Source: Atopobiaceae bacterium (GTDB taxonomy: Bacteria > Actinomycetota > Coriobacteriia > Coriobacteriales > Atopobiaceae). From it: 64,000 nt of DNA. The stretch spans positions 17,728-81,727 of the forward strand of contig JAFWIE010000058.1 of the NCBI GenBank assembly GCA_017533825.1. Reading direction: 5' to 3'. Below the pieces are notes generated by a model, which saw nothing but the letters and a program-made list of their open reading frames with translations, was not told the origin of the DNA and ran no database searches. Positions within the stretch are counted from its first letter, which is position 1. Each line of letters opens with the position of its first letter. This document shows positions 1 through 64,000 of the stretch, one piece after another. The position numbers were made by a program, and so were the translations under genes.

Positions 1-1109
1 GGGTGAAGCTCGGTACGAATCTCTGCTACGGCATTCGCAACCGGCGTAGCGATGCCGTAGGCGGGCTCCGTCTCGTACGCATTGCTCACATTCGTAACGC
101 AGGTGAGGGGTATCTTGTCGATGCGTCGTGCCGCCTCAACCAAGTTGCCCATGCGGTCGCCCACGTTTGAGCCAAGCGCAACGAATCCCTGACGTTGATC
201 GGCACGCGAAACCGCCCAGTATGCGGTAAGTGCCCTGAAGGCCGCCTTCACGTCATGCACGCGCAGCACGCGTGCCCCGCATTCTACGGCCGAAAGGCAC
301 ATGCCCATGGTCGCTGCATCTCGCTCAATCGGCTCGCACGTTCCCGTCACGGCACCAACGAAGCGCTTGCGCGATACGGCAGTCATCACGTGGTAGCCCA
401 TCGAGACGAGCTTCCTCGTATTGCGCTGGATGATGACGTCCTCGTCCGTCCCCTTCTGGAATCCCGCACCTGGATCAACGCAAATGCGGTCATGGGAAAC
501 GCCCGCGCGCATGAGCGTACGGGCCTGATCACCGAGGAACCCCATGACCTCACGCATGACGGGCATCTCGTCCGGCAACGTAAAGCGTCGAGCACTAGGC
601 ATCGTACGACGCGCCGGCAAGCTCGTGTCCAGACGTACCGAACGCCGTGAGTTCTTGCCCGACTTCTGATTCCAGTGCATGACCACGACGCCGCAGTCCC
701 ATTCCGCGACGACGTCCACCATGTCCTGCTCGGTAAAGCCCGAGACGTCATTGATGATGGAGGCACCGAGCTCCAAGCAAGTCTGCGCAACTTGTGCGTG
801 ACGCGTATCGACCGAGACGATAGCCCCGTGCTCGCACAAGGCCTCGACAACCGGAGCGATTCGATCAAGCTCCTCCTCGGGATCGATCGGCTCATGACCC
901 GGACGCGTGGACTCTCCCCCGACGTCGATGATGTCGGCACCATCGTCGAGCATGGAGAGACCGTAGGCTATGGCAGCCTCGGCATCCAAGTGCTCCCCGC
1001 CATCAGAGAACGAATCCGGCGTCACGTTGAGTACACCCATGATGCGCGGACGCACCAGAGAGATGTCGTTACTCCCACATCTCCAGCTGTTGTAGTTGTC
1101 GCGTAGCAT
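1..1109 (-). CDS. folP: Dihydropteroate synthase fused in frame to HPPK (FolP-FolK); the 3' end runs off the left edge
   Basis: Absent from the ORF track because there is no stop in the window. Manual minus-strand translation from the ATG at 1109 gives MLRDNYNSWRCGSNDISLVRPRIMGVLNVTPDSFSDGG..DIIDVGGESTRPG..SVDT..INDVSG..DPGAGFQK..SRKRF..RVHDV (DHPS motifs). It continues without a stop into GFVALGSNVGDRMGNL..NAYETEPAYG (HPPK N-terminus). AAAGGA lies 7 nt upstream of the ATG. Confidence 0.8.
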   Translation of the reverse strand, partial: MLRDNYNSWRCGSNDISLVRPRIMGVLNVTPDSFSDGGEHLDAEAAIAYGLSMLDDGADIIDVGGESTRPGHEPIDPEEELDRIAPVVEALCEHGAIVSVDTRHAQVAQTCLELGASIINDVSGFTEQDMVDVVAEWDCGVVVMHWNQKSGKNSRRSVRLDTSLPARRTMPSARRFTLPDEMPVMREVMGFLGDQARTLMRAGVSHDRICVDPGAGFQKGTDEDVIIQRNTRKLVSMGYHVMTAVSRKRFVGAVTGTCEPIERDAATMGMCLSAVECGARVLRVHDVKAAFRALTAYWAVSRADQRQGFVALGSNVGDRMGNLVEAARRIDKIPLTCVTNVSNAYETEPAYGIATPVANAVAEIRTELH

Positions 1110-1216
1110 CCCATATCCTTTGAGTATGCATCAATTCGTATGATTCTAACTGTTTTTTGTGCGCGGTGACAAACATGAGGGCGAACGGCACCTGACTCCG
1201 GTATGAGGGCCACTCT

Positions 1217-1954
1217 TTACCAGTCAAACGTCTTCGCAATGTCGCATGCGAGCACCAAGTCGGCAGATGAGTCCTGTGGGGTGGGCTGCAGGTTACAGAT
1301 CACGAGCTGATTCCCCCGGAAGTAGCGCACAAGTCCCGCCGCCGGATACACCACCAGCGAGGTACCACCGATGATGAGCATGTCAGCCGTGGCGATGGCG
1401 CGCACCGCGCCCTCGATCACGCGCTCGTCGAGCCCCTCCTCGTACAGAACAACATCGGGCTTCACCTCGCCCCCACAACGCTCGCAGTGGGGCACACCCG
1501 TGGTGTCGAGCACCCACTCCGCGGAATACACCGCCCCGCAGCGTCGGCAGATGTTCCTGTGGACGGATCCGTGCAGTTCCCACACGCGCCGAGAACCGGC
1601 CAGCTGATGCAGGCCATCTATGTTCTGCGTCACCACGGCACTCACCTTGCCCTGCGCCTCCAGCTCGGCAAGCTTGCGATGCGCCTGACACGGCTGGGCG
1701 TCGAGCGCGATCATGCGCGTCCTGTAGAAGTCGAAGAATTCCTTCGTATGCGTCTCGTAGAAGCTATGCGAGAGCATCGTCTCGGGCGGATAGGCAAACC
1801 GCTGGTGATACAAACCATCAGGAGACCTGAAGTCGGGAATGCCGCTCGCTGTGCTCACTCCGGCCCCGCCAAAGAACACCACCTTGCCCGCGCGTTCCAC
1901 GCGACTCTTCAGCTCCTGTGCCGCCTCTCGCTCGTCGGTAATTGTGTATGCCAT
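1217..1954 (-). CDS. cobB: NAD-dependent protein deacylase (Sir2/CobB family)
   Basis: ORF 1217..2221. The internal start MAYTITDE at 1954 is preceded by GGAAGGAGA. Motifs GAGVSTASGIPDFRS, TQNIDGLH and two CxxC pairs (CRRCG, CERCGG). Confidence 0.85.
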   Translation of the reverse strand: MAYTITDEREAAQELKSRVERAGKVVFFGGAGVSTASGIPDFRSPDGLYHQRFAYPPETMLSHSFYETHTKEFFDFYRTRMIALDAQPCQAHRKLAELEAQGKVSAVVTQNIDGLHQLAGSRRVWELHGSVHRNICRRCGAVYSAEWVLDTTGVPHCERCGGEVKPDVVLYEEGLDERVIEGAVRAIATADMLIIGGTSLVVYPAAGLVRYFRGNQLVICNLQPTPQDSSADLVLACDIAKTFDW

Positions 1955-2037
1955 GGTATCTCCTTCCTTTTGCGAGACGCGTGAACTGTAGCACAAAGAC
2001 CTACAATGCCAAACGTAGCGACACGAAGGAGACCCGC

Positions 2038-2892
2038 ATGCACGAGCACACCTACGATCAAACCCATGTTCCGCAGTCGCCCTACGGGTGTGACGTGCAC
2101 ACCCACACGCTGTTCTCGCGCCATGCGTACTCCACCGTCGGAGAATGTGTGAGCGCGGCACGCAGCGCGGGACTCCAACTCTTGGGCTCCACCGACCACT
2201 ACTCGTGCATGACCAGCACAACCCTGCACGTGCGCGACTATCAGTACTTCATCAACTTCGACGTTTGGCCACGGATGTGGAGCGGCGTTCTCGTGCTCCG
2301 TGGTGCGGAGGCAGACATCGTAGACCTCGAGGGGCATCTCTTCGGATGGGACATCCGCCTGAGTGAGGGAATCACGGGCAGGGCGTTCAGTCATCAACTG
2401 ACCCTGCAGGAATACGTATGGCGCAATCTCGACTATGCGATTGCAAGCATACATGACAAGACGTTTACCGAGTCTGCGACCTGCACACAGACCACCGATA
2501 TGTACGTGCGGGCACTTGATGACCCCAAGGTGCTCATCTTGGGTCACTCCGGACGTTCCGGTGTCCCCTTCGACGTTGACGTCGTGCTACGCGCGGCCAA
2601 GGAGCGTGGCAAGCTCATCGAAATCAACGAGCATAGCTTCGCACAACACTACGGCTCGACCACCCACGACACATGCCGCCACATCGCCGAGCGGTGTGCC
2701 GAGCTCGGCGTCATGATCGCCACCGGTACAGACGCACACATCGCATGCGACGTCGGCAGATTCGACAAGACTGCCGCGCTCCTTGAGGAGATTCACTTCC
2801 CATTGGAACTCATTGCCACGCGTGACGCGCAGACGTTCCTGCAGACATGCGAGCATGCGATCGGCCCCCTTCCGGCAGGACGTCCGCAATAG
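2038..2892 (+). CDS. PHP-domain metal-dependent phosphoesterase (YcdX/histidinol-phosphatase-like)
   Basis: ORF 1942..2892. ATG at 2038 follows AAGGAGA. CDVHTHTLFSRHAY, GSTDH, GHSGR and TGTDAH are typical PHP histidine/aspartate clusters. Confidence 0.7.
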   Translation: MHEHTYDQTHVPQSPYGCDVHTHTLFSRHAYSTVGECVSAARSAGLQLLGSTDHYSCMTSTTLHVRDYQYFINFDVWPRMWSGVLVLRGAEADIVDLEGHLFGWDIRLSEGITGRAFSHQLTLQEYVWRNLDYAIASIHDKTFTESATCTQTTDMYVRALDDPKVLILGHSGRSGVPFDVDVVLRAAKERGKLIEINEHSFAQHYGSTTHDTCRHIAERCAELGVMIATGTDAHIACDVGRFDKTAALLEEIHFPLELIATRDAQTFLQTCEHAIGPLPAGRPQ

Positions 2893-2967
2893 GCGATTCT
2901 TCGTCCAAAAGTCAGTTTTATTTGTTACCATGCCAAGAACCATAGACCACGATGGAAGGAGTGCCAC

Positions 2968-4590
2968 ATGGCTTGGTACGACGAAGCCGTTTTTTATCAC
3001 ATCTACCCTCTAGGCCTCACCGGCGCTCCGAAGCAGAACGACTATGGGACGCCCGTTCACCGGCTCCTTACACTCGTACCGTGGATTGACCACATCAAAC
3101 GTCTGGGATTCACCGCCCTCTACATCGGTCCCCTCTTCCAATCGGTAGGTCATGGCTACGAGACCACCGACTATCGAACCTTGGACAGCCGCCTCGGCAC
3201 GAACGAGGACCTCGCTTCCTTCGTCCGCTCGTGCCACGAGGCTGGCATCAAGGTCGTGTTTGACGGGGTCTTCAATCACACCGGTCGCGACTTCTTTGCG
3301 TTCCAAGACCTGCGCACCAACCGCGAGGGTTCCCCGTACCGTGACTGGTACTGCAACGTGAACTTCTGGGGCAACAACGAGTACAACGACGGATTCTCCT
3401 ACGACAACTGGGGCGGATACGATCTTTTGGCCAAGCTCAACCAGCGCAACCCCGCCGTACGCGACTACCTCTGTGACGTGGTGCGCTACTGGGTAAACGA
3501 GTTCGACGTCGATGGCATTCGCCTCGATACCGCCGACGTTCTGGACTTCGACTTCATGAGGGCACTCCGCCACACCGCCGACTCCGTCAAGCCCGACTTC
3601 TGGCTCATGGGCGAGGTCATCCACGGCGACTACTCCCGCTGGGCAAACGAGCACACGCTGCACAGCGTCACCCACTACACACTGCACAAGGCCCTCTACA
3701 GCGGTCACAACGACCACAACTACTTCGAGATCGCCCACACCGTCACGCGCAGCAATGGCATGATGCCCCCAGATGTCCGGCTTTACAACTTCGTGGACAA
3801 TCACGATGTTGAACGCATAAGCACGAAGCTTCTCAACAAGGCCCACTACCTGCCGGTACACATCCTTCTCTACACGCTGCCCGGCATCCCTTCGGTCTAC
3901 TACGGCAGCGAGTTCGGCATCGAGGGGCGCAAGGAGCGCTTCTCCGACGACTCGCTCCGTCCGGCCATCGACCTTAAGAGCCATGCGGACGACTACGAGT
4001 CCAACCCCTGCACCAAACTCATCGCCGCCTTGGGAGCACTTCACGCCACTTGGCGGACCGACCTCGTGTACGGATTGTATCGTGAGCTGTGTCTCACGAC
4101 CGAGCAGTTCGCCTATGCCCGCGGACGCCTCATCGTCGCCGTCAACAACGCCGAGCACGAGGCTACCATCGAGGTGCGTGCCGACGCGACTTCCTACGTG
4201 GGGCTGCTTGGGGGTACGCAGATAGACGTCGAGGACGGATTGCTGCACATCGTGCTACCCCCCTGCGGCGGCGAGATATACGCACCCGTCTGCGACGAGG
4301 ACGAGCGCGTGGAGCAACTGGGCGATGCCGAGCTTCTGGAGGCGTTCGTACCAGCAGAGAAGCCAGAGCTCGATTCCGAGTCGGGAGTGGAGACGTCGGG
4401 CTCACCCGCCGAAGATCTGCCCGTCGAGGTTCCCAGCATCCCGCTCGAACAGATGACGGTGGAGCAGCTTCAGGCAGTCATTCTCTCCAAAATGGCAGCC
4501 AATGGCCCCGTCACCGACCAGATGCGCAGGGACGTGACGAACAACATCTGGCCCGACTCGCTTCTTAACTGGGCAAAGAGCTTCCGATAG
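2968..4590 (+). CDS. Glycoside hydrolase family 13 (alpha-amylase / neopullulanase-like) with an acidic C-terminal extension
   Basis: 540-aa ORF with GGAAGGAG RBS. GH13 conserved regions VFDGVFNHTG, GIRLDTADVL, WLMGEVIHGDY and FVDNHDVERI. Confidence 0.85.
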   Translation: MAWYDEAVFYHIYPLGLTGAPKQNDYGTPVHRLLTLVPWIDHIKRLGFTALYIGPLFQSVGHGYETTDYRTLDSRLGTNEDLASFVRSCHEAGIKVVFDGVFNHTGRDFFAFQDLRTNREGSPYRDWYCNVNFWGNNEYNDGFSYDNWGGYDLLAKLNQRNPAVRDYLCDVVRYWVNEFDVDGIRLDTADVLDFDFMRALRHTADSVKPDFWLMGEVIHGDYSRWANEHTLHSVTHYTLHKALYSGHNDHNYFEIAHTVTRSNGMMPPDVRLYNFVDNHDVERISTKLLNKAHYLPVHILLYTLPGIPSVYYGSEFGIEGRKERFSDDSLRPAIDLKSHADDYESNPCTKLIAALGALHATWRTDLVYGLYRELCLTTEQFAYARGRLIVAVNNAEHEATIEVRADATSYVGLLGGTQIDVEDGLLHIVLPPCGGEIYAPVCDEDERVEQLGDAELLEAFVPAEKPELDSESGVETSGSPAEDLPVEVPSIPLEQMTVEQLQAVILSKMAANGPVTDQMRRDVTNNIWPDSLLNWAKSFR

Positions 4591-4600
4591 CCACACATAC

Positions 4601-4668
4601 GCCCTTTGGCGCCATCGCCCCCTCGCATCGGCTCTCACCCACGCGAGGGGGCGATGGCGCCAAAGGGC
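4601..4668. terminator. Bidirectional terminator-like hairpin with a perfect 26-bp stem
   Basis: gccctttggcgccatcgccccctcgc (4601..4626) pairs perfectly with gcgagggggcgatggcgccaaagggc (4643..4668). It lies between convergent genes. Confidence 0.6.
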
Positions 4669-4685
4669 GCGTTTCGACTGATGCT

Positions 4686-5768
4686 CTACAGGCTCAGCTC
4701 GTAGACGTAGTCGTCCATCTCGAAGCCGCCACCGATGTCGGTGCGGCGTGTCCCCGTGCGCTCAAAGCCCAGGTGCTCATAGGCAAGGATTGCCTGGTAG
4801 TTGTTGCGATTCACGTTGAGCGTCACTCGATCACAACCGAGCTTGCGGGCACGCTGCAGGACCAAGCCCATCATGGAATGCGCATACCCCTTGCCACGCT
4901 CCTCCTTGAGGAGATAGAACTTGCTCAGGTACAGGCTCCCGTCCGTCTGGACGCAAACCGCAAGGAACCCGATGGGCCTCACCTTTCTGCGCTGCCCATC
5001 ATCAGCCTGGGGTTCGCGCGGTGGAAAGACGAAGTAGTACTCGTAGCCCTCTTCAATCTGCACCGCGATTGCCTCCGGCGATTGGAAGCGTGCGATCATG
5101 TAGTCATTTTGCTCGGGCCCAACAATCGGGTCGAAGTGCTCGCGCACGATGCGGGTGGCAAGCGACGACATGGCACGCACCGCACGCTCGTCATCACCAG
5201 CGAGCCGCTTGAAGCGGCAGCGAGGCCGCGACGCGCCGTCTTTGCGCACGGCCGCCTCAGCAGTTGCGTCTTGCACTTCTTCGCCTGTTTTCAGCGACCG
5301 CGCAAGCTCGATGCTCTGACGCAGCTGACGCGCCTGAGCGGCGCGCGTGCGCTTGTCGGTACCGGCATAGCCCTTGGCGCGAGCCTCGCGCTCCGCCTGT
5401 GCAAGGGCATCGTCTGCCTGCAATTCAACCGCGTCCAAGGGATCGTCTGCGTTCACGTTGGTGAGGCGCAGAAGCCCAGCACGGAACATGACAAGCTCCG
5501 CCGCGTTGAACCCGATAAAGCCGGCGAGGAGTCCCACGCATGCGAGCAAGGCAGTCGCATCTGTCACCTGCCTCAGCAATGCCATGACCCCGACGGCAAG
5601 GGTTGTCGCCACCAAGAAGGCAATGGTCACCAGCCATTGAGGTCGCACGGCAAACGATGCCCCGCACTCCTTGCATGACGTGGGCAAGTGCCAGCTCAGG
5701 CCCACCGGTGTCCCGCACTTTCGACAGCACCGGTCTCCGCTCACGTTCGCTTTAGTCGCCTTGCGCAT
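4686..5768 (-). CDS. Zinc-ribbon / two-TM / GNAT N-acetyltransferase fusion protein
   Basis: 360-aa ORF with GGAG RBS. N-terminal CCRKCG..CKECG, then hydrophobic segments (VTIAFLVATTLAVGVMALL, LLACVGLLAGFIGF). C-terminal GNAT core LLKEERGKGYAHSMMGLVLQRARKLGCDRVTLNVNRNNYQAILAYEHLGFE. Confidence 0.7.
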   Translation of the reverse strand: MRKATKANVSGDRCCRKCGTPVGLSWHLPTSCKECGASFAVRPQWLVTIAFLVATTLAVGVMALLRQVTDATALLACVGLLAGFIGFNAAELVMFRAGLLRLTNVNADDPLDAVELQADDALAQAEREARAKGYAGTDKRTRAAQARQLRQSIELARSLKTGEEVQDATAEAAVRKDGASRPRCRFKRLAGDDERAVRAMSSLATRIVREHFDPIVGPEQNDYMIARFQSPEAIAVQIEEGYEYYFVFPPREPQADDGQRRKVRPIGFLAVCVQTDGSLYLSKFYLLKEERGKGYAHSMMGLVLQRARKLGCDRVTLNVNRNNYQAILAYEHLGFERTGTRRTDIGGGFEMDDYVYELSL

Positions 5769-5777
5769 GGGTACTCC

Positions 5778-6563
5778 TTACAGTCGGATGGTAAGCTCAA
5801 CAGGACAATGATCCGATCCGTACACCTCGTTCAGAATGGAAGCACCCGTCACGCGGTCGGCAATCGATTCGCTCACGAGGAAGTAGTCGATGCGCCATCC
5901 CGCATTCTTCTGTCGAGCGCGGAACCGGTAGCTCCACCAGCTATACGCCCCCTCGAGGTCGGGATGGCGTGCGCGGAACGTGTCGACGAGGCCAGAGTCG
6001 AGCAGCTTCGTGAAGCTCTCGCGCTCCTCGTCCGAGAATCCCGCATTGCCACGATTCGGACCTGGGTTCTTGAGGTCAATCTCCTCGTGGGCCACGTTGA
6101 AGTCCCCGCAGGTAACGACAGGCTTCTCCTGCGCCAATTCCGAGAGGAACTCACGGAAGCGCTCGTCCCAGGCCAGACGCGTGTCGATGCGCTTGAGCTC
6201 GTTCTGCGCGTTGGGCGTGTACACGTTCACGAACCAATACGTGGGAAACTCGAGGGCACAGATGCGTCCCTCGTCATCAGCCACCTCGCACCCAATGTGA
6301 TGCCTCACGCTGAGAGGCTCCTCCCGACTCCACACAGCCGTGCCCGAGTAGCCCTTGCGCTCGGCGAAGCTCCACGTCTGGTGATACCCGGGGAACTCAA
6401 TGCCCAGTTTGGCGCGCTGATCGTCCTGAAGCTTGGTCTCTTGAATGGCAAACACGTCGGCGTTCATGACGTGGAAGATCTCCTCGAAGCCAGGCTCCTT
6501 CTTGAGCACGGCACGCAGTCCGTTGACGTTCCACGACACCAGGCGCAGCTCGTCGTAAGCCAT
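5778..6563 (-). CDS. xth: Exodeoxyribonuclease III
   Basis: ORF 5778..6629. The start MAYDELRLVSWNVNGLRA at 6563 follows GGAAGGAGA. Motifs QETK, GDFNVAH and SDHCPV. Confidence 0.9.
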   Translation of the reverse strand: MAYDELRLVSWNVNGLRAVLKKEPGFEEIFHVMNADVFAIQETKLQDDQRAKLGIEFPGYHQTWSFAERKGYSGTAVWSREEPLSVRHHIGCEVADDEGRICALEFPTYWFVNVYTPNAQNELKRIDTRLAWDERFREFLSELAQEKPVVTCGDFNVAHEEIDLKNPGPNRGNAGFSDEERESFTKLLDSGLVDTFRARHPDLEGAYSWWSYRFRARQKNAGWRIDYFLVSESIADRVTGASILNEVYGSDHCPVELTIRL

Positions 6564-6619
6564 TTCATCTCCTTCCAAGTCGCAACATAATGGCTGTTTG
6601 TGATTTGACCTCTGCAATC

Positions 6620-7498
6620 CTAAACGCATAAATCGAGTGGCAAGTCAGAAATGTCTTTGAGCCTTCGCCCCATGATCAATGCTTCCAAGGCATCAAGTGA
6701 ATCATCAACACCGCGTTCCTGCGAATATTGCTCCACTGCCTGTTGAAGCTCATACAGCGCGACATGATAAACACAATCGATATCTCCGGTACCAAGCGCC
6801 AATGAAGCCAGCCTTGAGGGCAGCGGTTCACCCGTGACTACGACAATATGAGGAAGGCGCCCCTTTCGATTGCGTATGAGGTTAAGTGCCTCTGTTCTAC
6901 TGTTTTGCGCTCGATCTGAACGAATGGTCCATTTTGCTGAAATTGATGCATGCAGAATGGGTTTACCTCCGTTTGACGCCCTCAAATCCGCTGCACCAGC
7001 TATTCCATCTTCAACAATCGTTTTACCCTCATTCATGTCATCATCGGAAACAAGCCCTCGCCAAACCACAATATCAGGAGAGACAACGTAGTCATTACCT
7101 ATCGCCATCCGAAGCTCGCTATCCTTCTCAACCATAGCTGCGAGATGAGCAAGATGTTCATACTGCGCGAATCCTTCGGCAATCCTATGACCTCGATTAC
7201 CGAGATTTGCCACATGCCAATCTCCCGGCCTCAATTGCTGTAGCTCACGAAATGTCCTCGCTATATAATCTGCAAGCTCACGCTCAAACACGGCACCGCT
7301 TGTTTGCCCACGCAGTTTTTTTCCACGAGGGGCGTCTAATATACGAGCTAAATGCAGTGCTATTTCTCGTGATGACCTGCTGCTCAAATCTGCATTGGAG
7401 GCTACTTCCCCATCCACAACCAACAAACCTGACTCGCATAGCCGCGTATGAAACAGATTTCTCTCAAATGCCAGCAACGAAGGACTCATATGAGACAT
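6620..7498 (-). CDS. Type II restriction endonuclease, NgoMIV/Cfr10I-like (CCGG-core family)
   Basis: ORF 6620..7594 in lower-GC DNA. Contains SPDIVVW (PD), SISAKWTIRSDRAQNSRTE = SxK, then R-S-D-R at K+4..K+7 and E at K+14. This matches my recollection of NgoMIV (D140, K187, R191-S-D-R194, E201). Start is either ATG 7498 or ATG 7489; the latter forms an ATGA overlap with the methylase stop. Confidence 0.6.
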   Translation of the reverse strand: MSHMSPSLLAFERNLFHTRLCESGLLVVDGEVASNADLSSRSSREIALHLARILDAPRGKKLRGQTSGAVFERELADYIARTFRELQQLRPGDWHVANLGNRGHRIAEGFAQYEHLAHLAAMVEKDSELRMAIGNDYVVSPDIVVWRGLVSDDDMNEGKTIVEDGIAGAADLRASNGGKPILHASISAKWTIRSDRAQNSRTEALNLIRNRKGRLPHIVVVTGEPLPSRLASLALGTGDIDCVYHVALYELQQAVEQYSQERGVDDSLDALEALIMGRRLKDISDLPLDLCV

Positions 7499-8427
7499 CT
7501 CGCAATCTCTCGTGCAACCGCCTCCGCGACTGGAGGAGGAAATGCATTTCCGATTTGTCGATAGGCTTTTGTTTTTCCCTTTCCGAAGTCCCATTCGTCA
7601 GGAAAGCCCTGAATTCGTGCGACCATGCGTGTCGTAAGGCGGGGCATTCCAACAAAGTCTTGGTCAGGTGCGGCATCAGCAATACCCTTACCATCTACAC
7701 CCAATGCAGCCCAAGCCCGCTTAGCTCGCACTGGACCAAGGTCGGGACCACCATGTTTAGTTGATCCTCCAACTACAGTTGGAGCAATACGATTGGCTCC
7801 ATCTGCCCAAATCTTTGCCTGCCGCCATGACCTCTCCTCCATGAGATCCAATAGCGTCTCTCCCACTGTAGGAGCTTCGCCATAAGCATCTGTGGACGGA
7901 AATACAAAATCCCTCTGAACGTCACGGCGCAGACCTACAATCACCACGCGGGGCCTGAGCTGTGGAACTCCGTAGTCCGAGGCATTTAGCAGGCTAATCC
8001 ACACTCGATACCCCATACGATTCAATTCGGCTAGAATCGCTTTGCGATAATCATCAAACTTTGACGTGAGCAAACCACGTACGTTCTCAAACATCACCGC
8101 ACGAGGATGAATATCATCGACAAGCCGTAACGCGTAAGGAAACATATCGCGCTCATCGTCTGCACCCAATCCCTTCCCCGCTATTGAGAATGGGGGACAT
8201 GGAACACCGCCAGCAAGCAAATCGATGCCTTCATACTCCGACCCGTCAAATTCGCGCAAATCCGCATTGATTACATTCCAGTCCGGCCGATTACGTAAGA
8301 GAGTCGCACAATAATCGGCCTCAATCTCAACCAGACCAACGTGCGTGAAGCCCGCCCGTGACGTTCCAAGAGCTTGCCCACCCGCACCGGCGCAAATCTC
8401 TAACACTTCTAGATTCTTTCTCGCCAA
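7486..8427 (-). CDS. dcm: DNA (cytosine-5)-methyltransferase
   Basis: 313-aa ORF with C5-MTase motifs: I LEICAGAGG, IV GGVPCPPFSIAG, VI ENV, VIII QLRPR, X NAFPPP. Confidence 0.9.
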   Translation of the reverse strand: MARKNLEVLEICAGAGGQALGTSRAGFTHVGLVEIEADYCATLLRNRPDWNVINADLREFDGSEYEGIDLLAGGVPCPPFSIAGKGLGADDERDMFPYALRLVDDIHPRAVMFENVRGLLTSKFDDYRKAILAELNRMGYRVWISLLNASDYGVPQLRPRVVIVGLRRDVQRDFVFPSTDAYGEAPTVGETLLDLMEERSWRQAKIWADGANRIAPTVVGGSTKHGGPDLGPVRAKRAWAALGVDGKGIADAAPDQDFVGMPRLTTRMVARIQGFPDEWDFGKGKTKAYRQIGNAFPPPVAEAVAREIARCLI

Positions 8428-8496
8428 CTAAACCCACCCCCAATCTTTCTGATTCGAAAACATACAACGAAGACGGGACTACAATGCATCCAACGA

Positions 8497-9678
8497 CTAG
8501 CAGTAGCTGTCCCAGAGGGCCTGCCAGGCAGGCATGGAGTCGACGATGGTCTCGTAGCTCACGCAGTAGCCCACGCGCACCCATCCGGGGCAGCCGAACG
8601 AATCGCTGGGGACTGGCAACAGCTCGAAGCTCTTCGCCCGCTCAAAGAACGCGTTGGCGTCTGGCTCGAGCGCCTTCATCCACAGGTAGAACGCGCCCTG
8701 CGGCTCGACGAACTCATAGCCGATCTTTGCCAGGCCTTCGGTGAGTGCCTTGCGGTTGCGGGCGTACGCATCGATGTTGGTCGGCTCGTCCACGCAGTCG
8801 ATGAGAACCCTCTGGAAGAGTGCGGGGGCGCACACGAAGCCCATCTTCCGGCCAGCACCGGCCACGGCAGGCACCAACCGATCATGCTCGGGATTCGTAT
8901 TTGGCACGAGAACCCAGCCAATGCGCTCGCCGGGCAGGCTCAGCGACTTGGAGTACGAGTAGCACACGAGCGTGCGATCGTAGAGGTCGGGCACCCACGG
9001 GACCTCGACATCGTAGGCAATCTCACGGTACGGCTCATCGCTGATAAGGTAGATGGGTTGACCAAGTTCGCCGCCCTTCTTGCGCAGAAGCTCGGCAAGC
9101 TCTGCGAGGTTCTCGCGCGCATACACCGATCCCACGGGATTGTTGGGCGAGTCGATCATTACCGCCTTGGTGAGCGGGGTGATGGCATCCTCGACAGCGG
9201 CAACGTCAATCTGGAACGTCTGGGCGTCCGCCATGACCTCAACGCACTCAGCACCTGCGTTCTGGATAAAGACGGCATACTCGGGGAAGTAGGGCGCGAT
9301 GACAATCACTTGATCGCCCTCGTTGCAAATCGCATTGAGCACGATCGAAATGGATGCGGCGGCGCCACACGTGAGGTAGAGATCATCCGCACCATATGTC
9401 GTACCGAAGCGCCGATTGAGTGAGGCCGCCACGGCATTGCGCGCAGCAGGAAGACCGTTTGCAGGCGTGTAGCCATGCAGGGCAGTGGCGGGAAGGGTCA
9501 GCGCATGGCTTATGGAGTCACGAACGGCATCGGGCGCGGGCACGCTGGGATTGCCCAAGGAGAAATCGTAGACGTTCTCGGCACCAATCTCTGCCTTGCG
9601 GGCCGCACCATAGGCCGCAATCTCGCGAATGCTCGACTTAGAGGCCCCGTAAGCGTAGCTCTGCTCGTTTATGCTCAT
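8497..9678 (-). CDS. Class I/II PLP-dependent aminotransferase (aspartate/aromatic-type)
   Basis: 393-aa ORF with GAGAGGAG RBS. Contains NPSVP, IDSPNNPVG and YSYSKSLSLPGERIGW (PLP lysine motif). Confidence 0.85.
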   Translation of the reverse strand: MSINEQSYAYGASKSSIREIAAYGAARKAEIGAENVYDFSLGNPSVPAPDAVRDSISHALTLPATALHGYTPANGLPAARNAVAASLNRRFGTTYGADDLYLTCGAAASISIVLNAICNEGDQVIVIAPYFPEYAVFIQNAGAECVEVMADAQTFQIDVAAVEDAITPLTKAVMIDSPNNPVGSVYARENLAELAELLRKKGGELGQPIYLISDEPYREIAYDVEVPWVPDLYDRTLVCYSYSKSLSLPGERIGWVLVPNTNPEHDRLVPAVAGAGRKMGFVCAPALFQRVLIDCVDEPTNIDAYARNRKALTEGLAKIGYEFVEPQGAFYLWMKALEPDANAFFERAKSFELLPVPSDSFGCPGWVRVGYCVSYETIVDSMPAWQALWDSYC

Positions 9679-9950
9679 AAAAAGCTCCTCTCGATTGCGT
9701 ATGGCACATTGTAGCGCAGCCCCTGCTCACTTTCCCACAGCGGGAACGCGAACTCCTGAGGTGGAAACGTCGGCAAGGAGGCGATATGTGGATGCGGCGT
9801 GGCAAAGCAATGTAGGGCTTGTGACATTGGGTTTCGTAGTTTAGCGAGCACCCAAAGGGGAGAGAATGAGTGTAGCAGCAAATGACGCGACACGTCATTT
9901 CCCTTCTAGCTTGCGCGAGGCCAGCGTGCAACTTGCCAGAAGACGGCTAC

Positions 9951-9984
9951 AGGCCACCGGGTCCCTCCTTCCGCCCGGTGGCCT
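9951..9984 (-). terminator. Hairpin ending the dlt-associated unit
   Basis: aggccaccggg (9951..9961) pairs with cccggtggcct (9974..9984), immediately downstream of the stop at 10015 on the minus strand. Confidence 0.5.
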
Positions 9985-10014
9985 GTTCCTGTTCAAGCCT
10001 GCTTTCGCTCATCC

Positions 10015-11202
10015 TCAATAGCGATTTGTTTGCCCGTATCCCGCTGAACTACCAGCCGAGCTGCCCGAGCCGCCATACGAATCGTCGTCGTACGAATTTG
10101 CATTGTCGTACGAGTTGGTGTTGCCGTACGTCGAGTCATCAGACGTCGCACCACCGGTCGCATCACCATACGTGGAGTTGCCATACGTCGAGCCTGAGGA
10201 GGAAGAGCCGTAATCGCTCGACCCGTCGCCATCCGAGTAGTCATCGTACCCGTAGCGATCCTCGTCATCGCTACCACCATAGGTATCGTCGTCATACCCC
10301 GAACCGGACTCACTTGAATCGTAGGTGCCCGACGTTCCACCGGTCGACTCCCCGGTATTGTAGCCATAGCCGTTGTCGTCTCCGGCCTCTCCCGTCTCGT
10401 CCTTCTTCTGGATTCGCAGACCTATCGCCTCGGCTGCATCCAAGTTTTGGCCTATGTCATCCACGAGGATGTCGTACCCGGCACGAGCGATCATCCACCC
10501 ATCGACTCCCAAGGAGGGATCGCACACGCTTCCCACACCGTCCAAGTTCGTTACCAGGCACAGTGCGCTTCCGTACTCTTCGCCGCTCGGCATCGAACGG
10601 ACAATCGGCACGGCGATGGCATCCGCGTAACCGAAGTAGCGTAGGCAAAGAGCAAGCACCGACGAGAACTCATAGTAGTCGCCTTGATACCCACCCATAC
10701 CATCATCGCTGGAGAAGTAGTCGCGCGCGGAACGAGCAACCCAGTCGGTACCCATGGGCTTGTCGACGCGATCGAGATACGTGCTCAGGACGATGGCATC
10801 GTACGTCTCCTTGGCAGCCTCTTCGACCTTGGCATCCTCAGGCGTGTGCTCGTCACAAAATGCCTTGATCCACGCATCGAGCTCTTCGTTGCCCACCGTG
10901 AAGCTGCCCGCTTGGTTCCAAGGATCAGCAACGCCCGCATAAGGCGCCGCTTCCTCGATTACCACTCCGTTGGCCTGATCTTCGCCCCTAATGGTGGCTT
11001 GCGCCTCGACTATCGAGTTGTTTGCGTATCGGTAAACGAAGACACCGCCGGCAAGGGCGGCAGCAAGGCATACGATGGGAAGGATACACGCGACAATGTC
11101 ATGCAGTATGGAGCCGCCTCGCTTCTGCTTCTTCTCCACCCGCTCTTCGTCTTCCGTACTGCGCACCGTGCACCTCCCACCCGCAGCGCTGCCCTTGGTC
11201 AT
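10015..11202 (-). CDS. Membrane-anchored transglutaminase-fold paralogue lacking the catalytic Cys and His, with a Tyr/Gly/Ser/Asp-rich tail
   Basis: 395-aa ORF with one N-terminal TM (ILHDIVACILPIVCLAAALAGGVFVY). It aligns without gaps to the neighbouring paralogue, but GDYYEFSS replaces GNCYEFAA and YGSALCLV replaces GDHGLVYV. About the last 120 aa are low complexity (YGYNTGESTGGTSGTYDSSESGSGYDDDTYGG...). Confidence 0.6.
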   Translation of the reverse strand: MTKGSAAGGRCTVRSTEDEERVEKKQKRGGSILHDIVACILPIVCLAAALAGGVFVYRYANNSIVEAQATIRGEDQANGVVIEEAAPYAGVADPWNQAGSFTVGNEELDAWIKAFCDEHTPEDAKVEEAAKETYDAIVLSTYLDRVDKPMGTDWVARSARDYFSSDDGMGGYQGDYYEFSSVLALCLRYFGYADAIAVPIVRSMPSGEEYGSALCLVTNLDGVGSVCDPSLGVDGWMIARAGYDILVDDIGQNLDAAEAIGLRIQKKDETGEAGDDNGYGYNTGESTGGTSGTYDSSESGSGYDDDTYGGSDDEDRYGYDDYSDGDGSSDYGSSSSGSTYGNSTYGDATGGATSDDSTYGNTNSYDNANSYDDDSYGGSGSSAGSSAGYGQTNRY

Positions 11203-11255
11203 TTCTATCCCCGCATGCGCGGGTCCATCATCCGTTCTTGACGCTCTGGATTCAG

Positions 11256-12347
11256 TTAGTCATTCTCCACGTCTTGGATCTGCACGTTGTATGCCGTTTC
11301 CTTAAGCATCCAACCATTGGTCCCCAACGAGGTGTCGCACAGGCTCGGCGTACCGTCTGTATTCGTCACGTATACCAGGCCGTGATCGCCCCAATCGCCA
11401 CTCTTCAGCTCGAGGATGACCGCTTCGGCATGAGCATCTTCCAAGCCAAGGTATTGGAGACAATAGCTGAGAAACGCCGCGAACTCGTAGCAGTTGCCTG
11501 AGCGGTCGTTCTCGTAGTACTGCCGCGCATACTCTATGCGCCAGTCCTTGCCAGCGGGATGCTGAGCATCATCGCGCTCCACGTACTCGGACCAAGCGAC
11601 GCCCTTGTATACCTCGAGGGCAGCGGTATCGATGTCCATATCGGTCGTGGCAATGCCGTCACAGAATTCCTTGACCTCCTCGTCGAGCGTCGCGTCACCC
11701 GTGGTGAACGTGCCCGAAGTAATCCAAGGCGACTTGACGCCGTTGCCGGACTTTGAGTCCTTGCGTGTAGACGTTTCGCTCGACGTCTCTTTCGATGTGG
11801 ATGTGCGCGCGTCAGCAGACGAGTCATCATCCTGCGTCGCGTCACCGGACTGCACCTGGGACGTCCCCTCACCTTCGGCCGAGGAGGCGGCCGCTACCTC
11901 AGCAGCACCCGAGCCAGCGGATCCGCCCACCGACTTCAGAACCAGTGAGCGCGTTACGAACGACGTTATCGCAATGGCAACGACGAACGCCACGAGCGTA
12001 GGGATGACCGGAAGACCCTGCCTGACGTCTGCCGGCCGAGAAGAGCGGGTGTCTCGCTCCCCTTCCCTGGTACGCGGCGTGGGACGAGCAGGCTCCACAC
12101 CCACCGCGCGATTCGCCGTGGAACTACGTCGCGGCGTCGCCGACCGGTCCGTCGCCTTTGTCCCAGAGGCAGCGGCAGCCTGTCCCCTTGTCGCGCCTGT
12201 GCTCTGAGCGCGTCGCCGCGTCGGCTGTTGACGCCTCACGCCCTCGTCGCGCGCTTGAGGACGATTGGACGAACCACCACGTCTGATTCGCGAACTGTCA
12301 ACGGACGCGGTACGACGCCGCCTTCCGTCCTCTGTAGCGTTGCTCAT
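11256..12347 (-). CDS. Membrane-anchored transglutaminase-like cysteine peptidase-fold protein with an Arg-rich cytoplasmic N-terminus
   Basis: 363-aa ORF. The N-terminal ~110 aa are R/S/T-rich, followed by a TM (LPVIPTLVAFVVAIAITSFV). The C-terminal domain has GNCYEFAAF .. GDHGLVYV .. LCDTSLG, which resembles a Cys-His-Asp transglutaminase-core triad. Confidence 0.6.
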   Translation of the reverse strand: MSNATEDGRRRRTASVDSSRIRRGGSSNRPQARDEGVRRQQPTRRRAQSTGATRGQAAAASGTKATDRSATPRRSSTANRAVGVEPARPTPRTREGERDTRSSRPADVRQGLPVIPTLVAFVVAIAITSFVTRSLVLKSVGGSAGSGAAEVAAASSAEGEGTSQVQSGDATQDDDSSADARTSTSKETSSETSTRKDSKSGNGVKSPWITSGTFTTGDATLDEEVKEFCDGIATTDMDIDTAALEVYKGVAWSEYVERDDAQHPAGKDWRIEYARQYYENDRSGNCYEFAAFLSYCLQYLGLEDAHAEAVILELKSGDWGDHGLVYVTNTDGTPSLCDTSLGTNGWMLKETAYNVQIQDVEND

Positions 12348-12360
12348 TCCTCACACCTAC

Positions 12361-12537
12361 CTAGAACTGGTTATAGATAAACTCCGCCGAGGACCCGAAT
12401 CCCGAGAACGTGACAAAGAGAAAGGTGGTCACGAGGGCCGCAGCCACCGACGCACCCACCACCACACATGCCAATGCGGGATGCTCGCCCATCCACGCGT
12501 CGTAGCGATCGCGCAGTGTCTTTTTTCTCTTACGCAC
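12361..12537 (-). CDS. dltX: DltX-like small membrane protein (58 aa), missing from the ORF track
   Basis: Manual translation gives (GTG)VRKRKKTLRDRYDAWMGEHPALACVVVGASVAAALVTTFLFVTFSGFGSSAEFIYNQF*. GGAGG lies about 8 nt upstream. It has a single TM and the C-terminal FIYNxF motif characteristic of DltX. It sits 43 nt after the dltD stop. Confidence 0.7.
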   Translation of the reverse strand: MRKRKKTLRDRYDAWMGEHPALACVVVGASVAAALVTTFLFVTFSGFGSSAEFIYNQF

Positions 12538-12580
12538 CAATTCCCCTCCTCGAGGACCACCGACAAGGCGTTCCGTCTCT

Positions 12581-13744
12581 CTATGTTACCCCTTGGGCAA
12601 ATTCGTATATCGCCCGCTCCGCATCAATCCACCCCGTCCATCCAAAGTGGACAATGTCAAAGAGGAAGTAGCGCTCATACTCCCGATCGCTGAAGTCGGC
12701 CAACCGTGCGCCGGGATGCGCAAGCACCACATCGCGAATGCGCTGGTATGCCGCTGCGCGCGTCTCCGCGGATATGCCGATGTGGTCGTAGTATGGTCCC
12801 ATGCTGGGCTCTATGACCACGAGCGGCTGGACGCCGCACTCAGCACACACATCCATGAAGCAGGCGAGGTCATCGTATTCGGGCGTGTCGGTATAGGTCT
12901 CTTCCGCCCGGGCACCCTGCAACTTGTCGAGCACGGGCGCGAGCTCCGTCTTCCAGAACTCATCCTCCGCGCCCCACTCGTTGGTCGTGCTCCGTCGCAT
13001 CGCCTCGCTCAGCGCCTCGTTCCTAAGGGCATCCCAGTCCGGTGCCACCACATCACCTTGAGCGCGGGCGATGCCCCGGGACCGCACGTCAATGAGTTGC
13101 CCACGCAGGCGCAAATCATCGATGAGGGAGAGCACGCACCCGTCGATGCTGGCCAACGGATCGTCTCCGGACGCAGCACGCAATGTGGCTTCGTCAATCC
13201 CTTGTTCTGCAAGGCGCCTGCGCACATACGCACGCGTCTCGGCGTCGATGCGTTCGTTCTTGCAAAAGGCCCGATACAGCGTGTAGGAGAATCTCTCGCC
13301 AAAGGACGCGTTGTCCAAGCCACCATCCGTGTACTCGCCCAGACTCACTACGAGCACCACCTTGTTGCGCGGCAGACCTCCATCCGCGAGGGCTCCCAGA
13401 GCGATGGCATGCCAGAGCGCCTGGTCGAACGCCTCCCCCACCAACATAGGCCGTACGCCATAGTTCGTGGTACCAAACACCTGCGCCGGCACCTGGGCGA
13501 CCGTCGACGCTGGCGTGGAGAACTCAGACGAACCCAGCATGAGCAGGGAGTCCTCGGGAAGGTTTGCGCGCACGAAGTCCACGCTCGAGGACTTTGCACC
13601 AGAATACACATAGCCGTAATCGACGAGCGTATCCGTCGCTTCCTGCTTCGGCAGCAAGAGACACGTTGCCACCACAACGCAGGCGGCAACTGCAACGCCG
13701 CACCCAAGCGCGGCAAGTCTCCTATGCAAGGTGTGTGCTTTCAC
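12581..13744 (-). CDS. dltD: D-alanyl-lipoteichoic acid biosynthesis protein DltD
   Basis: 387-aa ORF with a GTG start after AGGAGAC. N-terminal anchor, the LGSSEF serine motif, and its position after dltC. Confidence 0.85.
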   Translation of the reverse strand: MKAHTLHRRLAALGCGVAVAACVVVATCLLLPKQEATDTLVDYGYVYSGAKSSSVDFVRANLPEDSLLMLGSSEFSTPASTVAQVPAQVFGTTNYGVRPMLVGEAFDQALWHAIALGALADGGLPRNKVVLVVSLGEYTDGGLDNASFGERFSYTLYRAFCKNERIDAETRAYVRRRLAEQGIDEATLRAASGDDPLASIDGCVLSLIDDLRLRGQLIDVRSRGIARAQGDVVAPDWDALRNEALSEAMRRSTTNEWGAEDEFWKTELAPVLDKLQGARAEETYTDTPEYDDLACFMDVCAECGVQPLVVIEPSMGPYYDHIGISAETRAAAYQRIRDVVLAHPGARLADFSDREYERYFLFDIVHFGWTGWIDAERAIYEFAQGVT

Positions 13745-13751
13745 GTGTCTC

Positions 13752-13991
13752 CTAGAGGCGCTCGCTCACGCGCGCAATGATCTTGTTGACCGTGTTCATC
13801 TCGCTCCGATCGAGCTCGGTAGGAGCGATCGATACACCGAACTCGTCCTTGATGGCCACGAGCAGCTCGATTGCTGCCATCGAATCAAGAATCTCCTCCT
13901 CGAAGAGATCGATGTCGCGCTCGTCCGCAACTTCGTCCTCACCCGAAATTTCCACTACGAGGTCCACAATCTGCTCTGCTATGTCTGCCAT
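13752..13991 (-). CDS. dltC: D-alanyl carrier protein
   Basis: ORF 13752..14015. The start MADIAEQ at 13991 follows GAGGAGG. Contains the LDSM phosphopantetheine serine motif. Confidence 0.85.
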   Translation of the reverse strand: MADIAEQIVDLVVEISGEDEVADERDIDLFEEEILDSMAAIELLVAIKDEFGVSIAPTELDRSEMNTVNKIIARVSERL

Positions 13992-14027
13992 GTCGTTCCT
14001 CCTCAACAAACGCAAACGATTGACACC

Positions 14028-15215
14028 TTATCCGAGCAAAGGCGTCACCACATATCCCCCAAACAGGGCAAAGCCAAAGAATACCGCCACCATGGTAACC
14101 GCCCATGAAGCAACCATGAACCACCTATCGCGGCGATGTGCCTTATAGAACTTCCACTTCTTCTGCATCGCATGACAACCGGCAAGCAACAGGCCGTGAT
14201 ACAGACCATATACGAGGTAATCCGGCGTGATGCCATGCCAGGCACCCATCAGGACCATGTTGAGCATGAAGCCGACGCACGCACAGGTCAGACGCGACTT
14301 GAACAGCTTATGCGAGATGGCGAACTGAGAAAAGCGCATGAACACAAAGTCGCGCAGCCACGTCGAGAGCGATATGTGCCAACGGTCCCAGAATTCCTTG
14401 ATGTCCGTGGCCACGAATGGCGCACGAAAGTTGCGCGGTACCTCGACTCCCAGCACGAGACCCAAGCCCATGGCCATGTCCGAATACCCGGCAAAGTCAA
14501 AGAAGAGGTCCATCCCGTAACCAAAGACGGTGACCAGCCAGCCGAGTACGCCACCTCCGACCACAACGGGAACGAACCACATGAACCACTGTGCGAGCGC
14601 AGCGCCGACGAACTTATACAAGGCGCCGAGGACGAACCAACCAAGTCCCCGATACAGTCGATCCAGGTACCCATCACGCGAGAGCGGCGTACGCACGTCC
14701 TGCACATAGGCACGGCTGCGCATGATGGGTCCCGAGGTGAACGTGGGAAAGAAGCTCAGGAACCCCAAGTACTCAAGGTACGTCATGTCGGTGATGAGTC
14801 CGTCATGCACCTCGAGGAGCACCTGCACGGCCTTGAACGTGATGTACGAGATGCCGAGGAAGCCGGGAAAATCCGGCCTCACGAGCACACCCACCTTATA
14901 CGCCACAAGCGGAAGCAGTTGCACCCCAACCAGCACACCATACGGCAGCGAGCGCATGCCATGCGGCGCGTCCTCGGAACGGCTTGAATCCTCCCGGGAC
15001 CAAAGCGCCACCCCATACAACGCGACCGATACCGCTAGGTACACCGCGGCATATATGAGCGTTCCCGGTGTCCTGAAGAACAACAGGAACAGCATGACCA
15101 CCGAGACAACGAGCGAATACCGCTTAAGCGGCCGCTCAAGCACTCCCATCACGCACGCAATGATAGCTATGGGTGCGCATAACACAAAGAATGCGGGCTC
15201 AACGTAGAAGTCCAT
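14028..15215 (-). CDS. dltB: MBOAT-family D-alanyl transfer protein DltB
   Basis: 395-aa polytopic ORF containing WDRWHISLSTWLRDFVF (MBOAT histidine region), located between dltA and dltC. Confidence 0.9.
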   Translation of the reverse strand: MDFYVEPAFFVLCAPIAIIACVMGVLERPLKRYSLVVSVVMLFLLFFRTPGTLIYAAVYLAVSVALYGVALWSREDSSRSEDAPHGMRSLPYGVLVGVQLLPLVAYKVGVLVRPDFPGFLGISYITFKAVQVLLEVHDGLITDMTYLEYLGFLSFFPTFTSGPIMRSRAYVQDVRTPLSRDGYLDRLYRGLGWFVLGALYKFVGAALAQWFMWFVPVVVGGGVLGWLVTVFGYGMDLFFDFAGYSDMAMGLGLVLGVEVPRNFRAPFVATDIKEFWDRWHISLSTWLRDFVFMRFSQFAISHKLFKSRLTCACVGFMLNMVLMGAWHGITPDYLVYGLYHGLLLAGCHAMQKKWKFYKAHRRDRWFMVASWAVTMVAVFFGFALFGGYVVTPLLG

Positions 15216-15224
15216 ATGGTTTGC

Positions 15225-16799
15225 CTAGGCGTCAATGAGGTCGGCAAGTGCCTTGCGATCTGCCTTTCCATTGCTGTTGAGCGGCATCTCGTCAAGATAC
15301 TTGAACGTGCGAGGAATCATGTACGATGGCAACATGTCGCGCACCTGCGCCTTGATCTGTCGCGTCAGACGCAAACCACGTTCGGCAGCGTCCCCAGCGG
15401 GGACCACGAAGGCGGTGAGGTGGTGAATGGCACCCCCACGTCGAACGGGCAGGACACATGCCATGTGTACGAGCGGCGTCGCGCACAAGGTCGCCTCAAT
15501 ATCGCCCAGCTCGATGCGGTAGCCATGCAGCTTTATCTGAAGGTCGAGTCTGCCGTGGAAGTAATACAGCCCATCAGCCTCACGCGTTACCTCGTCGCCC
15601 GTACGATACGATCGTCGTCCGCGCGCGAGGTGTTCCGGGCATCGTCCAAACGCGACCTCCGTCAGGTCGGGCCTGCCATAGTACCCCTTCGCAACCGTGT
15701 TGCCTGCCACGAATAGCTCTCCGGGCTTGCCGTCAGGCACCTCTTCCAGCGTCTCAGGGTCGAGCACCACGAGGTCGGACCACTTCTTGGCATAGCCAAT
15801 CGGCAAGGCCACGTCATCCGCAAGCATCTCGTCGGTTATCTCGCACAGCGTGATAAGGTCGGTCGACTCAGTGGGACCATACCCGTTGTAGACATGCAAT
15901 CCGGGGAAGCGCCGCTTCACCTCGCGCACCGTCGCCGGTCGCAGCGTCTCTCCTGCCAAGAGCATGCGCTTGAGATGCGGCATGAGCGTGGCATTATATT
16001 TGTCGTCGGCAAGGCATTGCTCGACGAAGCTCGGCGTGGAGACCCAGTCGGTCGCGTCGCAGGTGGCAAGCACCTCGAAGGTCGTTCCCAGACTTGCGTC
16101 CGCCTCCTTCTCGAGGGCGAAGGTCGTGTCGCCTCGCGTGGTGCCACACACCAAGTCAGTGATGCTCACATCGAAGGAATAGGGGGTGCGGTTGAACCAG
16201 ATGCGGGGCCCGTCCTCCTCGAATACGTAGTCGCTCATCATCCAACGCGAGAACTCGTCCACGCATTCGGTGGTAATCTCGACGCCCTTGGGGTCACCCG
16301 TCGAACCCGAGGTGAACAGTATGTAGAAGGTGCGTGTCGCATCGGTGCCGGGTAGCGCTGCCACCTCGTCCTCACAGGGCGTGGAGGTGCAGATCTCCGT
16401 AAGCTCAGCGATGGAAAGCAGTCGGGCATCTCCCGCCCCACTCTTGCCACTGCCTGAGGCAGTGGTGTCGATGAGGAGCGTATTGCCAGTCTGAGCAACG
16501 ATGCGCGCCACGCGCTCGGGCGGATACACCGTGTCTACCGGCGCGTACGCATGGCCGGACTTGGCGCACGCCAGCATCGAGACCAACATGTACGGCGACT
16601 TGTGTCCGTAGATCACCACCGGTACACCCGAGTCCACATGCGTGGAATCGGCCAGCCAACAGGCAAGCGCATTCGACCGCGCACGCAGCTCGGCATACGT
16701 AATCTGCTCTCCGCGACTATTGCAGAAGGCTACTCGATCGGGGTTTTGGAGCGCTTGTGCGTCGATGGCGTCGACAAGCTCACTACCAGTCATGCGCAT
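15225..16799 (-). CDS. dltA: D-alanine--D-alanyl carrier protein ligase
   Basis: 524-aa adenylation enzyme with FTSGSTGDPKGV, GYGPTE, YRTGD and GKADRK. Confidence 0.9.
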   Translation of the reverse strand: MRMTGSELVDAIDAQALQNPDRVAFCNSRGEQITYAELRARSNALACWLADSTHVDSGVPVVIYGHKSPYMLVSMLACAKSGHAYAPVDTVYPPERVARIVAQTGNTLLIDTTASGSGKSGAGDARLLSIAELTEICTSTPCEDEVAALPGTDATRTFYILFTSGSTGDPKGVEITTECVDEFSRWMMSDYVFEEDGPRIWFNRTPYSFDVSITDLVCGTTRGDTTFALEKEADASLGTTFEVLATCDATDWVSTPSFVEQCLADDKYNATLMPHLKRMLLAGETLRPATVREVKRRFPGLHVYNGYGPTESTDLITLCEITDEMLADDVALPIGYAKKWSDLVVLDPETLEEVPDGKPGELFVAGNTVAKGYYGRPDLTEVAFGRCPEHLARGRRSYRTGDEVTREADGLYYFHGRLDLQIKLHGYRIELGDIEATLCATPLVHMACVLPVRRGGAIHHLTAFVVPAGDAAERGLRLTRQIKAQVRDMLPSYMIPRTFKYLDEMPLNSNGKADRKALADLIDA

Positions 16800-16801
16800 C
16801 C

Positions 16802-16951
16802 CTAGTCATCGTTGACGACGGGCATGTCCTCGCCGTAGCAATTGTCCTGCTCTTCCTTCTGGCCGCCGCCACAGCCGGCAAGCCCGAGCGTGGCAAACGC
16901 CAAGGTAATGGCCAGTATCATCGAAAGGAACTTGCGCGTACGGTTGTTCAT
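16802..16951 (-). CDS. 49-aa lipoprotein micro-ORF translationally coupled to dltA
   Basis: Manual translation gives MNNRTRKFLSMILAITLAFATLGLAGCGGGQKEEQDNCYGEDMPVVNDD*. It has a basic n-region, a hydrophobic core and an LAGC lipobox. GGAG lies 7 nt upstream. The stop is 2 nt before the dltA ATG. It is below the ORF-track length cutoff. Confidence 0.6.
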   Translation of the reverse strand: MNNRTRKFLSMILAITLAFATLGLAGCGGGQKEEQDNCYGEDMPVVNDD

Positions 16952-16987
16952 GATTGCTCCGTTTCTCGTTCTGTACGTGAGTTAGTC

Positions 16988-16996
16988 ATATTACCA
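16988..16996 (-). promoter_or_regulatory. Candidate extended -10 promoter element (TGGTAATAT) for the dlt unit
   Basis: The minus strand reads TGGTAATAT between the ftsH stop (17002) and the lipoprotein micro-ORF. No hairpin terminator lies between ftsH and this site. Confidence 0.35.
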
Positions 16997-17001
16997 TAAG
17001 C

Positions 17002-18894
17002 CTAGACATGTGCTGCCTGATACTCTGCCCACTTGTCGTCAAGCAAAGCTTTCACCACATCTCCCTCAACGGTCTCGCGCTCGAGCAGCACGGCCGCCAT
17101 CGTATTCATCTGATCGCGGCGCTCGCCCAGCACGACCTGCGCACGACTATGGGCCTCGCGCATGATGCGCTCAACCTCGTCGTCAATGCGCTTCGAGGTC
17201 TCTGCAGAAAGGTCGTTGTGGTTGGCCCAATCTCTGCCGAGGAACACCTCATGCTGGGCCTCACCATAGACCTGCGTTCCGAGGTCCTCGCTCATGCCAT
17301 AGCGGGTCACCATCTCGCGAGCCATCTTGGTGGCGCGCTCGAGGTCGTTGCTCGCACCCGTCGTGATGTCGTCACAGAAGAGCTCCTCGGCAGTTCGCCC
17401 ACCGAGCAACACGGCAATTTGGTCAAGCATGCCACTACGCGTCTCGAGGAAGTGATCCTCGTCAGGCAATTGCAGCGTGTACCCGAGTGCGCGACCGCGC
17501 GAAATGATGCTGATCTTGTGCACCGGATCGGAGTTCTCCAACACGTGCCCGACCAATGCGTGCCCACATTCGTGGTAGGCGATGGTTCGACGCTCGCTCT
17601 CGGTCATGACGCGGGACTTCTTCTCGGGACCTGCGATGACGCGCTCCATCGCCTCCTCGATCTCGGTCATGGAGATGGCATCCTTGTGACGCCGTGCAGC
17701 AAGCAAGGCGGCTTCGTTCATCAGGTTGGCGAGGTCGGCACCGGTGAACCCGGGCGTGAGCTTGGCCAGTGCCTCGAAATCGATGCTCGAGTCAAGGGGC
17801 TTGTCCGCGGCATGCACACGCAGAATCTGCTCGCGACCTGCCACGTCGGGCCGATCGACCGTAATCTGCCGGTCGAAACGCCCGGGCCGGAGCAACGCGG
17901 GGTCAAGGATGTCGGGGCGGTTGGTGGCCGCGATGAGTATGACCGCCGTGTTGTCTTCGAAGCCATCCATCTCCACCAGGAGCTGGTTGAGCGTCTGTTC
18001 GCGTTCGTCGTGGCCGCCACCCAAGCCGGCGCCGCGCTGACGTCCCACGGCATCTATCTCGTCGATAAAGATAATCGAGGGCGAGGCGTCCTTTGCCTGC
18101 TTGAAGAGGTCACGCACGCGCGATGCACCGACGCCAACGAACATCTCCACGAAGTCAGAGCCCGAAATCGAGAAGAAGGGGACGCCTGCCTCACCTGCGA
18201 CGGCCTTGGCGAGAAGGGTCTTGCCGGTACCCGGAGGGCCCATCAGCAGCACGCCGCGAGGAATCTTTGCGCCCATCTTCTGGAAACGCTCCGGCTCAGA
18301 GAGGAAGTCGCGCACCTCCTTGAGCTCCTCGACGACCTCGTCGATGCCCGCCACATCCTCGAACTTGACGTTCGGTCTGCTCCCCTCGTCGCTCTTCACG
18401 CGCGCACGACCAAAGTTCATGGCGCGACCATTCTGACTCTGCATCTGGTTCATGAAGTAGACGATGATTCCGATCATGAGCACCGTAGGCAACACCGAGA
18501 TGAGCAGCGTCTCCCACAGTTCGCTGGTGCTCGCATCGACGGTGAACTTGACATCGGAATGCCGTGCCATCAGTTCGTCAAGGTTGTCTTCCCCAACGTA
18601 GGTGGACTTGAAGCCGCTTACCTTTCCCTCGGCCTTGTTGCCCGCCGACTTGTAGTACTTGCCTTGGAGCGACTTGTCTTCGACCTTGTAGGTGACCTCT
18701 TTGACGCGATCCTCCTTGACGGCCGTCACGAACTCGCTCGTGGCCAATACGTCTGGCTGCTCGACCCCAAACATCTGACCACGCGACATGATCAGATATG
18801 TGAGGAACGTAATGAGGATGACTATGTAGACCAACCCACGTCGACGCCGTTGCGACGCAAAGTCATGAGGGCTGCGGTTGTTGTCGTCTGGCAC
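17002..18894 (-). CDS. ftsH: ATP-dependent zinc metalloprotease FtsH
   Basis: 630-aa ORF (GTG start after GGGAG) with Walker [12 protein letters not shown] region and the HECGHA zinc motif. Confidence 0.95.
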
Positions 18895-18996
18895 GCAATT
18901 CTCCCGTCACATGTATGAACGTGAATCGTTATTCTACCCATTCGCGGAGAGCCCCACACACGAGAACACATGCATCGGACGACGCGACTGATTGGG

Positions 18997-19548
18997 TTAT
19001 GAGTACACTTCCGGCTTCAGTACACCCACGTAGGGCAGGTTGCGATAACGCTCCGCATAGTCGAGCCCGTACCCCACGATGAACTCATTGGGCACATGCG
19101 TGCCGACATAGCGAGGCTCAATCGACGGCTTCTTGCCCGGAATGTCCTTGACCGCGAACGCGGCAATCTCCACCGACTTCGGATTGCGCGCCTTGAAGAG
19201 CCCGACCAAGTAAGAGAGCGTGATGCCCGAATCGAGGATGTCTTCCGCAATGATGATGTGCCTACCCTCGATCTTTGTATCGAGGTCCTTGACGATGCGA
19301 ACAACGCCGGAACTCTTCACGCCATCGCCATAACTCGAGACCGCCATGAAGTCCACGGAGCACGGTACGGTAATCGCGCGGAGCAGGTCGGCCGTAAAGA
19401 CAAAAGCGCCCCGAAGCACCGTTACGATCAAGGGGTTCTTGTCGGCATAATCCTGCGAGATGGCTTTCCCGAGACGCGACACAATCTCTCGTATATCCTC
19501 CTGCGAGAGCAGAATGGCTTCGATATCGGGATGCACGTGATTGTCCAT
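18997..19548 (-). CDS. hpt: Hypoxanthine phosphoribosyltransferase
   Basis: ORF 18997..19713. The start MDNHVHPDIE at 19548 follows AAGGAG. Contains the PRPP motif IIIAEDILDSG. The longer ORF overlaps a tRNA gene. Confidence 0.9.
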   Translation of the reverse strand: MDNHVHPDIEAILLSQEDIREIVSRLGKAISQDYADKNPLIVTVLRGAFVFTADLLRAITVPCSVDFMAVSSYGDGVKSSGVVRIVKDLDTKIEGRHIIIAEDILDSGITLSYLVGLFKARNPKSVEIAAFAVKDIPGKKPSIEPRYVGTHVPNEFIVGYGLDYAERYRNLPYVGVLKPEVYS

Positions 19549-19615
19549 GTGGACTCCTTTCTTTGTACGCATCGTACGTCCCCGTAACGTATTATAATAA
19601 GGCATGCGCCCTTGC

Positions 19616-19703
19616 GGAGGGGTGGCAGAGTGGTTGAATGCAGCGGTCTTGAAAACCGCCGGGCCGAGAGGTCTCGCGGGTTCGAATCCCGCCCCCTCCG
19701 CCA
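19616..19703 (+). tRNA. tRNA-Ser (anticodon UGA), CCA encoded
   Basis: GGAGGGG acceptor stem pairs with CCCCTCC. Anticodon loop CTTGAAA, long variable arm, T-loop GGTTCGAATCC. Confidence 0.9.
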
Positions 19704-19757
19704 TTTGGTGCACAGCACATCAGATGAACCGTAAGTCGATCGTGGGAGGATTCCCCC

Positions 19758-20276
19758 ATGGTGGGTCTTCTTTTTGTTGTAGCCATCTTTGCAGTGGCTG
19801 CCATATCGTACCTGCAGATATACAAGTCCCTCGTCCGCAAGGACAATCTCTGCGAGCATGCCTGGGAGGACCTTGATGCCCAACTCGCCAGGCGCAGCGC
19901 AGTGGTTTCCAAGCTTGTTGCCAGCTTGCCTGCGACGTCCGCCGAGCAGAACGACGAACTGCAGTACCTCACCCGCATGCAGGCCGCGGTTGACGGTGCG
20001 ACGAAGGCCGAATCCAAGATGTCTGCCTCGGCGGAGCTTACAAGCGTCCTCAACGCACTGATCTCGTCCCAAGAGATTCAGCCCGAACTCAAGGAAGAGT
20101 TGGAAGACATCGACACCAGGCTCACCTATGCGCGGGCAAGCTACAACGATTGCGTACGCAGCTATAACGATGCCATCACGACGTTTCCAGGAAAGCTGGT
20201 GGCACGCAAACGGTTCCTACCACGGAAAAGCTTCGAGGCGGTGGGAGACACCGCTCGGCAAAACATCGCACGATAG
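19758..20276 (+). CDS. lemA: LemA family protein
   Basis: 172-aa ORF with an N-terminal TM, plus WEDLDAQLARRS and YNDAITTFPG, which are typical of LemA. Confidence 0.8.
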   Translation: MVGLLFVVAIFAVAAISYLQIYKSLVRKDNLCEHAWEDLDAQLARRSAVVSKLVASLPATSAEQNDELQYLTRMQAAVDGATKAESKMSASAELTSVLNALISSQEIQPELKEELEDIDTRLTYARASYNDCVRSYNDAITTFPGKLVARKRFLPRKSFEAVGDTARQNIAR

Positions 20277-20289
20277 ACGAGGGTAGTCG

Positions 20290-21057
20290 CTACTTGCTCG
20301 CCTTCTTGTACTCATCGAGGAAGGCGCCAAACATTCCCTTGGACTGTCCAATGCGCTTCTTTCCCTGCTTCTTGGCCTTGCCCAGCATCTTTCCCAAGTT
20401 GCGCGCACCCTGTTCCGTCGCGTGTTCCGTCACCTTGCCAACTTTGGCCGCGACGTGTCTTCCGCTGACCTTCGCCTTCGCGTAGCCTTCGCCCGCCTTT
20501 GCGGCGAGACCGCCGTTCAGCTGCAAGTTTGCCGCCTCAGGCTCCACAATCATATATCCATCGCGATACCCAAGCAGCATGTCGGCAGGAATGACCAGAT
20601 TCCCCACCAGAGACGTCGCGACGCCACCATCCCCCACGTAGAACGAGGACACACGGCCACTCTTTGAGTGGAACTCAACGTCCGAGACCCACCCCAGCTC
20701 CTTGCCGTCGCTGGTCTTCGCATCCATTCCGGTCCAGATGAGGCACGCATTCCAATCCAAGCCGAGACGCGCGCGAGCGTCGTCGTCCATGCCTGCATCA
20801 CCCGTCACCACAAGCCCCGCATCGTGCGCCACACAGGCATCAAGGGCAACGAAGGCATCCTCCCGCTTGATCATGCCACCCACGTCGGGTCTACGCACCA
20901 GATACCCCACCACGCGATTGCCCGCCGGAGAGAAGACCACTTGGTGCACCTCCCCCACGTTCGACAAATCAGCCGGTGCAAGTTCCCGAGGATCACCCTT
21001 GCGACCCTTCTTGGGAACGTGCACCGGCACGCGCATGAGCTGACTCACTCGCAGCAT
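20290..21057 (-). CDS. PRC-barrel domain protein with a basic C-terminal tail
   Basis: ORF 20290..21210. The start MLRVSQLMRVPV at 21057 follows AAGGAG. Two PRC-barrel-like segments (VVGYLVRRPDVGG.., ELGWVSDVEFHSKSGRVSSFYV). The longer ORF would overlap the upstream gene. Confidence 0.6.
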   Translation of the reverse strand: MLRVSQLMRVPVHVPKKGRKGDPRELAPADLSNVGEVHQVVFSPAGNRVVGYLVRRPDVGGMIKREDAFVALDACVAHDAGLVVTGDAGMDDDARARLGLDWNACLIWTGMDAKTSDGKELGWVSDVEFHSKSGRVSSFYVGDGGVATSLVGNLVIPADMLLGYRDGYMIVEPEAANLQLNGGLAAKAGEGYAKAKVSGRHVAAKVGKVTEHATEQGARNLGKMLGKAKKQGKKRIGQSKGMFGAFLDEYKKASK

Positions 21058-21070
21058 GTCGCTCCTTGAG

Positions 21071-21538
21071 CTACTCGGCCTCTTCAGCCACTTCCTCGTC
21101 GGCGACTTCCTCGGCTGCCTCGACGACTGCCTCCGCCTCGAGGGCTTCCTCAGCCTCAACAACCTCATCCTCGGCGGCCTCGTCGGCGACTTCCTCGACG
21201 GCCTCGACATCGTCCTCAGCCTCGACGTCCTCTACGGGCATCTCAGCAGCATTGGAAAGGGAGTCACGAAGCTGATCCATGCGCTCACGGGCGAGGTCAA
21301 CCTTTGCACGGAGCTCGTCCGTCGTGGCGTCCACGTTGGGACGAACGGAGCTGAACTTGTCGCTCACGGCCTGCTGTCCGCGCTCATACGTATCGACCGC
21401 GGAATCCCATGCATCGTTTACGGCATCCGACGCCATTGCCCTGCTTTCCGCACCAGAGCGCGGGGCAAGCAGAACGCCCGCAGCGAACCCAGCAGCGACG
21501 CCCGCAACTGCACCGAGCGCATACTTGAGTAACTTCAT
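21071..21538 (-). CDS. YtxH-like protein with an acidic Glu/Ala/Val-rich tail
   Basis: 155-aa ORF. MKLLKYALGAVAGVAAGFAAGVLLAPRSG is the YtxH N-terminal signature. Confidence 0.65.
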   Translation of the reverse strand: MKLLKYALGAVAGVAAGFAAGVLLAPRSGAESRAMASDAVNDAWDSAVDTYERGQQAVSDKFSSVRPNVDATTDELRAKVDLARERMDQLRDSLSNAAEMPVEDVEAEDDVEAVEEVADEAAEDEVVEAEEALEAEAVVEAAEEVADEEVAEEAE

Positions 21539-21664
21539 TGTGGCCTCCAGATCTCCTTATCGTGCGCCAAGGCGCTTTGCTACCGACTCGTCCGAAAGAG
21601 TATATACCGTTTGGAGCTGCCTCGCAGCGAGGATAGGCCAAGCGGTCATGCCCCTATAGAACAT

Positions 21665-22318
21665 CTAGATGATTTTTTGCGACATAGAAGGACCGCGATC
21701 GAACTCCTCGTCCTCGTAGTCGTCGTAGTCGGCATCCGGTCCGAAGTCGTCGTCGTAGCTATCGTCGAACTCCTCCGCCGCATCCTCTTCGAAGTAGTCA
21801 TCAACGGGCTCGTCTGCAGGCAGCTCTCCACCTTCCCCCTCGACGGGAAGCGACTGAACGAGCTGGACGAGTCCCTTCACCGTTGCGTCAACGTCAGGCA
21901 CCGCACCCGCTCCGCCAGTGAACGCCCACGTCACAATCCAGATGGCGCTGGAAAGCGCGCCGGAAACCAAGACGTCATCGATGCAGGGCAGCTGGATGCT
22001 ATAGGTTCGATCGTATGCCAACTCACGCCACGTACGACCAGCGATCACCTCATCCGTGAGGTTTGACCGCGCAAGCAGCTCCACGGTAACGTGCTCAAGG
22101 AGGTGCGCAATCTCCGTATCGCCCATGCAATCCTTGAAGGTCATACCCGCATCGCCCGCACACGCATGGTCGATGATGGTAGGAAGCAGGTTGTAGACCC
22201 TCGTCGTTGCTTCCAGGTCCTCGCTCGTCATGAGCGGTCCGTCATTGGAGATATGCACGGTGGCCGTAAGGTACTCGGTCCCAACGACGACACGGGTGAT
22301 ATCGATGAGTTGCGCCAT
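21665..22318 (-). CDS. Hypothetical protein with a highly acidic tail; possibly a cyanophycin-synthetase-N-domain-like fold
   Basis: 217-aa ORF. DHACAGDAGMTFKDCMGDTEIAHLLEHVTVELL resembles the H.C...F......aH..EH...EL pattern. The tail is DDYFEEDAAEEFDDSYDDDFGPDADYDDYEDEEF. Confidence 0.5.
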   Translation of the reverse strand: MAQLIDITRVVVGTEYLTATVHISNDGPLMTSEDLEATTRVYNLLPTIIDHACAGDAGMTFKDCMGDTEIAHLLEHVTVELLARSNLTDEVIAGRTWRELAYDRTYSIQLPCIDDVLVSGALSSAIWIVTWAFTGGAGAVPDVDATVKGLVQLVQSLPVEGEGGELPADEPVDDYFEEDAAEEFDDSYDDDFGPDADYDDYEDEEFDRGPSMSQKII

Positions 22319-22381
22319 GGTGGTGTCCTTCTTCGCGGACGGCTAGTGCGCTACATTATAGCGCAGGGAACCAAAGCCAAG

Positions 22382-23701
22382 TCAAACGGCGGCATCCTCA
22401 TCGACAGCCTCGTCACCTTCGTCGTCGTCACTCGCCGTGACGCGAATCATCGAGACGCGCCTGCCCCGCATCGAAAGTACCTCGAAGGTGTAGCCATCCT
22501 TCTGGAAGACGTCGCCAACGTGCGGCAGCTTGTCCGCAAGCTCTAGCACGAAACCTGCAATGGTCTCGAACTCCGCGTTGTCCTCAATGGGCCATCCCAT
22601 CTCAATCGCATCGTCAATGGAATAGCGACCGTCGACAACCCAAGTACCGGGCGCGACCTGGCTGATGTAGCGGTTGTCTGGATCGAATTCGTCCTCAATC
22701 TCTCCCACGACTTCCTCAACGATGTCCTCAACCGTGATGACACCAGCGGTGCCGCCATACTCATCCACCACAATCACCATCTGGTCGTGGGAAGCCTGCA
22801 TCTCGGAAAGCAGGGGGATGATGTCCTTCGTCTCGGGCACGTACGTGGCGGAGCGGGCGTAGCGACTGACACGCTTATCGCTCGCACCCTCCTCGAGCAC
22901 GGGCGTAATGAGGTCCTTGATGTGAGCAATGCCTACTATGCGATCGATGTCTTCATGGTAAATGGGCACGCGGCTGTACCCAGTGCGCTTCATGACGTCA
23001 AGTACCTCGACACATGTAGCCGTGTCTTCGACCGCCTCTACGTCCACGCGCGGAATCATGACCTCGCGCGCCACCGTATCGCCCAAGTCTATGACGTCAT
23101 GAATCATGGACTTTTCCTGCTCGGTAAGCTCCTCGGCATCAGTCACCATATAGCGAATCTCGTCCTCGCTCACATTCTGGCGATCGTCTGCAGACTTGAT
23201 GTGCAGGAGCGTCGCCAGACCGTTGGCACTTGCGGCCGTCAACCATACGAGCGGCTTCGCGATGGTGGAGAACTTCCTGAGCGGTCCCGCAACCCGTTTG
23301 CTCACATTCTCCGCATCTGCCATCGCAATGCGCTTGGGAACCAGCTCTCCCACCACGATGGAGAAGTACGAGAGGATCAGCGTGATGAGCACCGTCGCAA
23401 TGATGCGCGAGGCCGGCACGCCGATGGACGCCAAGAGCTCACCGAACGGATCGGAAAGGCTCGTTGCCGCGAATGCGGAGCTTGCGAATCCCACGAGCGT
23501 AATGGCCACCTGAATTGCGGCGAGGAAGTCGCCCGGATTCTCTATGACGTCGGCGGCAACCTTCGCACGACGGTCACCTTCCTCCGCCTCGTGCTCGAGC
23601 ACAACCTTCTTTGCAGTTGAAAGGGCCATTTCCGACATGGAAAAGAAGCCGTTGACTATGGTGAGGAGTACGGTTACGGCAAGAGAAATCGCTATGTCCA
23701 C
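22382..23701 (-). CDS. CNNM/HlyC/CorC family transporter-associated protein (DUF21-CBS pair-CorC_HlyC)
   Basis: 439-aa ORF (GTG start). N-terminal DUF21 TM region with FFSMSEMAL, CBS-pair region, C-terminal CorC_HlyC-like domain. Confidence 0.85.
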   Translation of the reverse strand: MDIAISLAVTVLLTIVNGFFSMSEMALSTAKKVVLEHEAEEGDRRAKVAADVIENPGDFLAAIQVAITLVGFASSAFAATSLSDPFGELLASIGVPASRIIATVLITLILSYFSIVVGELVPKRIAMADAENVSKRVAGPLRKFSTIAKPLVWLTAASANGLATLLHIKSADDRQNVSEDEIRYMVTDAEELTEQEKSMIHDVIDLGDTVAREVMIPRVDVEAVEDTATCVEVLDVMKRTGYSRVPIYHEDIDRIVGIAHIKDLITPVLEEGASDKRVSRYARSATYVPETKDIIPLLSEMQASHDQMVIVVDEYGGTAGVITVEDIVEEVVGEIEDEFDPDNRYISQVAPGTWVVDGRYSIDDAIEMGWPIEDNAEFETIAGFVLELADKLPHVGDVFQKDGYTFEVLSMRGRRVSMIRVTASDDDEGDEAVDEDAAV

Positions 23702-23765
23702 GCGGCGACGCTACCCCCTAGTACGGATTGACACATGCGGATAGTGTAGCAGAACGATGCAGGGC

Positions 23766-24011
23766 CTACGCAAGTGCAAACCCAAGTGATGTTACCGCCT
23801 CACCGATGGCAGCGCTATCCACATCGCCGTGATACGCCACGACACCGGTCTCGTGATTGGCCACGACGTCAGTGGCACCAAGCTCCTCGAGCGCGAGGCA
23901 CACGCGCTTCTCGCATGCATTGCAGTGCATACCGCTCACATTGATGGTGTGTTGCGGCGCCTGTTGCGCCCCGTCGGCCGCATGGGCGGCAAACAGATCC
24001 TTGAGTCCCAT
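23766..24011 (-). CDS. copZ: Heavy-metal-associated (CopZ-like) metallochaperone
   Basis: ORF 23766..24122. The start MGLKDL at 24011 follows GGAGGGAG. Contains the GMHCNAC metal-binding motif. Confidence 0.75.
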   Translation of the reverse strand: MGLKDLFAAHAADGAQQAPQHTINVSGMHCNACEKRVCLALEELGATDVVANHETGVVAYHGDVDSAAIGEAVTSLGFALA

Positions 24012-24201
24012 TGTGTACTCCCTCCACACATGATTTCCCGACTTGATGAGTATACGACTCTGAGGCGAAGCGATGCCTCGTCGACGCAAGCTCTGTGGTA
24101 ACGCGTATGGCGGCAGTTCCACGGACAGGAGGAGGGTGCCCAGGAATTCCGAAAAAAGTTCTTGACGTGTAGCCTGTCGTATGGCATTCTATTTCTTGCA
24201 C

Positions 24202-24278
<77 letters not shown>

Positions 24279-24290
24279 TTGAATACGAGA

Positions 24291-24316
24291 ACCTCGCATA
24301 TGCGAGGTTTTTTTTG
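24291..24316 (+). terminator. Rho-independent terminator after tRNA-Asp
   Basis: acctcgca-ta-tgcgaggt followed by a run of T. Confidence 0.8.
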
Positions 24317-24360
24317 TTTTGCGCACATCTGTGCCGCATATGTCGAGGGGATGGGCGCTC

Positions 24361-25248
24361 ATGAATGAAGAGCGACTGGAAGGACGCTGGCCGGAGGGGG
24401 TTGACCCACGCCCCGTGATCGAACTCGATACATTTCGCGCCATGATACGAGAGAAAGGCCGGGAATTATACCGCGACCTGCCATGGCGTCGCACACGAGA
24501 CCCTTACGAAATCTGGGTGAGCGAGGTCATGTTGCAGCAGACGCAGGTCTCGCGCGTTGACGGGCGCTGGCAACGATGGCTCGAGCGCTTCCCTACCGTT
24601 GTGGACCTGGCACAGGCTCAGCAGGCCGACGTACTAGCCGAATGGCAGGGGATGGGATACAACCGGCGCGCGTTGTCGCTTCTCCGATGCGCCCGTATCA
24701 TTAGCGAGGCTGGTGCCTTTCCAACCTCGCAAAGAGATCTGGTCGCACTCCCGGGCATAGGCCCGGCAACGGCTGCGGGCATTCGCGCATTTGCGTTTGA
24801 CAAACCGGGAATCTATCTGGAGACCAATGTTCGCACTGTCTTCTTGCACGAACTCTTCCCGCAGGAAGACGCCGTCTCGGATCGATTCCTCGCCCCACTG
24901 GTCGAGGCAGCATGTCCCGCACACGACGTCCGTTCTTGGTATTATGCGCTGCTCGACTACGGGGCTTGGCTCAAGCGAATCGTCCCCAATCCATCACGGC
25001 GTTCGCGAGAGCACGTCCGACAGACTTCCTTCGAGGGATCGCACCGCCAGAAGCGTGCCATGGTATTGAGGTTGGTACTTGACGCACGGATGCAGGGAAT
25101 CGATACCAGCCTAGTTGCCGAAGCCCTCTCACGCGAGGAAGAGCAATCGGGCAGGCCGCGCGTGACGACGGACGTCGCGCACGACCTGCTCTGTGAGCTG
25201 GCGCGCGAAGGCTTCTGCCAGGAACGCTCAGGACGTTGGTACGCATAA
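24361..25248 (+). CDS. HhH-GPD base-excision glycosylase, MutY-like but without the 4-Cys Fe-S loop
   Basis: ORF 24319..25248 (TTG at 24319, which lies inside the terminator). ATG 24361 follows GAGGGGA. Contains WVSEVMLQQTQV, GMGYNRRA and LPGIGPATAAGI. There are no cysteines where MutY/Nth carry Cx6Cx2Cx5C. Confidence 0.7.
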   Translation: MNEERLEGRWPEGVDPRPVIELDTFRAMIREKGRELYRDLPWRRTRDPYEIWVSEVMLQQTQVSRVDGRWQRWLERFPTVVDLAQAQQADVLAEWQGMGYNRRALSLLRCARIISEAGAFPTSQRDLVALPGIGPATAAGIRAFAFDKPGIYLETNVRTVFLHELFPQEDAVSDRFLAPLVEAACPAHDVRSWYYALLDYGAWLKRIVPNPSRRSREHVRQTSFEGSHRQKRAMVLRLVLDARMQGIDTSLVAEALSREEEQSGRPRVTTDVAHDLLCELAREGFCQERSGRWYA

Positions 25249-25299
25249 GCAGGGGTTATTCCACCGGCACCTCCGGAGACAGACGGTCGAGAGGTTGTG

Positions 25300-26559
25300 C
25301 TACGGCATTTGATGCGTCTCGATATCGGGCAAGGTCAGACGCATATGCGGATACGTCGGCACCTCGAGCTGCCGCCAAAGGCGTTTGCGCGTATTGCACC
25401 ACTTCTCGTTGTCTTCCGGCAAAGTCGTTCCAAGAAGGTCCGCCACACGGCGAGCTATGCGGTCGAGGCGCGCCGGGCTCTTGACGTCCTTGTCACTCAC
25501 GCAAACGATGCGCATGAAATCCGCCTCGAGTGCAGAGAACTCCGAATCGCTTGGCTCATGCGAACCAACGTATTGCACGGCAACGCGCTTGCTCGGCCAC
25601 ACGAGGTCATATGCGAGGTAAGGGCCCGCCGATGATGGTGCCAAGCCGTCTTGCGTCTCGTACACCTGCGAGAATTCCGATCGCGCAAGCCCGTATCCAC
25701 CGTGCGTACGCGAGAGGCAGAACCACAGGTGCAGGAAGGTTGCCATGGGGCTACTCGCATTGTCCGAGACGTAGCGCAACACACGACGCGCACGTTTGCA
25801 TTCCTTGGTGCCACGTGCCCCGCGGAGGTAGCTGCGCAGCAATGACGTGGAGGTACGCGTGTGGAGCAAGTAGTCGTAATCCTCGCCCGCGTCATACTGT
25901 GTAATCGAAGTGCGGTACTTCCCACAGAGCTCGCAACCGAGCTGCACAGCCTCCGCGAAGGGTAACTGGTTTGCCTTGCGGAAGAAGAAGTACTCGGGAG
26001 TGCTCATCCGCATACCCGAAGAGAGCATCTCGAACGATCCCTCGGGGACGGGTCCTTCCCATACGCTCACCTTTCGTACGTGGCGTCCCTCAGATCGCGC
26101 GGCGAGGCGCATGGCCTCCCCTTCCTCCTCGCTCGTTGCGAGAATCTCGACATTGTCGAGGTTTCGGTCCCGGACGTAGTTATCAAAGAGACCTTCTTCG
26201 CACGAATCGTCGTCGCCATCGGGCACATCGAAGGGATACCCGCTTGGAACCCCACCCTCCGAGAAGGGGAAGGAACCGAGCATGGACTCCTCATCCAGAT
26301 CCTCGCCGGTGTTTGACATCCAATTGACGAGCATGGTGTGCAGAGCCTTGTTCGCGTCGCGCGCATCCTTCGTCGAGGTGGCCCTACAGCCAAGCAGGCT
26401 CGCAAGATGCTGGTAGATTCTCGAGAACGACTCGTAGTCGGCCAGGTCGGCGCAAGTCACGCGCAGGACCGTATAGTCGTCATCGCCTTCGAAGGGATTG
26501 CGCTGGGGATCGTCGACGATGTCGAGGGCGACCTTCTCCTTGGGCCAATACAGTGCCAT
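25300..26559 (-). CDS. Hypothetical protein with two DUF559/Vsr-like motifs
   Basis: 419-aa ORF with GGAGG RBS. LYWPKEKVALDIVDD at the extreme N-terminus and DLVWPSKRVAVQYVGSHEP near the C-terminus both resemble the D..WP....vE.DG motif of DUF559 endonuclease-like domains. Confidence 0.5.
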   Translation of the reverse strand: MALYWPKEKVALDIVDDPQRNPFEGDDDYTVLRVTCADLADYESFSRIYQHLASLLGCRATSTKDARDANKALHTMLVNWMSNTGEDLDEESMLGSFPFSEGGVPSGYPFDVPDGDDDSCEEGLFDNYVRDRNLDNVEILATSEEEGEAMRLAARSEGRHVRKVSVWEGPVPEGSFEMLSSGMRMSTPEYFFFRKANQLPFAEAVQLGCELCGKYRTSITQYDAGEDYDYLLHTRTSTSLLRSYLRGARGTKECKRARRVLRYVSDNASSPMATFLHLWFCLSRTHGGYGLARSEFSQVYETQDGLAPSSAGPYLAYDLVWPSKRVAVQYVGSHEPSDSEFSALEADFMRIVCVSDKDVKSPARLDRIARRVADLLGTTLPEDNEKWCNTRKRLWRQLEVPTYPHMRLTLPDIETHQMP

Positions 26560-26610
26560 GTGAGCCTCCTTCTTGCTCAGACATTACGTGGAACAAGACC
26601 TTACGCCCCC

Positions 26611-26637
26611 TTGTTTGCACTAATTTCCCCGCTAGCA
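26611..26637. repeat. 27-nt conserved motif, copy 1 (ttgtttgcacTaatttccccgctagca)
   Basis: 26 of 27 positions match 33830..33856. It lies 52-78 nt upstream of the start at 26559. On the minus strand a TAnnnT hexamer (TAAGGT) follows 7 nt later. Confidence 0.7.
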
Positions 26638-26726
26638 GTCAGCAATTACCCCGATTCTTGCGCCGCGACCCCTCCAACCTGCGAATCTTGTAGTGGTTCA
26701 AGAATGCACATCCAAATTTGGGGTTT

Positions 26727-26741
26727 AGTCAAAATTTGACT
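26727..26741. promoter_or_regulatory. 15-bp palindrome AGTCAAA-A-TTTGACT (operator-like)
   Basis: Perfect 7-bp arms, located between the Nudix terminator and the promoter region of 25300..26559. Confidence 0.3.
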
Positions 26742-26779
26742 GAGAAGAAACCCGCCCCTGGATACCTTCCAAGAGCGGG
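26742..26779 (-). terminator. Rho-independent terminator after the Nudix gene
   Basis: The minus strand reads GCCCGCTCTTGG..CCAGGGGCGGG followed by TTTCTTCTC. Confidence 0.6.
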
Positions 26780-26846
26780 CCTATCTTGCCTTATGCCTAT
26801 CTCGCCTTACGACATCTCCCGAACTACCCCGAGGCGTCGAACGCCA

Positions 26847-27554
26847 TCAGATGTCGAGCCGATGGCTCACTGCGTCGCAGATGAGCGCGCCCGTCACCGT
26901 CTTGCAATCCTCGATGCGCCCGTCGAGCACGGCGTCGATGAGCTCCGACAAAGGGACCAGGTCCACATTGATGAACTCGTCATCATCCGGATTCGACGCG
27001 ACGAAGTGGAGTCCCGTTGCCATATATATGTGTATGAGTTCGTCGCAGAAGCCTACGCTCGTGGCGATGGTGGTGAGGAACGCCATCTGGTCGGCCTCCA
27101 TGCCCGTCTCTTCGCGCAACTCGCGCGTGGCACAGGCGAGCGGATCCTCGCCGGGATCAAGCTTGCCTGCAGGAATCTCCACCGTCACGCGCCCAAGCGC
27201 CGTGCGATATTGGCGCACCAGACAGATGCGACCATCGTCAGTGAGCGCCACGATGGCCACCGCTCCTGGGTGCCGCACCACATCGCGCACGGACTCTCGG
27301 TCGTTGGGCAACCGCACGTTCAGACGATTGACGTTGAAGATACGTCCGGCAAAGAGCACATCCTCAGTCTGCGGGCGCTCTTCAAGCAACGCATCGCGCG
27401 GGTCCTCTCCCCCGAGCACCAAGTCGCGACGTCGAGGCTCCCCAGAGACGTGATCGCCAAAGAGACGTTCGCCATCGTAGGTGAATGCCTCGACTGCATC
27501 GGCCATGCTGTCCGATGCAGCGGCAACGTCGTCGAAGGTTGGCACCTTATCCAT
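26847..27554 (-). CDS. NUDIX hydrolase (ADP-ribose pyrophosphatase-like)
   Basis: 235-aa ORF with GGAGGAAG RBS. Nudix box GKLDPGEDPLACATRELREETG. Confidence 0.85.
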   Translation of the reverse strand: MDKVPTFDDVAAASDSMADAVEAFTYDGERLFGDHVSGEPRRRDLVLGGEDPRDALLEERPQTEDVLFAGRIFNVNRLNVRLPNDRESVRDVVRHPGAVAIVALTDDGRICLVRQYRTALGRVTVEIPAGKLDPGEDPLACATRELREETGMEADQMAFLTTIATSVGFCDELIHIYMATGLHFVASNPDDDEFINVDLVPLSELIDAVLDGRIEDCKTVTGALICDAVSHRLDI

Positions 27555-27572
27555 ACATCTTCCTCCCGTATC

Positions 27573-28850
27573 TCACAACGCCCGCGCACCGATATCGGTA
27601 CGGAACTGCTTGCCTTCGAAGTCGATAAGGTCGCATGCGGCATAGGCACGTGACCGTGCCTCGGCAAACGTGGGTGCGACGGCAGTGACGTCAAGCACGC
27701 GACCGCCTGCGGTGAGCACGTTACCACCATCGAGCTTCGTTCCGGCATGATACACCGTGATTCCTGGCTGTGCGGAAGCCTTCTCGAGACCCGTGATGAC
27801 CTTCCCCGACTCATAAGACCCGGGGTAGCCCGCGCTCGCCAGCACCACCGAGACCGCCCAGTCATCGTCCCATGCCACGTCTGCGGCATCCAAGGTTCCG
27901 TTGTCGCATGCAAGAAACACCTCGACGAGGTCCGCATGCATGCGGGGCAGGACGACCTGCGTCTCGGGGTCGCCGAATCGCGCGTTGAACTCGAGCACCT
28001 TGGGTCCCTCGGCCGTAAGCATGAAGCCTCCGTACAAGCAGCCCGAATACACGATTCCATCGGCCTTGAGCTGCGCCACCACGCGGTTCATGACGTCAGT
28101 CATGGTGGCGAGGTCATCCGGACTCACCAAATGCTCCGGCACCGGAGAATACACGCCCATGCCACCGGTGTTGGGTCCCTTGTCGCCGTCGTAGGCGCGC
28201 TTGTGATCCTGGCTCGTGGCGAGAGGCACCACCGTCGTGCCATCGGTGAGAGCAAGCAGGCTGCACTCGGGACCATCGAGCATCTCTTCGATCACCACGG
28301 TCTCGCCTGCGGCGCCAAACGCTCCACCAAAGCACTGGGCAACGCCATCGAGCGCCTCCTCGGTGGTCGCCGCAACGATGACGCCCTTGCCAGCCGCAAG
28401 GCCATCGGCCTTCACCACGCACGGCCCGGCGAGCTCGCGCACATAGGCCTCAGCCGCGGCACGATCGGTAAAGCTGCGATACGCCGCCGTCGGTACGTTT
28501 GCGCGTGCCATGACCTGCTTGGCGAATTCCTTCGAGCCCTCCATCTGTGCGGCGTCAGCGTTCGGGCCGAAGCATGCGATGCCCTTCGCGCGCACGGCAT
28601 CGGCAACGCCCTCCACAAGTGGAGCCTCAGGACCGACGACCACGAGTCCAATCCCGTTCTCCGCCGCCCACGTCGCAACCTCCTGTGGGCTGTCCTGGCT
28701 CACCGGCGCAGACTCGGCCAGCTGAAGCATGCCACCATTGCCCGGCGTCACGTACAACTTGCCCGCGCGCGGTGACTCGGCAAGCTTGACCAAAAGCGCA
28801 TGCTCGCGTCCGCCAGCACCAAGCAGCAGAATGTCTATCTTGTTTGTCAT
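27573..28850 (-). CDS. purD: Phosphoribosylamine--glycine ligase
   Basis: 425-aa ORF starting ILLLGAGGREHAL, with an ATP-grasp core and GPNTGGMG. Confidence 0.95.
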   Translation of the reverse strand: MTNKIDILLLGAGGREHALLVKLAESPRAGKLYVTPGNGGMLQLAESAPVSQDSPQEVATWAAENGIGLVVVGPEAPLVEGVADAVRAKGIACFGPNADAAQMEGSKEFAKQVMARANVPTAAYRSFTDRAAAEAYVRELAGPCVVKADGLAAGKGVIVAATTEEALDGVAQCFGGAFGAAGETVVIEEMLDGPECSLLALTDGTTVVPLATSQDHKRAYDGDKGPNTGGMGVYSPVPEHLVSPDDLATMTDVMNRVVAQLKADGIVYSGCLYGGFMLTAEGPKVLEFNARFGDPETQVVLPRMHADLVEVFLACDNGTLDAADVAWDDDWAVSVVLASAGYPGSYESGKVITGLEKASAQPGITVYHAGTKLDGGNVLTAGGRVLDVTAVAPTFAEARSRAYAACDLIDFEGKQFRTDIGARAL

Positions 28851-28874
28851 TGCAATTCCCCTCTCGTAGGACTG

Positions 28875-28930
28875 ACGCGAAGGGGGCTATCCCTTATGTG
28901 CGCGCACATAAGGGATAGCCCCCTTCGCGT
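28875..28930. terminator. 56-nt perfect palindrome (hairpin) downstream of purA
   Basis: acgcgaagggggctatcccttatgtgcg | cgcacataagggatagcccccttcgcgt. Confidence 0.6.
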
Positions 28931-28939
28931 GCAGCTCTT

Positions 28940-30220
<1,281 letters not shown>

Positions 30221-30301
30221 GATGCTTCCTTTCGTGCGGTAACAGACAAACGATGAGTATAGCCGATTGGCACACAGGTCACAGAACGTGCGACCCGCTG
30301 T

Positions 30302-31693
30302 TTACACGTCGTGAAAGCGGTCCAACTCGTAGAACTTGATCGTCGAACCGTCGAAGCGCATGTCCACGGCCGCAAGGGGACCCGAACGGTTCTTGGCAAT
30401 GATGAACTGCGTTATGCCCTCGTCCGGTCGGTCTTGGCGCTCCGCCTCCTCGGGCGTCATCGAGCGGTCGAGAAGGATGACGATGTCGGCGTCCTGCTCG
30501 ATGGAACCGGATTCGCGCAGGTCACTGAGTTGCGGCCGCTTGCCGGTTCGTCCCTCGACCTCGCGGTTGAGCTGGCTCAAGGCAACGACGGGCACGTCGA
30601 GGTCCTTCGCCATGATCTTTATGCCACGGCTCATCTCACCCACGATGGTCGCGCGGTTGTCGTTGCGGTTCGCACCCGGTGGCGTGGACAAGAGCTGGAG
30701 GTAGTCGATAATCACGACGCCGCGCTCCCTGCCATGCAACATGCGCCTCGCCTTGGCACGGATCTCCGTCACCGTGGTACCCGGCGTATCGTCCACGAGG
30801 ATGTCGAGCTGGCGCAAGTCTTCGGTTGCCTCGAGTATCTGTGGCCATTGGTTGTCGCGGATGTTTGCCGAGCGAATGTCGGTAAGCGGAATCATCGAAC
30901 GTGCGGCGAGCAGGCGCTGCGCGATCTCCACCTTGCTCATCTCCAGCGAGAAGAGGGCCACCGTCGCGCCTGCCTCGGCCGCATTGACGGCCAGATTGAG
31001 GCAGAACGACGTCTTTCCTACGCCGGGGCGCGCGCCGATGACGACCATCTGACCACCACGTAGTCCAAGCAGGCGCGAATCGAGTCCCGGGAACCCGGTC
31101 TCTACGCCCATCGAGTCACTTTGGTTCTCCGCCTGCTCACCCAAGTCGTTGTACAGCTGCTCCATGATCTCTTCGAGCGTGGAATAGCTTGAGCGCACAC
31201 TCCGGTCGGTCACCGAGAGAAGCATGCGTTCCGCCTGGTCAACGACCTCTTTGGTGTCCTCGGGAGCATCAAAGGCTAGTGCCGAGATCTGAGCCGAAGC
31301 GGCAATCATCTGGCGCAAAGTCGCATTGCGACGCAGTATCTGGGCGTGGTGGGGCCAGCTGGCCAACGCAAACGGGTCCCCTGCCAAATCGAGCAGATAC
31401 GAGACGCCTCCCACGCGCTCGAGCTCCCCCTCAGTGCGCAGCGTATCCGCCAACGAGACAGGGTCGACCGGCAGGTTGCTGTCGAAGAGGTGTCGCATCG
31501 CATTGAAGATCGTGCGATTGGCCGGTTGGTAGAAGTCGTTCGCGTCGACCTCGAGCAGACACTCTTGGAATGCCTCGGCAGAACGAAGCATAGCCGAGAG
31601 CACCGACTGCTCCGCCTTTTGGTCGTGGGGCATGGAACCATGCTGCACGAGCGTCGCACGCGTTGGGTTTATCTCATATGTGGTATCCGGCAT
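30302..31693 (-). CDS. dnaB: Replicative DNA helicase
   Basis: 463-aa ORF with Walker A GARPGVGKT and the DYLQLL motif, in the conserved position after rplI. Confidence 0.95.
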   Translation of the reverse strand: MPDTTYEINPTRATLVQHGSMPHDQKAEQSVLSAMLRSAEAFQECLLEVDANDFYQPANRTIFNAMRHLFDSNLPVDPVSLADTLRTEGELERVGGVSYLLDLAGDPFALASWPHHAQILRRNATLRQMIAASAQISALAFDAPEDTKEVVDQAERMLLSVTDRSVRSSYSTLEEIMEQLYNDLGEQAENQSDSMGVETGFPGLDSRLLGLRGGQMVVIGARPGVGKTSFCLNLAVNAAEAGATVALFSLEMSKVEIAQRLLAARSMIPLTDIRSANIRDNQWPQILEATEDLRQLDILVDDTPGTTVTEIRAKARRMLHGRERGVVIIDYLQLLSTPPGANRNDNRATIVGEMSRGIKIMAKDLDVPVVALSQLNREVEGRTGKRPQLSDLRESGSIEQDADIVILLDRSMTPEEAERQDRPDEGITQFIIAKNRSGPLAAVDMRFDGSTIKFYELDRFHDV

Positions 31694-31710
31694 GGACGCT
31701 CCTCATAAGA

Positions 31711-31747
31711 GCGGGTGCGACAGAGGGAATCCCCCCGTCGCACCCGC
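31711..31747 (-). terminator. Attenuator-like hairpin just upstream of the dnaB RBS
   Basis: gcgggtgcgac pairs with gtcgcacccgc (11-bp stem). Confidence 0.35.
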
Positions 31748-31770
31748 CAATCGATCTCTTGGATTACCGA

Positions 31771-31789
31771 ACGGGGTGAGGCACCCCGT
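31771..31789 (-). terminator. Hairpin after the rplI stop
   Basis: acggggtg-agg-caccccgt. On the minus strand it is followed by TTCGGTAAT. Confidence 0.35.
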
Positions 31790-31799
31790 CCACGAGAAT

Positions 31800-32312
31800 C
31801 TACTCGGCCTCGTTCTCCTCGACGACCTCAGCCTCGGCGGCCTCCTCCACGGAAGCCTCCTCGTCCTCGGTAACACCGACAAGCACGGCGACGGTCGCGT
31901 TGATCTCGCGATAGAGGTCAACCTCGACCTCGTGGCGTCCGGCGTTCTTGATGGTGTGGCTGCGGGCGATGCGCTTGCGGTCGATGTCGACACCAAGCTC
32001 GCGCTTGATGGCATCGGCAATCATGGCGCTGGTGACGGAACCGAAGAGCTGGCCCTCCTCGCCGATGCGAGCGTCCACGGCAACTGCCTTGCCCTCGAGG
32101 ATCTCCTTGAGTGCGGCGGCATCCGCGAGGCGCTTCTCTTCGCGCTTTGCGATGTTGTGACGACGCTCCTCAAGCTGCTTGAGGTTGCCCTTGGTAGCGG
32201 GGACAGCGATCTTGTTTGGATAGAGGTAGTTCTCGGCGAAGCCCTGGGCCACGTCGACGACGTCGCCCTCGCCGCCCTTGCCGCGCAGCTCGCCCAAAAG
32301 GATTACCTTCAT
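31800..32312 (-). CDS. rplI: 50S ribosomal protein L9 with an acidic C-terminal extension
   Basis: MKVILLGELRGKGGEGDVVDVAQGFAENYLYPNKIA. Confidence 0.95.
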   Translation of the reverse strand: MKVILLGELRGKGGEGDVVDVAQGFAENYLYPNKIAVPATKGNLKQLEERRHNIAKREEKRLADAAALKEILEGKAVAVDARIGEEGQLFGSVTSAMIADAIKRELGVDIDRKRIARSHTIKNAGRHEVEVDLYREINATVAVLVGVTEDEEASVEEAAEAEVVEENEAE

Positions 32313-32332
32313 CGTGTGCTCCTTTCTTTGGG

Positions 32333-32605
32333 TTACCCGCGACTACGACCACCGCGGCTAGATACCACGGGGACGACGTAGGGGATGAGTGCCATCTCGC
32401 GAGCGCGCTTGATGGCGTTCGCGATGTCGTGCTGATGCTGCGTGCAGGTGCCAGTCACGCGACGGGGCTTGATCTTGCCACGGTCGGTCGTGTACTTGCG
32501 AAGGAGTGCGACATCCTTGTAATCAATGAACTCGACGTTCTCCTTGCAGAACTGGCAATACTTGCGACGCGGCTGGCGCTGATAGTCTTGCTTTTGCTGA
32601 GCCAT
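32333..32605 (-). CDS. rpsR: 30S ribosomal protein S18
   Basis: ORF 32333..32638. Internal start MAQQKQ at 32605. Contains [27 protein letters not shown]. Confidence 0.9.
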
Positions 32606-32655
32606 GTCGTTGCCTTTCTGTGGGTGTGCCCATAGCACGCCCTAAGTTCTAACGG

Positions 32656-33312
32656 TTAAAACGGAATGTCGTCGTCGTACACGTCCGTCTCGGGCTGAGC
32701 CGTTACGGGCGCGGGCGACGAGGAGGCAGGTGCAGGCGCTGGTTGCGCGGTGGGCTGCGGTGCGGGTTGCGTATTGGGCATCGCATAGCCCTGATTGGGC
32801 GACTGCGGTGCGCTCATCTGGGGCTGCGGCATGGGAGCCGGCGCACTGTAAGTCGGACCCTGCGCATACCCTTGCTGAGATTGGCTTGGTGCATATCCCT
32901 GCTGCTGTTGGCCAGCCGCATAGGGACTCGGCTGCTGGCTCACATACCCTCCCTGCTGGGGAGCGTAGCCGCCTTGCTGCTGTTGCCGCGGCGACATGAA
33001 GTCGATGTCGTCAACGACAACCTCGAGCTTGCTGCGACGTTGACCGTCACGTTCCCAAGAGCTATAGCGCAGCTTTCCCTCCACAATGACCTTGGTGCCC
33101 TTGCGTAGAGCACGAGACATGTAGTCAGCGCGATTACCAAACAGAACGCAATCAACGAAGTTGGCATAGTCTTCCCACTCTTGCGTCTGTGGGTTACGCC
33201 TGCGATCGTTGACCGCCATGCCAAAGGTAAGGATATTCGTCCCGCTCTGCGAGGACCGAATCTCCGGGTCGCGCGTAAGGTTGCCCGAAACAATCACCCT
33301 ATTGATACTCAT
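32656..33312 (-). CDS. ssb: Single-stranded DNA-binding protein
   Basis: OB-fold N-terminus MSINRVIVSGNLTRDPE, a Q/P-rich linker and the C-terminal DDDIPF tip. Confidence 0.95.
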   Translation of the reverse strand: MSINRVIVSGNLTRDPEIRSSQSGTNILTFGMAVNDRRRNPQTQEWEDYANFVDCVLFGNRADYMSRALRKGTKVIVEGKLRYSSWERDGQRRSKLEVVVDDIDFMSPRQQQQGGYAPQQGGYVSQQPSPYAAGQQQQGYAPSQSQQGYAQGPTYSAPAPMPQPQMSAPQSPNQGYAMPNTQPAPQPTAQPAPAPASSSPAPVTAQPETDVYDDDIPF

Positions 33313-33363
33313 GTCTGTCTCCTGCCTCTCGTACGGAACTGGATTTGCCAGTTCCCTTCCTTG

Positions 33364-33657
33364 CTACTCCTCCTCCTGGCGCCTCACGATCATGTGCCTC
33401 TTGACCGCATCGTTGATGCGAAGGACACGATCGAGCTCTGCGATCTGGGTAGGATCAGCATGGAAGTTGATGAGGATGTAGTCACCCTCCGCGAGGCCGT
33501 CGATCTCGTAGGCGAGCTTGCGCTTGCCCCAATCCTCGACATTGTCGACCTGACCGCCCTCCGACGTGATGGCAACATCGATGCGGGCGCTCACGCCTGC
33601 ACGGACCTCGTCATTAGCCGAAGGATCAACGATGTACAGCAACTCATAAGCCTTCAT
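33364..33657 (-). CDS. rpsF: 30S ribosomal protein S6
   Basis: ORF 33364..33732. The start MKAYELLYIV at 33657 follows GAGGAGG. Confidence 0.9.
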   Translation of the reverse strand: MKAYELLYIVDPSANDEVRAGVSARIDVAITSEGGQVDNVEDWGKRKLAYEIDGLAEGDYILINFHADPTQIAELDRVLRINDAVKRHMIVRRQEEE

Positions 33658-33829
33658 TTGGTTCACCTCCTCTGGGCTCGTGGCCCCGGGTCGTGAAGGT
33701 TGCGCCCGGAGCAGGAAAGTTCCGCAGGACATGGTAGCACATGCCCTTGCACCGTGGGAAAACTCTTACCACCTTCACTTTCTCGCTACTATGCCGCCCA
33801 CCCGTCGCGTTGCGCCAGTATACGAGACG

Positions 33830-33856
33830 TTGTTTGCACGAATTTCCCCGCTAGCA
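33830..33856. repeat. 27-nt conserved motif, copy 2 (ttgtttgcacGaatttccccgctagca)
   Basis: 26 of 27 positions match 26611..26637. It lies upstream of rpsF. On the minus strand TATACT follows 7 nt later, the same spacing as in copy 1. Confidence 0.7.
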
Positions 33857-33944
33857 CACACTTTTTTCCCCGTTTTTTGCACCTTCGCAGGTAGAGTGCC
33901 GTGTTTCATTTTGCACTCGTCAAAACGAGAATTTTCTGACACGC

Positions 33945-35219
33945 CTAGTCGTCGCGATGCATCACGTCGTAGAGCTGGCTGTAGAGATCGTCAACCTGCC
34001 CCACATCACCCGCCTCGGCACCATCAGGCACGGAATTGGACACCGGCTCGTCAACGTGCACATCTCCTGCCGTAGAAGCCACCTCGGAAGGGGCGGGTAC
34101 GTCCTCGGGCGCCGAATCGAAGAGGACCGTGGGGGCGGGCTCGATGCGCGTCGTCGGCACCACGGATTCCATCTCCCGTGCGATGTCCGGCTCGCTCGTC
34201 ACCGTATGCTCTGCCTCCGTTCGCACCGCCGTCACAGTATCCATTGCGGCAGGCGTGGGGTCTTGAACGTGCACGACGGGCCGCTCCTCCTCGGGGGCGG
34301 ACACGGTATCGGCCGTGTGCTGTGTTTCCGTCGGGCGCGTCGCTGCGACGGGTTGCTCCACAACACTCTCTTCTGCAGAGCTGGATTGTTGCTCACGCTC
34401 GGGGGCGGCTCCGTCAGCCATACTCTGGGGCAGCGGGTCTTCGCTCCTTCCCCAAGAGGGAACATCGAACTGACGCATCCACAGCGCGACCGCATTGTAG
34501 AACACGAGACTATATGCGGAAGTCAGAATCGATACGCCATAGCCGAGAAGCAAGCCGAGGATGATGACGACACCGATAGCCTGCGAAAGTGCCGCCATCG
34601 CGGCATACCCGCTCGAGGAATAGCTCGCCGTCAGGACAACGGGCATGAACGCAATCCCAAGAATCAGCGCGATGACGAATGTCATCAATCCGATGACGAC
34701 GAGCCAAACAAATGCAAAGAGAACGAGATGGAAAAATCCCTGCACGTCGCGCTTAATCATCTCAAATATGCGGTCAACGCGATATCCCGCCCCGACTTTC
34801 TCGTATATGGCGGCTCGGACGCACGCGACGCAGATGCCGACGCCCACTATGAACTCACCGGCTACGAGCACGAGCGAGAGCAACACCTCAAGGATGTCCC
34901 CAAGCACTCCGGGGATGAAGCCGAGTATGAGGCTGAGCAACCCGCCCACCAGACCAAGGCACAACCCCCAGCCAAGGGTGACCAGAAATGCCCTCCACCC
35001 ACTTGCGATGCAGGCACCGACTTGGACATTCTTCTGCTTGGGCGATGAGTCAACGCCCCAAGCTGTGAGTCGCGCCCACTCCATCGCATAGCCAAGCGCG
35101 CCCAAAGCACCAACGATAGGTACGAGGTTGGCAGCGGCTAGTACGAGAACGGGCTTGATCCATCCCTTATCGCGGGTCAGCAGCGCCCACGAACGCTTCG
35201 CGTAGCTTCGTTCCTGCAT
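33945..35219 (-). CDS. Polytopic membrane protein with a disordered C-terminal tail (function unknown)
   Basis: 424-aa ORF with several hydrophobic helices in the first ~240 aa, then a P/E/T/A-rich tail. Confidence 0.6.
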   Translation of the reverse strand: MQERSYAKRSWALLTRDKGWIKPVLVLAAANLVPIVGALGALGYAMEWARLTAWGVDSSPKQKNVQVGACIASGWRAFLVTLGWGLCLGLVGGLLSLILGFIPGVLGDILEVLLSLVLVAGEFIVGVGICVACVRAAIYEKVGAGYRVDRIFEMIKRDVQGFFHLVLFAFVWLVVIGLMTFVIALILGIAFMPVVLTASYSSSGYAAMAALSQAIGVVIILGLLLGYGVSILTSAYSLVFYNAVALWMRQFDVPSWGRSEDPLPQSMADGAAPEREQQSSSAEESVVEQPVAATRPTETQHTADTVSAPEEERPVVHVQDPTPAAMDTVTAVRTEAEHTVTSEPDIAREMESVVPTTRIEPAPTVLFDSAPEDVPAPSEVASTAGDVHVDEPVSNSVPDGAEAGDVGQVDDLYSQLYDVMHRDD

Positions 35220-35309
35220 GATATAGCCCCCTTAATGGTTCTTTTGCATGACCATATATTACTTGACCTATAGCACAAGAGCCCCCGCAGGGGCTCCAGT
35301 AATCGTATA

Positions 35310-35399
35310 TGGCGGAGGAGGAGGGATTCGAACCCTCGTGACCCGAAAGGGCCAAACGGTTTTCGAGACCGCCGCATTCAACCACTCTGCCACCCCTCC
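35310..35399 (-). tRNA. tRNA-Ser (anticodon CGA), CCA encoded
   Basis: The reverse complement reads GGAGGGGTGGCAGAGTGG..GGTCTCGAAAACC..long variable arm..GGTTCGAATCC..CTCCTCCGCCA. Confidence 0.9.
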
Positions 35400-35443
35400 G
35401 TAGGGTGACGCGACGCCCCAAACGGGACGCCGCGGCTAGTTTC

Positions 35444-35535
35444 TGGCGGAGAGTCGGGGATTCGAACCCCGGATGCGCTTTCGGCGCATACACGATTTCC
35501 AATCGTGCTCCTTCGGCCAGCTCGGACAACTCTCC
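35444..35535 (-). tRNA. tRNA-Ser (anticodon GGA), CCA encoded
   Basis: The reverse complement reads GGAGAGTTGTCCGAGCTGG..CACGATTGGAAATCGTG..long variable arm..GGTTCGAATCC..ACTCTCCGCCA. Confidence 0.9.
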
Positions 35536-35632
35536 TTCAAAACGCGAACGCAAGTATAGCGCACTTGCCCTTACGAGCGCAAGACATGAATTTGATTCGA
35601 CGGTGGGCTCAGACTCGTTGCCAGGACTCAGC

Positions 35633-37474
35633 CTACTTCTTCACAAGGCCGTGGCGCACCGCCCACTTGCGGCGCTCCGTCTCGGAGAGAAGCCTCTTGC
35701 GCATGCGAATGTGCTTGGGCGTCACCTCCACGAGCTCGTCGTCCATTATGTACTCGAGCGCCTCCTCGAGGGTGAACACGCGCGGGGGTGTAAGCTGCAC
35801 GGCAATGTCCGCCGTGCTCGAGCGCTGATTGCCCAGCTGCTTGGTACGCGCCACGTTGACCACCATGTCGTCCGGACGCGGACGCTCGCCCACCAGCATG
35901 CCCTCGTAGCACTCATCGCCGGGCGCCACAAACAACGTACCGCGCTCCTGGAGGGTACCCAGCGCGTAGGCGACGGCCTTCTCGGTGCTCATGCTGATCA
36001 TCGCACCGTTCTTGCGCCCACCAAGTTCCGCGGTAACCGGCGCATACTCATTAAAGGTATGGTAGAAAACGCCTTCGCCATGGGTGACGTTCAGGATGCG
36101 CGTCTTCAGGCCCATGATGCCACGCGTGGGAATGTTGAACTCGAGCTGTGTCTGGGTCTCCCCCGACTCCATGCTCACCATCGTGCCGCATGCATTGCCG
36201 AAGGTCTCGATTACCTTCCCCGCGTATTCGTTCGGGCACTCGACGACTGCCTGCTCATAGGGCTCCAGACGCACGCCGTTGGGTCCCTTGCGATACAGCA
36301 CGCGCGGCCGCCCCACCTGGAACTCGTAGCCCTCGCGCCTCATCGCCTCCATGAGCACCGAGAGATGCAGGATGCCGCGTCCCGCGACCTCGATGCCGGT
36401 CTTGTCCTCGAGTTCCTCGATCCGCATGGTCACGTTGTTCTCGCGCTCCTGCATCAGGCGTTCTTTGAGTTGGCGCCCACCAACGATGTCTCCATCTCGG
36501 CCGACAAGGGGACTCGTGCTTGCCTCAAAGACGACTGCGAGAGTAGGCGGATCAATCTCAATGGGCTCAAGCTCAATCGGTGACTCGGGGTCAGTGTATA
36601 CATCGCCGATGTCCGTGCCTTCCACACCGACGACCGCAGCGATGTCGCCAGCTATGACCTCGTCGCACTCGGTACGGCCAAGATAGTCAAAGGTAAAGAG
36701 CTGCTTTACCTGAGCCATCACTCGCTGACCATCGTTCTTGATGACCATAATACGTTCTCCAGCATGGATAATACCGGAGAATACACGCCCGATGCCAATG
36801 CGTCCGACGTAGCTTGAATGGTCAACGGTAACGCATTGCATGGCCAAGGGTGCGTCCACGTCCACCTCTGGAGCGGGCAATGCTTCCACGATCATATCGA
36901 GCAGGGGCAACATGTCCCCCTCATTCGGACCATCCGCCTCAAGGCGCGCGAAGCCGTTCACGGCCGATGCGTATACGATGTGCTCCATCGCGAACTCAAT
37001 CTGATCGTCTGTCGCACCCAGCTCCATCATCAGCTCAATGCTCGATTCCATGGCGGCCTCGGGATTGGCACCCTCTCGATCCACTTTGTTGATTACCACC
37101 ATGATGCGCAGCCCGCAGGCAATGGCATGCCGCAGCACGAATCGCGTCTGGGGCATCGGACCCTCCGCCGCGTCGACCAGCAGCAACGCTCCATCCGCCA
37201 TCTTCAGCACGCGCTCGACCTCACCACCAAAATCTGCGTGGCCAGGCGTGTCGATGACGTTTATCTTCACATCGTGGTAGGTAATCGATATGTTCTTCGC
37301 AAGAATCGTAATACCGCGCTCGCGCTCTTGGTCGTTGGAGTCCAGCACGCGTTCCTGCACCTGCTGCCCCTCACGAAACGCGCCCGACGCGCGAAGCATC
37401 TGGTCGACCAGCGTCGTCTTCCCGTGGTCGACATGGGCGATGATGGCGATATTGCGAATGTGTTCTTGGAGCAT
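35633..37474 (-). CDS. typA: Translational GTPase TypA/BipA
   Basis: ORF 35633..37699 (GTG). The start [24 protein letters not shown] is at 37474. Contains DTPGHADF and NKVD. Confidence 0.95.
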
Positions 37475-37583
37475 GGGCACCTCTTGTTCATGCGTTGAGA
37501 CAACCGCATGAGTGTAGCGCATTTCCAAGGAAGTGCCATAGCAGCGATGGCAGGGCGCAGGCACATCCCCCCAGAACCACCAT

Positions 37584-38009
37584 CTAGATGAGTGGTTCCT
37601 CCTCACCAGCGGGCGCAGGATCCGTCCAGGCGAATCCATCCCCACATCCGCGTCCCTCGAAGAGCGAGAACGCAGAGAAACTCGGCCGTCCGCGCTCACC
37701 GAACTCCATGATCAGCGCGTCAGCATAGCCGCCCCCCTCGGACTCGATGGCACCCTCGTAGGCAATGGCATAGCGCAGGGCACCATGGGTCCTCCTCACC
37801 CGTTCGCGCGCAGCCTGCAGCATCGCATCGATGCCGTCGTTGGTGAACTGCATGGAGTCATACGACGCGTCTTCTTTCTGTATTACCACGAGTACGCCTA
37901 CGTATTCTCCCTCCGCGAGCATGTCGAGCGCATCGCCCATCAATGTGCTACTTAAGTCATCTAGCTGCTGTGATACAGTTCCATAGTATGTATTATCGTC
38001 CACACACAT
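37584..38009 (-). CDS. Hypothetical cytoplasmic protein, 141 aa
   Basis: ORF 37584..38090. The start MCVDDNTYYG at 38009 follows AGGTGG. It begins 11 nt after the upstream gene's stop. I recognise no motif. Confidence 0.5.
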   Translation of the reverse strand: MCVDDNTYYGTVSQQLDDLSSTLMGDALDMLAEGEYVGVLVVIQKEDASYDSMQFTNDGIDAMLQAARERVRRTHGALRYAIAYEGAIESEGGGYADALIMEFGERGRPSFSAFSLFEGRGCGDGFAWTDPAPAGEEEPLI

Positions 38010-38020
38010 CACAATACCAC

Positions 38021-38809
38021 CTATCGAATCAGGGCAACGACGAGACCAATCACGAGACTTACGATGATGGCGACGAGCACTGGAATCCATTGGTTGAGCT
38101 GAGGACGGGAATCCAGCTGTGCGTCGCCAGCCTGCGCATCCTCCTGTCCGAGGTATTCCTCCATAACGCTGCTCACGATTTGTCGCGTGTGTTCGTCCGC
38201 GATTCTCTGCCGCTCCTCTTCGGTCAATTCGGGCTGATCGACGTCTTCCGCATCATCGGCGACCTCACCTTCGAGCTCCAGCTCTTCTGGCTTGGTGTAT
38301 TCCCGTATTACGACGAGCGCGTCGGCCATCTGGGCCAGCTGCTCCGACTTCTTCTGGCTGTCCTGCGCGAGCGCATCCAGCCGCGTGCGTAGCTCGGCCA
38401 CATCCGCGTTCGTCGCCTGACGCGTCTCGCCACTCAGCTGTATGCCCAATCGTGCGTAATACGTCAGCGCATCCTGCTCGCTGCATGCATTCTCTGCGGA
38501 ATACGCCTGTATTCTTTCGCGTATGTCAACTGGGACCAGAGACGTCTGCTGCGCGGGCTCAATGGTGGGCAGCTTCTGCAATGCCTCCAGGCGCGCCTCG
38601 ATCTTCTGCAGGGCTTCGCGCGAACCGTCGTCCTTTGCCTCAGCAGCATTGGGCTGGATGCCGCCCTCCTCGAGTGCGATGCCCGCACGCGCGAAGTGGC
38701 TCATGGCCTCCGCCTTGGTACAGCTGTGCTCGGTTGCGTAAGCGTTGATCTTCTCGTTCAGATCCTCGGGCATACGCATGCTAAAGGTTGTCGGGCGTTT
38801 GGTTGCCAT
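38021..38809 (-). CDS. Tandem ribbon-helix-helix (CopG/Arc-like) protein with a C-terminal transmembrane anchor
   Basis: 262-aa ORF with two similar segments, TTFSMRMPEDLNEKINAYATEHSCTKAEAMSHFARAGI and LVPVDIRERIQAYSAENACSEQDALTYYARLGI. These are followed by a coiled-coil/acidic linker and the terminal WIPVLVAIIVSLVIGLVVALIR. Confidence 0.6.
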   Translation of the reverse strand: MATKRPTTFSMRMPEDLNEKINAYATEHSCTKAEAMSHFARAGIALEEGGIQPNAAEAKDDGSREALQKIEARLEALQKLPTIEPAQQTSLVPVDIRERIQAYSAENACSEQDALTYYARLGIQLSGETRQATNADVAELRTRLDALAQDSQKKSEQLAQMADALVVIREYTKPEELELEGEVADDAEDVDQPELTEEERQRIADEHTRQIVSSVMEEYLGQEDAQAGDAQLDSRPQLNQWIPVLVAIIVSLVIGLVVALIR

Positions 38810-38929
38810 TACTCACGCCTTTCGAGTATTACGATAGGTAATGCACACGCATTTTAGCATGTTACACCTTGCATCGACCTTCCATGATCGAGCGTGCCTC
38901 CCCTTACACGCAGCATCGTGCGCGCACAA

Positions 38930-38954
38930 CAAAAAACCGAGGCTTGCGCCTCGG
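38930..38954 (-). terminator. Rho-independent terminator after tRNA-Ala
   Basis: The minus strand reads CCGAGGCGCAAGCCTCGG followed by TTTTTTG. Confidence 0.8.
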
Positions 38955-38964
38955 TTCTAAGTTC

Positions 38965-39040
38965 TGGTGGAGACGATGGGGATCGAACCCACGACCTCAG
39001 GCTTGCAAAGCCCGCGCTCTCCCAGCTGAGCTACGTCCCC
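38965..39040 (-). tRNA. tRNA-Ala (anticodon UGC), CCA encoded
   Basis: The reverse complement reads GGGGACGTAGCTCAGCTGGGAGAGC..CTTTGCAAG..GGTTCGATCC..CGTCTCCACCA. The G3:U70 pair is present. Confidence 0.9.
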
Positions 39041-39096
39041 GTAATAACCGCCCCAGCGGCGACTCGGCTCACGCTGGGGCGGCTATTGTCAAAGGA

Positions 39097-39173
39097 TGGT
39101 GGGCCTGACAAGGCTCGAACTTGTGACCTCCCGGTTATCAGCCGGACGCTCTGACCAACTGAGCTACAGGCCC
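39097..39173 (-). tRNA. tRNA-Ile (anticodon GAU), CCA encoded
   Basis: The reverse complement reads GGGCCTGTAGCTCAGTTGGTCAGAGC..GGCTGATAACCG..GGTTCGAGCC..CAGGCCCACCA. Confidence 0.9.
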
Positions 39174-39273
39174 ATCCGCAAGTAGATACAATACCCCAAC
39201 TCCCACATCCCGTCAAGCACAAACCGAAACTTTTTTTGAGCATGCGGTCCGATCCGCTTGATTGCCAACGGTC

Positions 39274-39831
39274 TTACGACGCCTTGCGCATCTTTGCGAC
39301 CGCACGCGAGAGCTTCGTGCCCACCGTCGAGGCATTCATACCGAGCTGGACGGCAATCTCTTTGTTGGAGAGCTCTTGGTAGAACTTGAGGTACACGAGC
39401 TCGCGTTCCTCGTCGTTAAGCAGCGCGAGGAGCTTCTCTGCCACCTGAGACGCATCCTCCTCGTAGCCCGGCTCCTCTTCTGGGGCCGCGATGGTGGAAA
39501 GGTCCGTGTCGAGTTCGCTCTCCGTCCACACATCCCTGCGCTTGCGCGTCCTCATCCTGCTGTACGCGACGTTACGCGCAATGGTACACACCCACGTGGA
39601 GAAGGATGCCTTGCTATCGTCAAACCGATCGAACGCCTTTGCCGCCTTCAGAAATGCCTCGCTTACGACGTCTTCCGTCTCGTCGTGGCTCATCGTAAGC
39701 GTATAGACGTATGCATAGACGCGCTTGTAGCTTTCGTGATAGTACTTAGCGAACGCACGCTTATCGCGTGCGTTCGCATCATCGTCTCCCACAAGGCTCA
39801 AATGCCGTCTACGATTCACCTTGCCTAGCAT
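39274..39831 (-). CDS. ECF-type RNA polymerase sigma-70 family factor
   Basis: 185-aa ORF. Region 2 (DVVSEAFLKAAKAFDRFD..FSTWVCTIARNV) and region 4 HTH (LSNKEIAVQLGMNASTVGTKLSRA). Confidence 0.85.
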   Translation of the reverse strand: MLGKVNRRRHLSLVGDDDANARDKRAFAKYYHESYKRVYAYVYTLTMSHDETEDVVSEAFLKAAKAFDRFDDSKASFSTWVCTIARNVAYSRMRTRKRRDVWTESELDTDLSTIAAPEEEPGYEEDASQVAEKLLALLNDEERELVYLKFYQELSNKEIAVQLGMNASTVGTKLSRAVAKMRKAS

Positions 39832-39882
39832 CGCAACACCTCACTGCACTCCGTGGCAGCACGAGTGTGCGCCATTTTGTCT

Positions 39883-40089
39883 CTACAGGTCTTCGGTTCC
39901 TCTTAGCATAGCATCCACATCGCCGGCGGCCGATAACAATTCGAGCTCGTCATCGGAGATTTCACGCTCGAAGTCGACCTCCTCAAAGATCCGCGCGAGC
40001 AGCTCGTCCTCGTGCTCCTTGCGCCGTGCCCTAAAGCCGCCAATGCCACGCTTGAGTGCCATTGCGATCTGATTCTCGCTCATTGCCAT
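39883..40089 (-). CDS. Small acidic protein (68 aa) immediately upstream of the ECF sigma gene
   Basis: ORF 39883..40167. The start MAMSENQ at 40089 follows GAGGAGGAAGAA. Sequence ..EISDDELELLSAAGDVDAMLRGTEDL. It has no TM and no zinc motif. Confidence 0.45.
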   Translation of the reverse strand: MAMSENQIAMALKRGIGGFRARRKEHEDELLARIFEEVDFEREISDDELELLSAAGDVDAMLRGTEDL

Positions 40090-40263
40090 TTCTTCCTCCT
40101 CGACGTAATGTCGGTCCATCTTGCTTGCGGTTGTCTGTTGTACGCCGTAGTTTACGACCTGTCTCACGCGATGCTGTAAAAAACCTCTGAAATTGGGTGT
40201 CCGGCGTCATACGATGGCGCCTCCTTGAGTACCATACCATCCGGTTTAGGAGAAGGGATTCGC

Positions 40264-40776
40264 ATGGGACAAATTCGTATGGACATCCAGTCCATCGTCG
40301 TGGGTGGCGGCCCGGTCGCCTCGTTGGTGGTGCTCAAGCCGCGCCAAGACGAGGCAGAGGGGCTCGGCAAGCTCCCCATACGCATCGGAAGCGTGGAGGC
40401 GGCAGCTATCAGCATGGGTATTGACCCCAGCAAGGCCCACACGCGTCCCATGACGCACGACCTCATGCGCTCCGTCATCCAGACGCTCGGCGCCACGCTC
40501 ACGCGCGTGATTATCACACGCGTGAAGGGGACTACCTTCTTTGCGCAGCTCCAGCTCACCACGGCGGAGGGGGAGACGCTTTGGGTGGATTCCCGTCCGT
40601 CCGACGCAGTCGCGCTCGCCGTCCGCATGCATGCGCCGATCTTTGCCGACGAGCATGTCTTGAGCACTGCGGCGCTCCCAGACTTCGAGTCCATAGAGCG
40701 CGACGAGCGCGAGAGGGAGGCAGCTGCGTTCCACGACTTCGTCGAGGGCCTCACGCCTGAGGACTTCGCCCAGTAG
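40264..40776 (+). CDS. Bifunctional nuclease (BFN/DUF151) family protein
   Basis: ORF 40225..40776. ATG 40264 follows AGGAGA. Contains LPIRIGSVEAAAI, TRPMTHDL and DSRPSDAVALA. Confidence 0.8.
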   Translation: MGQIRMDIQSIVVGGGPVASLVVLKPRQDEAEGLGKLPIRIGSVEAAAISMGIDPSKAHTRPMTHDLMRSVIQTLGATLTRVIITRVKGTTFFAQLQLTTAEGETLWVDSRPSDAVALAVRMHAPIFADEHVLSTAALPDFESIERDEREREAAAFHDFVEGLTPEDFAQ

Positions 40777-40829
40777 GGGCGGCAGCGCGCTCCATCCGCG
40801 ACGACAGGGGGCTCTACCACAACAGGGGA

Positions 40830-42434
40830 CTAGGCCTTGAGTCGCTCGCGATCGAGGAACCCGAGGCGATTCGCTTGTCTCACCATCTCCAGCTGCAGCA
40901 TGGCCTGGTTCGCCGCGTTGGCAACCAGACCAAAGAGTATGTCGAAGATCATCGCATCGAGGAAGGCGTCGCTCGATATGCCCAGCACGCCGAAAAGCGC
41001 GATGTAGGCAAGGAGGTTCGCACCGGGCACGGGGGGCGTCGCCACAAAGAGCAACACATCGAGCACGATCATCGTCGCGTACTGCGACGCCGTCGCATCG
41101 AATCCGTACTCACGTGCGCAGAACATCGTAATCGCCAGCGTCCCCACGATGCTCGACGGCATGTACAGGACCAATCCCTGGGGGAGCGTCACACTCGTGA
41201 ACGCCTCATTCATTCCCAGGTCCCTCGTGCAGGAGTATTCCGTCGCACCGTATGACGCATCCAAGGTTCCCGCCCGCATGGCAGTCACAAAGGGGAGCCT
41301 GAGCTTTTCGACCAACCGACGCGGACCCACACCCGTTTGTTTGCAGGTTACGGCCAGATCTATGGCCATGAGGGCCGCGGTGGTGATCACCGACAACAAC
41401 AAGGGCTTCCATAGCTGCAGAAGGACGGTAACTTGGTTGTCCCAAATCTCCAAGGCAAGTAAGATGCCCGCAAAGAGCGGCACGAAGCTGCTCACCCAAT
41501 TGGTTATCAGCGAAGCCACGGCATTCGACTGGCGAACTATCCTCACAAGGTCGGTAACCTGTTCCCCCAGCGCAATGAGCGCACTGCCAACGATTGCCGC
41601 GAGGAAGAGGAGCTGGGGCGTATTTGACGTCGCGAACGGCTCCACGATATGCTCGGGAATGAAGCGCATCATGCCATCGAGCAGCTGCGCGATTCTGCGC
41701 ATCTCGATTTCCTCATGGATGGCCCCGACCCGCAGCACGAGGGCGGAAACCACCACCGTCACGAACGCGATGAAGAAGCTTATCCCAAAGTACCTCGCAA
41801 CCATGTGGCGCCACGAACCCCCGCGCTCATCGACCTGACGCATGTCGAGCAGCGTCGTGATTACCATGAGGAACACGACGGGACCGGCAAGTGCGTTGAG
41901 TAACCGCGTCCACATATTAAAGAGTGGGCTGAAGAGCGTGTCGTTGACCATGTCGCGCGTGGACTCGGGGAGCACAAGCATGCCCAGCACGCCGAGCACG
42001 CCACCGACGAACATGCCTCCCAGCAACGCGGCAGCGGGGTTTATGCCGGCGTAGGGGAGGGGAATGCGCAAGACGTTCTTGCCTCCCACATACGAATAGT
42101 GCGAGCGGATGCCCACCCACGTGAACAGCAGGGAAGCCGAGTCGTCAGAATCCGCGTCCGTGTTGCTCAGGGGGTTGTAGGCCTCACCAACGTGCTCGAC
42201 GCGGATGGACCTGCCGATGAGGCTGTTCACGATCGAGACCACGGCCTCGTCTTGTTCCCCAAAGCGGTCGCGCAGGCAGAGAAGCGCATCCTCACCCGTA
42301 AGCCGCAGGCGAATGAGGTTGCGCCGCTCGATGCCCATCTCGCCAAGGGCCTCGTTCAGCCAGTCGGAGCATCCGTCGATGCCCTCGCCCGTGAGCTGCA
42401 CAACCCTCGTCGCCTCGCCCCTGTCCAAGACCAT
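40830..42434 (-). CDS. Dicarboxylate/amino acid:cation symporter (SDF/DAACS) family transporter with a ~120-aa N-terminal soluble extension
   Basis: 534-aa ORF. The polytopic C-terminal ~400 aa have SDF-like helices. The N-terminal 120 aa are hydrophilic. Confidence 0.7.
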   Translation of the reverse strand: MVLDRGEATRVVQLTGEGIDGCSDWLNEALGEMGIERRNLIRLRLTGEDALLCLRDRFGEQDEAVVSIVNSLIGRSIRVEHVGEAYNPLSNTDADSDDSASLLFTWVGIRSHYSYVGGKNVLRIPLPYAGINPAAALLGGMFVGGVLGVLGMLVLPESTRDMVNDTLFSPLFNMWTRLLNALAGPVVFLMVITTLLDMRQVDERGGSWRHMVARYFGISFFIAFVTVVVSALVLRVGAIHEEIEMRRIAQLLDGMMRFIPEHIVEPFATSNTPQLLFLAAIVGSALIALGEQVTDLVRIVRQSNAVASLITNWVSSFVPLFAGILLALEIWDNQVTVLLQLWKPLLLSVITTAALMAIDLAVTCKQTGVGPRRLVEKLRLPFVTAMRAGTLDASYGATEYSCTRDLGMNEAFTSVTLPQGLVLYMPSSIVGTLAITMFCAREYGFDATASQYATMIVLDVLLFVATPPVPGANLLAYIALFGVLGISSDAFLDAMIFDILFGLVANAANQAMLQLEMVRQANRLGFLDRERLKA

Positions 42435-42459
42435 GAGCCCTCCGTCCCCGCATAAGACC

Positions 42460-42494
42460 GCGCCCCGACGCCGCTACGCACGGTGTCGGGGCGC
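42460..42494 (-). terminator. Hairpin downstream of gyrA
   Basis: gcgccccgac pairs with gtcggggcgc (10-bp stem). There is no strong T-tract. Confidence 0.45.
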
Positions 42495-42521
42495 AACGAC
42501 GTTGGGAGCGATGTCGTCGTG

Positions 42522-45332
42522 CTATTCGTCGAGCAGACTCTCGTCGAAGTCCTCCTCGCCGACATCCACGCTCGTCGGGTCTTCGACCTGGATGTCAAGC
42601 ATCGCCTGCGCCTCGCCCGCACCGGCCTGACGCCTTGGCGCCTTCTTCTTGCGGGCGATCATGCGCGCCATCGCGCTCACCCGATCGCCTTCGGCAAGAT
42701 TCATGATCTTGACTCCTTGCGTGGCACGGCCAAGCTTGCTGATGTCTTCCGCCTTCACGCGAATCATCACGCCCGCCTCGCTCACGATCATGAGCTCGTG
42801 CTGCGGACCAACCACACGACAGGCCACCAGCTTGCCCTTGCGAGCCGTCATGGCGATGGTGAAGACGCCCTGGCCACCGCGCCTGTGCTCGGGATACTCC
42901 GAGACGGACGTGCGCTTACCGAAGCCGTTCTCGGTCATGACGACGAGGTCACCGTTGCCGTTGGTTATCTCCATGCCCAGTACCCGCGCATCGCCCTTGA
43001 GGTTGATGCCACGCACGCCGGAAGTGTCGCGACCCATGGGCCGTACCTGCGACTCGTCAAAGAGGATGGCCTTGCCATCGGTGCTGCAGAGGATGACCTT
43101 GCTCCCCGGCTTCACGCGGCGCACGCCCACGAGCTCGTCATCTACCTTCAGCTTTATGGCGATGAGACCACCCGCACGATTCACGTCATAGGCGCTCATG
43201 GAGGTCTTCTTTACCATGCCCGACGCCGTAGCGAACATGAGGAACTCATCCTCGGGGAAGTCCCTGGCCGTAAGCACGGCAAGCGGGTGCTCGCCATCCG
43301 CGAGACTGAGCACGTTGACGAGCGCCGAGCCGCGGGCCTGACGGCTTCCCAGCGGCAACTCGTGCACCTTCAGACGGTACACCTTGCCTTTGTTGGTGAA
43401 GAAGAGCACGTAGTCGTGGGTACTCGCCACAAAGAGGTCTTCGACGTAGTCGTTGTCCTTGAGCGAGAGGCCTCGCATGCCTTTGCCGCCCCGACGCTGC
43501 GAGCGATACGTCGCCACCGGAAGGCGCTTGACGTAACCTGCGTGCGTGAAGGTGACGACCATGTCTTCCTCGGCGATGAGGTCCTCCACGTCGAGGTTCT
43601 CGGCAGCGCCTGCATTGATCTGCGTGCGACGCGGCGTGCCAAAGCGTGCCGCGATCTGGCGCAGCTCGTCCTTGATGACGCCGAGCATCTTGTCCTCATG
43701 GTCGAGCAGATCCTGCAGGTAGGCAATCCGCTCGCGCAGCTCCTCGATCTGGGCGACGAGCTCGTCGCGCGCCAGTGCCGTCAGACGACGCAGGCGCATC
43801 TGGAGGATGGCCTCGCACTGAATCTCGGAGAGGCCGAAGCGCTCGTTCATGCGCCGCTTGGACTCCTTGTCGTCGCGCGAGCTGCGGATGATGTGGACGA
43901 TCTCGTCGATGTTGTCGACGGCGATGAGCAGACCCTCGCGCACGTGCAGGTCCTTCTGCGCCTTGGCAAGGTCGAACTTGGTGCGCCGGGTGACAACGTC
44001 CACTTGATGGTCGATGTAGTAGCGCAGCATCTCGAGCAGGGTGAGGGTGCGCGGCACGCCGTCCACGAGGGCGATGTCGATGACGCCGAAGTTCGATTGG
44101 AGCTGGGTGCGTTTGTAGAGGTTGTTGAGCACTACCTGCGGCACAGCGCCCTGCTTGAGATCGATGACGATGCGCATGCCCTTGCGGTTCGACTCGTCGC
44201 GCATGTCGGAGATGCCCTCGATGCGCTTCTCGTTGACTTGCTGGGCAATCTTCTCTTGCAGCGTGCCTTTGTTCACCTGGTAGGGGATCTCGGTGACGAC
44301 GAGCCGCTGGCGGCCGCCCTTGCGCTGCTCCACGTGCACCTTCGAGCGGACGGTGATGGAGCCGCGGCCCGTTGCGTAGGCGTCGCGAATGCCGTCGGTT
44401 CCCATGATGATGCCGCCGGTGGGGAAGTCTGGCCCAGGAAGCACCTTCATGACGTCGTCGAGCGTGGCGTCGGGGTTGTCGATGACGAGGCATACCGCCT
44501 CAACCACCTCCGAGAGGTTATGGGGCGGCACGTTGGTCGCCATGCCCACTGCGATACCGGATGAACCGTTGACCAGCAGATTTGGGAAGCGGCTCGGAAG
44601 CACCGCGGGTTCCGAGAGGGACTCATCGTAGTTGGGTTGGAGATCGACGGTCTCTTTGTCGAGGTCGCGCAGCATCTCCATCGCGGCATGGGTCAGGCGG
44701 CTCTCCGTATAGCGCATGGCCGCCGGGGGGTCGCCGTCCACCGAGCCGAAGTTTCCATGGCCATCCACGAGCGGCAGGCGCATCGAGAAGTCCTGCGCCA
44801 TGCGCACCATGGAATCGTAGATGGCCGCATCGCCATGGGGGTGGTACTTGCCCATGACCTCGCCGACGGTCCACGCACTCTTCTTGTGCGGGCGCGTCGG
44901 CACGATATGGGCCTCGTTCATGGCGTACAGGATGCGGCGGTGCACGGGCTTGAGGCCGTCGCGCACGTCCGGAAGGGCGCGGGCGACGATGACGGACATG
45001 GAGTACTCGAGGAAGGAGGTCTTCATCTCCTGGCTCATCTCGATGGGCTTGAGCGTACCGCCATGGATGTCCGTGAGGTCAAGGCGCGTTCCCGCCTCGT
45101 CGCTGATGGTATGGGAGAGACCCGCGCCCGCGAGGCCGAGCGAACCCTGCTCGGGTGGATAGTCGTCCTCCTCGTCGTCATAGACGTCAGAGGGGTCCTC
45201 GTCCTCGAGCTCGGGGTCAACCTCCATGTCGTGCATCGCGCGATTGACGAGGTCGTCCAGGTGGTCGCGTCCGTCCGGCCCCCTCAGCTCCTCCTCGTCG
45301 TCGTTGCGAATCTCGTCGTCGTTATCTGCCAA
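42522..45332 (-). CDS. gyrA: DNA gyrase subunit A, with an acidic ~95-aa N-terminal extension if the TTG at 45332 is used
   Basis: 936-aa ORF. The TTG start follows AGGAGAC. Contains [35 protein letters not shown], the active-site AAMRYTE, and C-terminal beta-pinwheel repeats. Confidence 0.95.
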
Positions 45333-45526
45333 GCTAGTCTCCTATTCCAAAACGCGCCGCGCAGCGGCGCACACACTTTCTTCTCCCCGCGTTTGCACGG
45401 ACGAAGCCCGTACGCTTCCGATTCAGGCTCCTTGGCCGCCGCGCGGTGCTGGTCGAACGCAAGTTCCGCAGCAACGCGAGGACTGTTCGAGCGGGTGACC
45501 AACACCGCGCGGCGGCCACGAATGCC

Positions 45527-47623
<2,097 letters not shown>

Positions 47624-47643
47624 TCAGGGCGTTTTTACATCGC

Positions 47644-48165
47644 CTACGTATCCTCAAGCTTACGGCGCGCCAACGTGGCGCACATCGCGCGAGAGACGCT
47701 TTGGCGAAGGCCATCGGGGAGTTCGGACGTCAACTCCCTCACGCGCTCGAGTTCCAGCGCGCTCAGTTCCCGGGGCTTGCTCGGCACTCGCGTTGCGGTG
47801 GTGGGCGCCTTCGGCCTCGAGGTGGAGGGGGGACGGCCCACGTCGAAGCGAATGTCGCTCACCGCGATTCCCGCGCGGGCGATGCGGGCGAGGTAGAGGT
47901 CTTTGTTGGTGCCAAGTTCTTGCGCGAGGAGACCCGAGTCAAGGCGTACGACCATGATGGGGTCCACGCCCGCGCGACCGGACTTGCGCAGCCACACGCC
48001 CGTGGTATGGGCACGCTCGCGGTCCCCGTTTGCCTGAAACCACGCACGTGCGGCACGCTGGGCATCCGAGAGCTTCGACGTTCCCGCCGCCCCGAACAGC
48101 GCACCAACAAGGTCGCCCGCTCGCGCGACGCCCCGATTCGCTCCGTCAACAACCGCCAAAGTCAA
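47644..48165 (-). CDS. dciA: DUF721 / DciA-like protein (syntenic with the actinobacterial helicase-operating protein between recF and gyrB)
   Basis: 173-aa ORF that overlaps the recF stop by 20 nt. The call rests on its position between recF and gyrB, its size and its basic character. Confidence 0.6.
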   Translation of the reverse strand: MTLAVVDGANRGVARAGDLVGALFGAAGTSKLSDAQRAARAWFQANGDRERAHTTGVWLRKSGRAGVDPIMVVRLDSGLLAQELGTNKDLYLARIARAGIAVSDIRFDVGRPPSTSRPKAPTTATRVPSKPRELSALELERVRELTSELPDGLRQSVSRAMCATLARRKLEDT

Positions 48166-49237
48166 TCACCTCCGCGCACTCGAGCAGCTCGGGAGGGAAG
48201 TATTGGAGGTTCGCGGTGGTGATGACCGTCTGGATCCTCCCGACGACGAACTCCGTGACGGCCGCCCTCCTGCGTGCGTCCAGCTCGCTCATGACGTCGT
48301 CGAGCAGCAGCAGCGGCTGCTCCCCCACGACGTCACGCGCGACGGCGACCTCCGCCATCTTCCAGGCCAACGCCACCGAGCGCTGTTGCCCTTGGCTTCC
48401 GAAACTCCGCGCATCGCGTCCCCCGATGGAGAACGACACGTCATCACGATGGGGCCCCACGAGCGTCACGCCACGTCGCAGCTCCTCGGCGCGGCGCTCG
48501 GCGATGGCATCCAGGATGAGGTCACGCAGCTCGTCGCGGGTGAGCCCTGCGGCATCGGGCCCAATCGAGCAGTCGTACACGCACTCGAGGGGCTCGTCAG
48601 CCACGCGCTCGTACACGCGGCGTATCTGCGTGCGCAGACGCTCGAAAAGCGCCATCCGCGCATGCAGCAGGGTGGCGCCGCCCAATGCCACGGCGCCGTC
48701 CCACGCCTCGAGCATCCCGAGGTCGACGTGGGCCTCCTTAAGCAGGCGGTTTCGCTGCTCGACCGCTCGCGCATACGCCTTGGAAACCTTGCGGTAGCCC
48801 GCGCTCGCCTGCGCCCCGAAGGCGTCGAGGGCGTCTCGCCGGGCGCGGGCCGACCCCTTGACCAGAGAGAGGTCGTCGGGGCAGAAGAGCACCGACATGA
48901 GCGTCGCGGAGAGGTCAGCCGGCCGACAGGGCTTGCCGTTGCGCTCGTACGTGCGCCGCCTGCCCCGCGCGGCGCGGCAGCACACGTCTATGACGCGCCC
49001 GTCCCCCTCGAGGCGAGCCTTCGCCCGCCCCTCGTCCGCGCCGTCGCGGACGAGCTCGGTCGTTCGCGGGTGCCTGAACGACGTTCCCGCAGTCAACAGC
49101 TGAAGCGCCTCGACGGTGTTCGTCTTGCCCGTCGCGTTCGGGCCGCACAGCACGTTGAGGCCGGGCGTGAGCTCGATGGTGCGCTCCTCGAAGCTGCGCC
49201 AGTCGCTCATCGCGACGCAGGTGACGGTGAGCCCCAC
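48146..49237 (-). CDS. recF: DNA replication and repair protein RecF
   Basis: 363-aa ORF (GTG start) with Walker A GPNATGKTN, the signature GSQGQQRS and LLLLDDV. Confidence 0.95.
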   Translation of the reverse strand: MGLTVTCVAMSDWRSFEERTIELTPGLNVLCGPNATGKTNTVEALQLLTAGTSFRHPRTTELVRDGADEGRAKARLEGDGRVIDVCCRAARGRRRTYERNGKPCRPADLSATLMSVLFCPDDLSLVKGSARARRDALDAFGAQASAGYRKVSKAYARAVEQRNRLLKEAHVDLGMLEAWDGAVALGGATLLHARMALFERLRTQIRRVYERVADEPLECVYDCSIGPDAAGLTRDELRDLILDAIAERRAEELRRGVTLVGPHRDDVSFSIGGRDARSFGSQGQQRSVALAWKMAEVAVARDVVGEQPLLLLDDVMSELDARRRAAVTEFVVGRIQTVITTANLQYFPPELLECAEVIDFGGC

Positions 49238-49241
49238 GTGG

Positions 49242-50345
49242 CTACATCCTTACGGGCATGAGGAGGTACAGATAGTTGATGGAGGCATACGACTTGAAGA
49301 TGGCTGGCTGCATGGAGCTGAGCAGCTCGAGCGTCACATCCGCATCGGACGAGACGGCCGCCACGCAGTCGAGCACGAAGTGGAAGTTCAGCGCTATGGA
49401 CATCGACTCGCCCTCGATCTCCACGCCCATCATCTCGCTCGCCTCGCCCTGATCGGGTGACGAGGCGGAGAGGCGCAGCACCCCTCCGTCGGCGTCCGCG
49501 TCGAAGCGCACGGAGGGGTTCGACTGCGCGATGACCGAGACGCGGCGGAGCGCCTGCGCCAGCTGCTGGGCGTCAATGCGCACGACGGCATTCTGGGAGG
49601 TGGGGAGGAGTTGGCGGAAGTTGGGGAAGTTGCCCTCGATGCGCCGCGAGACGTAGGTGGTGCTTCCGAACGAGAAGACGACCTGGCTCGCGGTGATGCC
49701 AATGGTGATGCGCTCCGTCATGGACGGCAGCGACAGCACGTCGTGGAACGTGACGCCCGGTACAATGGCCTCAAACGCCTCGTCGGACTGAGACGTCTCG
49801 GTATTGGAGTCGCACACCGCCAGACGGTACGAGTCCGTGGCCACCAAGCGAATGGTGTTGTTCTCCACCGTGAGCAGCACGCCAGAGAGGATGGGGCGGG
49901 AGGTGTCCTTGCTCGTCACCTTGTACACCTTGTCCACCATGCTGGAGAGGAGCTCGCTCGGCAGCTCGATGGAGCGATCCGGCTCGATGGATGGGAACTC
50001 GGGGAAGTCGGCGGGGGAGAGTGTGTTGAGCCTGAAGTGCGACCGCTCGCACGACAGCCGCATCTGGGTGCCGTCGTCCTCGAAGGAGACCGCTGAATCC
50101 GGAAGGTTTTTCACCACGTTGGAAAGTGTCTTGCCCGAGACGACCGTCTCGCCCGGCTCCTCCACGTTTGCCGCGATGGCATGACGGATTGAAATGTTGC
50201 CGTTGGTGCTCTGGAACTCGATGCAGCCGTCCTCGGCTGTGATTTTGACCCCTGCCAGAATCGGCTGGCCTGATGTGGACGCGATGCCCTTGGAGACGAC
50301 GCTGAGCGCGCGCATGAGCGCGGACTGGCTTACGATGAACTTCAT
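49242..50345 (-). CDS. dnaN: DNA polymerase III beta sliding clamp
   Basis: 367-aa ORF starting MKFIVSQSALMRALSV, in the conserved position after dnaA. Confidence 0.95.
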   Translation of the reverse strand: MKFIVSQSALMRALSVVSKGIASTSGQPILAGVKITAEDGCIEFQSTNGNISIRHAIAANVEEPGETVVSGKTLSNVVKNLPDSAVSFEDDGTQMRLSCERSHFRLNTLSPADFPEFPSIEPDRSIELPSELLSSMVDKVYKVTSKDTSRPILSGVLLTVENNTIRLVATDSYRLAVCDSNTETSQSDEAFEAIVPGVTFHDVLSLPSMTERITIGITASQVVFSFGSTTYVSRRIEGNFPNFRQLLPTSQNAVVRIDAQQLAQALRRVSVIAQSNPSVRFDADADGGVLRLSASSPDQGEASEMMGVEIEGESMSIALNFHFVLDCVAAVSSDADVTLELLSSMQPAIFKSYASINYLYLLMPVRM

Positions 50346-50608
50346 CTCTCCCCCTGTTCTTATTAATTAGTTCTTAGAGAATACAGTAGTAGTAACAAGG
50401 TATGTTCAAATGTGGACAACATTGTATTCACGCAGGTAGATGCCGGTATTATGCGGTCGCTTCCCTCAACGTGTTCTCGCGGTGTTCGACTTTCTTCACA
50501 CAATCGAAAGACGCTTTGAACACTTGTTGTGGGTTTGTATGCTCCTCTCTACACGGCGTCTACGGGTTTTGAACACGTCGTATTACGGATGTGGTCGCTG
50601 GTTTGGGG
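50346..50608. other. dnaA-dnaN intergenic region: candidate oriC segment
   Basis: 263-nt non-coding gap. It contains an AT-rich stretch (ttcttattaattagttcttagagaatacagtagtagtaa), one consensus actinobacterial DnaA box and four GAACAC/GTGTTC hexamers. Confidence 0.5.
50411..50419. promoter_or_regulatory. DnaA box TGTGGACAA (= TTGTCCACA)
   Basis: Exact match to the TTGTCCACA consensus used by high-GC Gram-positive bacteria. Confidence 0.6.
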
Positions 50609-52072
50609 CTACTCGAGGATCTGGTCGCGGATGCGCGCGACGCGGTCCTGGAGCACGCGATCCTCGCGCATGCCCTCCTCGATGACGCCGATGCTGTGCT
50701 TGACGGTGGCGTGGGTGCGGCCGCCGAAGTGCTTGCCGATGTCGGCGAGGGTGTTGTCGGTGAGCTCGCGGGTGAGCCAGATGGCAATGTGGCGGGGCTC
50801 CATGAGCTCCTTGTTGCGCTTCGCGCCCACGAGTTGCGCGTGGTCGATCCCGTAGCTTCGCTCGACGGCCTCTTGGATCTTGTCCACCGTGACGCGCCGC
50901 TGCCCGGACGGCCACTTCTGCTCGGCCGCGCTGACCACGTCTTCCTCGGTCAGGTGCTCTCCGGCCGCTTCGCGCTGGTAGGCAAGCATGAGGCACGACT
51001 GCACGTAGCCCTCGATGACGCGGATGTTGGTGCCCGCGAGTTCCGCCATGCGTCGCCTGAGACTCTCGTCGATGTGCGCGTCGATGCCGGGGACGCGCTG
51101 CTCACGGGCGTCCGCCCGCATACGCTCGTAGAAGGCGTCGATGAGCTGCAGCTTGAGCTCGTAGTCGGGCACCTGGATGGAGACCGTCATGCCGGAGTCG
51201 AGCCTGCTCGTCACGCGCTCGTCGAAGCGCGACTGGCCCATACCCAGCTCCGAGGGAGTGCGGTCGGCAGCTAGAACGATCTGCTTGCCGTGGTTAATGA
51301 GGTAGTTGAAGGTGTCGTAGAAGAACCCGATGGTGCCCGCCGCCGTGCTCATGAGCTGTATGTCGTCGATGATGAGCACGTCGATGGCGTGGTAGTTCGC
51401 GGCGAGGGCCTCGGCTGCGCCGGTGCGCGCGTTCTTCATGGCCTTGGTGTAGTCATCGATGAAGTCCGTCGCAACGCGATAGGCGCAGAGCCGCTCGGGA
51501 TCGTTCTGGGCGATGTAATTCTGTATGGCGCGGAGCAGGTGCGTCTTTCCGAGCCCGCTTTTGCCATATATGAAGAGTGGGTTATAGTTACGGCTTCCGT
51601 TGGCGACCTGCTTCGCGGCGTCGAGGGCGAACTTGTTCTGTGGGCCTTCCACGAAGCGGTCGAACGTGAGCGTCGAACCCACGTCGCTGAGGTCTTCCAC
51701 GAGCGGATTTGGCTCCGGCGCAGCGCGTTTCTCGACCGTGGCCTCTGGAGGTGGCACGGGTGCAGGGGCTGGTCGCATCGGAGCGCGCTCGGGACGTTGC
51801 CTCTTGGGCTCCGCGCGACCGAGCTCAACCACCACACTCATCTGGGTGAATGCGGCGTCGGTCGCCGCGTCGTCAAGGTCCTGCGCGATGCGAGCGAGCG
51901 TACGCTGCACGAATCGCGAGGTGGTGAGCACGTGCAGAGACTCATCGTCCATCGAGGAGGCTTTGCAGCTCTTGAGCATGGCGGTGGTCGAAGCGGGGAG
52001 GTCGCCGGCCTCGAGGGTCGCAATGATGTCGTCCCAAAGCGCCTCGGCATCCGATTCGTTTGTGGTATCCAT
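50609..52072 (-). CDS. dnaA: Chromosomal replication initiator protein DnaA
   Basis: ORF 50609..52105. The start MDTTNESD at 52072 follows AAGGAG. Contains Walker A GKSGLGKTHLL and domain IV HTH GKHFGGRTHATVKHS. Confidence 0.95.
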   Translation of the reverse strand: MDTTNESDAEALWDDIIATLEAGDLPASTTAMLKSCKASSMDDESLHVLTTSRFVQRTLARIAQDLDDAATDAAFTQMSVVVELGRAEPKRQRPERAPMRPAPAPVPPPEATVEKRAAPEPNPLVEDLSDVGSTLTFDRFVEGPQNKFALDAAKQVANGSRNYNPLFIYGKSGLGKTHLLRAIQNYIAQNDPERLCAYRVATDFIDDYTKAMKNARTGAAEALAANYHAIDVLIIDDIQLMSTAAGTIGFFYDTFNYLINHGKQIVLAADRTPSELGMGQSRFDERVTSRLDSGMTVSIQVPDYELKLQLIDAFYERMRADAREQRVPGIDAHIDESLRRRMAELAGTNIRVIEGYVQSCLMLAYQREAAGEHLTEEDVVSAAEQKWPSGQRRVTVDKIQEAVERSYGIDHAQLVGAKRNKELMEPRHIAIWLTRELTDNTLADIGKHFGGRTHATVKHSIGVIEEGMREDRVLQDRVARIRDQILE

Positions 52073-52134
52073 TGGTCTCCTTGTAGAAGCATGGTGATGA
52101 AACAACAGTATATGATGAAAACCGCGCTCGGGGA

Positions 52135-52143
52135 TGTGGAGAA
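52135..52143. promoter_or_regulatory. DnaA box TGTGGAGAA (= TTCTCCACA) upstream of dnaA
   Basis: One mismatch to TTGTCCACA. It fits the TT(G/C)TCCACA variant. On the minus strand it lies about 30 nt upstream of a TATACT hexamer. Confidence 0.45.
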
Positions 52144-52202
52144 TGTAGAAAAATCGGCATCTGCCCGCATCGTGTCAACATTCACGAGTCCACGGCGTGG
52201 GG

Positions 52203-53267
52203 TCAGCGCTGTAGATACGCCTGTCCCATGGAGGTGAGTCGACGCTTCTGCCCGTCCTTCCTCACGAGGCCCTGGTCCTCGAGCGCCTGCAGCTCGCGCG
52301 TCCAGGTTGGCTGCGACCCGCCGAGGGCCCGCGCGAGGTCGGAGGGCCCGACGGAATCGTGCGTTCGGAGGTATTGAAGAATCGCCTCGCCGCGCGAAGA
52401 GATGTTGACCCAGGGGAAGCCTCCGCCGGACGTGCCGGACTCGTCGCCAGGTGCTGCGGCACCCCAGGGTGGAGCCTGAGCTGGTGCCTGGGCAGCGTAG
52501 GGCGCCTGCCAGGACTGCGGAGGCCAGCCCTGCTGTTGGTAGGGCTGCTGGGGCCAGCCCTGCTGTGGTTGCTGCCAGCCTTGTTGCGCGGGGTACGGTT
52601 GTTGCTGCCAGCCCTGCGGCGGTTGCTGCTGGGGCCAGCCCTGCGTTGCCTGTTGCCAGCCCTGCTGCGGTGCCTGCGGTGAGTTCTGCTGGTACGAGGG
52701 CCAGGGCTGCTGCGTCTGGGTGGGGGAGAGCGACGCCGCTGAGGCTTGGGGGCCTGCGGATGCGGATATCGTCACGACGGTGCCGCCGGCCATGTTGTCC
52801 TCGATCAGGAGCGAGCCGCCCTTGTCGGCCATGTACTGTTGGACGTAGGGGAGGCCCGATCCAACGCCGCGGATGTAGCGGCGCATCTCCTCGGTTGCCG
52901 ACGTCGTGCCGTATTGCAACGCCCGGTCCTTCTGGCGGATGCCGGGGCCTTGGTCCGAGAACCGTATGGTGTTGCCGTGGTCGAGGATCGAGACCGTCGG
53001 TTCTATGAAGTAAGCGTGAATGAGGTTCTCGACGATTTCGCGAATCACCATGAAGGGAATCATCCCACCTTGTGCTTGGGCGAGCTGGGTGACCTGCAGG
53101 GTGATTTCCTCGAGGTATGCGCGCACGTCCTTGGGCGCAACCTCGACGACGCGCGGCGCGGCCGCGGCATCGTCATAGACGGCGATGCGCGCCGGATGGC
53201 GCGGCTCGAGCGGATTCTCTGCCGGAGCCTGTCCGTTTTCGACGAAGGGATAGAAGTCCTCTGCCAC
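52203..53267 (-). CDS. GHKL-type ATPase domain / QGW-repeat linker / winged-HTH protein
   Basis: ORF 52203..53753. The N-terminal part of that ORF crosses an AT-rich non-coding-looking stretch and the rpmH promoter, so the start is placed at GTG 53267; the ATG at 53330 is an alternative. Bergerat-fold motifs IREIVENLIHA, SDQGPGI and GVGSGL. Seven QGW(P/Q)QQ-like repeats. C-terminal ILQYLRTHDSVGPSDLARALGGSQPTWTRELQALEDQGLVRK. Confidence 0.65.
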   Translation of the reverse strand: MAEDFYPFVENGQAPAENPLEPRHPARIAVYDDAAAAPRVVEVAPKDVRAYLEEITLQVTQLAQAQGGMIPFMVIREIVENLIHAYFIEPTVSILDHGNTIRFSDQGPGIRQKDRALQYGTTSATEEMRRYIRGVGSGLPYVQQYMADKGGSLLIEDNMAGGTVVTISASAGPQASAASLSPTQTQQPWPSYQQNSPQAPQQGWQQATQGWPQQQPPQGWQQQPYPAQQGWQQPQQGWPQQPYQQQGWPPQSWQAPYAAQAPAQAPPWGAAAPGDESGTSGGGFPWVNISSRGEAILQYLRTHDSVGPSDLARALGGSQPTWTRELQALEDQGLVRKDGQKRRLTSMGQAYLQR

Positions 53268-53611
53268 GCGTAACCCGAACCTTTCTACAAACCATGAACG
53301 TTGGAAGAAAACTTTCAAGACAATTCTCATGTGAAAGAAAGTTTTCAACGGAAGTGAATAACGTGATGAAAACTCGTGAATATTGCCTTCCAACAACGCG
53401 AAAATTCTAGCACGAAGCATGCACATAAACGACTCTTTGAAATATTTCTTGCGCGCGAGGTGGGCAATGGCGCGATCTGGGGCTAATACTACGTCGGTTG
53501 AGAGCCTCTCGGTCACCGAGAGTTCCCGCGAGGTCACGCAGCGACGGCCCTGCCCAATGCGTACCGGATCCGGCGTGGTGGATGCAAGCCACACATACAT
53601 CACATCGGTTC

Positions 53612-53641
53612 TTGACAGACGCGCCACGGCTCCCCTACAAT
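53612..53641 (+). promoter_or_regulatory. rpmH promoter (TTGACA - 18 nt - TACAAT)
   Basis: Consensus -35 at 53612..53617 and near-consensus -10 at 53636..53641, 65 nt upstream of the rpmH ATG. Confidence 0.65.
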
Positions 53642-53705
53642 CGGGAAACTTGAGTCTAACCTGCTGGGATAGTGCCCAGTCCACGGCTTTGCAACAGGAG
53701 GAACA

Positions 53706-53846
53706 ATGAAGCGCACGTATCAGCCCAACAAAAGGAAGCGCGCGAAGACCCACGGCTTCCGCGCCCGCATGGCAACCAAGGGTGGTCGTCAGGTACTGGC
53801 CCGCCGCCGCGCGAAGGGCCGCAAGCGCCTTACCGTCTCGGACTAG
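53706..53846 (+). CDS. rpmH: 50S ribosomal protein L34 (46 aa), missing from the ORF track
   Basis: Manual translation gives [56 protein letters not shown]. Confidence 0.95.
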
Positions 53847-53854
53847 CCTCTCGC

Positions 53855-54175
53855 ATGGAGACCATCAAATCCAGGAGGGAATTTGAGCAGGTCTTCTCCG
53901 CTGGGCGGCGCTATGGCAGCCCGCTCGTGCGGTTGTGCGTGTTCCGTGACCCGTCCGCGAAGGGAAGGGTCGCGTTTGTGGCGGCAAAGCGGCTCGGCAA
54001 CGCCGTGTTTCGTAACCGATGCAAGAGAGTACTGAGGGAGGCTGCCCGCGCATGCGAATTGCCATGCGCGGGTGCCGACGTCATTATGTTTGCGACGCGC
54101 GCGACGCATGACGCACACCCGGCGTCCGTCGCGGTGGATTTAGACAGACTGCTCACTAAGGCGCGCGTCCGATGA
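53855..54175 (+). CDS. rnpA: Ribonuclease P protein component
   Basis: ORF 53672..54175. The start [14 protein letters not shown] is at 53855. Contains [18 protein letters not shown] (RNR motif). Confidence 0.9.
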
Positions 54176-54402
54176 GCGTTCCGAAGGGAGTTGCTGCGCG
54201 TTGTCTCACCTCGGCAATCCGCGGTTATCGCCACTATGTGTCTCCGCTGTTGCCTGACTCGTGCATATATAGCCCGACATGCTCGCAATATGCACTTGAG
54301 GCAATAGATAAGTATGGTGCCGCCCAGGGGAGTTGGCTTGCGTTTCGGCGCATCCTGAGGTGCAATCCCTTCCACAAGGGCGGCTTCGATCCCGTTCCAT
54401 AG
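54172..54402 (+). CDS. yidD: Membrane protein insertion efficiency factor YidD
   Basis: 76-aa ORF with an ATGA overlap with rnpA. Contains [27 protein letters not shown] and [14 protein letters not shown]. Confidence 0.9.
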
Positions 54403-54427
54403 ATAAGAAAGCGAAGGCGCTCATACC

Positions 54428-55201
54428 ATGTGGGAAGCATTTACCAATCTCATCACACAGGTTCTCACCGCGATATACGGGTTCTGCGGTGACTGGGGAC
54501 TTGCCATCATCATCCTCACGCTCATCGTGCGTCTGCTCATCATGCCGCTCATGACGCGCAGCACACGCTCGTCGGCAAAGATGCAGGTGTTGCAACCAAA
54601 GATGCAGGAGCTGCAGGAGCGTTACGCTGACGACCCCGAGCGGCTGCAGAAGGAGATGAGCAAGTTCTACTCCGAGAACAACTTCAACCCCCTCGGCGGA
54701 TGCCTGCCAATCTTGCTACAGATGCCGATATTCTTCGCATTGTTCGGCGTCATTCGTAGCGTTGGCGACCTCTCGGGTGGAACTGCCTCGTTCTACAACA
54801 TCGTGCCCGACCTCACCGTTGGCCCCGGTGCCGTTCTCGCGAGTTCCGGATGGGCGGCGGCTGCGGTCTACATCTTCCTCGACCTGCTGTTTGGTGTGCT
54901 CACGCTCGTTCCGATGCTCCTGAACAGCAGCATGAACAGCGACGCGCAGCAGCAGGGCACCGCGCGCACGATGGGCATCTTCATGGCGGTCTGGATGGTG
55001 TGGATCGGTTGGGGACTGCCCTCCGGCGTGCTGCTCTACTACAACACGTCGGCCCTGTGGCAGCTCGCCCAGCAGCAGTTGGTTACCAAGCGCGTCATGG
55101 ACCAGGCCAAGGCCGAAGCCGAGGCCGATTTGGCGAACAAGCCCATTGAGATTGACGTGGTGCGTCGCGATCGCAAGAAGCGCCCGCACAAGAAGGGCTA
55201 G
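54428..55201 (+). CDS. yidC: Membrane protein insertase YidC (short Gram-positive type)
   Basis: 257-aa ORF containing LAIIILTLIVRLLIMPL, GGCLPILLQMPIFFALF and a basic tail. Confidence 0.9.
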   Translation: MWEAFTNLITQVLTAIYGFCGDWGLAIIILTLIVRLLIMPLMTRSTRSSAKMQVLQPKMQELQERYADDPERLQKEMSKFYSENNFNPLGGCLPILLQMPIFFALFGVIRSVGDLSGGTASFYNIVPDLTVGPGAVLASSGWAAAAVYIFLDLLFGVLTLVPMLLNSSMNSDAQQQGTARTMGIFMAVWMVWIGWGLPSGVLLYYNTSALWQLAQQQLVTKRVMDQAKAEAEADLANKPIEIDVVRRDRKKRPHKKG

Positions 55202-55276
55202 AAAACACGAAGGACTAAGGGACGGGCATGGCACCTTGGTGCCATGCCCTTAAGCATAGAAATGGAGGTACCTCAC

Positions 55277-55849
55277 ATGGCGGATGAGATGACGGCCACT
55301 CCTGAGGTTGCCAAAGCGGAAGCGGAGGATCGTTACGCTGCGATGCGCGAGCGCTATGCGTCGGGCGAGGAGCTCACAGACGAGGATGTGGACACCATCG
55401 CTGACGTTGCCGTGGATTACCTGCGCAACGTGCTCGCGTTCTTTGGGGAGACGAAGGTGACGATCGATGAATACGAGGGCGATGACGGCGAGCTGATTCT
55501 CGACGTGACGGGTGGGGACCTGGCGGTGCTCATTGGCCGTCATGGTCGCACGCTCGACGCGCTGCAGATGGTCATCTCGTCCCTGATGAGTTCGTCGCTT
55601 CGTTTCCACTATCCCGTCGTCGTCGACGTCGAGGGATACAAGATGCGCCGCAAGGACAAGCTGCGCAACCTTGCGCTTTCTGCGGCGGCGCGTGCGAAGC
55701 GTCAGCACTCCAAGGTCACGCTTCCGCCCATGAATGCATATGAGCGCCGACTCGTGCACTTGGCACTTGTAGACGACGATGCGGTCACGACCCACTCGGA
55801 AGGAGAAGACCCCGCGCGCCGCGTGGTGGTCACTGCCTTGCGTGGGTAA
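55277..55849 (+). CDS. jag: Jag/KhpB-type KH + R3H RNA-binding protein
   Basis: ORF 55244..55849. ATG 55277 follows GGAGG. Contains LIGRHGRTLDALQ (KH) and YERRLVHLAL (R3H). Confidence 0.85.
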   Translation: MADEMTATPEVAKAEAEDRYAAMRERYASGEELTDEDVDTIADVAVDYLRNVLAFFGETKVTIDEYEGDDGELILDVTGGDLAVLIGRHGRTLDALQMVISSLMSSSLRFHYPVVVDVEGYKMRRKDKLRNLALSAAARAKRQHSKVTLPPMNAYERRLVHLALVDDDAVTTHSEGEDPARRVVVTALRG

Positions 55850-55850
55850 C

Positions 55851-56528
55851 GTGCGTACGCTCGCGACGCGGGAACAGTGGGCGACGCTCAGGCGACATCT
55901 CGAGTTGGTCGTCGAGCGGAACCAGACGGTGAACCTGACCCGCATCACGAGCTGGGACGAGGCCGTGTGCCTCCATATCGTAGATTCTCTGCTCCTGCAG
56001 GATGCCTTCGCCAAGGCGCCTGCGGGAGCTTTTGTCGACGTGGGGACCGGCGCAGGCTACCCCGGCATTCCCCTCGCCGTGGTCACCGGTCGAAATGCGA
56101 CGCTCATCGATTCGGTTGGGAAGAAGGCCTCCGCCGTACGTGACTTTGTACACGAGCTGGGCATGGATGAGCAAGTCCGTGTCGAATCAATGCGTGTCGA
56201 GGAACTCGCCCGCAAAGAGCGCGGGCGCTACGCCGTCGTGACGGCCCGTGCGGTGGCGCAGGCAGGCGTCATTATTGAGTACGCTGCGCCGTTGCTGTGT
56301 CGCGGAGGCCGCCTCGTGTTGGCGAAGGCACGCCCCTCAGACGAAGAGATGCACGTGGGGGATCGCGTCGCCGCGCTGTGTGGCATGCGTCGTGTTTCAC
56401 GTGAAACATATGAGCTCCCTGCCGACATGGGCCATCGGGAGATCATCTCGTATGAGCGCGTGGGAAACCCGCGCATCAAACTGCCGCGTGCGACGGGCAT
56501 GGCCCAACACCATCCTCTGGGAATGTGA
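55851..56528 (+). CDS. rsmG: 16S rRNA (guanine527-N7)-methyltransferase RsmG
   Basis: ORF 55779..56528. The start is probably GTG 55851, or GTG 55842 which overlaps jag. Contains DVGTGAGYPGIPLA (SAM motif). Confidence 0.85.
   Translation: MRTLATREQWATLRRHLELVVERNQTVNLTRITSWDEAVCLHIVDSLLLQDAFAKAPAGAFVDVGTGAGYPGIPLAVVTGRNATLIDSVGKKASAVRDFVHELGMDEQVRVESMRVEELARKERGRYAVVTARAVAQAGVIIEYAAPLLCRGGRLVLAKARPSDEEMHVGDRVAALCGMRRVSRETYELPADMGHREIISYERVGNPRIKLPRATGMAQHHPLGM
56393..56408. promoter_or_regulatory. parS centromere site, perfect TGTTTCACGTGAAACA
   Basis: Exact 16-bp palindromic parS consensus, inside the 3' end of rsmG. Confidence 0.85.
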
Positions 56529-56627
56529 GGTTTCCTCGGGGATGTGAGGGCGCCCGGCCTCCATCATCGCCAAGCCAAGAGAATCTTCTGGTTACATCTG
56601 TCCCATGTTGGGCGTATCCTATGGTTC

Positions 56628-56643
56628 CGTTTCACGTGGAACC
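56628..56643. promoter_or_regulatory. Degenerate parS-like site CGTTTCACGTGGAACC
   Basis: 13 of 16 positions match the parS consensus. It ends 20 nt upstream of the parA ATG. Confidence 0.5.
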
Positions 56644-56662
56644 TTTTTTGAAAGGAGCGTGC

Positions 56663-57424
56663 ATGGCGAACGTCATCGCGATCATTAACCAGAAGGGCGG
56701 GGTGGGAAAGTCCACCACTGCGGTGGACCTCTCTGCCGCACTCGGCGCCCAGGGAAAGCGTGTCCTGGTGGTTGACTTCGATCCTCAAGGTAATGCGACG
56801 AGTGGCTTTGGCATCGACAAGGACGATCTGAACCTCGACATCTACGATGCCCTGATGGACAACAAGCCCATTAGGGACGTGATTGTCGCCTCGTGTGCGC
56901 AGAACGTCGATGTGGCGCCGGCGACCATCGAGCTAGCAGGTGCCGAGATTGAGCTCGTGAGCGTCATGGCGCGCGAGAGCGTCCTGCGCTACGTTCTTGA
57001 CCCGGTACGTGACGCATACGACTACGTATTCGTGGACTGTCCGCCCTCGCTCGGGCTGCTGACGGTCAACGCCCTGGTCGCCGCCGACTCCCTTCTCATC
57101 CCCATACAATGCGAGTTCTACGCCCTTGAGGGACTCTCCAAGCTTCTGGAGTCGATGCGCATGGTAAAGGGACGCCTCAATCCCTCGCTGGACATCTTTG
57201 GCGTCCTCATGACGATGTTTGACGTGCGCACGACCCTCTCCCGTCAGGTGGTTGATGAGGTCCGTGCCTACTTTGGCGAGAAGGTCTTCCAGACGCTCAT
57301 TCCACGCAACGTCAAGCTCTCGGAAGCGCCGAGCCACGGTCTTCCGATCAACCTGTATGCCCCCACCAGCAAGGGGGCCTTGGCCTACGATGCCCTTGCC
57401 CTTGAGGTGATTTCGCATGGCTAA
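56663..57424 (+). CDS. parA: Chromosome partitioning ATPase ParA/Soj
   Basis: ORF 56525..57424. ATG 56663 follows AAGGAG. Contains the deviant Walker A NQKGGVGKSTT. Confidence 0.95.
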   Translation: MANVIAIINQKGGVGKSTTAVDLSAALGAQGKRVLVVDFDPQGNATSGFGIDKDDLNLDIYDALMDNKPIRDVIVASCAQNVDVAPATIELAGAEIELVSVMARESVLRYVLDPVRDAYDYVFVDCPPSLGLLTVNALVAADSLLIPIQCEFYALEGLSKLLESMRMVKGRLNPSLDIFGVLMTMFDVRTTLSRQVVDEVRAYFGEKVFQTLIPRNVKLSEAPSHGLPINLYAPTSKGALAYDALALEVISHG

Positions 57425-58286
57425 GCGCACCGGACTGGGTCGTGGCCTCGACGCACTTCTGGGCGAGACGGTCGGTGAGGTGAGGCATAGCTCCGATGCT
57501 CCCGGTCTGAGGGAGCTGCGCATCGAGGACGTGCAGCCAAATCCCGACCAACCGCGGCGCTCGTTCGACGAGGACGAGCTTGCGGAGCTTGCGGACTCGG
57601 TTGCACGTTGCGGGGTCCTGCAGCCTATCGTGGTGAGACCTTTCGGCGGCTCGTATCAGATCGTGGCAGGGGAGCGGAGGTATCAGGCGGCAAAGCGGGC
57701 CGGTCTTGCAACTGTGCCCGTCGTCGTGAGGGAGGTGAGCGACGAGGAGGTGCTTCAGCTCGCACTTGTCGAGAACCTCCAACGTTCGGACCTCAATCCC
57801 ATGGAGGCTGCACGTGGGTATCGCGACTTGGCGGCACAAAATGGTTTGACGCATGCCGAGGTTGCCGAAATCCTGAGCAAGTCACGCTCGGCCATCTCCA
57901 ACGCCATTCGCCTCCTCGACCTACCGGAGGAGGTCCAGGGGTATGTCGAGGATGGCTTGCTGAGTGCTGGGCACGCGCGCGCGATTCTTGCGGTTGCGGA
58001 CGACGAGGGCAAGTGTGCGCTTGCCCAGAAGGTAATCCGTGACGGACTCACGGTTCGTCAGACAGAAACCCTCGCTCCGTTGTTTTTTGTCAAAGATGAA
58101 TCGCATCGCGAGCCGAGGGCGGCAACCCCTCAATCGTACAAGGTGGCCGCGCGTCGTCTGGGGGAGGCGTTGGGGACCAAGGTTCGCGTGCGCACGGTGC
58201 GCGGGACGAACAAGGTCGAGATAGAATTTAGTGACGAGGAAGATTTGGAAGAACTCGTCGCACGAGTTATGGGAGGAGCATCATGA
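57417..58286 (+). CDS. parB: Chromosome partitioning protein ParB/Spo0J
   Basis: 289-aa ORF containing GLGRGLDALL, QPIVVR, GERRYQAAK and the HTH region HAEVAEILSKSRSAISN. Confidence 0.95.
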   Translation: MAKRTGLGRGLDALLGETVGEVRHSSDAPGLRELRIEDVQPNPDQPRRSFDEDELAELADSVARCGVLQPIVVRPFGGSYQIVAGERRYQAAKRAGLATVPVVVREVSDEEVLQLALVENLQRSDLNPMEAARGYRDLAAQNGLTHAEVAEILSKSRSAISNAIRLLDLPEEVQGYVEDGLLSAGHARAILAVADDEGKCALAQKVIRDGLTVRQTETLAPLFFVKDESHREPRAATPQSYKVAARRLGEALGTKVRVRTVRGTNKVEIEFSDEEDLEELVARVMGGAS

Positions 58287-58543
58287 ACGTACTTAACAGA
58301 ATCACGGTGTTTCTGGGTGTCTTCATCGTGGGCGGGTACCTCGCGTACCACCACGTGCTCTCGGACGAGCAACGGGCTGACGTCGCCGCAGCGCAAGAAG
58401 AACTCAAGAAGGCCATGGAGGAAATCTCGGATGCCGTGATGCCGCTGGTCTCCAAGGGAACGCCTACCAAAGCGCAAGAACGTGCCGCGGCCGAGGCGAA
58501 CCGTGCGCGCACGGCGCAGCAGTGGGAGGCCATCGGTTACTAG
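58283..58543 (+). CDS. Small membrane-anchored protein (86 aa) translationally coupled to parB
   Basis: ATGA overlap with the parB stop. N-terminal TM ITVFLGVFIVGGYLAY, followed by a charged helical region. Confidence 0.5.
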   Translation: MNVLNRITVFLGVFIVGGYLAYHHVLSDEQRADVAAAQEELKKAMEEISDAVMPLVSKGTPTKAQERAAAEANRARTAQQWEAIGY

Positions 58544-58559
58544 CCAAGGCGCAGAGGGT

Positions 58560-58620
58560 GGCGAGAGGGGCATCCCCCGGACGTGAAAGAATCGCACGTC
58601 CGGGGGATGCCCCTCTCGCC
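58560..58620. terminator. Bidirectional terminator-like hairpin with a perfect 26-bp stem
   Basis: ggcgagaggggcatcccccggacgtg pairs perfectly with cacgtccgggggatgcccctctcgcc, between convergent genes. Confidence 0.6.
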
Positions 58621-58635
58621 ATGACTTTTGGCGGG

Positions 58636-59751
58636 CTAGCCGAGGCGCTGGCGCAGCTGCCCACAGGCGGCATCGATATCGGTGCCACGCGAGTTGCGAA
58701 TGGTAGTCTCGACGCCGACGGACTCGAGGTGACGTGCGAAGTCAAGGGCACGGTGTTGGGAGCTTGGCTCGAAGTGCGAACCAGGGGTGGCGTTGAGCAG
58801 GATGAGGTTCACGTGACACAGTGTGTCTCGGCAGAAGTCGCACAGATAGGTGAGCTCCTCGTCGGTGTCGTTGACGCCGCGGATGAGCGCGTATTCGTAG
58901 GTGGGGCGTCTGCCGGTCCGCTCAGCATACTCGCCCATAGCGTCGTAGAGGCGCAAGAGCGACCACCGCTTGACGCCAGGCATGAGCGCGTCACGCGTGC
59001 GCTGGACGGCGGAGTGAAGCGATACGGCCAGCGTGAACTGCTCCGGCTCGCGCGAGAAACGCGTGATCATGGGAATGATGCCGCAGGTGGAGACCGTGAG
59101 GTGTCGCGCGCCGATGCCAAGGCCCGAGGGGTCGTTGAGTCGCCGGAGCGCCGCGAGCGTCGCGTCATAATTGACGAACGGCTCGCCTTGGCCCATCATC
59201 ACCACGCTCGTCACGCGGCTGCCGAAGTCATCGCGGACGTGGATGACCTGCTCTACCATCTCGCCCGCCGTGAGGGATCGCGTGAGGCCAGATGCGCCGG
59301 TCGCACAGAACGCGCATCCCATTGCGCAGCCCGCTTGCGTGGAGACGCAGGCGGCAAGGCGATTGCCGGAGGGCATGCCCACACACTCCACGCTGACGCC
59401 GTCCTCATAGCGGAGTAGGTACTTGCGGCTGCCGTCCGAGGAGCGCAGGGCGGCCGCAGGTTTGCTCGTGCGAAGTGTGGCGTGCTCTGCCAGCTCGGCT
59501 CTGAGAGCCTTGGGGAGGTTGGTCATGTCGTCAAACGAAGCGACGCCCTTGTCCCAGATCCATGACTCAAGCTGCTTTCCGCGGAACTTCGGTTGGCCGA
59601 GCTCGGTGACGAGCGCTTCGAGGTCGCGTCGAGAGCATGAGAGGAGGTTGATTTTGCCGTCGCGTGGACGCGATGACTGCGTGTCTTCGCGCTGCTCGGT
59701 GTCGTGTTCCACGTCGTTGACAATTGAGTTTGTATGTTCTTGAGGTTGCAT
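58636..59751 (-). CDS. rlmN: 23S rRNA (adenine2503-C2)-methyltransferase RlmN (radical SAM)
   Basis: ORF 58636..59868. The ATG at 59751 avoids overlap with divergent ddl. Contains STQAGCAMGCAFCATG and MGQGEP. Confidence 0.85.
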   Translation of the reverse strand: MQPQEHTNSIVNDVEHDTEQREDTQSSRPRDGKINLLSCSRRDLEALVTELGQPKFRGKQLESWIWDKGVASFDDMTNLPKALRAELAEHATLRTSKPAAALRSSDGSRKYLLRYEDGVSVECVGMPSGNRLAACVSTQAGCAMGCAFCATGASGLTRSLTAGEMVEQVIHVRDDFGSRVTSVVMMGQGEPFVNYDATLAALRRLNDPSGLGIGARHLTVSTCGIIPMITRFSREPEQFTLAVSLHSAVQRTRDALMPGVKRWSLLRLYDAMGEYAERTGRRPTYEYALIRGVNDTDEELTYLCDFCRDTLCHVNLILLNATPGSHFEPSSQHRALDFARHLESVGVETTIRNSRGTDIDAACGQLRQRLG

Positions 59752-59861
59752 GTGAGATTGCCCTTGTCGTCGTGATGAGCCGCTTGGGGTAGTATCCTCA
59801 TCATCTGGATTATTGCGCAGATACGAGTCTAGCGCAGGTAGGACGAACAAGGGGCAAAAAC

Positions 59862-60824
59862 ATGCCAAACCAAGATGTTACGGCAAGCAAGGTCGTAGTG
59901 CTTGCAGGTGGATGGTCGGACGAGCGTGAGGTCTCGAAGGTCTCTGGCTCCGAGGTCGCCAAGGCTTTGGAGGAAGCGGGGTTCAATCGCGTGGACTTGC
60001 TCGATCCGGCTTCCGATGACTTCCTCTCCCGACTCGTGAGTGGTGATTACGACGTCGCGTTCATCGCCATGCATGGCAGGATGGGCGAGGACGGCAGCGT
60101 GCAAGGCCTGCTCGATGTCGTGGGCATTCCTTACACGTTCTCTCATGTGTTTGCGTCGTCCTTGGCCATGGCCAAGGACATGGCCAAGTTGGTGTTCCAC
60201 AAGGCTGGCATTCCGGTGCCGAGGGGCGTCCAGCTCACCGACGCACATCCCGACGAGGGCGAGCTCGACAAACTGGTCGAAGAACTCGGTCTTCCGCTCT
60301 TCGTGAAGCCTGTGGGCAACGGGTCGAGCTTTGGCATCTCTCGGGTCACCACGCGTGAGGAACTTGCGCCCGCCATCGTGATGGCCGCATCTAACGGAGA
60401 CAGGGTTTTGGTCGAAGAAGCGATTGAGGGTACCGAGATAACGGTTCCGGTCGTGGGCAACGACGACGCGGAGGCGCTGCCCATCATCGAGGTCGTCACT
60501 GGGGCAGATTTCTATGACGTTAAGGTCAAGTATGAGCCGAGCGACCTTCACCACGTGATACCAGCGCGCTTGAGTAGTGCGACCTATGCGCTTGCGCAGG
60601 AGTACGCGATTCGGGCACATCGCTCCTTGGGTTGCGTCGGTTGTTCGCGTAGCGACTTTATCGTGCGCGCAGATGGCGTGCCCGTCATCCTCGAGACCAA
60701 TACGATTCCGGGCATGACGCCGGCAAGCCTGCTGCCAGACGCGGCGCGCCATGCGGGCATCGAGTTTCCGGAGCTTTGCAAGAGGTTCGTCGAGCTCGCC
60801 CTTGAGTGCGAGAGCCCGTCATGA
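59862..60824 (+). CDS. ddl: D-alanine--D-alanine ligase
   Basis: 320-aa ATP-grasp ORF containing FIAMHGRMGEDGSVQGLL, LFVKPVGNGSSFGI and LETNTIPGMT. Confidence 0.95.
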   Translation: MPNQDVTASKVVVLAGGWSDEREVSKVSGSEVAKALEEAGFNRVDLLDPASDDFLSRLVSGDYDVAFIAMHGRMGEDGSVQGLLDVVGIPYTFSHVFASSLAMAKDMAKLVFHKAGIPVPRGVQLTDAHPDEGELDKLVEELGLPLFVKPVGNGSSFGISRVTTREELAPAIVMAASNGDRVLVEEAIEGTEITVPVVGNDDAEALPIIEVVTGADFYDVKVKYEPSDLHHVIPARLSSATYALAQEYAIRAHRSLGCVGCSRSDFIVRADGVPVILETNTIPGMTPASLLPDAARHAGIEFPELCKRFVELALECESPS

Positions 60825-63724
60825 CGGATACGGTCAGTAGCTTGACCATTGAAGACATCATTCTTCCTGGCACGCCTGCCCACATACGGGAACGCTACGC
60901 CAGTTTGGCGGCCCGCAGCCGAGAGGCGCGCTTCGGCCTCCTTGAGGAAGATGTCGTGATGCTCGACACAGAGACGACGGGGCTCTCGTATCGGAAGAAT
61001 GAGCTTATCGAGATTGCTGCGGCCCGGCTTTCGGGAGGCGTGGTTGTGGAGCGGTTCCAGACCTTCGTGCACCCGACGGGTCCGATTCCCCGCGAGATCG
61101 TCTCCCTTACCGGGATACGCGATGTTGACGTGACCGATGCTCCTTCCGCGATTGATGCTGTCGGGATGCTCGCCGACTTCGTTGGTGGCATGCCCATCGT
61201 TGCGCATAACGCAACCTTTGACCGCTCCTTTGTGGAAGGTGCCGCACAAGGCTTTGAGGTATCTGATACTTGGATTGACTCTCTGGCGCTCTCGCGCATC
61301 GCATTGCCGAGGCTCAAGACCCATCGTCTGTCGGACATGGCAATGGCGTTCGGTTGTGAGTCCGTCACACACCGCGCGATGGATGACGTCGATGCCCTGT
61401 GCGGGCTCTGGCGCATCATCTTGGTCGCCCTGAGCGACCTGCCTGACGGGCTTCTCGAACACCTTGCTTCCATGCACGATGAGGTCGAATGGGCCTATCG
61501 CCCCTTGTTTGCGTACTTGGCGCAGCGGAACCCGGGAGCGAGATTCTCCTTGCTTTCGGAGCGGCGTACGCTGGGTGGCTTGCGCGACGGTAGGAGACGC
61601 GAGGACGCGATGGAGATTCCTCTCCATGCGCCGACGCCGGAGGCCATACATGCTGCATTTGGTGCCGATGGACTCGTATCGTCACTGTACGACTCCTACG
61701 AGTTGCGAGACGAGCAACTCGCTATGGCACAGCAGGTGTGTGACGCACTTGCCACCTCGACGCATCGGTGTTTGGAGGCGGGAACAGGAGTAGGCAAGTC
61801 GATGGCCTATCTCGTTCCCGAGGTGATGTTCGCGCAAGCGAATGATGTGACGGTGGGCATAGCGACAAAGACGAACGCACTCGCGGACCAGCTCGTGAGT
61901 CACGAGCTGCCTGCGCTGGCCAATGCCCTCCCGAGTGGCGTCACGTATGTGAGCCTTAAGGGGTGTGAGCGGTATCCGTGCATGAGAAGGCTCGAGCTGG
62001 CGGCGAGGGGAACCCTGCCGGCTGGTGCGGAAGAGAATGCCGAAGATGTGCTGACCGCCATTGCGGTGACCTACGCGTTCGCCTGTCAGTCGATCGATGG
62101 CGATCTCGATGCCCTTGGGATTCGATGGCGTGCCGTGCCAAGGGAATTGTTGGCGACAACGTCCAATGAGTGTCTGCGGCGTGGATGTCCGTATTATCCG
62201 CGAGGCTGCTTCGTACATGGCGCCCGAATGGCTGCGTCATGTGCCGATGTGGTCGTCACCAATCACTCCCTGCTGCTGCGCGACATCGATGCGGAGAATG
62301 CCATTCTGCCGCCCATACGTCATTGGGTGGTTGACGAGGCGCATTCGTTCGATGCCGAAGCGCGAAGACAATGGGCGCATGAGGTATTAGGTGATGAAAT
62401 ACGACGTGCATTACAGCAGCTAGGAGGCCTAGAGCGAGGTCTAATACACAGTATTATTACCAAGGGCTCCCATATGGACGCGGCGACGCTGGTGGCTGGG
62501 CTGATGGCAAAGGCAGCCTCGTGGGTCCAACGGACATCGGACGCTTCGATCGACCTCTTTGAGGCAATACACGGCCTGTCTATGGTCGCTGGCTTTGGTG
62601 GATACGAGAGCACGACGCTGTGGATTGATGAGGGGCTACGTCAGAGTGCGGAGTGGCATGCCGTGGAGGATGCGTCAGCGAAGCTGTTGCCGCTTCTGGA
62701 CGAGACGGTCAAGGTACTCGACGAGGCGCGCGAGGCGCTGGCTCCCGAGGATGCGCAGTCGGCGTCAGAGCTGCAGGATCCCTTGCGACGTCTGCGCGCC
62801 TTCCAATCATCACTGCGAATCATCGTGCTCGAGCCGGATACTGCATATGTATACTCGGCCGAGCTCTTCAGGGGGCGACGCCGTGTGGGCGACCGCTTGG
62901 TTGCCGAGCTCCTCGAAGTCGGGCCGGCACTCGCGAACAAATGGTACCCCGAGACAAAGAGCGTGGTATACACATCCGCGACCATGGCGGTGGGCGATAG
63001 CTTCGAACACTTCGCGCATGGCGTAGGATTGGATTTGCTTCCGGCGGAGAAGCACCTCAATGTGCGTCTAGAGAGTAGCTATGACTTTGACGCGAACATG
63101 TCTGTGATAGTCACGCGCGATTTGCCCGAGCCTAATGACCGCAGGTATCTCGCCGCACTCGAGGATTTGTTGTTTGATGTGCACTGCGGGATGGACGGAT
63201 CCGTGCTTACCCTCTTCACGAACCGACGTGAGATGGAGCGTGTGTACGAGGGTCTGCGTCCACGGCTTGCCTTGCGTGGTCTCGACCTTGCATGCCAGCA
63301 GCGCGGTTCGTCACCGCGTCGTCTGCGCGAGCGTTTCGTCTCGGAACGGAAGCTCTCGTTGTTTGCCTTGAAGTCGTTCTGGGAGGGGTTCGATGCGGCG
63401 GGCGATACGCTGCGGTGCGTCGTGGTGTGTAAGCTCCCCTTCGCCTCCCCGCGCGAACCGCTCGTGCGTGAGCGTGAGCTGCGAGACAGACGCGCCTGGT
63501 GGCGGTATTCGCTGCCGGAGGCGGCGCTGGAGGTGAAGCAAGCTGCTGGGAGGCTTATCCGTTCCTCGAGTGATACGGGTGTATTCATCTTGGCTGACGG
63601 ACGTATTAGTACCAAACGTTACGGGAATACGTTCATCAGTACGCTGCCCTCACATAACTGTATTACTCTGGAGACTCAGAACGTAGCACGCTATCTGGCA
63701 CTTTGGCGTGCATCGCACGAGTGA
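60821..63724 (+). CDS. dinG: DnaQ-like 3'-5' exonuclease fused to a DinG-family ATP-dependent DNA helicase
   Basis: ORF 60806..63724 (GTG). ATG 60821 forms an ATGA overlap with the ddl stop. Contains Exo I VMLDTETTGL, HNATFDRSF, Walker A EAGTGVGKS and VVDEAHSF. Confidence 0.9.
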   Translation: MTDTVSSLTIEDIILPGTPAHIRERYASLAARSREARFGLLEEDVVMLDTETTGLSYRKNELIEIAAARLSGGVVVERFQTFVHPTGPIPREIVSLTGIRDVDVTDAPSAIDAVGMLADFVGGMPIVAHNATFDRSFVEGAAQGFEVSDTWIDSLALSRIALPRLKTHRLSDMAMAFGCESVTHRAMDDVDALCGLWRIILVALSDLPDGLLEHLASMHDEVEWAYRPLFAYLAQRNPGARFSLLSERRTLGGLRDGRRREDAMEIPLHAPTPEAIHAAFGADGLVSSLYDSYELRDEQLAMAQQVCDALATSTHRCLEAGTGVGKSMAYLVPEVMFAQANDVTVGIATKTNALADQLVSHELPALANALPSGVTYVSLKGCERYPCMRRLELAARGTLPAGAEENAEDVLTAIAVTYAFACQSIDGDLDALGIRWRAVPRELLATTSNECLRRGCPYYPRGCFVHGARMAASCADVVVTNHSLLLRDIDAENAILPPIRHWVVDEAHSFDAEARRQWAHEVLGDEIRRALQQLGGLERGLIHSIITKGSHMDAATLVAGLMAKAASWVQRTSDASIDLFEAIHGLSMVAGFGGYESTTLWIDEGLRQSAEWHAVEDASAKLLPLLDETVKVLDEAREALAPEDAQSASELQDPLRRLRAFQSSLRIIVLEPDTAYVYSAELFRGRRRVGDRLVAELLEVGPALANKWYPETKSVVYTSATMAVGDSFEHFAHGVGLDLLPAEKHLNVRLESSYDFDANMSVIVTRDLPEPNDRRYLAALEDLLFDVHCGMDGSVLTLFTNRREMERVYEGLRPRLALRGLDLACQQRGSSPRRLRERFVSERKLSLFALKSFWEGFDAAGDTLRCVVVCKLPFASPREPLVRERELRDRRAWWRYSLPEAALEVKQAAGRLIRSSSDTGVFILADGRISTKRYGNTFISTLPSHNCITLETQNVARYLALWRASHE

Positions 63725-63749
63725 CGCTGCGGCTACGCGTGTGAGAATA

Positions 63750-63810
63750 GGTATTATGGCTCGGGCCCGAGAATACGACGTGCGTATTTTCGGGCCCGAG
63801 CCATAATACC
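63750..63810. terminator. Long hairpin (28-bp stem, 1 mismatch) after dinG
   Basis: ggtattatggctcgggcccgagaatacg pairs with cgtattttcgggcccgagccataatacc. Confidence 0.5.
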
Positions 63811-64000
63811 TTCGTCGTTTGTGACGACACCACCGGCGCACGCAATAATACGACGGAGCAGCCAGTCGCTCCGATCCTCGTAATACGGTATTAGACCCGT
63901 AATACTGGACGTAGTATGTCGGGTAATACGTAGCCCAGGCCAATCAAAAAGTGTTACATATGACAGGTCGAGGAAGGTAATCTCGACTCTGTGTGCAGCG

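Follow-up and report, generated by a model that had tools for sequence, protein, structure and literature searches.

In the 64,000-nucleotide stretch of DNA analysed here (the window), eight closely spaced minus-strand genes surround and include dltA, dltB, dltC and dltD, which raises the question of how many of them belong to a D-alanylation system and what the additional ones would do in it. The host is a gut actinobacterium of the family Atopobiaceae. A first-pass annotation had listed, from 5' to 3', a lipoprotein micro-ORF, dltABCD, dltX and two genes for transglutaminase-fold proteins (P7 and P8); each of these open reading frames lies where it had been placed, and recomputing the gaps returns the same values of 2, 9, 36, 7, 43, 13 and 53 nt, the dltD-dltX gap being 40 nt if a TTG start is used. 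The single promoter-like element reported for the cluster, the extended -10 sequence TGGTAATAT (16988..16996, minus strand, as are all features described here), lies 45 nt 5' of the first ATG, inside the 50-nt spacer between ftsH and the lipoprotein gene. No other TGnTAnnnT occurs on the minus strand between 9900 and 17100, where about 4.2 are expected. Of 16 related loci examined, 9 have this pattern too, 44-65 nt ahead of the first cassette gene. Also present is the single strong terminal hairpin, a GC-rich, terminator-like structure at 9951..9984, 31 nt past the P8 stop codon, with a stem of ~13 bp and a dG of -38.4 kcal/mol (z = -3.45; 1 of 200 shuffles folds equally well). This hairpin has no clear U-tract and was therefore missed by a simple terminator scan. 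At the internal junctions, no sequence folds more stably than its shuffled counterparts.

Judging from their family matches, DltA, DltB, DltC and DltD are clear orthologues of the Firmicute Dlt proteins, as in the dltXABCD operon. Curated equivalog cut-offs are passed by the MBOAT-family membrane acyltransferase DltB (14028..15215; Pfam MBOAT, and TIGR04091 at 393.8 bits, cut-off 375), by the D-alanyl carrier protein DltC (13752..13991; NF003464 at 81 bits, cut-off 68) and by the SGNH-type transferase DltD, which has an N-terminal TM anchor (12581..13744; PF04914 at 7e-72, and TIGR04092 at 227.5 bits, cut-off 150). For DltC, the mechanical open reading frame begins at a TTG at 14015, and homologues are called at 79 aa, the length obtained from the ATG at 13991. 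The alanine:carrier-protein ligase DltA (15225..16799) was assigned with Pfam and NCBIfam models, scoring 472.7 bits against NF003417, below the cut-off of 476, and its best solved relative is the B. cereus enzyme (PDB code: 3DHV, E = 2.9e-110). In the alignment to this structure, Ala282 falls opposite Cys269, the enantioselectivity residue of B. cereus DltA (PMC4176424). This site is Ala or Val in all window-type DltAs, and Cys is kept in the divergent DltAs of four loci (L019, L020, L022 and L027). Because the window DltA differs from the Firmicute enzyme in lacking a Cys269 equivalent, the system may not be strict in using D-alanine as its acyl group.

From its architecture and C-terminal motif, the next protein, of 58 or 59 aa (12361..12537/12540), is DltX, the acyl-shuttle microprotein. 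It has a K/R-rich N-terminus, one TM helix and the invariant C-terminus FSGFGSSAEFIYNQF, and FIY(N/S)QF is invariant at the extreme C-terminus across an alignment of 24 DltX-like homologues (A2). The acyl-shuttle motif is defined as FXYXXF (PMC12148441), and both the window protein (FIYNQF) and L. plantarum DltX (FIYNEF) are single-pass microproteins that end in it. However, window-type DltX proteins are longer than those of Firmicutes, at 58-75 aa, and the Pfam DltX model does not match the window protein. Moreover, dltX is usually found immediately upstream of dltA, and 805 of the 809 species bearing it are Firmicutes (PMC5541007), whereas here the host is an actinobacterium and dltX is 3' of dltD. 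The earlier report of this 3' placement holds beyond the window, since all related loci examined have dltX directly after dltD.

The window cassette further differs from the Firmicute operon in two additional conserved genes, encoding the lipoprotein and P7. The micro-lipoprotein (49 aa, 16802..16951), recognised as an open reading frame with homologues, consists of a signal peptide, the lipobox LAGC, a short linker and the C-terminal QDNCYGEDMPV. Homologues occur in 17 dlt cassettes, all with an invariant QDNCYG(E/D)DMPV motif, and among 15 DNA versions almost all changes in the motif codons are synonymous. Along with a dN/dS of 0.175 against the closest relative, this indicates that the gene is genuine and conserved under protein-level selection. 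Searches of Pfam and NCBIfam gave no family match beyond weak signal-peptide-like ones, and a set of 5.8 billion proteins holds just 8 called homologues. The micro-ORF had been said to occupy the usual place of dltX; it stands as a conserved gene, but its place is not fixed, being between dltA and dltB in several lineages.

P7 (11256..12347), identified from motifs, fold and synteny, comprises an R-rich cytoplasmic segment (residues 1-107), a TM helix at ~113-135, an S/A/G/T-rich linker and a catalytic domain (203-363) with the invariant motifs GNCYEF, GDH and CDT, giving a Cys-His-Asp triad in that order. In P7, as in P8, a single TM helix lies towards the N-terminus and its flanks are positive-inside, a topology that places the catalytic domain of P7 on the outside. 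The transglutaminase fold claimed for the two paralogues is backed by an AF2 model of P7 (pLDDT 95.6) and by Foldseek matches with E values from 1e-4 to 1e-2 to PeiP/PeiW, LapG, arylamine N-acetyltransferases and vasohibins. P7 thus shares the predicted fold and the ordered triad of the transglutaminase-like cysteine peptidase superfamily (PeiP/PeiW, LapG/BTLCP, arylamine N-acetyltransferases and vasohibins), and its family profile reaches Pfam Transglut_core proteins. It differs in that its domain is compact (~160 aa) and carried on a membrane tether, in TM-scores of only ~0.5 and in falling below every Pfam threshold (Acetyltransf_2, 17.6 bits against 22.8). P7 is an extracytoplasmic, membrane-tethered enzyme whose transglutaminase-like fold is predicted with confidence. 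No link between this superfamily and dlt was found in the literature searched.

A comparison of ~40 related loci shows that the seven-gene composition (micro-lipoprotein, dltA, dltB, dltC, dltD, dltX and P7) is kept in at least 22 distinct loci, whose chromosomal surroundings differ. Among 18 genome loci, 17 have P7 immediately after dltD-dltX, and the dltD-dltX-P7 order recurs in four more divergent metagenome loci (L029, L030, L032 and L033). The dltX-P7 adjacency persists as P7-domain identity falls from 94% to 42%, while the downstream genes change, being a PALP enzyme, GH1, PTS, YfhO, GT8, cation efflux or MBOAT+AlgX; the upstream context varies likewise. With flanks varying on both sides, P7 marks the 3' limit of what is conserved in the cassette. 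Between ftsH and P8, the whole block is either present or absent. By these comparisons, the dlt operon has a lineage-specific version in Atopobiaceae and other Coriobacteriales, which is unusual in that dltX is the last of the dlt genes and that two undescribed partners, a tiny lipoprotein and the membrane-tethered P7, accompany it.

The reading that we prefer, and regard as probable, is that of a seven-gene dlt cassette in which P7 is, as a best guess, an extracytoplasmic alanyl-ester esterase or transacylase, the lipopeptide its partner or substrate, and P8 a neighbour. The cassette would have a single promoter, in the ftsH spacer, and its core would follow the characterised Firmicute pathway: DltA would adenylate alanine and load it onto DltC, DltB would transfer the alanyl moiety through the membrane onto the Tyr of the FIYNQF end of DltX, and from there DltD would attach it to an envelope polymer. 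This core would be accompanied by two further extracytoplasmic components, namely P7, a Cys-His-Asp enzyme flexibly tethered on the external side of the membrane, and a lipid-anchored peptide of ~24 residues carrying the invariant motif at its end. P7 would take the ester product or an acyl intermediate as its target, either hydrolysing alanyl esters or transferring them to a second acceptor via an acyl-cysteine, an "eraser/relay" role such as that filled in Firmicutes by DltE and FmtA, serine enzymes to which it is unrelated. P8, non-catalytic, would merely be transcribed downstream.

The proposal that all eight genes form one eight-component machine, with P8 (10015..11202) as an integral Dlt partner, appears very improbable. 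P8 is a paralogue of P7 (38% identity over 163 aa, E = 4e-36), no significant hairpin and no promoter-like sequence occurs in the 53-nt gap between them, and P8-like genes follow the cassette in five loci (L001, L011, L013, L014 and L015). However, paralogy, a triad survey and synteny together indicate a catalytically dead protein that resides at the locus. Tyr replaces the catalytic Cys and Ser the His; the pseudo-enzyme domain (~90-250) lies between a TM helix (~33-57) and a G/S/D/Y-rich acidic tail (255-395), and the ~30 "dead" clusters of the survey form together one conserved subfamily (A3). Moreover, P8 is missing from most cassettes outside the window's clade, an MBOAT-SGNH pair or ~500 nt separates it from P7 in L001, L014 and L013, and the order ftsH, P8-like gene, aminotransferase gene is found without dlt genes in L031 and L034-L041. 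These dlt-less loci largely refute the eight-component machine; by this synteny, P8 is a neighbour belonging to the ftsH/aminotransferase surroundings and no member of the cassette, adjacent because the cassette sits beside it, and the conserved unit is seven genes, not eight. The first-pass reading of a D-alanylation variant with extra extracytoplasmic partners is thus partly supported: conserved linkage with dlt, whose absence from relatives had been named there as refuting, holds for P7 but not for P8.

The main rival for P7 itself, which we consider rather unlikely, is an autolysin-type cell-wall (iso)peptidase or transpeptidase that cuts or cross-links peptidoglycan peptides near the membrane, linked to dlt since wall remodelling and the alanylation of anionic polymers need coordination, and having no contact with alanyl esters. 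Several observations point this way and count against the esterase/relay reading: the best Foldseek matches of P7 are not esterases but include, at the top, two pseudomurein endoisopeptidases, PeiP and PeiW (E 1e-4 to 1e-3, TM ~0.5), and also the protease LapG; distant relatives in profile searches carry, besides Transglut_core, wall-binding domains (SLH, ChW or ricin) of the kind typical of wall hydrolases; and a second live P7 paralogue adjoins a MarR gene away from dlt in RUG440, the MAG that also carries locus L011. In addition, a P7-like gene adjoins a murB-like gene in L042. Also, the closest relative, L011, has lost dltA, dltB and the greater part of dltD by deletion, and its dltX shows decay (dN/dS 0.60), while P7 (dN/dS 0.15) and the lipoprotein are still constrained, so that strict dependence of these two on the local Dlt enzymes is doubtful, unless this MAG has a second dlt locus. 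Nonetheless, P7 has no wall-binding domain, being held at the membrane by its TM helix and a ~70-residue linker, the persistence of its adjacency to dltX exceeds usual loose co-regulation, and O-acylation modules recur on both of its sides. Quite improbable, in our view, is an independent pair riding in the dlt operon, in which the micro-lipoprotein would be the P7 substrate and its C-terminal peptide would be cross-linked (a transglutaminase-type link from the invariant Gln to a wall amine, giving a membrane-wall tether like Braun's lipoprotein) or cleaved to release a peptide signal. The invariant Gln, Cys and Tyr of the motif are consistent with this, and LapG, a structural neighbour of P7, is a periplasmic protease with one dedicated substrate. 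A pairing of lipoprotein and P7, also part of the preferred reading, is suggested by their joint retention in L011, by a second live copy (P7b) in L027, immediately 5' of the lipoprotein gene, and by L043, where a P7-like gene immediately precedes a lipoprotein gene with the motif EDQCFGDDQPV and dlt genes are absent. However, L043 stands alone as an example, and the similarity there is weak (28% identity, E = 4.5e-5, from a small search); P7 and the lipoprotein gene, the latter beside dltA or dltB, are at opposite ends of the operon, and the L010 cassette has P7 with no lipoprotein gene detected within its contig; this last observation and the missing Cys269 equivalent of DltA also count against the preferred reading.

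The esterase/relay role of P7 is supported by analogy with known operons in which an esterase is encoded together with an MBOAT-SGNH "writer". DltE and FmtA, serine enzymes of the penicillin-binding-protein/beta-lactamase fold, are accessory extracytoplasmic D-Ala-teichoic-acid esterases, and P7 is likewise operon-encoded and predicted to face outward, but with its Cys-His-Asp transglutaminase-like fold it has no sequence relation to them. FmtA of S. aureus is required for D-Ala to reach wall teichoic acid. Among the structural neighbours of P7, arylamine N-acetyltransferases, which move acyl groups via an acyl-cysteine, also favour such chemistry. In L. plantarum, DltE is a product of the dlt operon that binds DltD and interacts with DltX as well (PMC13653941). 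Finally, a second MBOAT with a C-terminal FIYFQF and an AlgX/DHHW SGNH protein are encoded directly after P7 in L001, L014 and L022, so that O-acylation modules repeatedly flank P7, in further support of the esterase/relay role. This pair, absent from the window, resembles PatA/PatB/Ape1- and AlgI/AlgJ/AlgX-type polymer O-acylation clusters and is an optional add-on at the P7/P8 boundary, and its MBOAT fits the described type with a fused C-terminal motif (PMC12148441).

The core of this dlt cluster corresponds to a known system; its gene arrangement and two extra conserved components are new, these being a micro-lipoprotein (49-aa ORF, 16802-16951, minus strand) and a transglutaminase-like protein encoded after dltX, here named P7 (11256-12347, minus strand). 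No description was found, in the literature searched, of a dlt operon that has dltX on its 3' side or that includes a conserved micro-lipoprotein or a transglutaminase-like protein, and nothing relevant was found there on dlt combined with transglutaminases or on dlt in Coriobacteriia.

All eight minus-strand ORFs that the first-pass annotation had joined into one unit are located exactly where it placed them, and its gaps of 2, 9, 36, 7, 43, 13 and 53 nt are reproduced when DltC starts at ATG 13991, in agreement with homologues called at 79 aa, and the DltX-like protein at GTG 12537 (with a start at TTG 12540 the fifth gap is 40 nt). The extended -10 reported there as the only promoter-like element, TGGTAATAT, lies at 16996-16988 on the minus strand, 45 nt upstream of the first ATG, being the single TGnTAnnnT on that strand in 9900-17100, where ~4.2 would be expected from base composition. 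Sixteen related loci were examined for a similar TGnTAnnnT-type element, and nine of them have one 44-65 nt upstream of the first gene of the cassette (micro-lipoprotein, dltA, dltB, dltC, dltD, dltX and P7). The hairpin proposed as terminator at 9951-9984 is indeed strong (dG -38 kcal/mol, z = -3.45), folding at four internal junctions is no better than that of shuffled sequence, and a consensus terminator scan reveals no terminator-like site in any intergenic gap. On sequence grounds, co-transcription of the genes is plausible. The cluster is preceded by a gene of the phosphoribosyltransferase family (Pfam Pribosyltran) and by ftsH; on its downstream side there is a gene for a class I/II aminotransferase and, after it, a restriction-modification pair of the NgoMIV type. 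This pair (6620-8427, minus strand, just 3' of the aminotransferase gene) consists of a restriction endonuclease matching NgoMIV (Pfam E = 7.6e-115) and a C-5 cytosine DNA methyltransferase, and is not present at the corresponding position in the related locus L001.

According to Pfam and NCBIfam, DltA, DltB, DltC and DltD are encoded together. DltA (15225-16799, minus strand) contains AMP-binding domains and scores 472.7 bits with NF003417, just below the cut-off of 476, its best PDB match being DltA from B. cereus (PDB code: 3DHV, E = 2.9e-110). The MBOAT protein DltB (TIGR04091, 393.8 against a cut-off of 375), the carrier protein DltC (NF003464, 81 bits against 68) and the SGNH protein DltD (TIGR04092, 227.5 against 150) all exceed their model thresholds. 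The core alanyl relay has been shown in Firmicutes; judging from orthology and the conserved motif, it would run in this organism from DltA to DltC, DltB, the Tyr of DltX, DltD and finally the polymer.

DltA shows a difference that may affect the group being transferred. Alignment with 3DHV places Ala282 (codon 15954-15956, minus strand) opposite Cys269 of the B. cereus enzyme, a residue described as a major determinant of D- over L-alanine selectivity, the C269A replacement relaxing the D/L preference (PMC4176424). The window DltA does not carry this Cys; the site is Ala in all window-type DltAs except for Val in L010, and Cys is retained in a second DltA type (~40% identical) from L019, L020, L022 and L027. 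This suggests that the acyl group may not be strictly D-alanine, and with such a natural Cys269-to-Ala DltA one may ask whether something besides strictly D-alanine is installed.

The DltX-like protein (12361-12537, or 12540 with the TTG start; minus strand) has 59 aa, with a K/R-rich N-terminus, one transmembrane helix and a C-terminus predicted to be outside. Its last 15 residues, FSGFGSSAEFIY(N/S)QF, are essentially invariant among 24 homologues, FIY(N/S)QF being present in 24/24, and FIYNQF also terminates the DltX-like proteins of more divergent loci. In DltX, the extracellular C-terminus is described as carrying the acyl-shuttle motif FXYXXF (PMC12148441), and L. plantarum DltX ends in FIYNEF (PMC13653941); the window protein is likewise a single-pass microprotein with an extracytoplasmic C-terminal FXYXXF and an invariant Tyr. 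The Pfam DltX model (DUF3687) matches neither it nor the 24 family members at E <= 10, a search in which HMMER filters may hide very weak matches, and matches of the family to PsbJ were discarded as look-alikes of the transmembrane helix and GFGSS. As the first-pass annotation had proposed, the gene follows dltD, and it does so directly in every related locus examined. A position immediately upstream of dltA has been reported for dltX in most cases, with Firmicutes making up 805 of the 809 dltX-carrying species (PMC5541007); the window gene does not occupy that position. Although it would be missed by both the sequence model and the gene position, architecture and motif identify the protein as a predicted functional DltX. 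DltX can then be encoded 3' and escape the current Pfam model, which suggests that it is probably under-annotated outside Firmicutes.

Window proteins were mapped onto 18 genome loci and ~25 metagenome loci, the closest database relatives being rumen and gut MAGs labelled Atopobiaceae, Coriobacteriaceae or Coriobacteriales. The linkage of P7 with dlt genes is sustained, since P7 lies directly after dltD-dltX in 17 of the 18 genome loci, and the order dltD-dltX-P7 is also observed in L029, L030, L032 and L033, with identities of 56-60% for DltD and 42-48% for the P7 domain. The genes 3' of P7 vary (PALP enzyme, GH1, PTS EIIA, LigB/AMMECR1, YfhO, GT8, cation efflux, MBOAT plus AlgX), and those 5' of the cassette vary between loci too. 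In this comparison P7 forms the 3' end of the cassette. A long PALP-family PLP-dependent enzyme with an N-terminal extension follows P7 in L016 (11079-12497), L017 (10913-12217) and L023 (8713-10422), a possible link to amino-acid supply.

However, the second transglutaminase-like paralogue, P8 (10015-11202, minus strand), which the first-pass annotation had also considered a possible dlt partner, does not show this linkage. A P8-like gene 3' of the cassette is observed only in the clade of the window (L001/L012, L011, L013, L014 and L015). It occurs directly after ftsH, in the absence of dlt genes, in L031, L034-L036, L038, L040 and L041, and is followed by the same aminotransferase gene as in the window in L036 and L037. 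Judging from the dlt-less loci, the cassette comes or goes as one block between ftsH and P8, so that P8 belongs to the resident neighbourhood and not to the dlt cassette. P8 and P7 share 38% identity over the domain; P8 has the fold of P7 by homology, with Tyr-Ser-Asp at the triad positions (Tyr for Cys and Ser for His). About 30 clusters of 'dead' P8-like proteins lack the Cys and His, keep the Asp and have invariant residues of their own. This conserved subfamily marks P8 as an established pseudo-enzyme lineage, and a recently decayed copy was rejected. The P8 tail (residues 255-395, encoded at 10015-10440) consists of 140 residues (Gly 21%, Ser 18%, Asp 16%, Tyr 12%), is acidic, contains repeated (S/D)YG-like units and is predicted to be outside the cell. 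Setting P8 apart as a resident pseudo-enzyme guards against over-reading the operon.

The identity of the 49-aa ORF as a lipoprotein holds: it has a signal peptide with a canonical LAGC lipobox, conforming to the pattern [LVI][ASTVI][GAS]C, so that lipidation is predicted. Homologues in 17 dlt cassettes have a variable signal peptide, the lipobox L(A/T/V)(G/A)C (LQGC in the homologue of L043), a variable linker of 5-20 residues and, at the C-terminus, the sequence QDNCYG(E/D)DMPV(I/V)N, which is invariant among these 17. At the DNA level, changes between the 15 distinct versions of the motif fall almost all at synonymous third positions, which marks the ORF as a translated gene under purifying selection. 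The gene is located 5' of dltA in the clade of the window and between dltA and dltB in L008, L016, L017, L019, L020, L022 and L027. No described family in Pfam or NCBIfam matches the protein; the 'lipo-invert tail' model NF058595 (22.9 bits against a cut-off of 37, signal peptide only) was discarded. Only eight called homologues are present in a set of 5.8 billion proteins, probably because ORFs so short are rarely called.

In the closest relative of the window, locus L011 (MAG RUG14419), the cassette resembles a naturally occurring partial knock-out. This locus shares 94% identity with the window in the P7 domain and 85% DNA identity in the flanks. In its region 8386-10480, deletions have reduced dltA, dltB and most of dltD to recognisable remnants, and dltX shows decay, with a dN/dS of 0.60 and a degraded transmembrane helix. 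Nonetheless, dltC, the micro-lipoprotein, P7 and P8 are intact and constrained, with dN/dS values of 0.04 for dltC, 0.18 for the lipoprotein and 0.15 for P7, compared with 0.03 for ftsH. This constraint despite the deletions suggests that P7 and the lipoprotein retain a function in the absence of local DltA, DltB and DltD, although the MAG may hold a second dlt locus. Other loci agree with this. A second live P7 paralogue adjoins a MarR gene in the RUG440 MAG, and in L027 the lipoprotein gene is directly preceded by an additional live copy of P7. In L043 (1915-3158), a 66-aa lipoprotein with the related motif EDQCFGDDQPV is encoded immediately after a P7-like Cys-His-Asp gene, the pair adjoining glycosyltransferase genes on a contig with no dlt genes. 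Taken with the retention in L011, these arrangements suggest that P7 and the lipoprotein are paired in function.

Regarding its architecture, residues 1-107 of P7 are arginine-rich and predicted to be cytoplasmic, a transmembrane helix spans residues ~113-135, and a Ser/Ala/Gly/Thr-rich linker leads to a domain of 160 aa. Three motifs, GNCYEF (Cys), GDH (His) and CDT (Asp), are invariant in the 22 P7 homologues of alignment A1, and Cys-His-Asp is found in 113 of the 172 family domains surveyed. Pfam and NCBIfam give no assignment for P7, P8 or the DltX-like protein, and a sequence search of the PDB with P7 yields low-complexity matches only. An AlphaFold2 model of the domain (mean pLDDT 95.6, pTM 0.91) places the ordered triad on a papain-like/transglutaminase core, and all its significant Foldseek matches belong to the transglutaminase-like cysteine peptidase superfamily (E 1e-4 to 1e-2, TM ~0.5). 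These include the pseudomurein endoisopeptidases PeiP and PeiW, LapG, a Cytophaga cysteine protease, arylamine N-acetyltransferases, vasohibins and TglA from S. pyogenes, on which the literature offered nothing useful. An exhaustive search with the family profile recovers 199 clusters (50% identity), of which 88 have E <= 1e-10; the distant matches combine Pfam Transglut_core (E 1e-9 to 1e-5) with wall-binding domains of the SLH, ChW or ricin type. Among the Pfam clan models, P7 itself gives a hit only with Acetyltransf_2, below the cut-off (17.6 versus 22.8 bits, E = 0.0036), so the link to Transglut_core is transitive. Structure and profile matches together indicate that the fold assignment of the first-pass annotation was correct. 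Membership of P7 in the arylamine N-acetyltransferases was rejected, as the score is below threshold, the domain has ~160 aa versus the 260-290 aa of those three-domain enzymes, and P7 faces outward.

In the favoured reading, P7 would be an esterase or transacylase that works outside the cytoplasm, its targets being alanyl esters or intermediates. The N-acetyltransferase branch of the transglutaminase-like fold uses acyl-cysteine chemistry, which is consistent with such a role, as are the very stable linkage of P7 to dltX and its repeated flanking by MBOAT-SGNH O-acylation modules. Such a module, probably for polymer O-acetylation, is seen in L001/L012 and L014 as a second MBOAT gene with an AlgX/DHHW SGNH protein gene between P7 and P8 (10790-13815 in L001, 8584-11715 in L014), and the one second MBOAT translated, that of L001, ends in FIYFQF, a fused acyl-shuttle motif. 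In L022 (10495-13407) a 43%-identical MBOAT and an AlgX protein come directly after P7; no second MBOAT/DHHW pair was found in the window. Operon logic agrees with an esterase or transacylase as well, given that the dlt 'writer' is paired with the esterase DltE (PMC13653941), and that the FmtA study describes the missing acyltransferase of Firmicutes as still unidentified.

The main rival explanation is that P7 is a wall (iso)peptidase, as its best structural matches and the wall-binding domains of its distant relatives would suggest, and a third reading takes the lipopeptide to be the substrate of P7. Beyond an esterase or transacylase acting on alanyl esters, P7 and the micro-lipoprotein could even constitute a new extracytoplasmic acyl-relay, or tethering, step of polymer alanylation, which we consider unlikely. 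In such a relay, the alanyl group would move from the DltX Tyr, DltD or the esterified lipid-anchored polymer onto the catalytic Cys of P7, which would then pass it to a second acceptor such as wall-linked polymer, peptidoglycan or the conserved Cys/Tyr of the lipopeptide. If true, Coriobacteriales would thereby possess the sort of acyltransferase that, according to the FmtA work, is still missing in Firmicutes. For teichoic-acid D-alanylation, the cytoplasmic steps are well understood and the extracellular ones are still being clarified; the distribution, editing and passage of alanyl groups to wall-linked polymers are described as open in the DltE (PMC13653941) and FmtA papers. For these extracellular steps the actinobacterial cassette offers two candidates, a cysteine enzyme whose chemistry would be compatible with acyl transfer and a lipid-anchored peptide with an invariant motif.

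Finally, the window, with a GC content of 60%, covers the chromosomal origin region (42522-58286), as deduced from its genes: the minus strand carries gyrA, gyrB, recF, dnaN and dnaA, and the plus strand carries yidC, parA and parB. Between dnaA and yidC lies the gene for a HATPase_c plus HTH protein of 516 aa (52203-53753), and the dlt cassette lies ~35 kb from dnaA, being co-oriented with it.

What the first reader, a model, noticed from the sequence alone, without database searches (positions are those of the whole stretch)
10015..12347. Tandem paralogues: a putatively active transglutaminase-like protein next to a catalytically dead copy with a Tyr/Gly/Ser/Asp-rich tail
The C-terminal domains align without gaps. 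RSGNCYEFAAFLSYCLQYLG..GDHGLVYVTNTDGTPSLCDTSLGTNGWM in 11256..12347 aligns with YQGDYYEFSSVLALCLRYFG..YGSALCLVTNLDGVGSVCDPSLGVDGWM in 10015..11202. The first keeps a Cys-His-Asp arrangement typical of the transglutaminase/papain-like core. The second has Cys changed to Tyr and His changed to Ser. Both have a single N-terminal TM, so the domains should face outward. The dead copy ends in a ~120-aa tail of YG/SG/DD repeats. The active copy begins with a ~110-aa Arg-rich cytoplasmic segment. An enzyme/pseudoenzyme pair of this kind often means a regulatory or scaffold partnership.
Basis: partly seen in the sequence, partly recalled or inferred. Interest (0 to 1): 0.6.

Follow-up and report, generated by a model that had tools for sequence, protein, structure and literature searches.

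The report
Dlt-operon transglutaminase-fold enzyme plus dead paralogue
Two neighbouring genes in a rumen actinobacterium encode surface-tethered transglutaminase-fold proteins, one with an intact Cys-His-Asp site and one inactive copy, and the active one is a conserved, undescribed extra gene of the cell-wall D-alanylation (dlt) operon.

Summary
Genes A (11256-12347, minus) and B (10015-11202, minus) are paralogues: 38% identity over 163 aa, E=4e-36.

- **Fold:** AlphaFold models of both domains are confident (pLDDT 95.5 and 93). Their only significant PDB matches are transglutaminase-like proteins: PeiP/PeiW, arylamine N-acyltransferases, LapG and vasohibins.
- **Active site:** A-type proteins keep Cys/His/Asp in 79/80, 80/80 and 80/80 sequences. 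B-type proteins have Cys replaced by Tyr/Val/Ala and His by Ser/Ala/Gly/Thr. B is still under purifying selection (dN/dS 0.10).
- **Context the finding left out:** the pair closes a dltA-B-C-D-X operon. In all 18 species-representative Coriobacteriales genomes that carry the family, an A-type gene follows dltD and a DltX-like micro-ORF ending FIYNQF. Flanking genes differ between genomes.
- **B is optional:** it occurs in only 4 of those 18 genomes, so A does not depend on it.

Best reading (about 0.45): A is an extracytoplasmic, membrane-tethered accessory enzyme of the Dlt pathway. It would act on D-alanyl esters through a Cys thioester. Whether it transfers or hydrolyses is open. B would be a non-catalytic binding or scaffold paralogue.

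Main rival: a wall peptidase that is only co-transcribed with dlt.

No function is demonstrated. I found no paper linking such proteins to dlt.

The parts
11256..12347 (-). Gene A, 363 aa. Arg-rich cytoplasmic N-terminus (12009-12347), one TM segment (11952-12008), Ser/Ala/Gly/Thr/Asp-rich linker (11742-11951), transglutaminase-fold domain (11259-11741).
   Evidence: ORF. Segments. AF2 model pLDDT 95.5. Foldseek hits to PeiP/PeiW, NAT and LapG. hhalign 99.6% to Transglut_core-bearing proteins.
11490..11492 (-). Codon of the predicted catalytic Cys286 (GNCYEF). It sits at the N-terminus of helix 89-102 of the domain model.
   Evidence: Cys is present in 79 of 80 A-type proteins.
11382..11384 (-). 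Codon of the predicted catalytic His322 (GDHGLV), in a beta-strand of the model.
   Evidence: His is present in 80 of 80.
11334..11336 (-). Codon of the predicted catalytic Asp338 (LCDTS), at the end of the next strand.
   Evidence: Asp is present in 80 of 80 A-type and 16 of 16 B-type proteins.
10015..11202 (-). Gene B, 395 aa, the inactive paralogue. TM segment 11041-11097, domain 10441-10935 (Tyr176 at 10675-10677 and Ser212 at 10567-10569 replace Cys and His), conserved DDIGQNLDxAExxGL segment, then a Gly/Ser/Asp/Tyr-rich tail (10018-10440) ending in Tyr.
   Evidence: AF2 model pLDDT 93. Foldseek hits to LapG, PeiP and TglA. dN/dS 0.10.
12361..12540 (-). DltX-like micro-ORF of 58-59 aa: basic N-terminus, one TM segment, C-terminus ...SAEFIYNQF. 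Its stop lies 13 nt before the ATG of gene A.
   Evidence: An ORF with the same ending lies in the same place in every dlt-linked locus. The motif matches FIYNEF of L. plantarum DltX (PMC13653941). No Pfam or NCBIfam hit.
12581..13744 (-). dltD
   Evidence: Pfam DltD E=7e-72. NCBIfam TIGR04092 227.5 bits against a cutoff of 150.
13752..14015 (-). dltC (carrier protein)
   Evidence: Pfam PP-binding. NCBIfam DltC 81 bits against a cutoff of 68.
14028..15215 (-). dltB (MBOAT)
   Evidence: Pfam MBOAT. NCBIfam TIGR04091 393.8 bits against a cutoff of 375.
15225..16799 (-). dltA-like adenylating enzyme (divergent)
   Evidence: Pfam AMP-binding. The best NCBIfam family is DltA, but just under the cutoffs: 472.7 against 476, and 453 against 559.85.
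9951..9984 (-). GC-rich hairpin (11-bp stem) 31 nt after the stop of gene B, with no U-run. It may mark the end of the transcription unit.
   Evidence: Sequence read directly. The consensus terminator scan did not call it.

Best explanation
Gene A encodes a type II membrane protein: an Arg-rich tail inside the cell, one TM helix, and a flexible linker of about 70 aa outside. The linker holds a 160-aa transglutaminase-fold domain with a Cys286-His322-Asp338 triad on the outer face of the membrane.

A is the seventh gene of a dltA-B-C-D-X operon and works with the D-alanylation machinery. The proposed chemistry is inferred, not shown. The Cys would attack a D-alanyl ester, either on the Tyr of the DltX C-terminal FIYNQF motif or on an already D-alanylated envelope polymer. 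This would form a D-alanyl-thioester enzyme. That intermediate would then be resolved in one of two ways. It could pass the D-alanyl group to a second acceptor further out in the wall (relay transferase). Or it could be resolved by water (esterase that trims or regulates D-Ala, the role DltE has in Lactiplantibacillus plantarum).

Gene B is a duplicate that lost Cys, His and several pocket residues but kept the fold. It gained a conserved helix and a Gly/Ser/Asp/Tyr-rich tail that ends in Tyr. It is retained as a non-catalytic binding or scaffold protein in one sub-lineage only.

Shown here: fold, triad conservation, loss of the triad in B, purifying selection, operon position and its conservation.
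Inferred: topology, substrate, reaction, and any A-B contact.
For: 1. Fold and site. The AF2 model has pLDDT 95.5, with Cys at a helix N-terminus and His and Asp on or just after adjacent strands. All significant Foldseek hits are transglutaminase-like Cys enzymes. hhalign of the family against 61 remote relatives gives 99.6% probability and E=1e-24, with the C, H and D columns aligned. All 61 of those relatives carry Pfam Transglut_core.

2. Triad conservation. Cys/His/Asp are present in 79, 80 and 80 of 80 A-type proteins.

3. Operon. dltB, dltC and dltD pass NCBIfam equivalog cutoffs. dltX stops 13 nt before A, and A stops 53 nt before B.

4. Conserved neighbourhood. 18 of 19 loci, covering all 18 species-representative genomes with the family, have dltD, then dltX (FIYNQF*), then A. 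So do the more distant L027, L029 and L030. The genes outside the cluster differ: FtsH or glutaredoxin upstream, and aminotransferase, LUD, GntR, POR or GT8 downstream.

5. Further link to envelope acylation. In L008, L010 and L019 a second MBOAT, ending FIYFQF or FIYFRF, lies directly after A. In L008 a DHHW (SGNH-like) protein follows it, by Pfam.

6. Precedent. L. plantarum has a lineage-specific extracellular accessory enzyme, DltE, encoded in its dlt operon. It is an LTA D-Ala esterase that binds the DltX C-terminus (PMC13653941).

7. B is maintained. dN/dS is 0.10 for L008 against L010, and the ORF is intact in at least 16 clusters.
Against: - No biochemical or genetic data exist for any member.
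- The closest structural matches are peptidases (PeiP/PeiW, LapG), at only TM about 0.5.
- Remote relatives carry wall-binding modules (SLH, ChW, CWB2). The one remote relative whose contig was long enough to show its neighbours (P0216) is not dlt-linked. The P0179 contig was too short to tell.
- Stand-alone family members exist away from dlt: L020, L028, and L001/L002.
- The window's DltA falls just below the NCBIfam DltA cutoffs, so even the amino acid carried is not certain.
- RNA evidence for co-transcription is limited to a few short metatranscriptome contigs.
Confidence: 0.45

Rival explanations
1. A is a cell-wall peptidase or isopeptidase, acting on peptidoglycan cross-bridges or another wall peptide. 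It is co-transcribed with dlt only because both belong to envelope maintenance, and it never touches D-alanyl esters.
For: The best Foldseek hits are the pseudomurein endoisopeptidases PeiP and PeiW (E=7e-5 to 9e-4). The remote sequence relatives are secreted Transglut_core proteins with SLH, ChW, CWB2 or choline-binding wall anchors. Family copies exist outside dlt operons.
Against: A has no wall-binding module. Its position directly after dltX is kept in 18 of 18 genomes while the outer neighbours change. Such persistence is unusual for a merely co-regulated gene. Extra copies also insert inside the dlt cluster: one between dltA and dltB in L024, and a fused two-domain form after dltX in L027.
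Confidence: 0.25
2. A is a regulatory protease of the LapG or vasohibin type. It would cleave a surface protein of the system, for example trimming the DltX C-terminal motif or the Tyr-terminated tail of B, and so tune D-alanylation.
For: LapG and vasohibins are among the structural matches. DltX function depends on its extreme C-terminus (PMC13653941). B-type tails nearly always end in Tyr.
Against: Most genomes with A lack B. No cleavage-site motif was identified. This reading rests on fold-level resemblance alone.
Confidence: 0.1
3. One reading: A and B form an obligate enzyme/pseudoenzyme heterodimer, in which B regulates or scaffolds A.
For: The genes are adjacent with a 53-nt gap. Both have the same fold and the same predicted topology. 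B is under purifying selection. A natural fusion of two domains of this family exists (P0100).
Against: B is absent from 14 of the 18 species-representative genomes that have A. In L008 and L010 two other genes separate A from B. The fused partner in P0100 keeps its own Cys and His, so it is not a dead copy. No interaction prediction could be run.
Confidence: 0.3

Closest known systems
Transglutaminase-like superfamily, Transglut_core (Pfam PF01841): secreted or wall-anchored bacterial members of unknown function
   Same: Same fold. Same G-x-C-x-x-F-A ... H ... D spacing (36 and 16 residues). Shares the N-terminal helical sub-domain with the (F/Y)TSGDxxLD motif. Profile-profile probability is 99.6%.
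   Different: A and B do not reach any Pfam threshold themselves. They are anchored by an N-terminal TM helix instead of SLH, ChW or CWB2 modules. They sit in dlt operons. The one remote relative with readable neighbours (P0216) does not.
Pseudomurein endoisopeptidases PeiW/PeiP (PDB 8jx4, 8z4f)
   Same: These are the best structural matches (E=7e-5, TMq 0.54). They are Cys-His-Asp enzymes that act on a cell-wall isopeptide bond.
   Different: Identity is only 15-21%. Pfam found no pseudomurein-binding repeats in A or B. The hosts are phages of methanogens, not an actinobacterial dlt operon.
Arylamine N-acyltransferases (Pfam PF00797; PDB 8k51, 2pfr, 4bgf)
   Same: This is the only Pfam family that touches A (E=0.0036, residues 279-347). 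RSGNCYEF resembles the NAT motif around the catalytic Cys, as I recall it. The ping-pong acyl transfer through a Cys thioester is the chemistry proposed here.
   Different: The score is below the gathering cutoff (17.6 against 22.8). Only positions 42-111 of the 240-position model match. NATs are cytoplasmic, acetyl-CoA-dependent, three-domain enzymes. A is a 160-aa domain predicted to lie outside the membrane.
DltE of Lactiplantibacillus plantarum (LTA D-Ala esterase encoded in the dlt operon)
   Same: It is a lineage-specific, membrane-anchored, extracellular accessory enzyme encoded within a dlt operon, and it binds the DltX C-terminal motif (PMC13653941). It is the nearest functional analogy.
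   Different: The paper describes DltE as using catalytic Ser128 and Lys131, unlike A's Cys-His-Asp site. There is no homology to A.
LapG (bacterial transglutaminase-like cysteine proteinase; PDB 4fgp)
   Same: Same fold, in a protease that works outside the cytoplasm. It is the top structural match for B.
   Different: Identity is 9-12%. No LapD/LapA-type partners are present here.

Membership tests
Transglutaminase-like (papain-like) superfamily | Alpha/beta fold with the nucleophile Cys at the N-terminus of a helix and His and Asp on following beta-strands | tested here: met
   AF2 model pLDDT 95.5. Cys is domain residue 89, at the start of helix 89-102. His125 lies in strand 122-131. Asp141 comes just after strand 137-140. 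All Foldseek hits with E<=1e-3 are superfamily members.
Transglutaminase-like (papain-like) superfamily | Conserved Cys-His-Asp triad | tested here: met
   For A: 79/80, 80/80 and 80/80. The columns align with the invariant C and H and the >=90%-conserved D of Transglut_core-bearing relatives. For B the feature is NOT met: Cys is Y/V/A and His is S/A/G/T.
Pfam Transglut_core PF01841 | HMM match at the gathering threshold | tested here: not met
   Neither A nor B gives any PF01841 hit, even at E<=1. The link is indirect: a profile search reaches proteins that all carry PF01841.
Arylamine N-acetyltransferase PF00797 | HMM match at the gathering threshold over the full three-domain enzyme | tested here: not met
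   17.6 bits against a cutoff of 22.8. Only model positions 42-111 of 240 match.
Dlt D-alanylation operon (as an accessory member) | Same strand as and adjacent to dltABCD/X, with short intergenic gaps | tested here: met
   13 nt between dltX and A, and 53 nt between A and B. dltB, dltC and dltD pass NCBIfam equivalog cutoffs.
Dlt D-alanylation operon (as an accessory member) | Neighbourhood conserved across species while the outer flanks vary | tested here: met
   18 of 19 loci, covering all 18 GTDB species genomes, plus L027, L029 and L030.
Dlt D-alanylation operon (as an accessory member) | Needed for, or changes, D-alanylation of envelope polymers | not testable with these tools
   This needs genetics or biochemistry.
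Dlt D-alanylation operon (as an accessory member) | Co-transcription with dltABCDX | tested here: inconclusive
   Only short metatranscriptome contigs were found (151-316 nt, mostly 95-99% identical to the window). One spans the dltX 3' end and the A start (12186-12370). One reaches from inside B's 5' end to 10 nt before the A stop (11105-11246). DNA carry-over is not excluded.
DltX (for the micro-ORF 12361-12540) | Small single-TM protein with the C-terminal FxYxxF motif | tested here: met
   It ends ...EFIYNQF, and the same ending occurs in all dlt-linked loci. L. plantarum DltX has FIYNEF (PMC13653941).
DltX (for the micro-ORF 12361-12540) | Match to a curated DltX HMM | tested here: not met
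   No Pfam or NCBIfam family at E<=10.
Pseudoenzyme (for B) | Catalytic residues lost, but fold kept and sequence under purifying selection | tested here: met
   (pLDDT 93), and (dN/dS 0.10 for the unsaturated pair L008-L010).
Pseudomurein endoisopeptidase (Pei, peptidase family C71) | Pseudomurein-binding repeats plus a C71 catalytic domain | tested here: not met
   The similarity is at fold level only (TMq 0.41-0.54, 15-21% identity). Pfam found no binding repeats.

The most novel reading that the evidence does not exclude
A is a previously unrecognised extracytoplasmic D-alanyl relay enzyme. Its Cys would take D-Ala from the DltX tyrosine ester, or from D-Ala-LTA, as a thioester. Held on its 70-aa tether, it would deliver D-Ala to an acceptor further out in the wall, possibly as a stable amide rather than a labile ester. 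The Tyr- and Ser-rich, Tyr-terminated tail of B would serve as an acceptor, reservoir or docking partner. This would give an enzyme for the step beyond DltD. As I recall the field, no enzyme is known for the transfer of D-Ala from LTA to wall polymers. Earlier AI notes of this scan report transglutaminase-like surface proteins in Dlt-like operons of gut Clostridia too. I did not test those notes. If they hold, a Cys-based outer step may be a recurrent feature of such systems.
Probability: 0.15. Interest if true: 0.85.

Novelty: new variant of a known kind. Interest (0 to 1): 0.58.

Why it matters
The Dlt pathway sets the surface charge of Gram-positive bacteria and their resistance to cationic antimicrobial peptides. 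Its steps outside the membrane are still described as poorly understood (PMC13653941).

Here a whole lineage keeps an extra, surface-exposed Cys-His-Asp enzyme fixed directly after dltX. That points to an additional extracellular step (transfer, editing or removal) that the Firmicute model systems lack or perform differently.

The dead paralogue is a natural enzyme/pseudoenzyme pair within one operon. The family currently has no annotation: every source name is "hypothetical protein", and there is no Pfam or NCBIfam hit at threshold.

Tried and rejected
- **Sequence search of the PDB with A:** only low-complexity chance hits.
- **Pfam and NCBIfam on A and B:** nothing at threshold.
- **The search for related loci with the mixed A+B alignment:** failed because no stretch was conserved enough. 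Repeated with A-type sequences only.
- **Curated DltX models:** no hit for the micro-ORF.
- **Contexts of two remote Transglut_core relatives:** P0216 lies beside PP2C phosphatase and kinase genes. The P0179 contig is too short to judge. Neither adds support for a wider dlt link.
- **Metatranscriptomes:** only fragmentary contigs, so co-transcription is not established.
- **Literature:** no paper holds both "transglutaminase-like" and "dlt operon", and none on TglA of S. pyogenes. The search on Coriobacteriia and dltD returned nothing relevant.

Rejected readings:
- B as a decaying pseudogene. The ORF is intact in 16 clusters and dN/dS is 0.10.
- A as a true arylamine N-acetyltransferase. The score is below cutoff, the architecture is wrong, and the predicted location is outside the cell.
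- The A/B similarity as chance (E=4e-36).
Full report
**1. What is in the sequence**

On the minus strand the window carries two adjacent ORFs exactly where the finding says. Gene A runs 12347..11256 and encodes 363 aa. Gene B runs 11202..10015 and encodes 395 aa. BLASTP of A against B gives 38% identity over 163 residues, E=4e-36.

A has Cys286, His322 and Asp338. B has Tyr176, Ser212 and Asp228 at the aligned columns.

- A has a 113-aa N-terminus with 26 Arg and net charge +16. One hydrophobic segment (114-132) follows, then a 70-aa Ser/Ala/Gly/Thr/Asp-rich linker, then the domain (203-363).
- B has a short N-terminus ending KKQKRGG, one hydrophobic segment (36-54), a 35-aa linker and the domain (90-254).
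- After the domain, B has a conserved DDIGQNLDxAExxGL segment and a Gly/Ser/Asp/Tyr-rich tail.

By the positive-inside rule both domains should face outward. That is an inference from composition, not a test.

**2. The fold**

I modelled the A domain with AlphaFold2 on a 59-sequence alignment. The result was pLDDT 95.5 and pTM 0.92. Cys sits at the N-terminus of a helix, His lies on the next long strand, and Asp comes just after the strand that follows it.

Foldseek against the PDB returns only transglutaminase-like Cys enzymes at the top:
- pseudomurein endoisopeptidases PeiP and PeiW (E=7e-5 to 9e-4, TMq up to 0.54)
- arylamine N-acyltransferases
- LapG
- a putative cysteine protease (3isr)
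- TglA
- vasohibins
- PNGase

The B domain gives an equally confident model (pLDDT 93) with the same secondary-structure order. Its top hits include many of the same proteins (LapG, PeiP, TglA and 3isr).

At sequence level, Pfam gives only a sub-threshold hit of A to N-acetyltransferase PF00797 (E=0.0036).

I then searched 1.84 billion representative proteins with a profile of 27 domain sequences. It found 84 family members at E<1e-30, then a tail of about 360 remote hits. I scanned 61 of the remote hits. All 61 carry Pfam Transglut_core. Of these, 27 also have SLH domains, and others have ChW, CWB2 or choline-binding repeats. hhalign between the two alignments gives 99.6% probability and E=1e-24, with the Cys, His and Asp columns in register.

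The fold claim and the triad claim are therefore supported. I could not measure side-chain distances because the model coordinates were not exposed.

**3. The dead copy is a real, maintained lineage**

Among 80 A-type proteins, Cys/His/Asp are present in 79, 80 and 80. Among 16 B-type proteins, Cys is Tyr, Val or Ala, His is Ser, Ala, Gly or Thr, and Asp is always kept.

B has also lost other residues that are invariant in A: the YVERxxAQ motif, the Asn before Cys, and the WGD before His. This fits a dismantled pocket rather than a swapped nucleophile.

For the one unsaturated orthologue pair (L008 and L010), dN/dS is 0.13 for A and 0.10 for B. Over longer distances B accumulates about twice the dN of A.

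B-type tails vary in length (58-166 aa) and in sequence, but keep their composition. Of the 17 B-type sequences I inspected, 13 end in Tyr and two more end in Tyr-Val.

**4. The context that changes the reading**

Upstream on the same strand lie five genes:
- a dltA-like adenylating enzyme (16799..15225)
- dltB (15215..14028)
- dltC (14015..13752)
- dltD (13744..12581)
- a 59-aa ORF (12540..12361)

dltB, dltC and dltD pass NCBIfam equivalog cutoffs. DltA is the best family for the first gene, but it scores just below cutoff.

The 59-aa ORF ends ...SAEFIYNQF, and its stop is 13 nt before the ATG of A. No curated HMM recognises it. Its size, single TM segment and C-terminal hexapeptide match DltX, whose motif is FIYNEF in L. 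plantarum. That motif is described as the transient D-alanyl carrier between DltB and DltD (PMC13653941).

A GC-rich hairpin follows B.

A and B are therefore genes six and seven of a dltA-B-C-D-X-A-B unit. They would be seven and eight if the 49-aa lipoprotein-like ORF before dltA is counted.

**5. Conservation of that arrangement**

A scan of one genome per GTDB species found 19 loci in 18 genomes. All are uncultured Atopobiaceae or Coriobacteriales from ruminant guts.

In 18 of those loci an A-type gene follows dltD and a micro-ORF ending FIYNQF, or FIYSQF in one case. The nineteenth locus (L020) is a second, stand-alone copy in a genome whose first copy is dlt-linked.

Metagenomic contigs of more distant members show the same order:
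- P0141 in L030
- P0158 in L029
- the fused two-domain P0100 in L027

The genes outside the cluster differ between genomes. The linkage is therefore to dlt and not to a larger syntenic block.

Three members lie elsewhere:
- P0080 (L001/L002), which has Tyr in place of Cys but keeps His
- P0164 (L028)
- the copy in L020

B-type genes accompany A in the window, in L004/L005/L011, in L006/L007, and in L008, L009 and L010. That is 4 of the 18 species genomes.

The family has duplicated repeatedly inside dlt clusters. Besides B there is a third type with an intact triad (GGNCFSMA). It is inserted between dltA and dltB in L024 and fused behind an A-type domain in P0100.

In L008, L010 and L019 a second MBOAT, whose own C-terminus ends FIYFQF or FIYFRF, lies immediately after A. 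In L008 Pfam shows that a DHHW (SGNH-like) protein follows it. In L008 and L010 this insert separates A from B.

**6. How it most likely works**

Shown here:
- a conserved, apparently intact Cys-His-Asp domain of a superfamily whose members all work through an acyl-thioester on Cys
- a predicted position outside the membrane on a long flexible tether
- a fixed position after dltX

Inferred: the substrate is a D-alanyl ester, either on DltX-Tyr or on the modified polymer, and the acyl-enzyme is resolved by transfer or by hydrolysis. I cannot separate these two outcomes with the data at hand.

The nearest functional precedent is DltE of L. plantarum. It is an unrelated, Ser-based, operon-encoded LTA D-Ala esterase that binds the DltX C-terminus.

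I give the Dlt-accessory reading 0.45.

The main rival is a wall peptidase that is merely co-transcribed with dlt (0.25). It is supported by the Pei hits and by the wall-anchored remote relatives. Against it are the absence of any wall-binding module in A and the strict gene order.

A LapG- or vasohibin-like regulatory protease acting on DltX or on the B tail gets 0.1.

It is possible for the sub-lineage that has B (0.3). It cannot be general, because most genomes with A lack B.

**7. Comparison with what is known, and novelty**

A belongs to the transglutaminase-like superfamily by fold, by triad and by profile-profile similarity. It fails the Pfam thresholds of both Transglut_core and NAT, and no source annotates it.

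I found no paper connecting transglutaminase-like proteins with dlt.

Earlier AI notes of this scan report two related things:
- the same kind of extra gene in the dlt operon of another gut actinobacterium
- transglutaminase-like surface proteins in Dlt-like operons of gut Clostridia

I treat these as leads. My 18-genome survey independently confirms the actinobacterial case. I did not test the clostridial one.

I class the finding as a new variant of a known kind: a known fold in a new, conserved association with a well-studied pathway, with a natural pseudoenzyme partner.

**8. Limits**

- All members come from uncultured organisms.
- The acceptor polymer is unknown.
- The window's DltA is divergent.
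- RNA support is fragmentary.
- No interaction model could be computed.

Noticed in passing
window 12361-12540 (-): A DltX-like micro-ORF lies after dltD instead of before dltA. It ends FIYNQF and no Pfam or NCBIfam model recognises it. It is conserved in every dlt-linked relative. Relatives begin MARKK, so the true start may be the GTG at 12537.
   Followed up: yes
window 16802-16951 (-): A 49-aa ORF with a lipoprotein-type signal (LAGC) ends 2 nt before the dltA ATG. Small unannotated ORFs of 73 and 51 aa occupy the same place in L004 and L006. No Pfam hit.
   Followed up: partly
L008 8547-11572; also L010 and L019, about 8830-9970: A second MBOAT protein lies directly after gene A. Its own C-terminus ends FIYFQF or FIYFRF, a DltX-like motif fused to the MBOAT. 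In L008 Pfam shows a DHHW (PF14286, SGNH/AlgX-like) protein after it. In L008 and L010 this insert separates A from B.
   Followed up: partly
L027 1881-3686 (P0100); L024 3843-4310: A third paralogue type with an intact Cys and His (GGNCFSMA...LDHGLTWV). In L027 it is fused behind an A-type domain in one 601-aa protein after dltX. In L024 it is a separate gene between dltA and dltB.
   Followed up: partly
window 15225-16799 (-); L003 3038-4573: Two DltA types occur in this clade. The window's DltA is 62-81% identical to most relatives but only 40-42% identical to those of L003/L016, L018, L019 and L024, while DltB stays near 70%. The window's DltA falls just under the NCBIfam DltA cutoffs. The L003 type scores higher.
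   Followed up: partly
window 10018-10440 (-) and B-type orthologues: B-type tails differ widely in length and sequence. Of 17 inspected, 13 end in Tyr and two more in Tyr-Val. This is far more than the roughly 7-12% Tyr content of the tails would give.
   Followed up: partly
L001 8001-9575 (P0080): A stand-alone family member of 524 aa has Tyr in place of the catalytic Cys but keeps His and Asp. It is not near dlt. It lies between a RelB-like gene and VTC/DUF4956 genes. This looks like a second, independent loss of the nucleophile.
   Followed up: no
window 6620-8427 (-): An NgoMIV-type restriction enzyme (Pfam E=8e-115) and a C5 cytosine methyltransferase (E=2e-67) lie in a stretch of lower G+C (0.53 against about 0.60).
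   Followed up: no
window 9951-9984 (-): An 11-bp GC-rich hairpin without a U-run lies 31 nt after the stop of gene B. The consensus terminator scan missed it.
   Followed up: no

What the first reader, a model, noticed from the sequence alone, without database searches (positions are those of the whole stretch)
52203..53267. GHKL ATPase / QGW-repeat / winged-HTH protein inserted between dnaA and rpmH
In most bacteria rpmH and dnaA are direct divergent neighbours flanking or adjoining oriC. Here a ~355-aa protein lies between them. It combines a Bergerat-fold ATPase core (IREIVENLIHA, SDQGPGI, GVGSGL) with a ~90-aa Gln/Trp/Pro linker built from seven QGW(P/Q)QQ-like units, and a C-terminal MarR-like winged helix. 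At the DNA level the linker appears as near-tandem ccagccctgctg repeats around 52480..52700, which could be slippage-prone. An ATP-dependent DNA-binding protein encoded inside the origin region is a candidate regulator of initiation or origin organisation. That is speculation.
Basis: partly seen in the sequence, partly recalled or inferred. Interest (0 to 1): 0.65.

Follow-up and report, generated by a model that had tools for sequence, protein, structure and literature searches.

The report
Conserved ATPase-wHTH partner gene of dnaA
An uncharacterised protein that joins a histidine-kinase-like ATP-binding domain to a DNA-binding winged helix is encoded directly in front of the replication-initiator gene dnaA wherever the DNA reached far enough to tell (148 relatives plus five distant ones; every relative that could be named is a Coriobacteriia), so it is a strong but untested candidate for a lineage-specific partner or regulator of chromosome replication initiation.

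Summary
Window 52203..53267 (- strand) encodes a 354-aa protein, here called X. It has three parts: an intact histidine-kinase-type GHKL ATP-binding core (about residues 20-170), a 118-aa disordered Gln/Pro/Trp linker (6 QGW units plus 1 QSW), and a C-terminal winged helix.

X is not a local insertion. It belongs to a tight, unnamed family of only 523 clusters at 50% identity among 1.8 billion. Every member that could be named is a Coriobacteriia.

In 148 of 148 related loci whose DNA reached far enough, and in five distant members looked up one by one, X lies immediately upstream of dnaA on the same strand. Gaps are as short as 12-21 nt. In at least 18 loci the block "DnaA-box cluster, X, dnaA, unwinding element" is inverted as one piece, so the conserved pairing is X-dnaA, not rpmH-X.

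The ATPase core is better conserved than DnaA, DnaN or RecF. DnaA boxes lie between X's candidate promoter and its start codon, and no terminator-like site separates X from dnaA.

Best reading: an ATP-controlled DNA-binding protein co-expressed with DnaA that acts on dnaA expression or initiation. Function is untested. The suggestion of slippage-prone repeats is not supported.

The parts
52203..53267 (-). Gene X: 354-aa protein with a GHKL ATPase, a disordered linker and a winged helix (GTG start, TGA stop)
   Evidence: ORF and translation. Start fixed by the homologue N-terminal consensus MAxDFYPFV. Pfam domains.
52758..53210 (-). ATP-binding core, residues about 20-170. Secondary structure: strand-strand-helix, N-box helix (E77, N81, H84), G1 box (D105-x-G-x-G), ATP lid, G2 box (G134-x-G-x-G), G3 box (G162-T163)
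   Evidence: HATPase_c E 3.8e-8. Domain model pLDDT 79.7, pTM 0.78. Foldseek best matches are histidine-kinase catalytic domains, E 2e-6 to 1e-4. ATP-site residues invariant in 55 diverse members.
52404..52757 (-). Disordered Q/P/W-rich linker, residues 171-288, with 6 QGW units plus 1 QSW. At the DNA level it shows imperfect repeats of period 15 and 24
   Evidence: pLDDT below 50 for residues 172-282. Composition. Tandem Repeats Finder: about 3 copies at 62-71% matches. Not alignable between species.
52206..52403 (-). C-terminal winged helix-turn-helix, residues 289-354. Candidate recognition helix is SQPTWTRELQALE
   Evidence: Pfam HVO_A0261_N, HTH_IclR, MarR, HTH_20. pLDDT 90-97. Invariant residues S318, T321, W322, R324 within Coriobacteriales.
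53268..53412 (-). Candidate X promoter and leader. Extended -10 element TGcTAGAAT at 53404-53412, followed by DnaA-box-like sites (53364-53372, 53342-53350, 53281-53289) before the start codon
   Evidence: The TGnTAnnAT element and the order of boxes recur in relatives. Box scan. The promoter is inferred, not mapped; the consensus scan found no sigma-70 match on this strand.
53307..53346 (.). Conserved inverted repeat GAAAACTTTC-N20-GAAAGTTTTC (arms 53337-53346 and 53307-53316). Each arm overlaps a DnaA-box-like site. Candidate operator
   Evidence: Found in 23 of 50 non-redundant Coriobacteriales loci, with spacer 19-21 nt, and only in the rpmH-X spacer. The spacer sequence is conserved too, and arm changes are not compensatory by eye; no covariation count was run.
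52073..52202 (-). X-dnaA spacer (130 bp) with three DnaA-box-like sites (52144-52152 TTTTCTACA, 52135-52143 TTCTCCACA, 52113-52121 TTTTCATCA), a TTGACA hexamer and the dnaA Shine-Dalgarno sequence. No terminator-like site
   Evidence: Sequence. Box scan. Terminator scan negative on the - strand. TGTTGAAAA is present in this spacer in 32 of 55 non-redundant relatives.
50609..52072 (-). dnaA. The likely start is ATG 52072, after AAGGAG; the mechanical ORF starts at TTG 52105
   Evidence: ORF. Sequence. tblastn synteny.
50346..50608 (-). dnaA-dnaN spacer, the unwinding part of oriC. Boxes TTGTCCACA (50411-50419) and TTTGAACAT (50402-50410), a 6-nt spacer, DnaA-trios TTA CTA CTA CTG TAT ... (50375-50395, - strand), and an AT-rich stretch running to the dnaN start
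   Evidence: Sequence. The same box-box-trio layout occurs in 36 distinct sequences from relatives. It fits the published definition of the basal unwinding system (PMC8287927).
53612..53846 (+). Divergent rpmH promoter (TTGACA-18-TACAAT, 53612-53641) and rpmH (53706-53846)
   Evidence: Promoter scan, 11 of 12 positions matched. Both hexamers are conserved as k-mers in relatives. ORF.

Best explanation
X is the first gene of a two-gene X-dnaA unit that is a fixed part of the chromosomal origin module in the named Coriobacteriia families.

The protein is soluble. It has a histidine-kinase-like ATP-binding domain with no phospho-acceptor domain. A flexible low-complexity linker ties that domain to one winged-helix DNA-binding domain.

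Proposed mechanism:
1. X is transcribed together with dnaA from a promoter whose leader carries DnaA boxes, so X and DnaA levels are coupled and set by DnaA itself.
2. X binds DNA in the origin and dnaA control region through its winged helix. The candidate site is the inverted repeat in its own leader, which overlaps DnaA boxes.
3. ATP binding or hydrolysis in the GHKL domain switches X, either by dimerisation or by engaging a partner such as DnaA. That tunes dnaA expression and/or DnaA assembly at oriC.

Shown here: the domain architecture, intact ATP-site motifs, the disordered linker, the conserved X-to-dnaA pairing, movement of the module as one unit, the flanking DnaA-box clusters, the position of the unwinding element, and very strong purifying selection on the ATPase core.

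Inferred: co-transcription, DNA binding and its target, ATP dependence, and any effect on replication.
For: - Pairing. X lies directly upstream of dnaA on the same strand in 148 of 148 loci where the contig continues. The same holds in Raoultibacter and in five distant members, with gaps of 12, 21, 60, 71 and about 300 nt (the last locus is a fragmented gene call).
- Moves as a unit. At least 18 loci carry the module inverted relative to rpmH and dnaN, and X stays with dnaA. In L150 the box-and-trio element also stays downstream of dnaA.
- No terminator-like site lies between X and dnaA in the window.
- DnaA boxes. The clade's box, TT[AT]TCNACA, was defined by its position next to the DnaA-trios. 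Sites with at most one mismatch occur 9 times in the 831 bp of the three spacers against 0.6 expected. They lie between X's candidate -10 element and its start codon in the window and in relatives.
- Selection. The ATPase core is 76% identical across Coriobacteriales, against 55% for DnaA domains III-IV, 61% for DnaN and 57% for RecF. In remoter members the figures are 55% against 36-41%.
- The ATP-site residues E77, N81, D105, G107, G109, G134, G136, G138 and G162 are invariant in 55 diverse members; T163 is invariant in the 22-sequence Coriobacteriales set.
- The family is tight and distinct from ordinary kinases: 523 clusters at E <= 1e-3 among 1.8 billion.
- It is absent from plasmid and phage collections.
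Against: - Origin-proximal gene order is unusually frozen in bacteria. rpmH, rnpA, yidC, jag and rsmG also stay near dnaA without any role in initiation, so adjacency is weaker evidence here than elsewhere.
- The inversion could simply reflect recombination between the inverted DnaA-box clusters that flank the block.
- No experiment, transcript map, binding site or interaction supports any step.
- The X-dnaA spacer holds a TTGACA hexamer and DnaA boxes, so dnaA may also have its own promoter.
- The recognition helix differs between subclades, so one shared DNA target is unlikely.
- Many sampled members lack the long linker, so it is not needed for the core function.
- Histidine-kinase-type catalytic domains are not known to dimerise on ATP the way GyrB and MutL do (general knowledge).
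Confidence: 0.5

Rival explanations
1. X is an ordinary, probably autoregulatory, transcription factor with a nucleotide-binding sensor domain. Its targets have nothing to do with replication. It sits next to dnaA only because gene order around the origin is frozen.
For: NCBI annotation calls members 'MarR family transcriptional regulator' or 'ATP-binding protein'. The winged helix is of a generic regulator type. Unrelated genes (rpmH, rnpA, yidC, jag) are equally fixed in this neighbourhood. The recognition helix varies between subclades.
Against: X stays with dnaA, not with rpmH, when the block inverts. Gaps to dnaA are as short as 12-21 nt. The core is more conserved than DnaA and DnaN, which is unusual for an accessory regulator. 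No copy was found away from dnaA among more than 165 loci retrieved by sequence alone.
Confidence: 0.25
2. X is a DNA-tethered protein kinase or partner-switching factor of the SpoIIAB/RsbW type. The stand-alone kinase-like domain binds, and perhaps phosphorylates, a protein partner such as DnaA or a sigma or anti-anti-sigma factor.
For: The catalytic-type domain has no DHp domain, as in anti-sigma serine kinases. There is a weak full-domain match to TIGR01925 SpoIIAB (E 0.008). A helix precedes the N-box helix, which I recall from memory is also the case in SpoIIAB; this was not compared here. Invariant surface-type residues outside the ATP site (R27, Y31, D32, E53, R76, H84, R102, K113, D157, N158) could form a partner interface.
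Against: The score is far below the SpoIIAB family cut-off (16 against 135 bits). No match to HATPase_c_2 was listed. No gene with a STAS or sigma-factor Pfam domain appears among the called neighbours of the five distant loci, and the window's own neighbours are dnaA and rpmH. No fusion of such kinases to a winged helix is known to me.
Confidence: 0.12
3. X is an architectural origin or nucleoid protein. Its Q/P/aromatic low-complexity region drives self-association or condensates on origin DNA, and the ATPase controls turnover.
For: The linker is 118 aa, has 10 Trp and 4 Tyr among Gln and Pro, and is almost uncharged. Such regions recur in the family, either as the linker or as an N-terminal extension of up to 260 aa. 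Long linkers co-occur with a conserved N-terminal FYPFV peptide.
Against: 276 of the 481 sampled members have linkers under 40 aa that are not Q/P-rich (this sample includes two searches aimed at the Eggerthellaceae). The low-complexity region therefore cannot be the core function. Its sequence is not conserved.
Confidence: 0.08
4. X is a recent insertion of a mobile or defence gene into the rpmH-dnaA spacer.
For: Only the first impression that rpmH and dnaA are usually direct neighbours. The winged helix weakly matches Csa3/CasR models.
Against: X is found in all three named families at the same position. No family member is present in 72,556 plasmids or 50,697 phage records. Only the winged helix matches PADLOC models, not the ATPase. 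GC content inside X matches the flanking genes.
Confidence: 0.01

Closest known systems
Catalytic (CA, HATPase_c) domain of two-component histidine kinases such as EnvZ, CpxA, PhoQ, KinB
   Same: Best fold matches (Foldseek E 2e-6 to 1e-4) and best sequence matches. N, G1, G2 and G3 boxes are present. The G2 box is of the GxGxGL type.
   Different: No DHp/HisKA domain, no conserved phospho-acceptor His, no sensor or membrane segment. Fused to a winged helix instead. The N box reads E-I-V-E-N-L-I-H-A, closer to MutL's E-L-V-E-N-S-L-D-A (weak MutL matches). TM-scores are only 0.4-0.47.
Anti-sigma serine kinases SpoIIAB and RsbW (stand-alone HATPase_c_2 proteins)
   Same: A kinase-like ATP-binding domain of about 140-170 aa that works without a DHp domain and acts by binding a partner protein. 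Weak match over the whole domain (TIGR01925, E 0.008).
   Different: Score far below the family cut-off. No STAS or sigma-factor partner gene nearby. X carries a DNA-binding domain and is tied to dnaA.
DIP2311 / COG2865-type regulators (AlbA_2, HATPase_c_4, winged helix; PDB 3lmm)
   Same: A GHKL-like domain followed by a winged helix in one chain. Highest TM-score normalised to the query for the full-length model (0.33-0.34, rmsd 3.6-4.2 A over 159 columns).
   Different: No AlbA_2 domain. No Pfam match to HATPase_c_4. Sequence identity 14-16%. Not linked to dnaA.
Lineage-specific regulators of DnaA or oriC (YabA, SirA, Soj, Spo0A in Bacillus; Hda, DiaA, SeqA in E. coli; HobA, HP1021 in Helicobacter; MtrA, AdpA in Actinobacteria; CcrZ in streptococci)
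   Same: The functional niche proposed for X: an accessory factor restricted to one lineage that acts on DnaA or on origin DNA (general knowledge; reviews PMC5835720, PMC5295017).
   Different: To my knowledge none of these has a GHKL ATPase and none is encoded as the conserved upstream partner of dnaA. X's function is untested.
Archaeal Orc1/Cdc6 initiators
   Same: An ATPase plus a C-terminal winged helix, encoded next to the origin it serves (general knowledge).
   Different: Orc1/Cdc6 is an AAA+ ATPase and X is a GHKL ATPase. There is no homology, and DnaA is present here and is the presumed initiator.
GHL ATPases that clamp DNA by ATP-driven dimerisation (MutL, GyrB, MORC)
   Same: The N-box signature E-x-x-x-N has Glu at the general-base position, invariant in the 55-sequence alignment and replaced by Gln in at least one distant member. 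Weak N-terminal matches to MutL. A conserved extreme N-terminal peptide (FYPFV) in long-linker members could act as a strap.
   Different: No transducer (S5-fold) domain. The second half of the domain is of the kinase type. Dimerisation was not tested.

Membership tests
GHKL / Bergerat-fold ATPase superfamily (Pfam HATPase_c, PF02518) | N box with the Mg-binding Asn, G1 box DxGxG, G2 box GxGxG, G3 box GT | tested here: met
   E77/N81, D105-Q-G-P-G, G134-V-G-S-G-L, G162-T163. HATPase_c E 3.8e-8, above the cut-off. These residues are invariant in 55 diverse members, T163 in the 22-sequence set. All 55 members match PF02518.
GHKL / Bergerat-fold ATPase superfamily (Pfam HATPase_c, PF02518) | Alpha/beta sandwich fold with an ATP lid | tested here: met
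   AlphaFold domain model pLDDT 79.7, pTM 0.78. 141 PDB matches at E <= 1e-3, and the best 50 listed are all kinase-type GHKL catalytic domains. This is a prediction, not a solved structure.
GHKL / Bergerat-fold ATPase superfamily (Pfam HATPase_c, PF02518) | ATP binding or hydrolysis | not testable with these tools
   Needs purified protein.
Two-component sensor histidine kinase | DHp/HisKA dimerisation domain with a phospho-acceptor His upstream of the catalytic domain | tested here: not met
   No HisKA-type Pfam match. Residues 1-70 contain no invariant His. The only invariant His is H84, inside the N box.
Anti-sigma factor serine kinases (SpoIIAB/RsbW, HATPase_c_2) | Match to the family model, and a STAS-domain antagonist or sigma-factor gene in the operon | tested here: not met
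   TIGR01925 scores 16 bits against a cut-off of 135. No listed Pfam hit to HATPase_c_2. The neighbours are rpmH or dnaN and dnaA.
MarR-family transcriptional regulators | Winged helix flanked by N- and C-terminal dimerisation helices in a protein of about 140-aa protein | tested here: not met
   Only the helix-turn-helix part matches (profile positions 8-49 of 59, 24.6 bits, exactly at the cut-off). Several other winged-helix families score better. No flanking helices appear in the model. The name 'MarR family', which NCBI gives at least one member, over-reaches.
Winged helix-turn-helix DNA-binding domains (general) | Three-helix bundle plus a beta-hairpin wing | tested here: met
   H291-302, H308-315, H319-331, E335-338, E341-344 at pLDDT 90-97. 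Multiple Pfam winged-helix matches. DNA binding itself was not tested.
GHL DNA-clamp ATPases (MutL, GyrB, MORC) | Transducer (ribosomal S5 domain-2 fold) following the ATPase, and ATP-driven N-terminal dimerisation | tested here: not met
   The ATPase core is followed directly by a disordered linker. MutL matches cover only residues 70-127 and are weak. Dimerisation cannot be tested here.
Proposed family: dnaA-linked GHKL-wHTH proteins of Coriobacteriia | Core signature ARIA[VIL]YD ... IRE[IV]xEN[FL]IHA ... RF[SAT]DQGPGI ... YIRGVGSG[LF]P, plus a C-terminal winged helix, encoded immediately 5' of dnaA on the same strand | tested here: met
   The window protein carries all the signatures. The pairing with dnaA holds in 148 of 148 informative loci plus the remote members.

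The most novel reading that the evidence does not exclude
X is an essential co-factor of replication initiation specific to Coriobacteriia. It would be a GHKL-type ATPase that is loaded on origin DNA through its winged helix and works with DnaA, for example by licensing or restraining DnaA oligomerisation or by coupling dnaA expression to initiation. That would be the first GHKL ATPase found in bacterial initiation control. It would also explain why this class keeps an extra gene inside the otherwise near-universal rpmH-dnaA junction.
Probability: 0.2. Interest if true: 0.85.

Novelty: new variant of a known kind. Interest (0 to 1): 0.62.

Why it matters
Control of DnaA is handled by unrelated, lineage-specific proteins in the few bacteria studied, and nothing is known for Coriobacteriia. 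This class includes Eggerthella lenta, Collinsella, Olsenella, Atopobium and Lancefieldella, which matter in gut, oral and vaginal microbiology.

A protein that is always encoded with dnaA, moves with it, sits among DnaA boxes and is more conserved than DnaA itself is a concrete candidate to test. If it acts in initiation, it adds a new ATPase class to origin biology and offers a clade-specific drug or engineering target. If it does not, it is still an unnamed, highly conserved family that current annotation mislabels as 'MarR family' or 'histidine kinase'.

The survey also gives the class's DnaA-box variant and the position of its unwinding element.

Tried and rejected
- Canonical E. coli DnaA boxes (TTATCCACA, TTNTCCACA) are not enriched: 2 matches against 1.2 expected. 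The clade's box had to be derived from relatives.
- Sequence search of solved structures gives only weak kinase and MutL matches. No close solved relative exists.
- NCBIfam has no family-specific model. PADLOC matches only the winged helix.
- Five literature searches found no description of this family or of an extra gene upstream of dnaA in Coriobacteriia. The library is open-access only, so absence is not proof.
- Mobile-element origin was rejected. There are no family members in plasmids or phages.
- Slippage-prone repeat was rejected.
- An RNA hairpin reading of the leader inverted repeat looks unlikely. Arm variants are not compensatory and the 'loop' is conserved. This was judged by eye; no formal covariation count was run.
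- An exact-sequence look-up of the window protein found nothing, so the source organism was not identified. The closest genome loci are rumen MAGs labelled Coriobacteriaceae or actinobacterium.
- The taxonomy of the most divergent high-GC members (P0255, P0222, P0270) could not be established. Their loci have Actinomycetota-like order, recF-dciA.
Full report
**1. What is in the sequence**

On the - strand the window carries recF (48146-49237), dnaN (49242-50345), dnaA (50609 to 52072 or 52105) and an ORF ending at 52203. On the + strand it carries rpmH (53706-53846), rnpA, yidD, yidC, jag and rsmG.

The ORF can be read back mechanically to a GTG at 53753. Twenty-one homologues aligned with it converge on the N-terminus M-A-x-D-F-Y-P-F-V, which fixes the start at GTG 53267 and gives 354 aa.

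Pfam finds HATPase_c at residues 73-168 (E 3.8e-8) and a set of winged-helix models at 292-353. NCBIfam has no model that reaches its cut-off.

AlphaFold2 gives a confident ATPase core and winged helix, with residues 172-282 below pLDDT 50. A domain-only model built on 55 diverse sequences reaches pLDDT 79.7 and pTM 0.78.

The linker is 118 aa. It is 29% Gln, 19% Pro and 8.5% Trp, has two charged residues, and holds six QGW units plus one QSW. At the DNA level Tandem Repeats Finder reports only about three imperfect copies of period 15 and 24.

**2. What kind of ATPase**

Foldseek places both models next to the catalytic domains of histidine kinases (EnvZ chimera 4kp4, CpxA, PhoQ, YycG). E-values are 2e-6 to 1e-4 and TM-scores 0.4-0.47. 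Sequence and profile searches of the PDB give weak matches to KinB, CpxA and the CheA P4 domain, and to the N-terminus of MutL.

The N box reads R-E-I-V-E-N-L-I-H-A. Glu77 sits four residues before the Mg-binding Asn81, which is the general-base position of GyrB and MutL. The G2 box (G-V-G-S-G-L) is of the kinase type.

In the 55 diverse members the ATP-site residues E77, N81, D105, G107, G109, G134, G136, G138 and G162 are invariant. So are residues outside the site: R27, Y31, D32, E53, R76, H84, R102, K113, D157 and N158. In one more distant member the Glu77 position is Gln.

There is no DHp/HisKA domain and no conserved histidine upstream. X is therefore not a two-component kinase. It scores far below the SpoIIAB family cut-off and has no transducer domain of the MutL/GyrB kind.

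The full-length model also resembles DIP2311 (PDB 3lmm), a GHKL-like domain followed by a winged helix. X lacks that family's other domain and its Pfam signature.

**3. The family**

A search of 1.84 billion cluster representatives with residues 1-175 returns only 523 hits at E <= 1e-3, of which 252 are at E <= 1e-30. That is a small, sharply bounded family, distinct from the very large class of ordinary kinases. Core identity stays at or above about 50% throughout.

All members inspected share the plan: variable N-terminus, core, variable linker, winged helix. Linkers range from 15 to 363 aa in my sample of 481 proteins, with a median of 30. That sample includes two searches aimed at Eggerthellaceae, which have short linkers.

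Long Q/P/aromatic linkers go together with the N-terminal FYPFV peptide. In some low-GC members the low-complexity region sits at the N-terminus instead.

The names that sources give are 'ATP-binding protein', 'MarR family transcriptional regulator', 'histidine kinase', 'hypothetical' and even 'membrane protein'.

Every member that could be placed taxonomically is a Coriobacteriia:
- Atopobiaceae: Olsenella, Atopobium, Lancefieldella, Thermophilibacter.
- Coriobacteriaceae: Collinsella.
- Eggerthellaceae: Raoultibacter, and Eggerthella sp. CAG:1427 for the low-GC branch.

Five genome bins carry Bacteroidota or Oscillospiraceae labels but have the Coriobacteriia-type locus. They look mis-binned. 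No member occurs in the plasmid or phage collections.

**4. Synteny**

I searched all fetched loci with the window's own proteins by tblastn. In 80 of 80 genome loci the order is jag, yidC, rpmH (leftward), then X, dnaA, dnaN, recF (rightward), as far as each contig reaches.

Over the 165 loci pooled from genomes and metagenomes (GC 36-62%), dnaA is the next gene downstream on the same strand in 148. The other 17 loci stop within about 950 bp of the match to the X core, too soon for dnaA to be detected.

At least 18 loci show a second arrangement: recF, dnaN (leftward), then X, dnaA, rpmH, yidC, jag (rightward). This is what inverting exactly the X-dnaA block produces. In L150, the one such locus inspected, the tandem boxes, trios and AT-rich element are still downstream of dnaA. 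There the whole module (upstream box cluster, X, dnaA, unwinding element) moved as one piece.

Five distant members looked up one by one are also directly upstream of dnaA. Gaps are 12, 21, 60 and 71 nt, and about 300 nt in one fragmented assembly. In the complete Raoultibacter timonensis genome X is the last gene called in the record. A second contig with the same protein shows a gene with DnaA domains right after it.

**5. Origin anatomy**

Canonical E. coli boxes are not enriched. K-mer counts over dereplicated spacers of the relatives reveal TGTTGAAAA, the complement of TTTTCAACA, in all three spacers. They also reveal TAGTAGTAA only in the dnaA-dnaN spacer.

Lining up the dnaA-dnaN spacers shows a constant layout: two tandem 9-mers, 6-8 nt, TTA CTA CTA CTG, then AT-rich DNA up to dnaN. 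The 9-mer next to the trios reads TTTTCAACA, TTTTCGACA, TTTTCTACA or TTATCCACA. This matches the published definition of the basal unwinding system: at least three 3'-NAN-5' trios within 16 bp of a DnaA box, often with tandem boxes (PMC8287927). It identifies TT[AT]TCNACA as the clade's DnaA box.

In the window the element is TTGTCCACA (50411-50419), TTTGAACAT, ACCTTG, and trios at 50375-50395.

Boxes with at most one mismatch occur 9 times in the 831 bp of the three spacers against 0.6 expected from the rest of the window. Against AT-rich control windows the excess is about four-fold.

Upstream of X, relatives share an extended -10 element (TGnTAnnAT; window 53404-53412). It is followed by an ordered set of boxes reaching to the ribosome-binding site. 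The divergent rpmH promoter is TTGACA-18-TACAAT at 53612-53641.

The X-dnaA spacer holds three box-like sites and no terminator-like hairpin. X therefore sits between an upstream DnaA-box cluster and dnaA, much as the B. subtilis dnaA gene sits between two box clusters. The unwinding element is on the far side of dnaA.

**6. Selection**

Against the same set of loci, the X core is 76% identical within Coriobacteriales. DnaA domains III-IV are 55%, DnaN 61%, RecF 57% and YidC 54%. In the remoter set the X core is 55% against 36-45% for the others. The winged helix is much less conserved (47% and 38%) and the linker cannot be aligned.

This pattern fits an enzymatic or partner-binding core under housekeeping-level constraint, joined to a DNA-binding domain that changes along with its site.

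**7. Interpretation**

The best-supported reading is this. X is co-expressed with DnaA from a DnaA-controlled promoter. It binds DNA in the origin and dnaA control region. It uses ATP to switch state, and so influences dnaA expression and/or DnaA action at oriC. I put this at about 0.5.

Only the architecture, the conservation and the genomic coupling are shown. Co-transcription, DNA binding, ATP dependence and any effect on replication are inferred.

The main caveat is that gene order around dnaA is frozen in many bacteria for genes unrelated to replication. The inversion could also be a by-product of recombination between the flanking inverted box clusters.

The rivals are:
- an ordinary regulator stranded in a frozen neighbourhood (0.25);
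- a SpoIIAB-like kinase or partner-switching protein tethered to DNA (0.12);
- an architectural or condensate-forming origin protein (0.08);
- a mobile insertion (refuted).

**8. Novelty**

Both domains are known. Fusions of a GHKL-like domain with a winged helix exist (DIP2311), and lineage-specific DnaA regulators are a known category. Five full-text searches found no description of this family or of this gene pair, and no curated model names it.

I rate it a new variant of a known kind, with moderate-to-high interest. It turns 'how is initiation controlled in Coriobacteriia' into a directly testable question with one named candidate.

Noticed in passing
window 50375-50419; L002-L080 dnaA-dnaN spacers: The Coriobacteriales DnaA box appears to be TT[AT]TCNACA (often TTTTCAACA, TTTTCGACA or TTTTCTACA) rather than TTATCCACA. 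I judged this from its fixed position next to the DnaA-trios. Eggerthellaceae loci such as L150 use more canonical TTATCCAC and TTTTCCAC sites.
   Followed up: partly
window 53307-53346; rpmH-X spacers of L001-L080: Both DnaA-box-like sites of the inverted repeat in the X leader carry the same 5' extension GAAA(A)G. Boxes in the other two spacers lack it. It is unclear whether the extended site is read by DnaA, by X or by both.
   Followed up: partly
L084, L086, L105, L112, L114, L117, L131, L136, L150, L157, L162 and others; L146: L146 shows a third gene order, dnaN, recF, then X, all on one strand, before its contig ends. This adds to the two arrangements counted in the report, and the locus was not examined further.
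   Followed up: partly
X homologues P0001-P0551 (residues 1-17 and the linker): An invariant extreme N-terminal peptide, (M)AxDFYPFV, occurs almost only in members with long Q/P/aromatic linkers: 109 of 141 with linkers of 100-200 aa against 0 of 276 with linkers under 40 aa. In some low-GC members the low-complexity region sits at the N-terminus instead. The peptide's role (strap, docking motif) is unknown.
   Followed up: partly
window 47644-48165 (-): The gene after recF matches Pfam DciA (E 9e-6). That gives dnaA-dnaN-recF-dciA, an order I recall as typical of Actinomycetota (from memory, not checked here). The same order is seen in remote loci L163 and L166.
   Followed up: partly
L035, L045, L047, L055, L064 (genome contigs): Five genome bins are titled Alloprevotella, Prevotella, Oscillospiraceae, Paludibacteraceae or Bacteroidaceae ('cleanbin' assemblies). 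They carry a typical Coriobacteriia X-dnaA locus, so these contigs are probably mis-binned.
   Followed up: no
window 52203-53753 (-); P0001: Mechanical ORF calling extends X to 516 aa from an upstream GTG. A public gene call for a 98%-identical relative (P0001, 408 aa) is also over-extended at its 5' end. The mechanical dnaA ORF (TTG 52105) is probably 11 codons too long.
   Followed up: yes
window 19616-19700, 24202-24275, 35313-35535, 38968-39173: Six tRNA genes, including two adjacent pairs on the - strand. There are no other Rfam matches at the gathering threshold in the 64-kb window.
   Followed up: no
L018 and L031 (same MAG, CAMXVQ01): One metagenome-assembled genome holds two different rpmH-X-dnaA loci on separate contigs. 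This probably reflects strain mixture or contamination rather than a duplicated origin.
   Followed up: no
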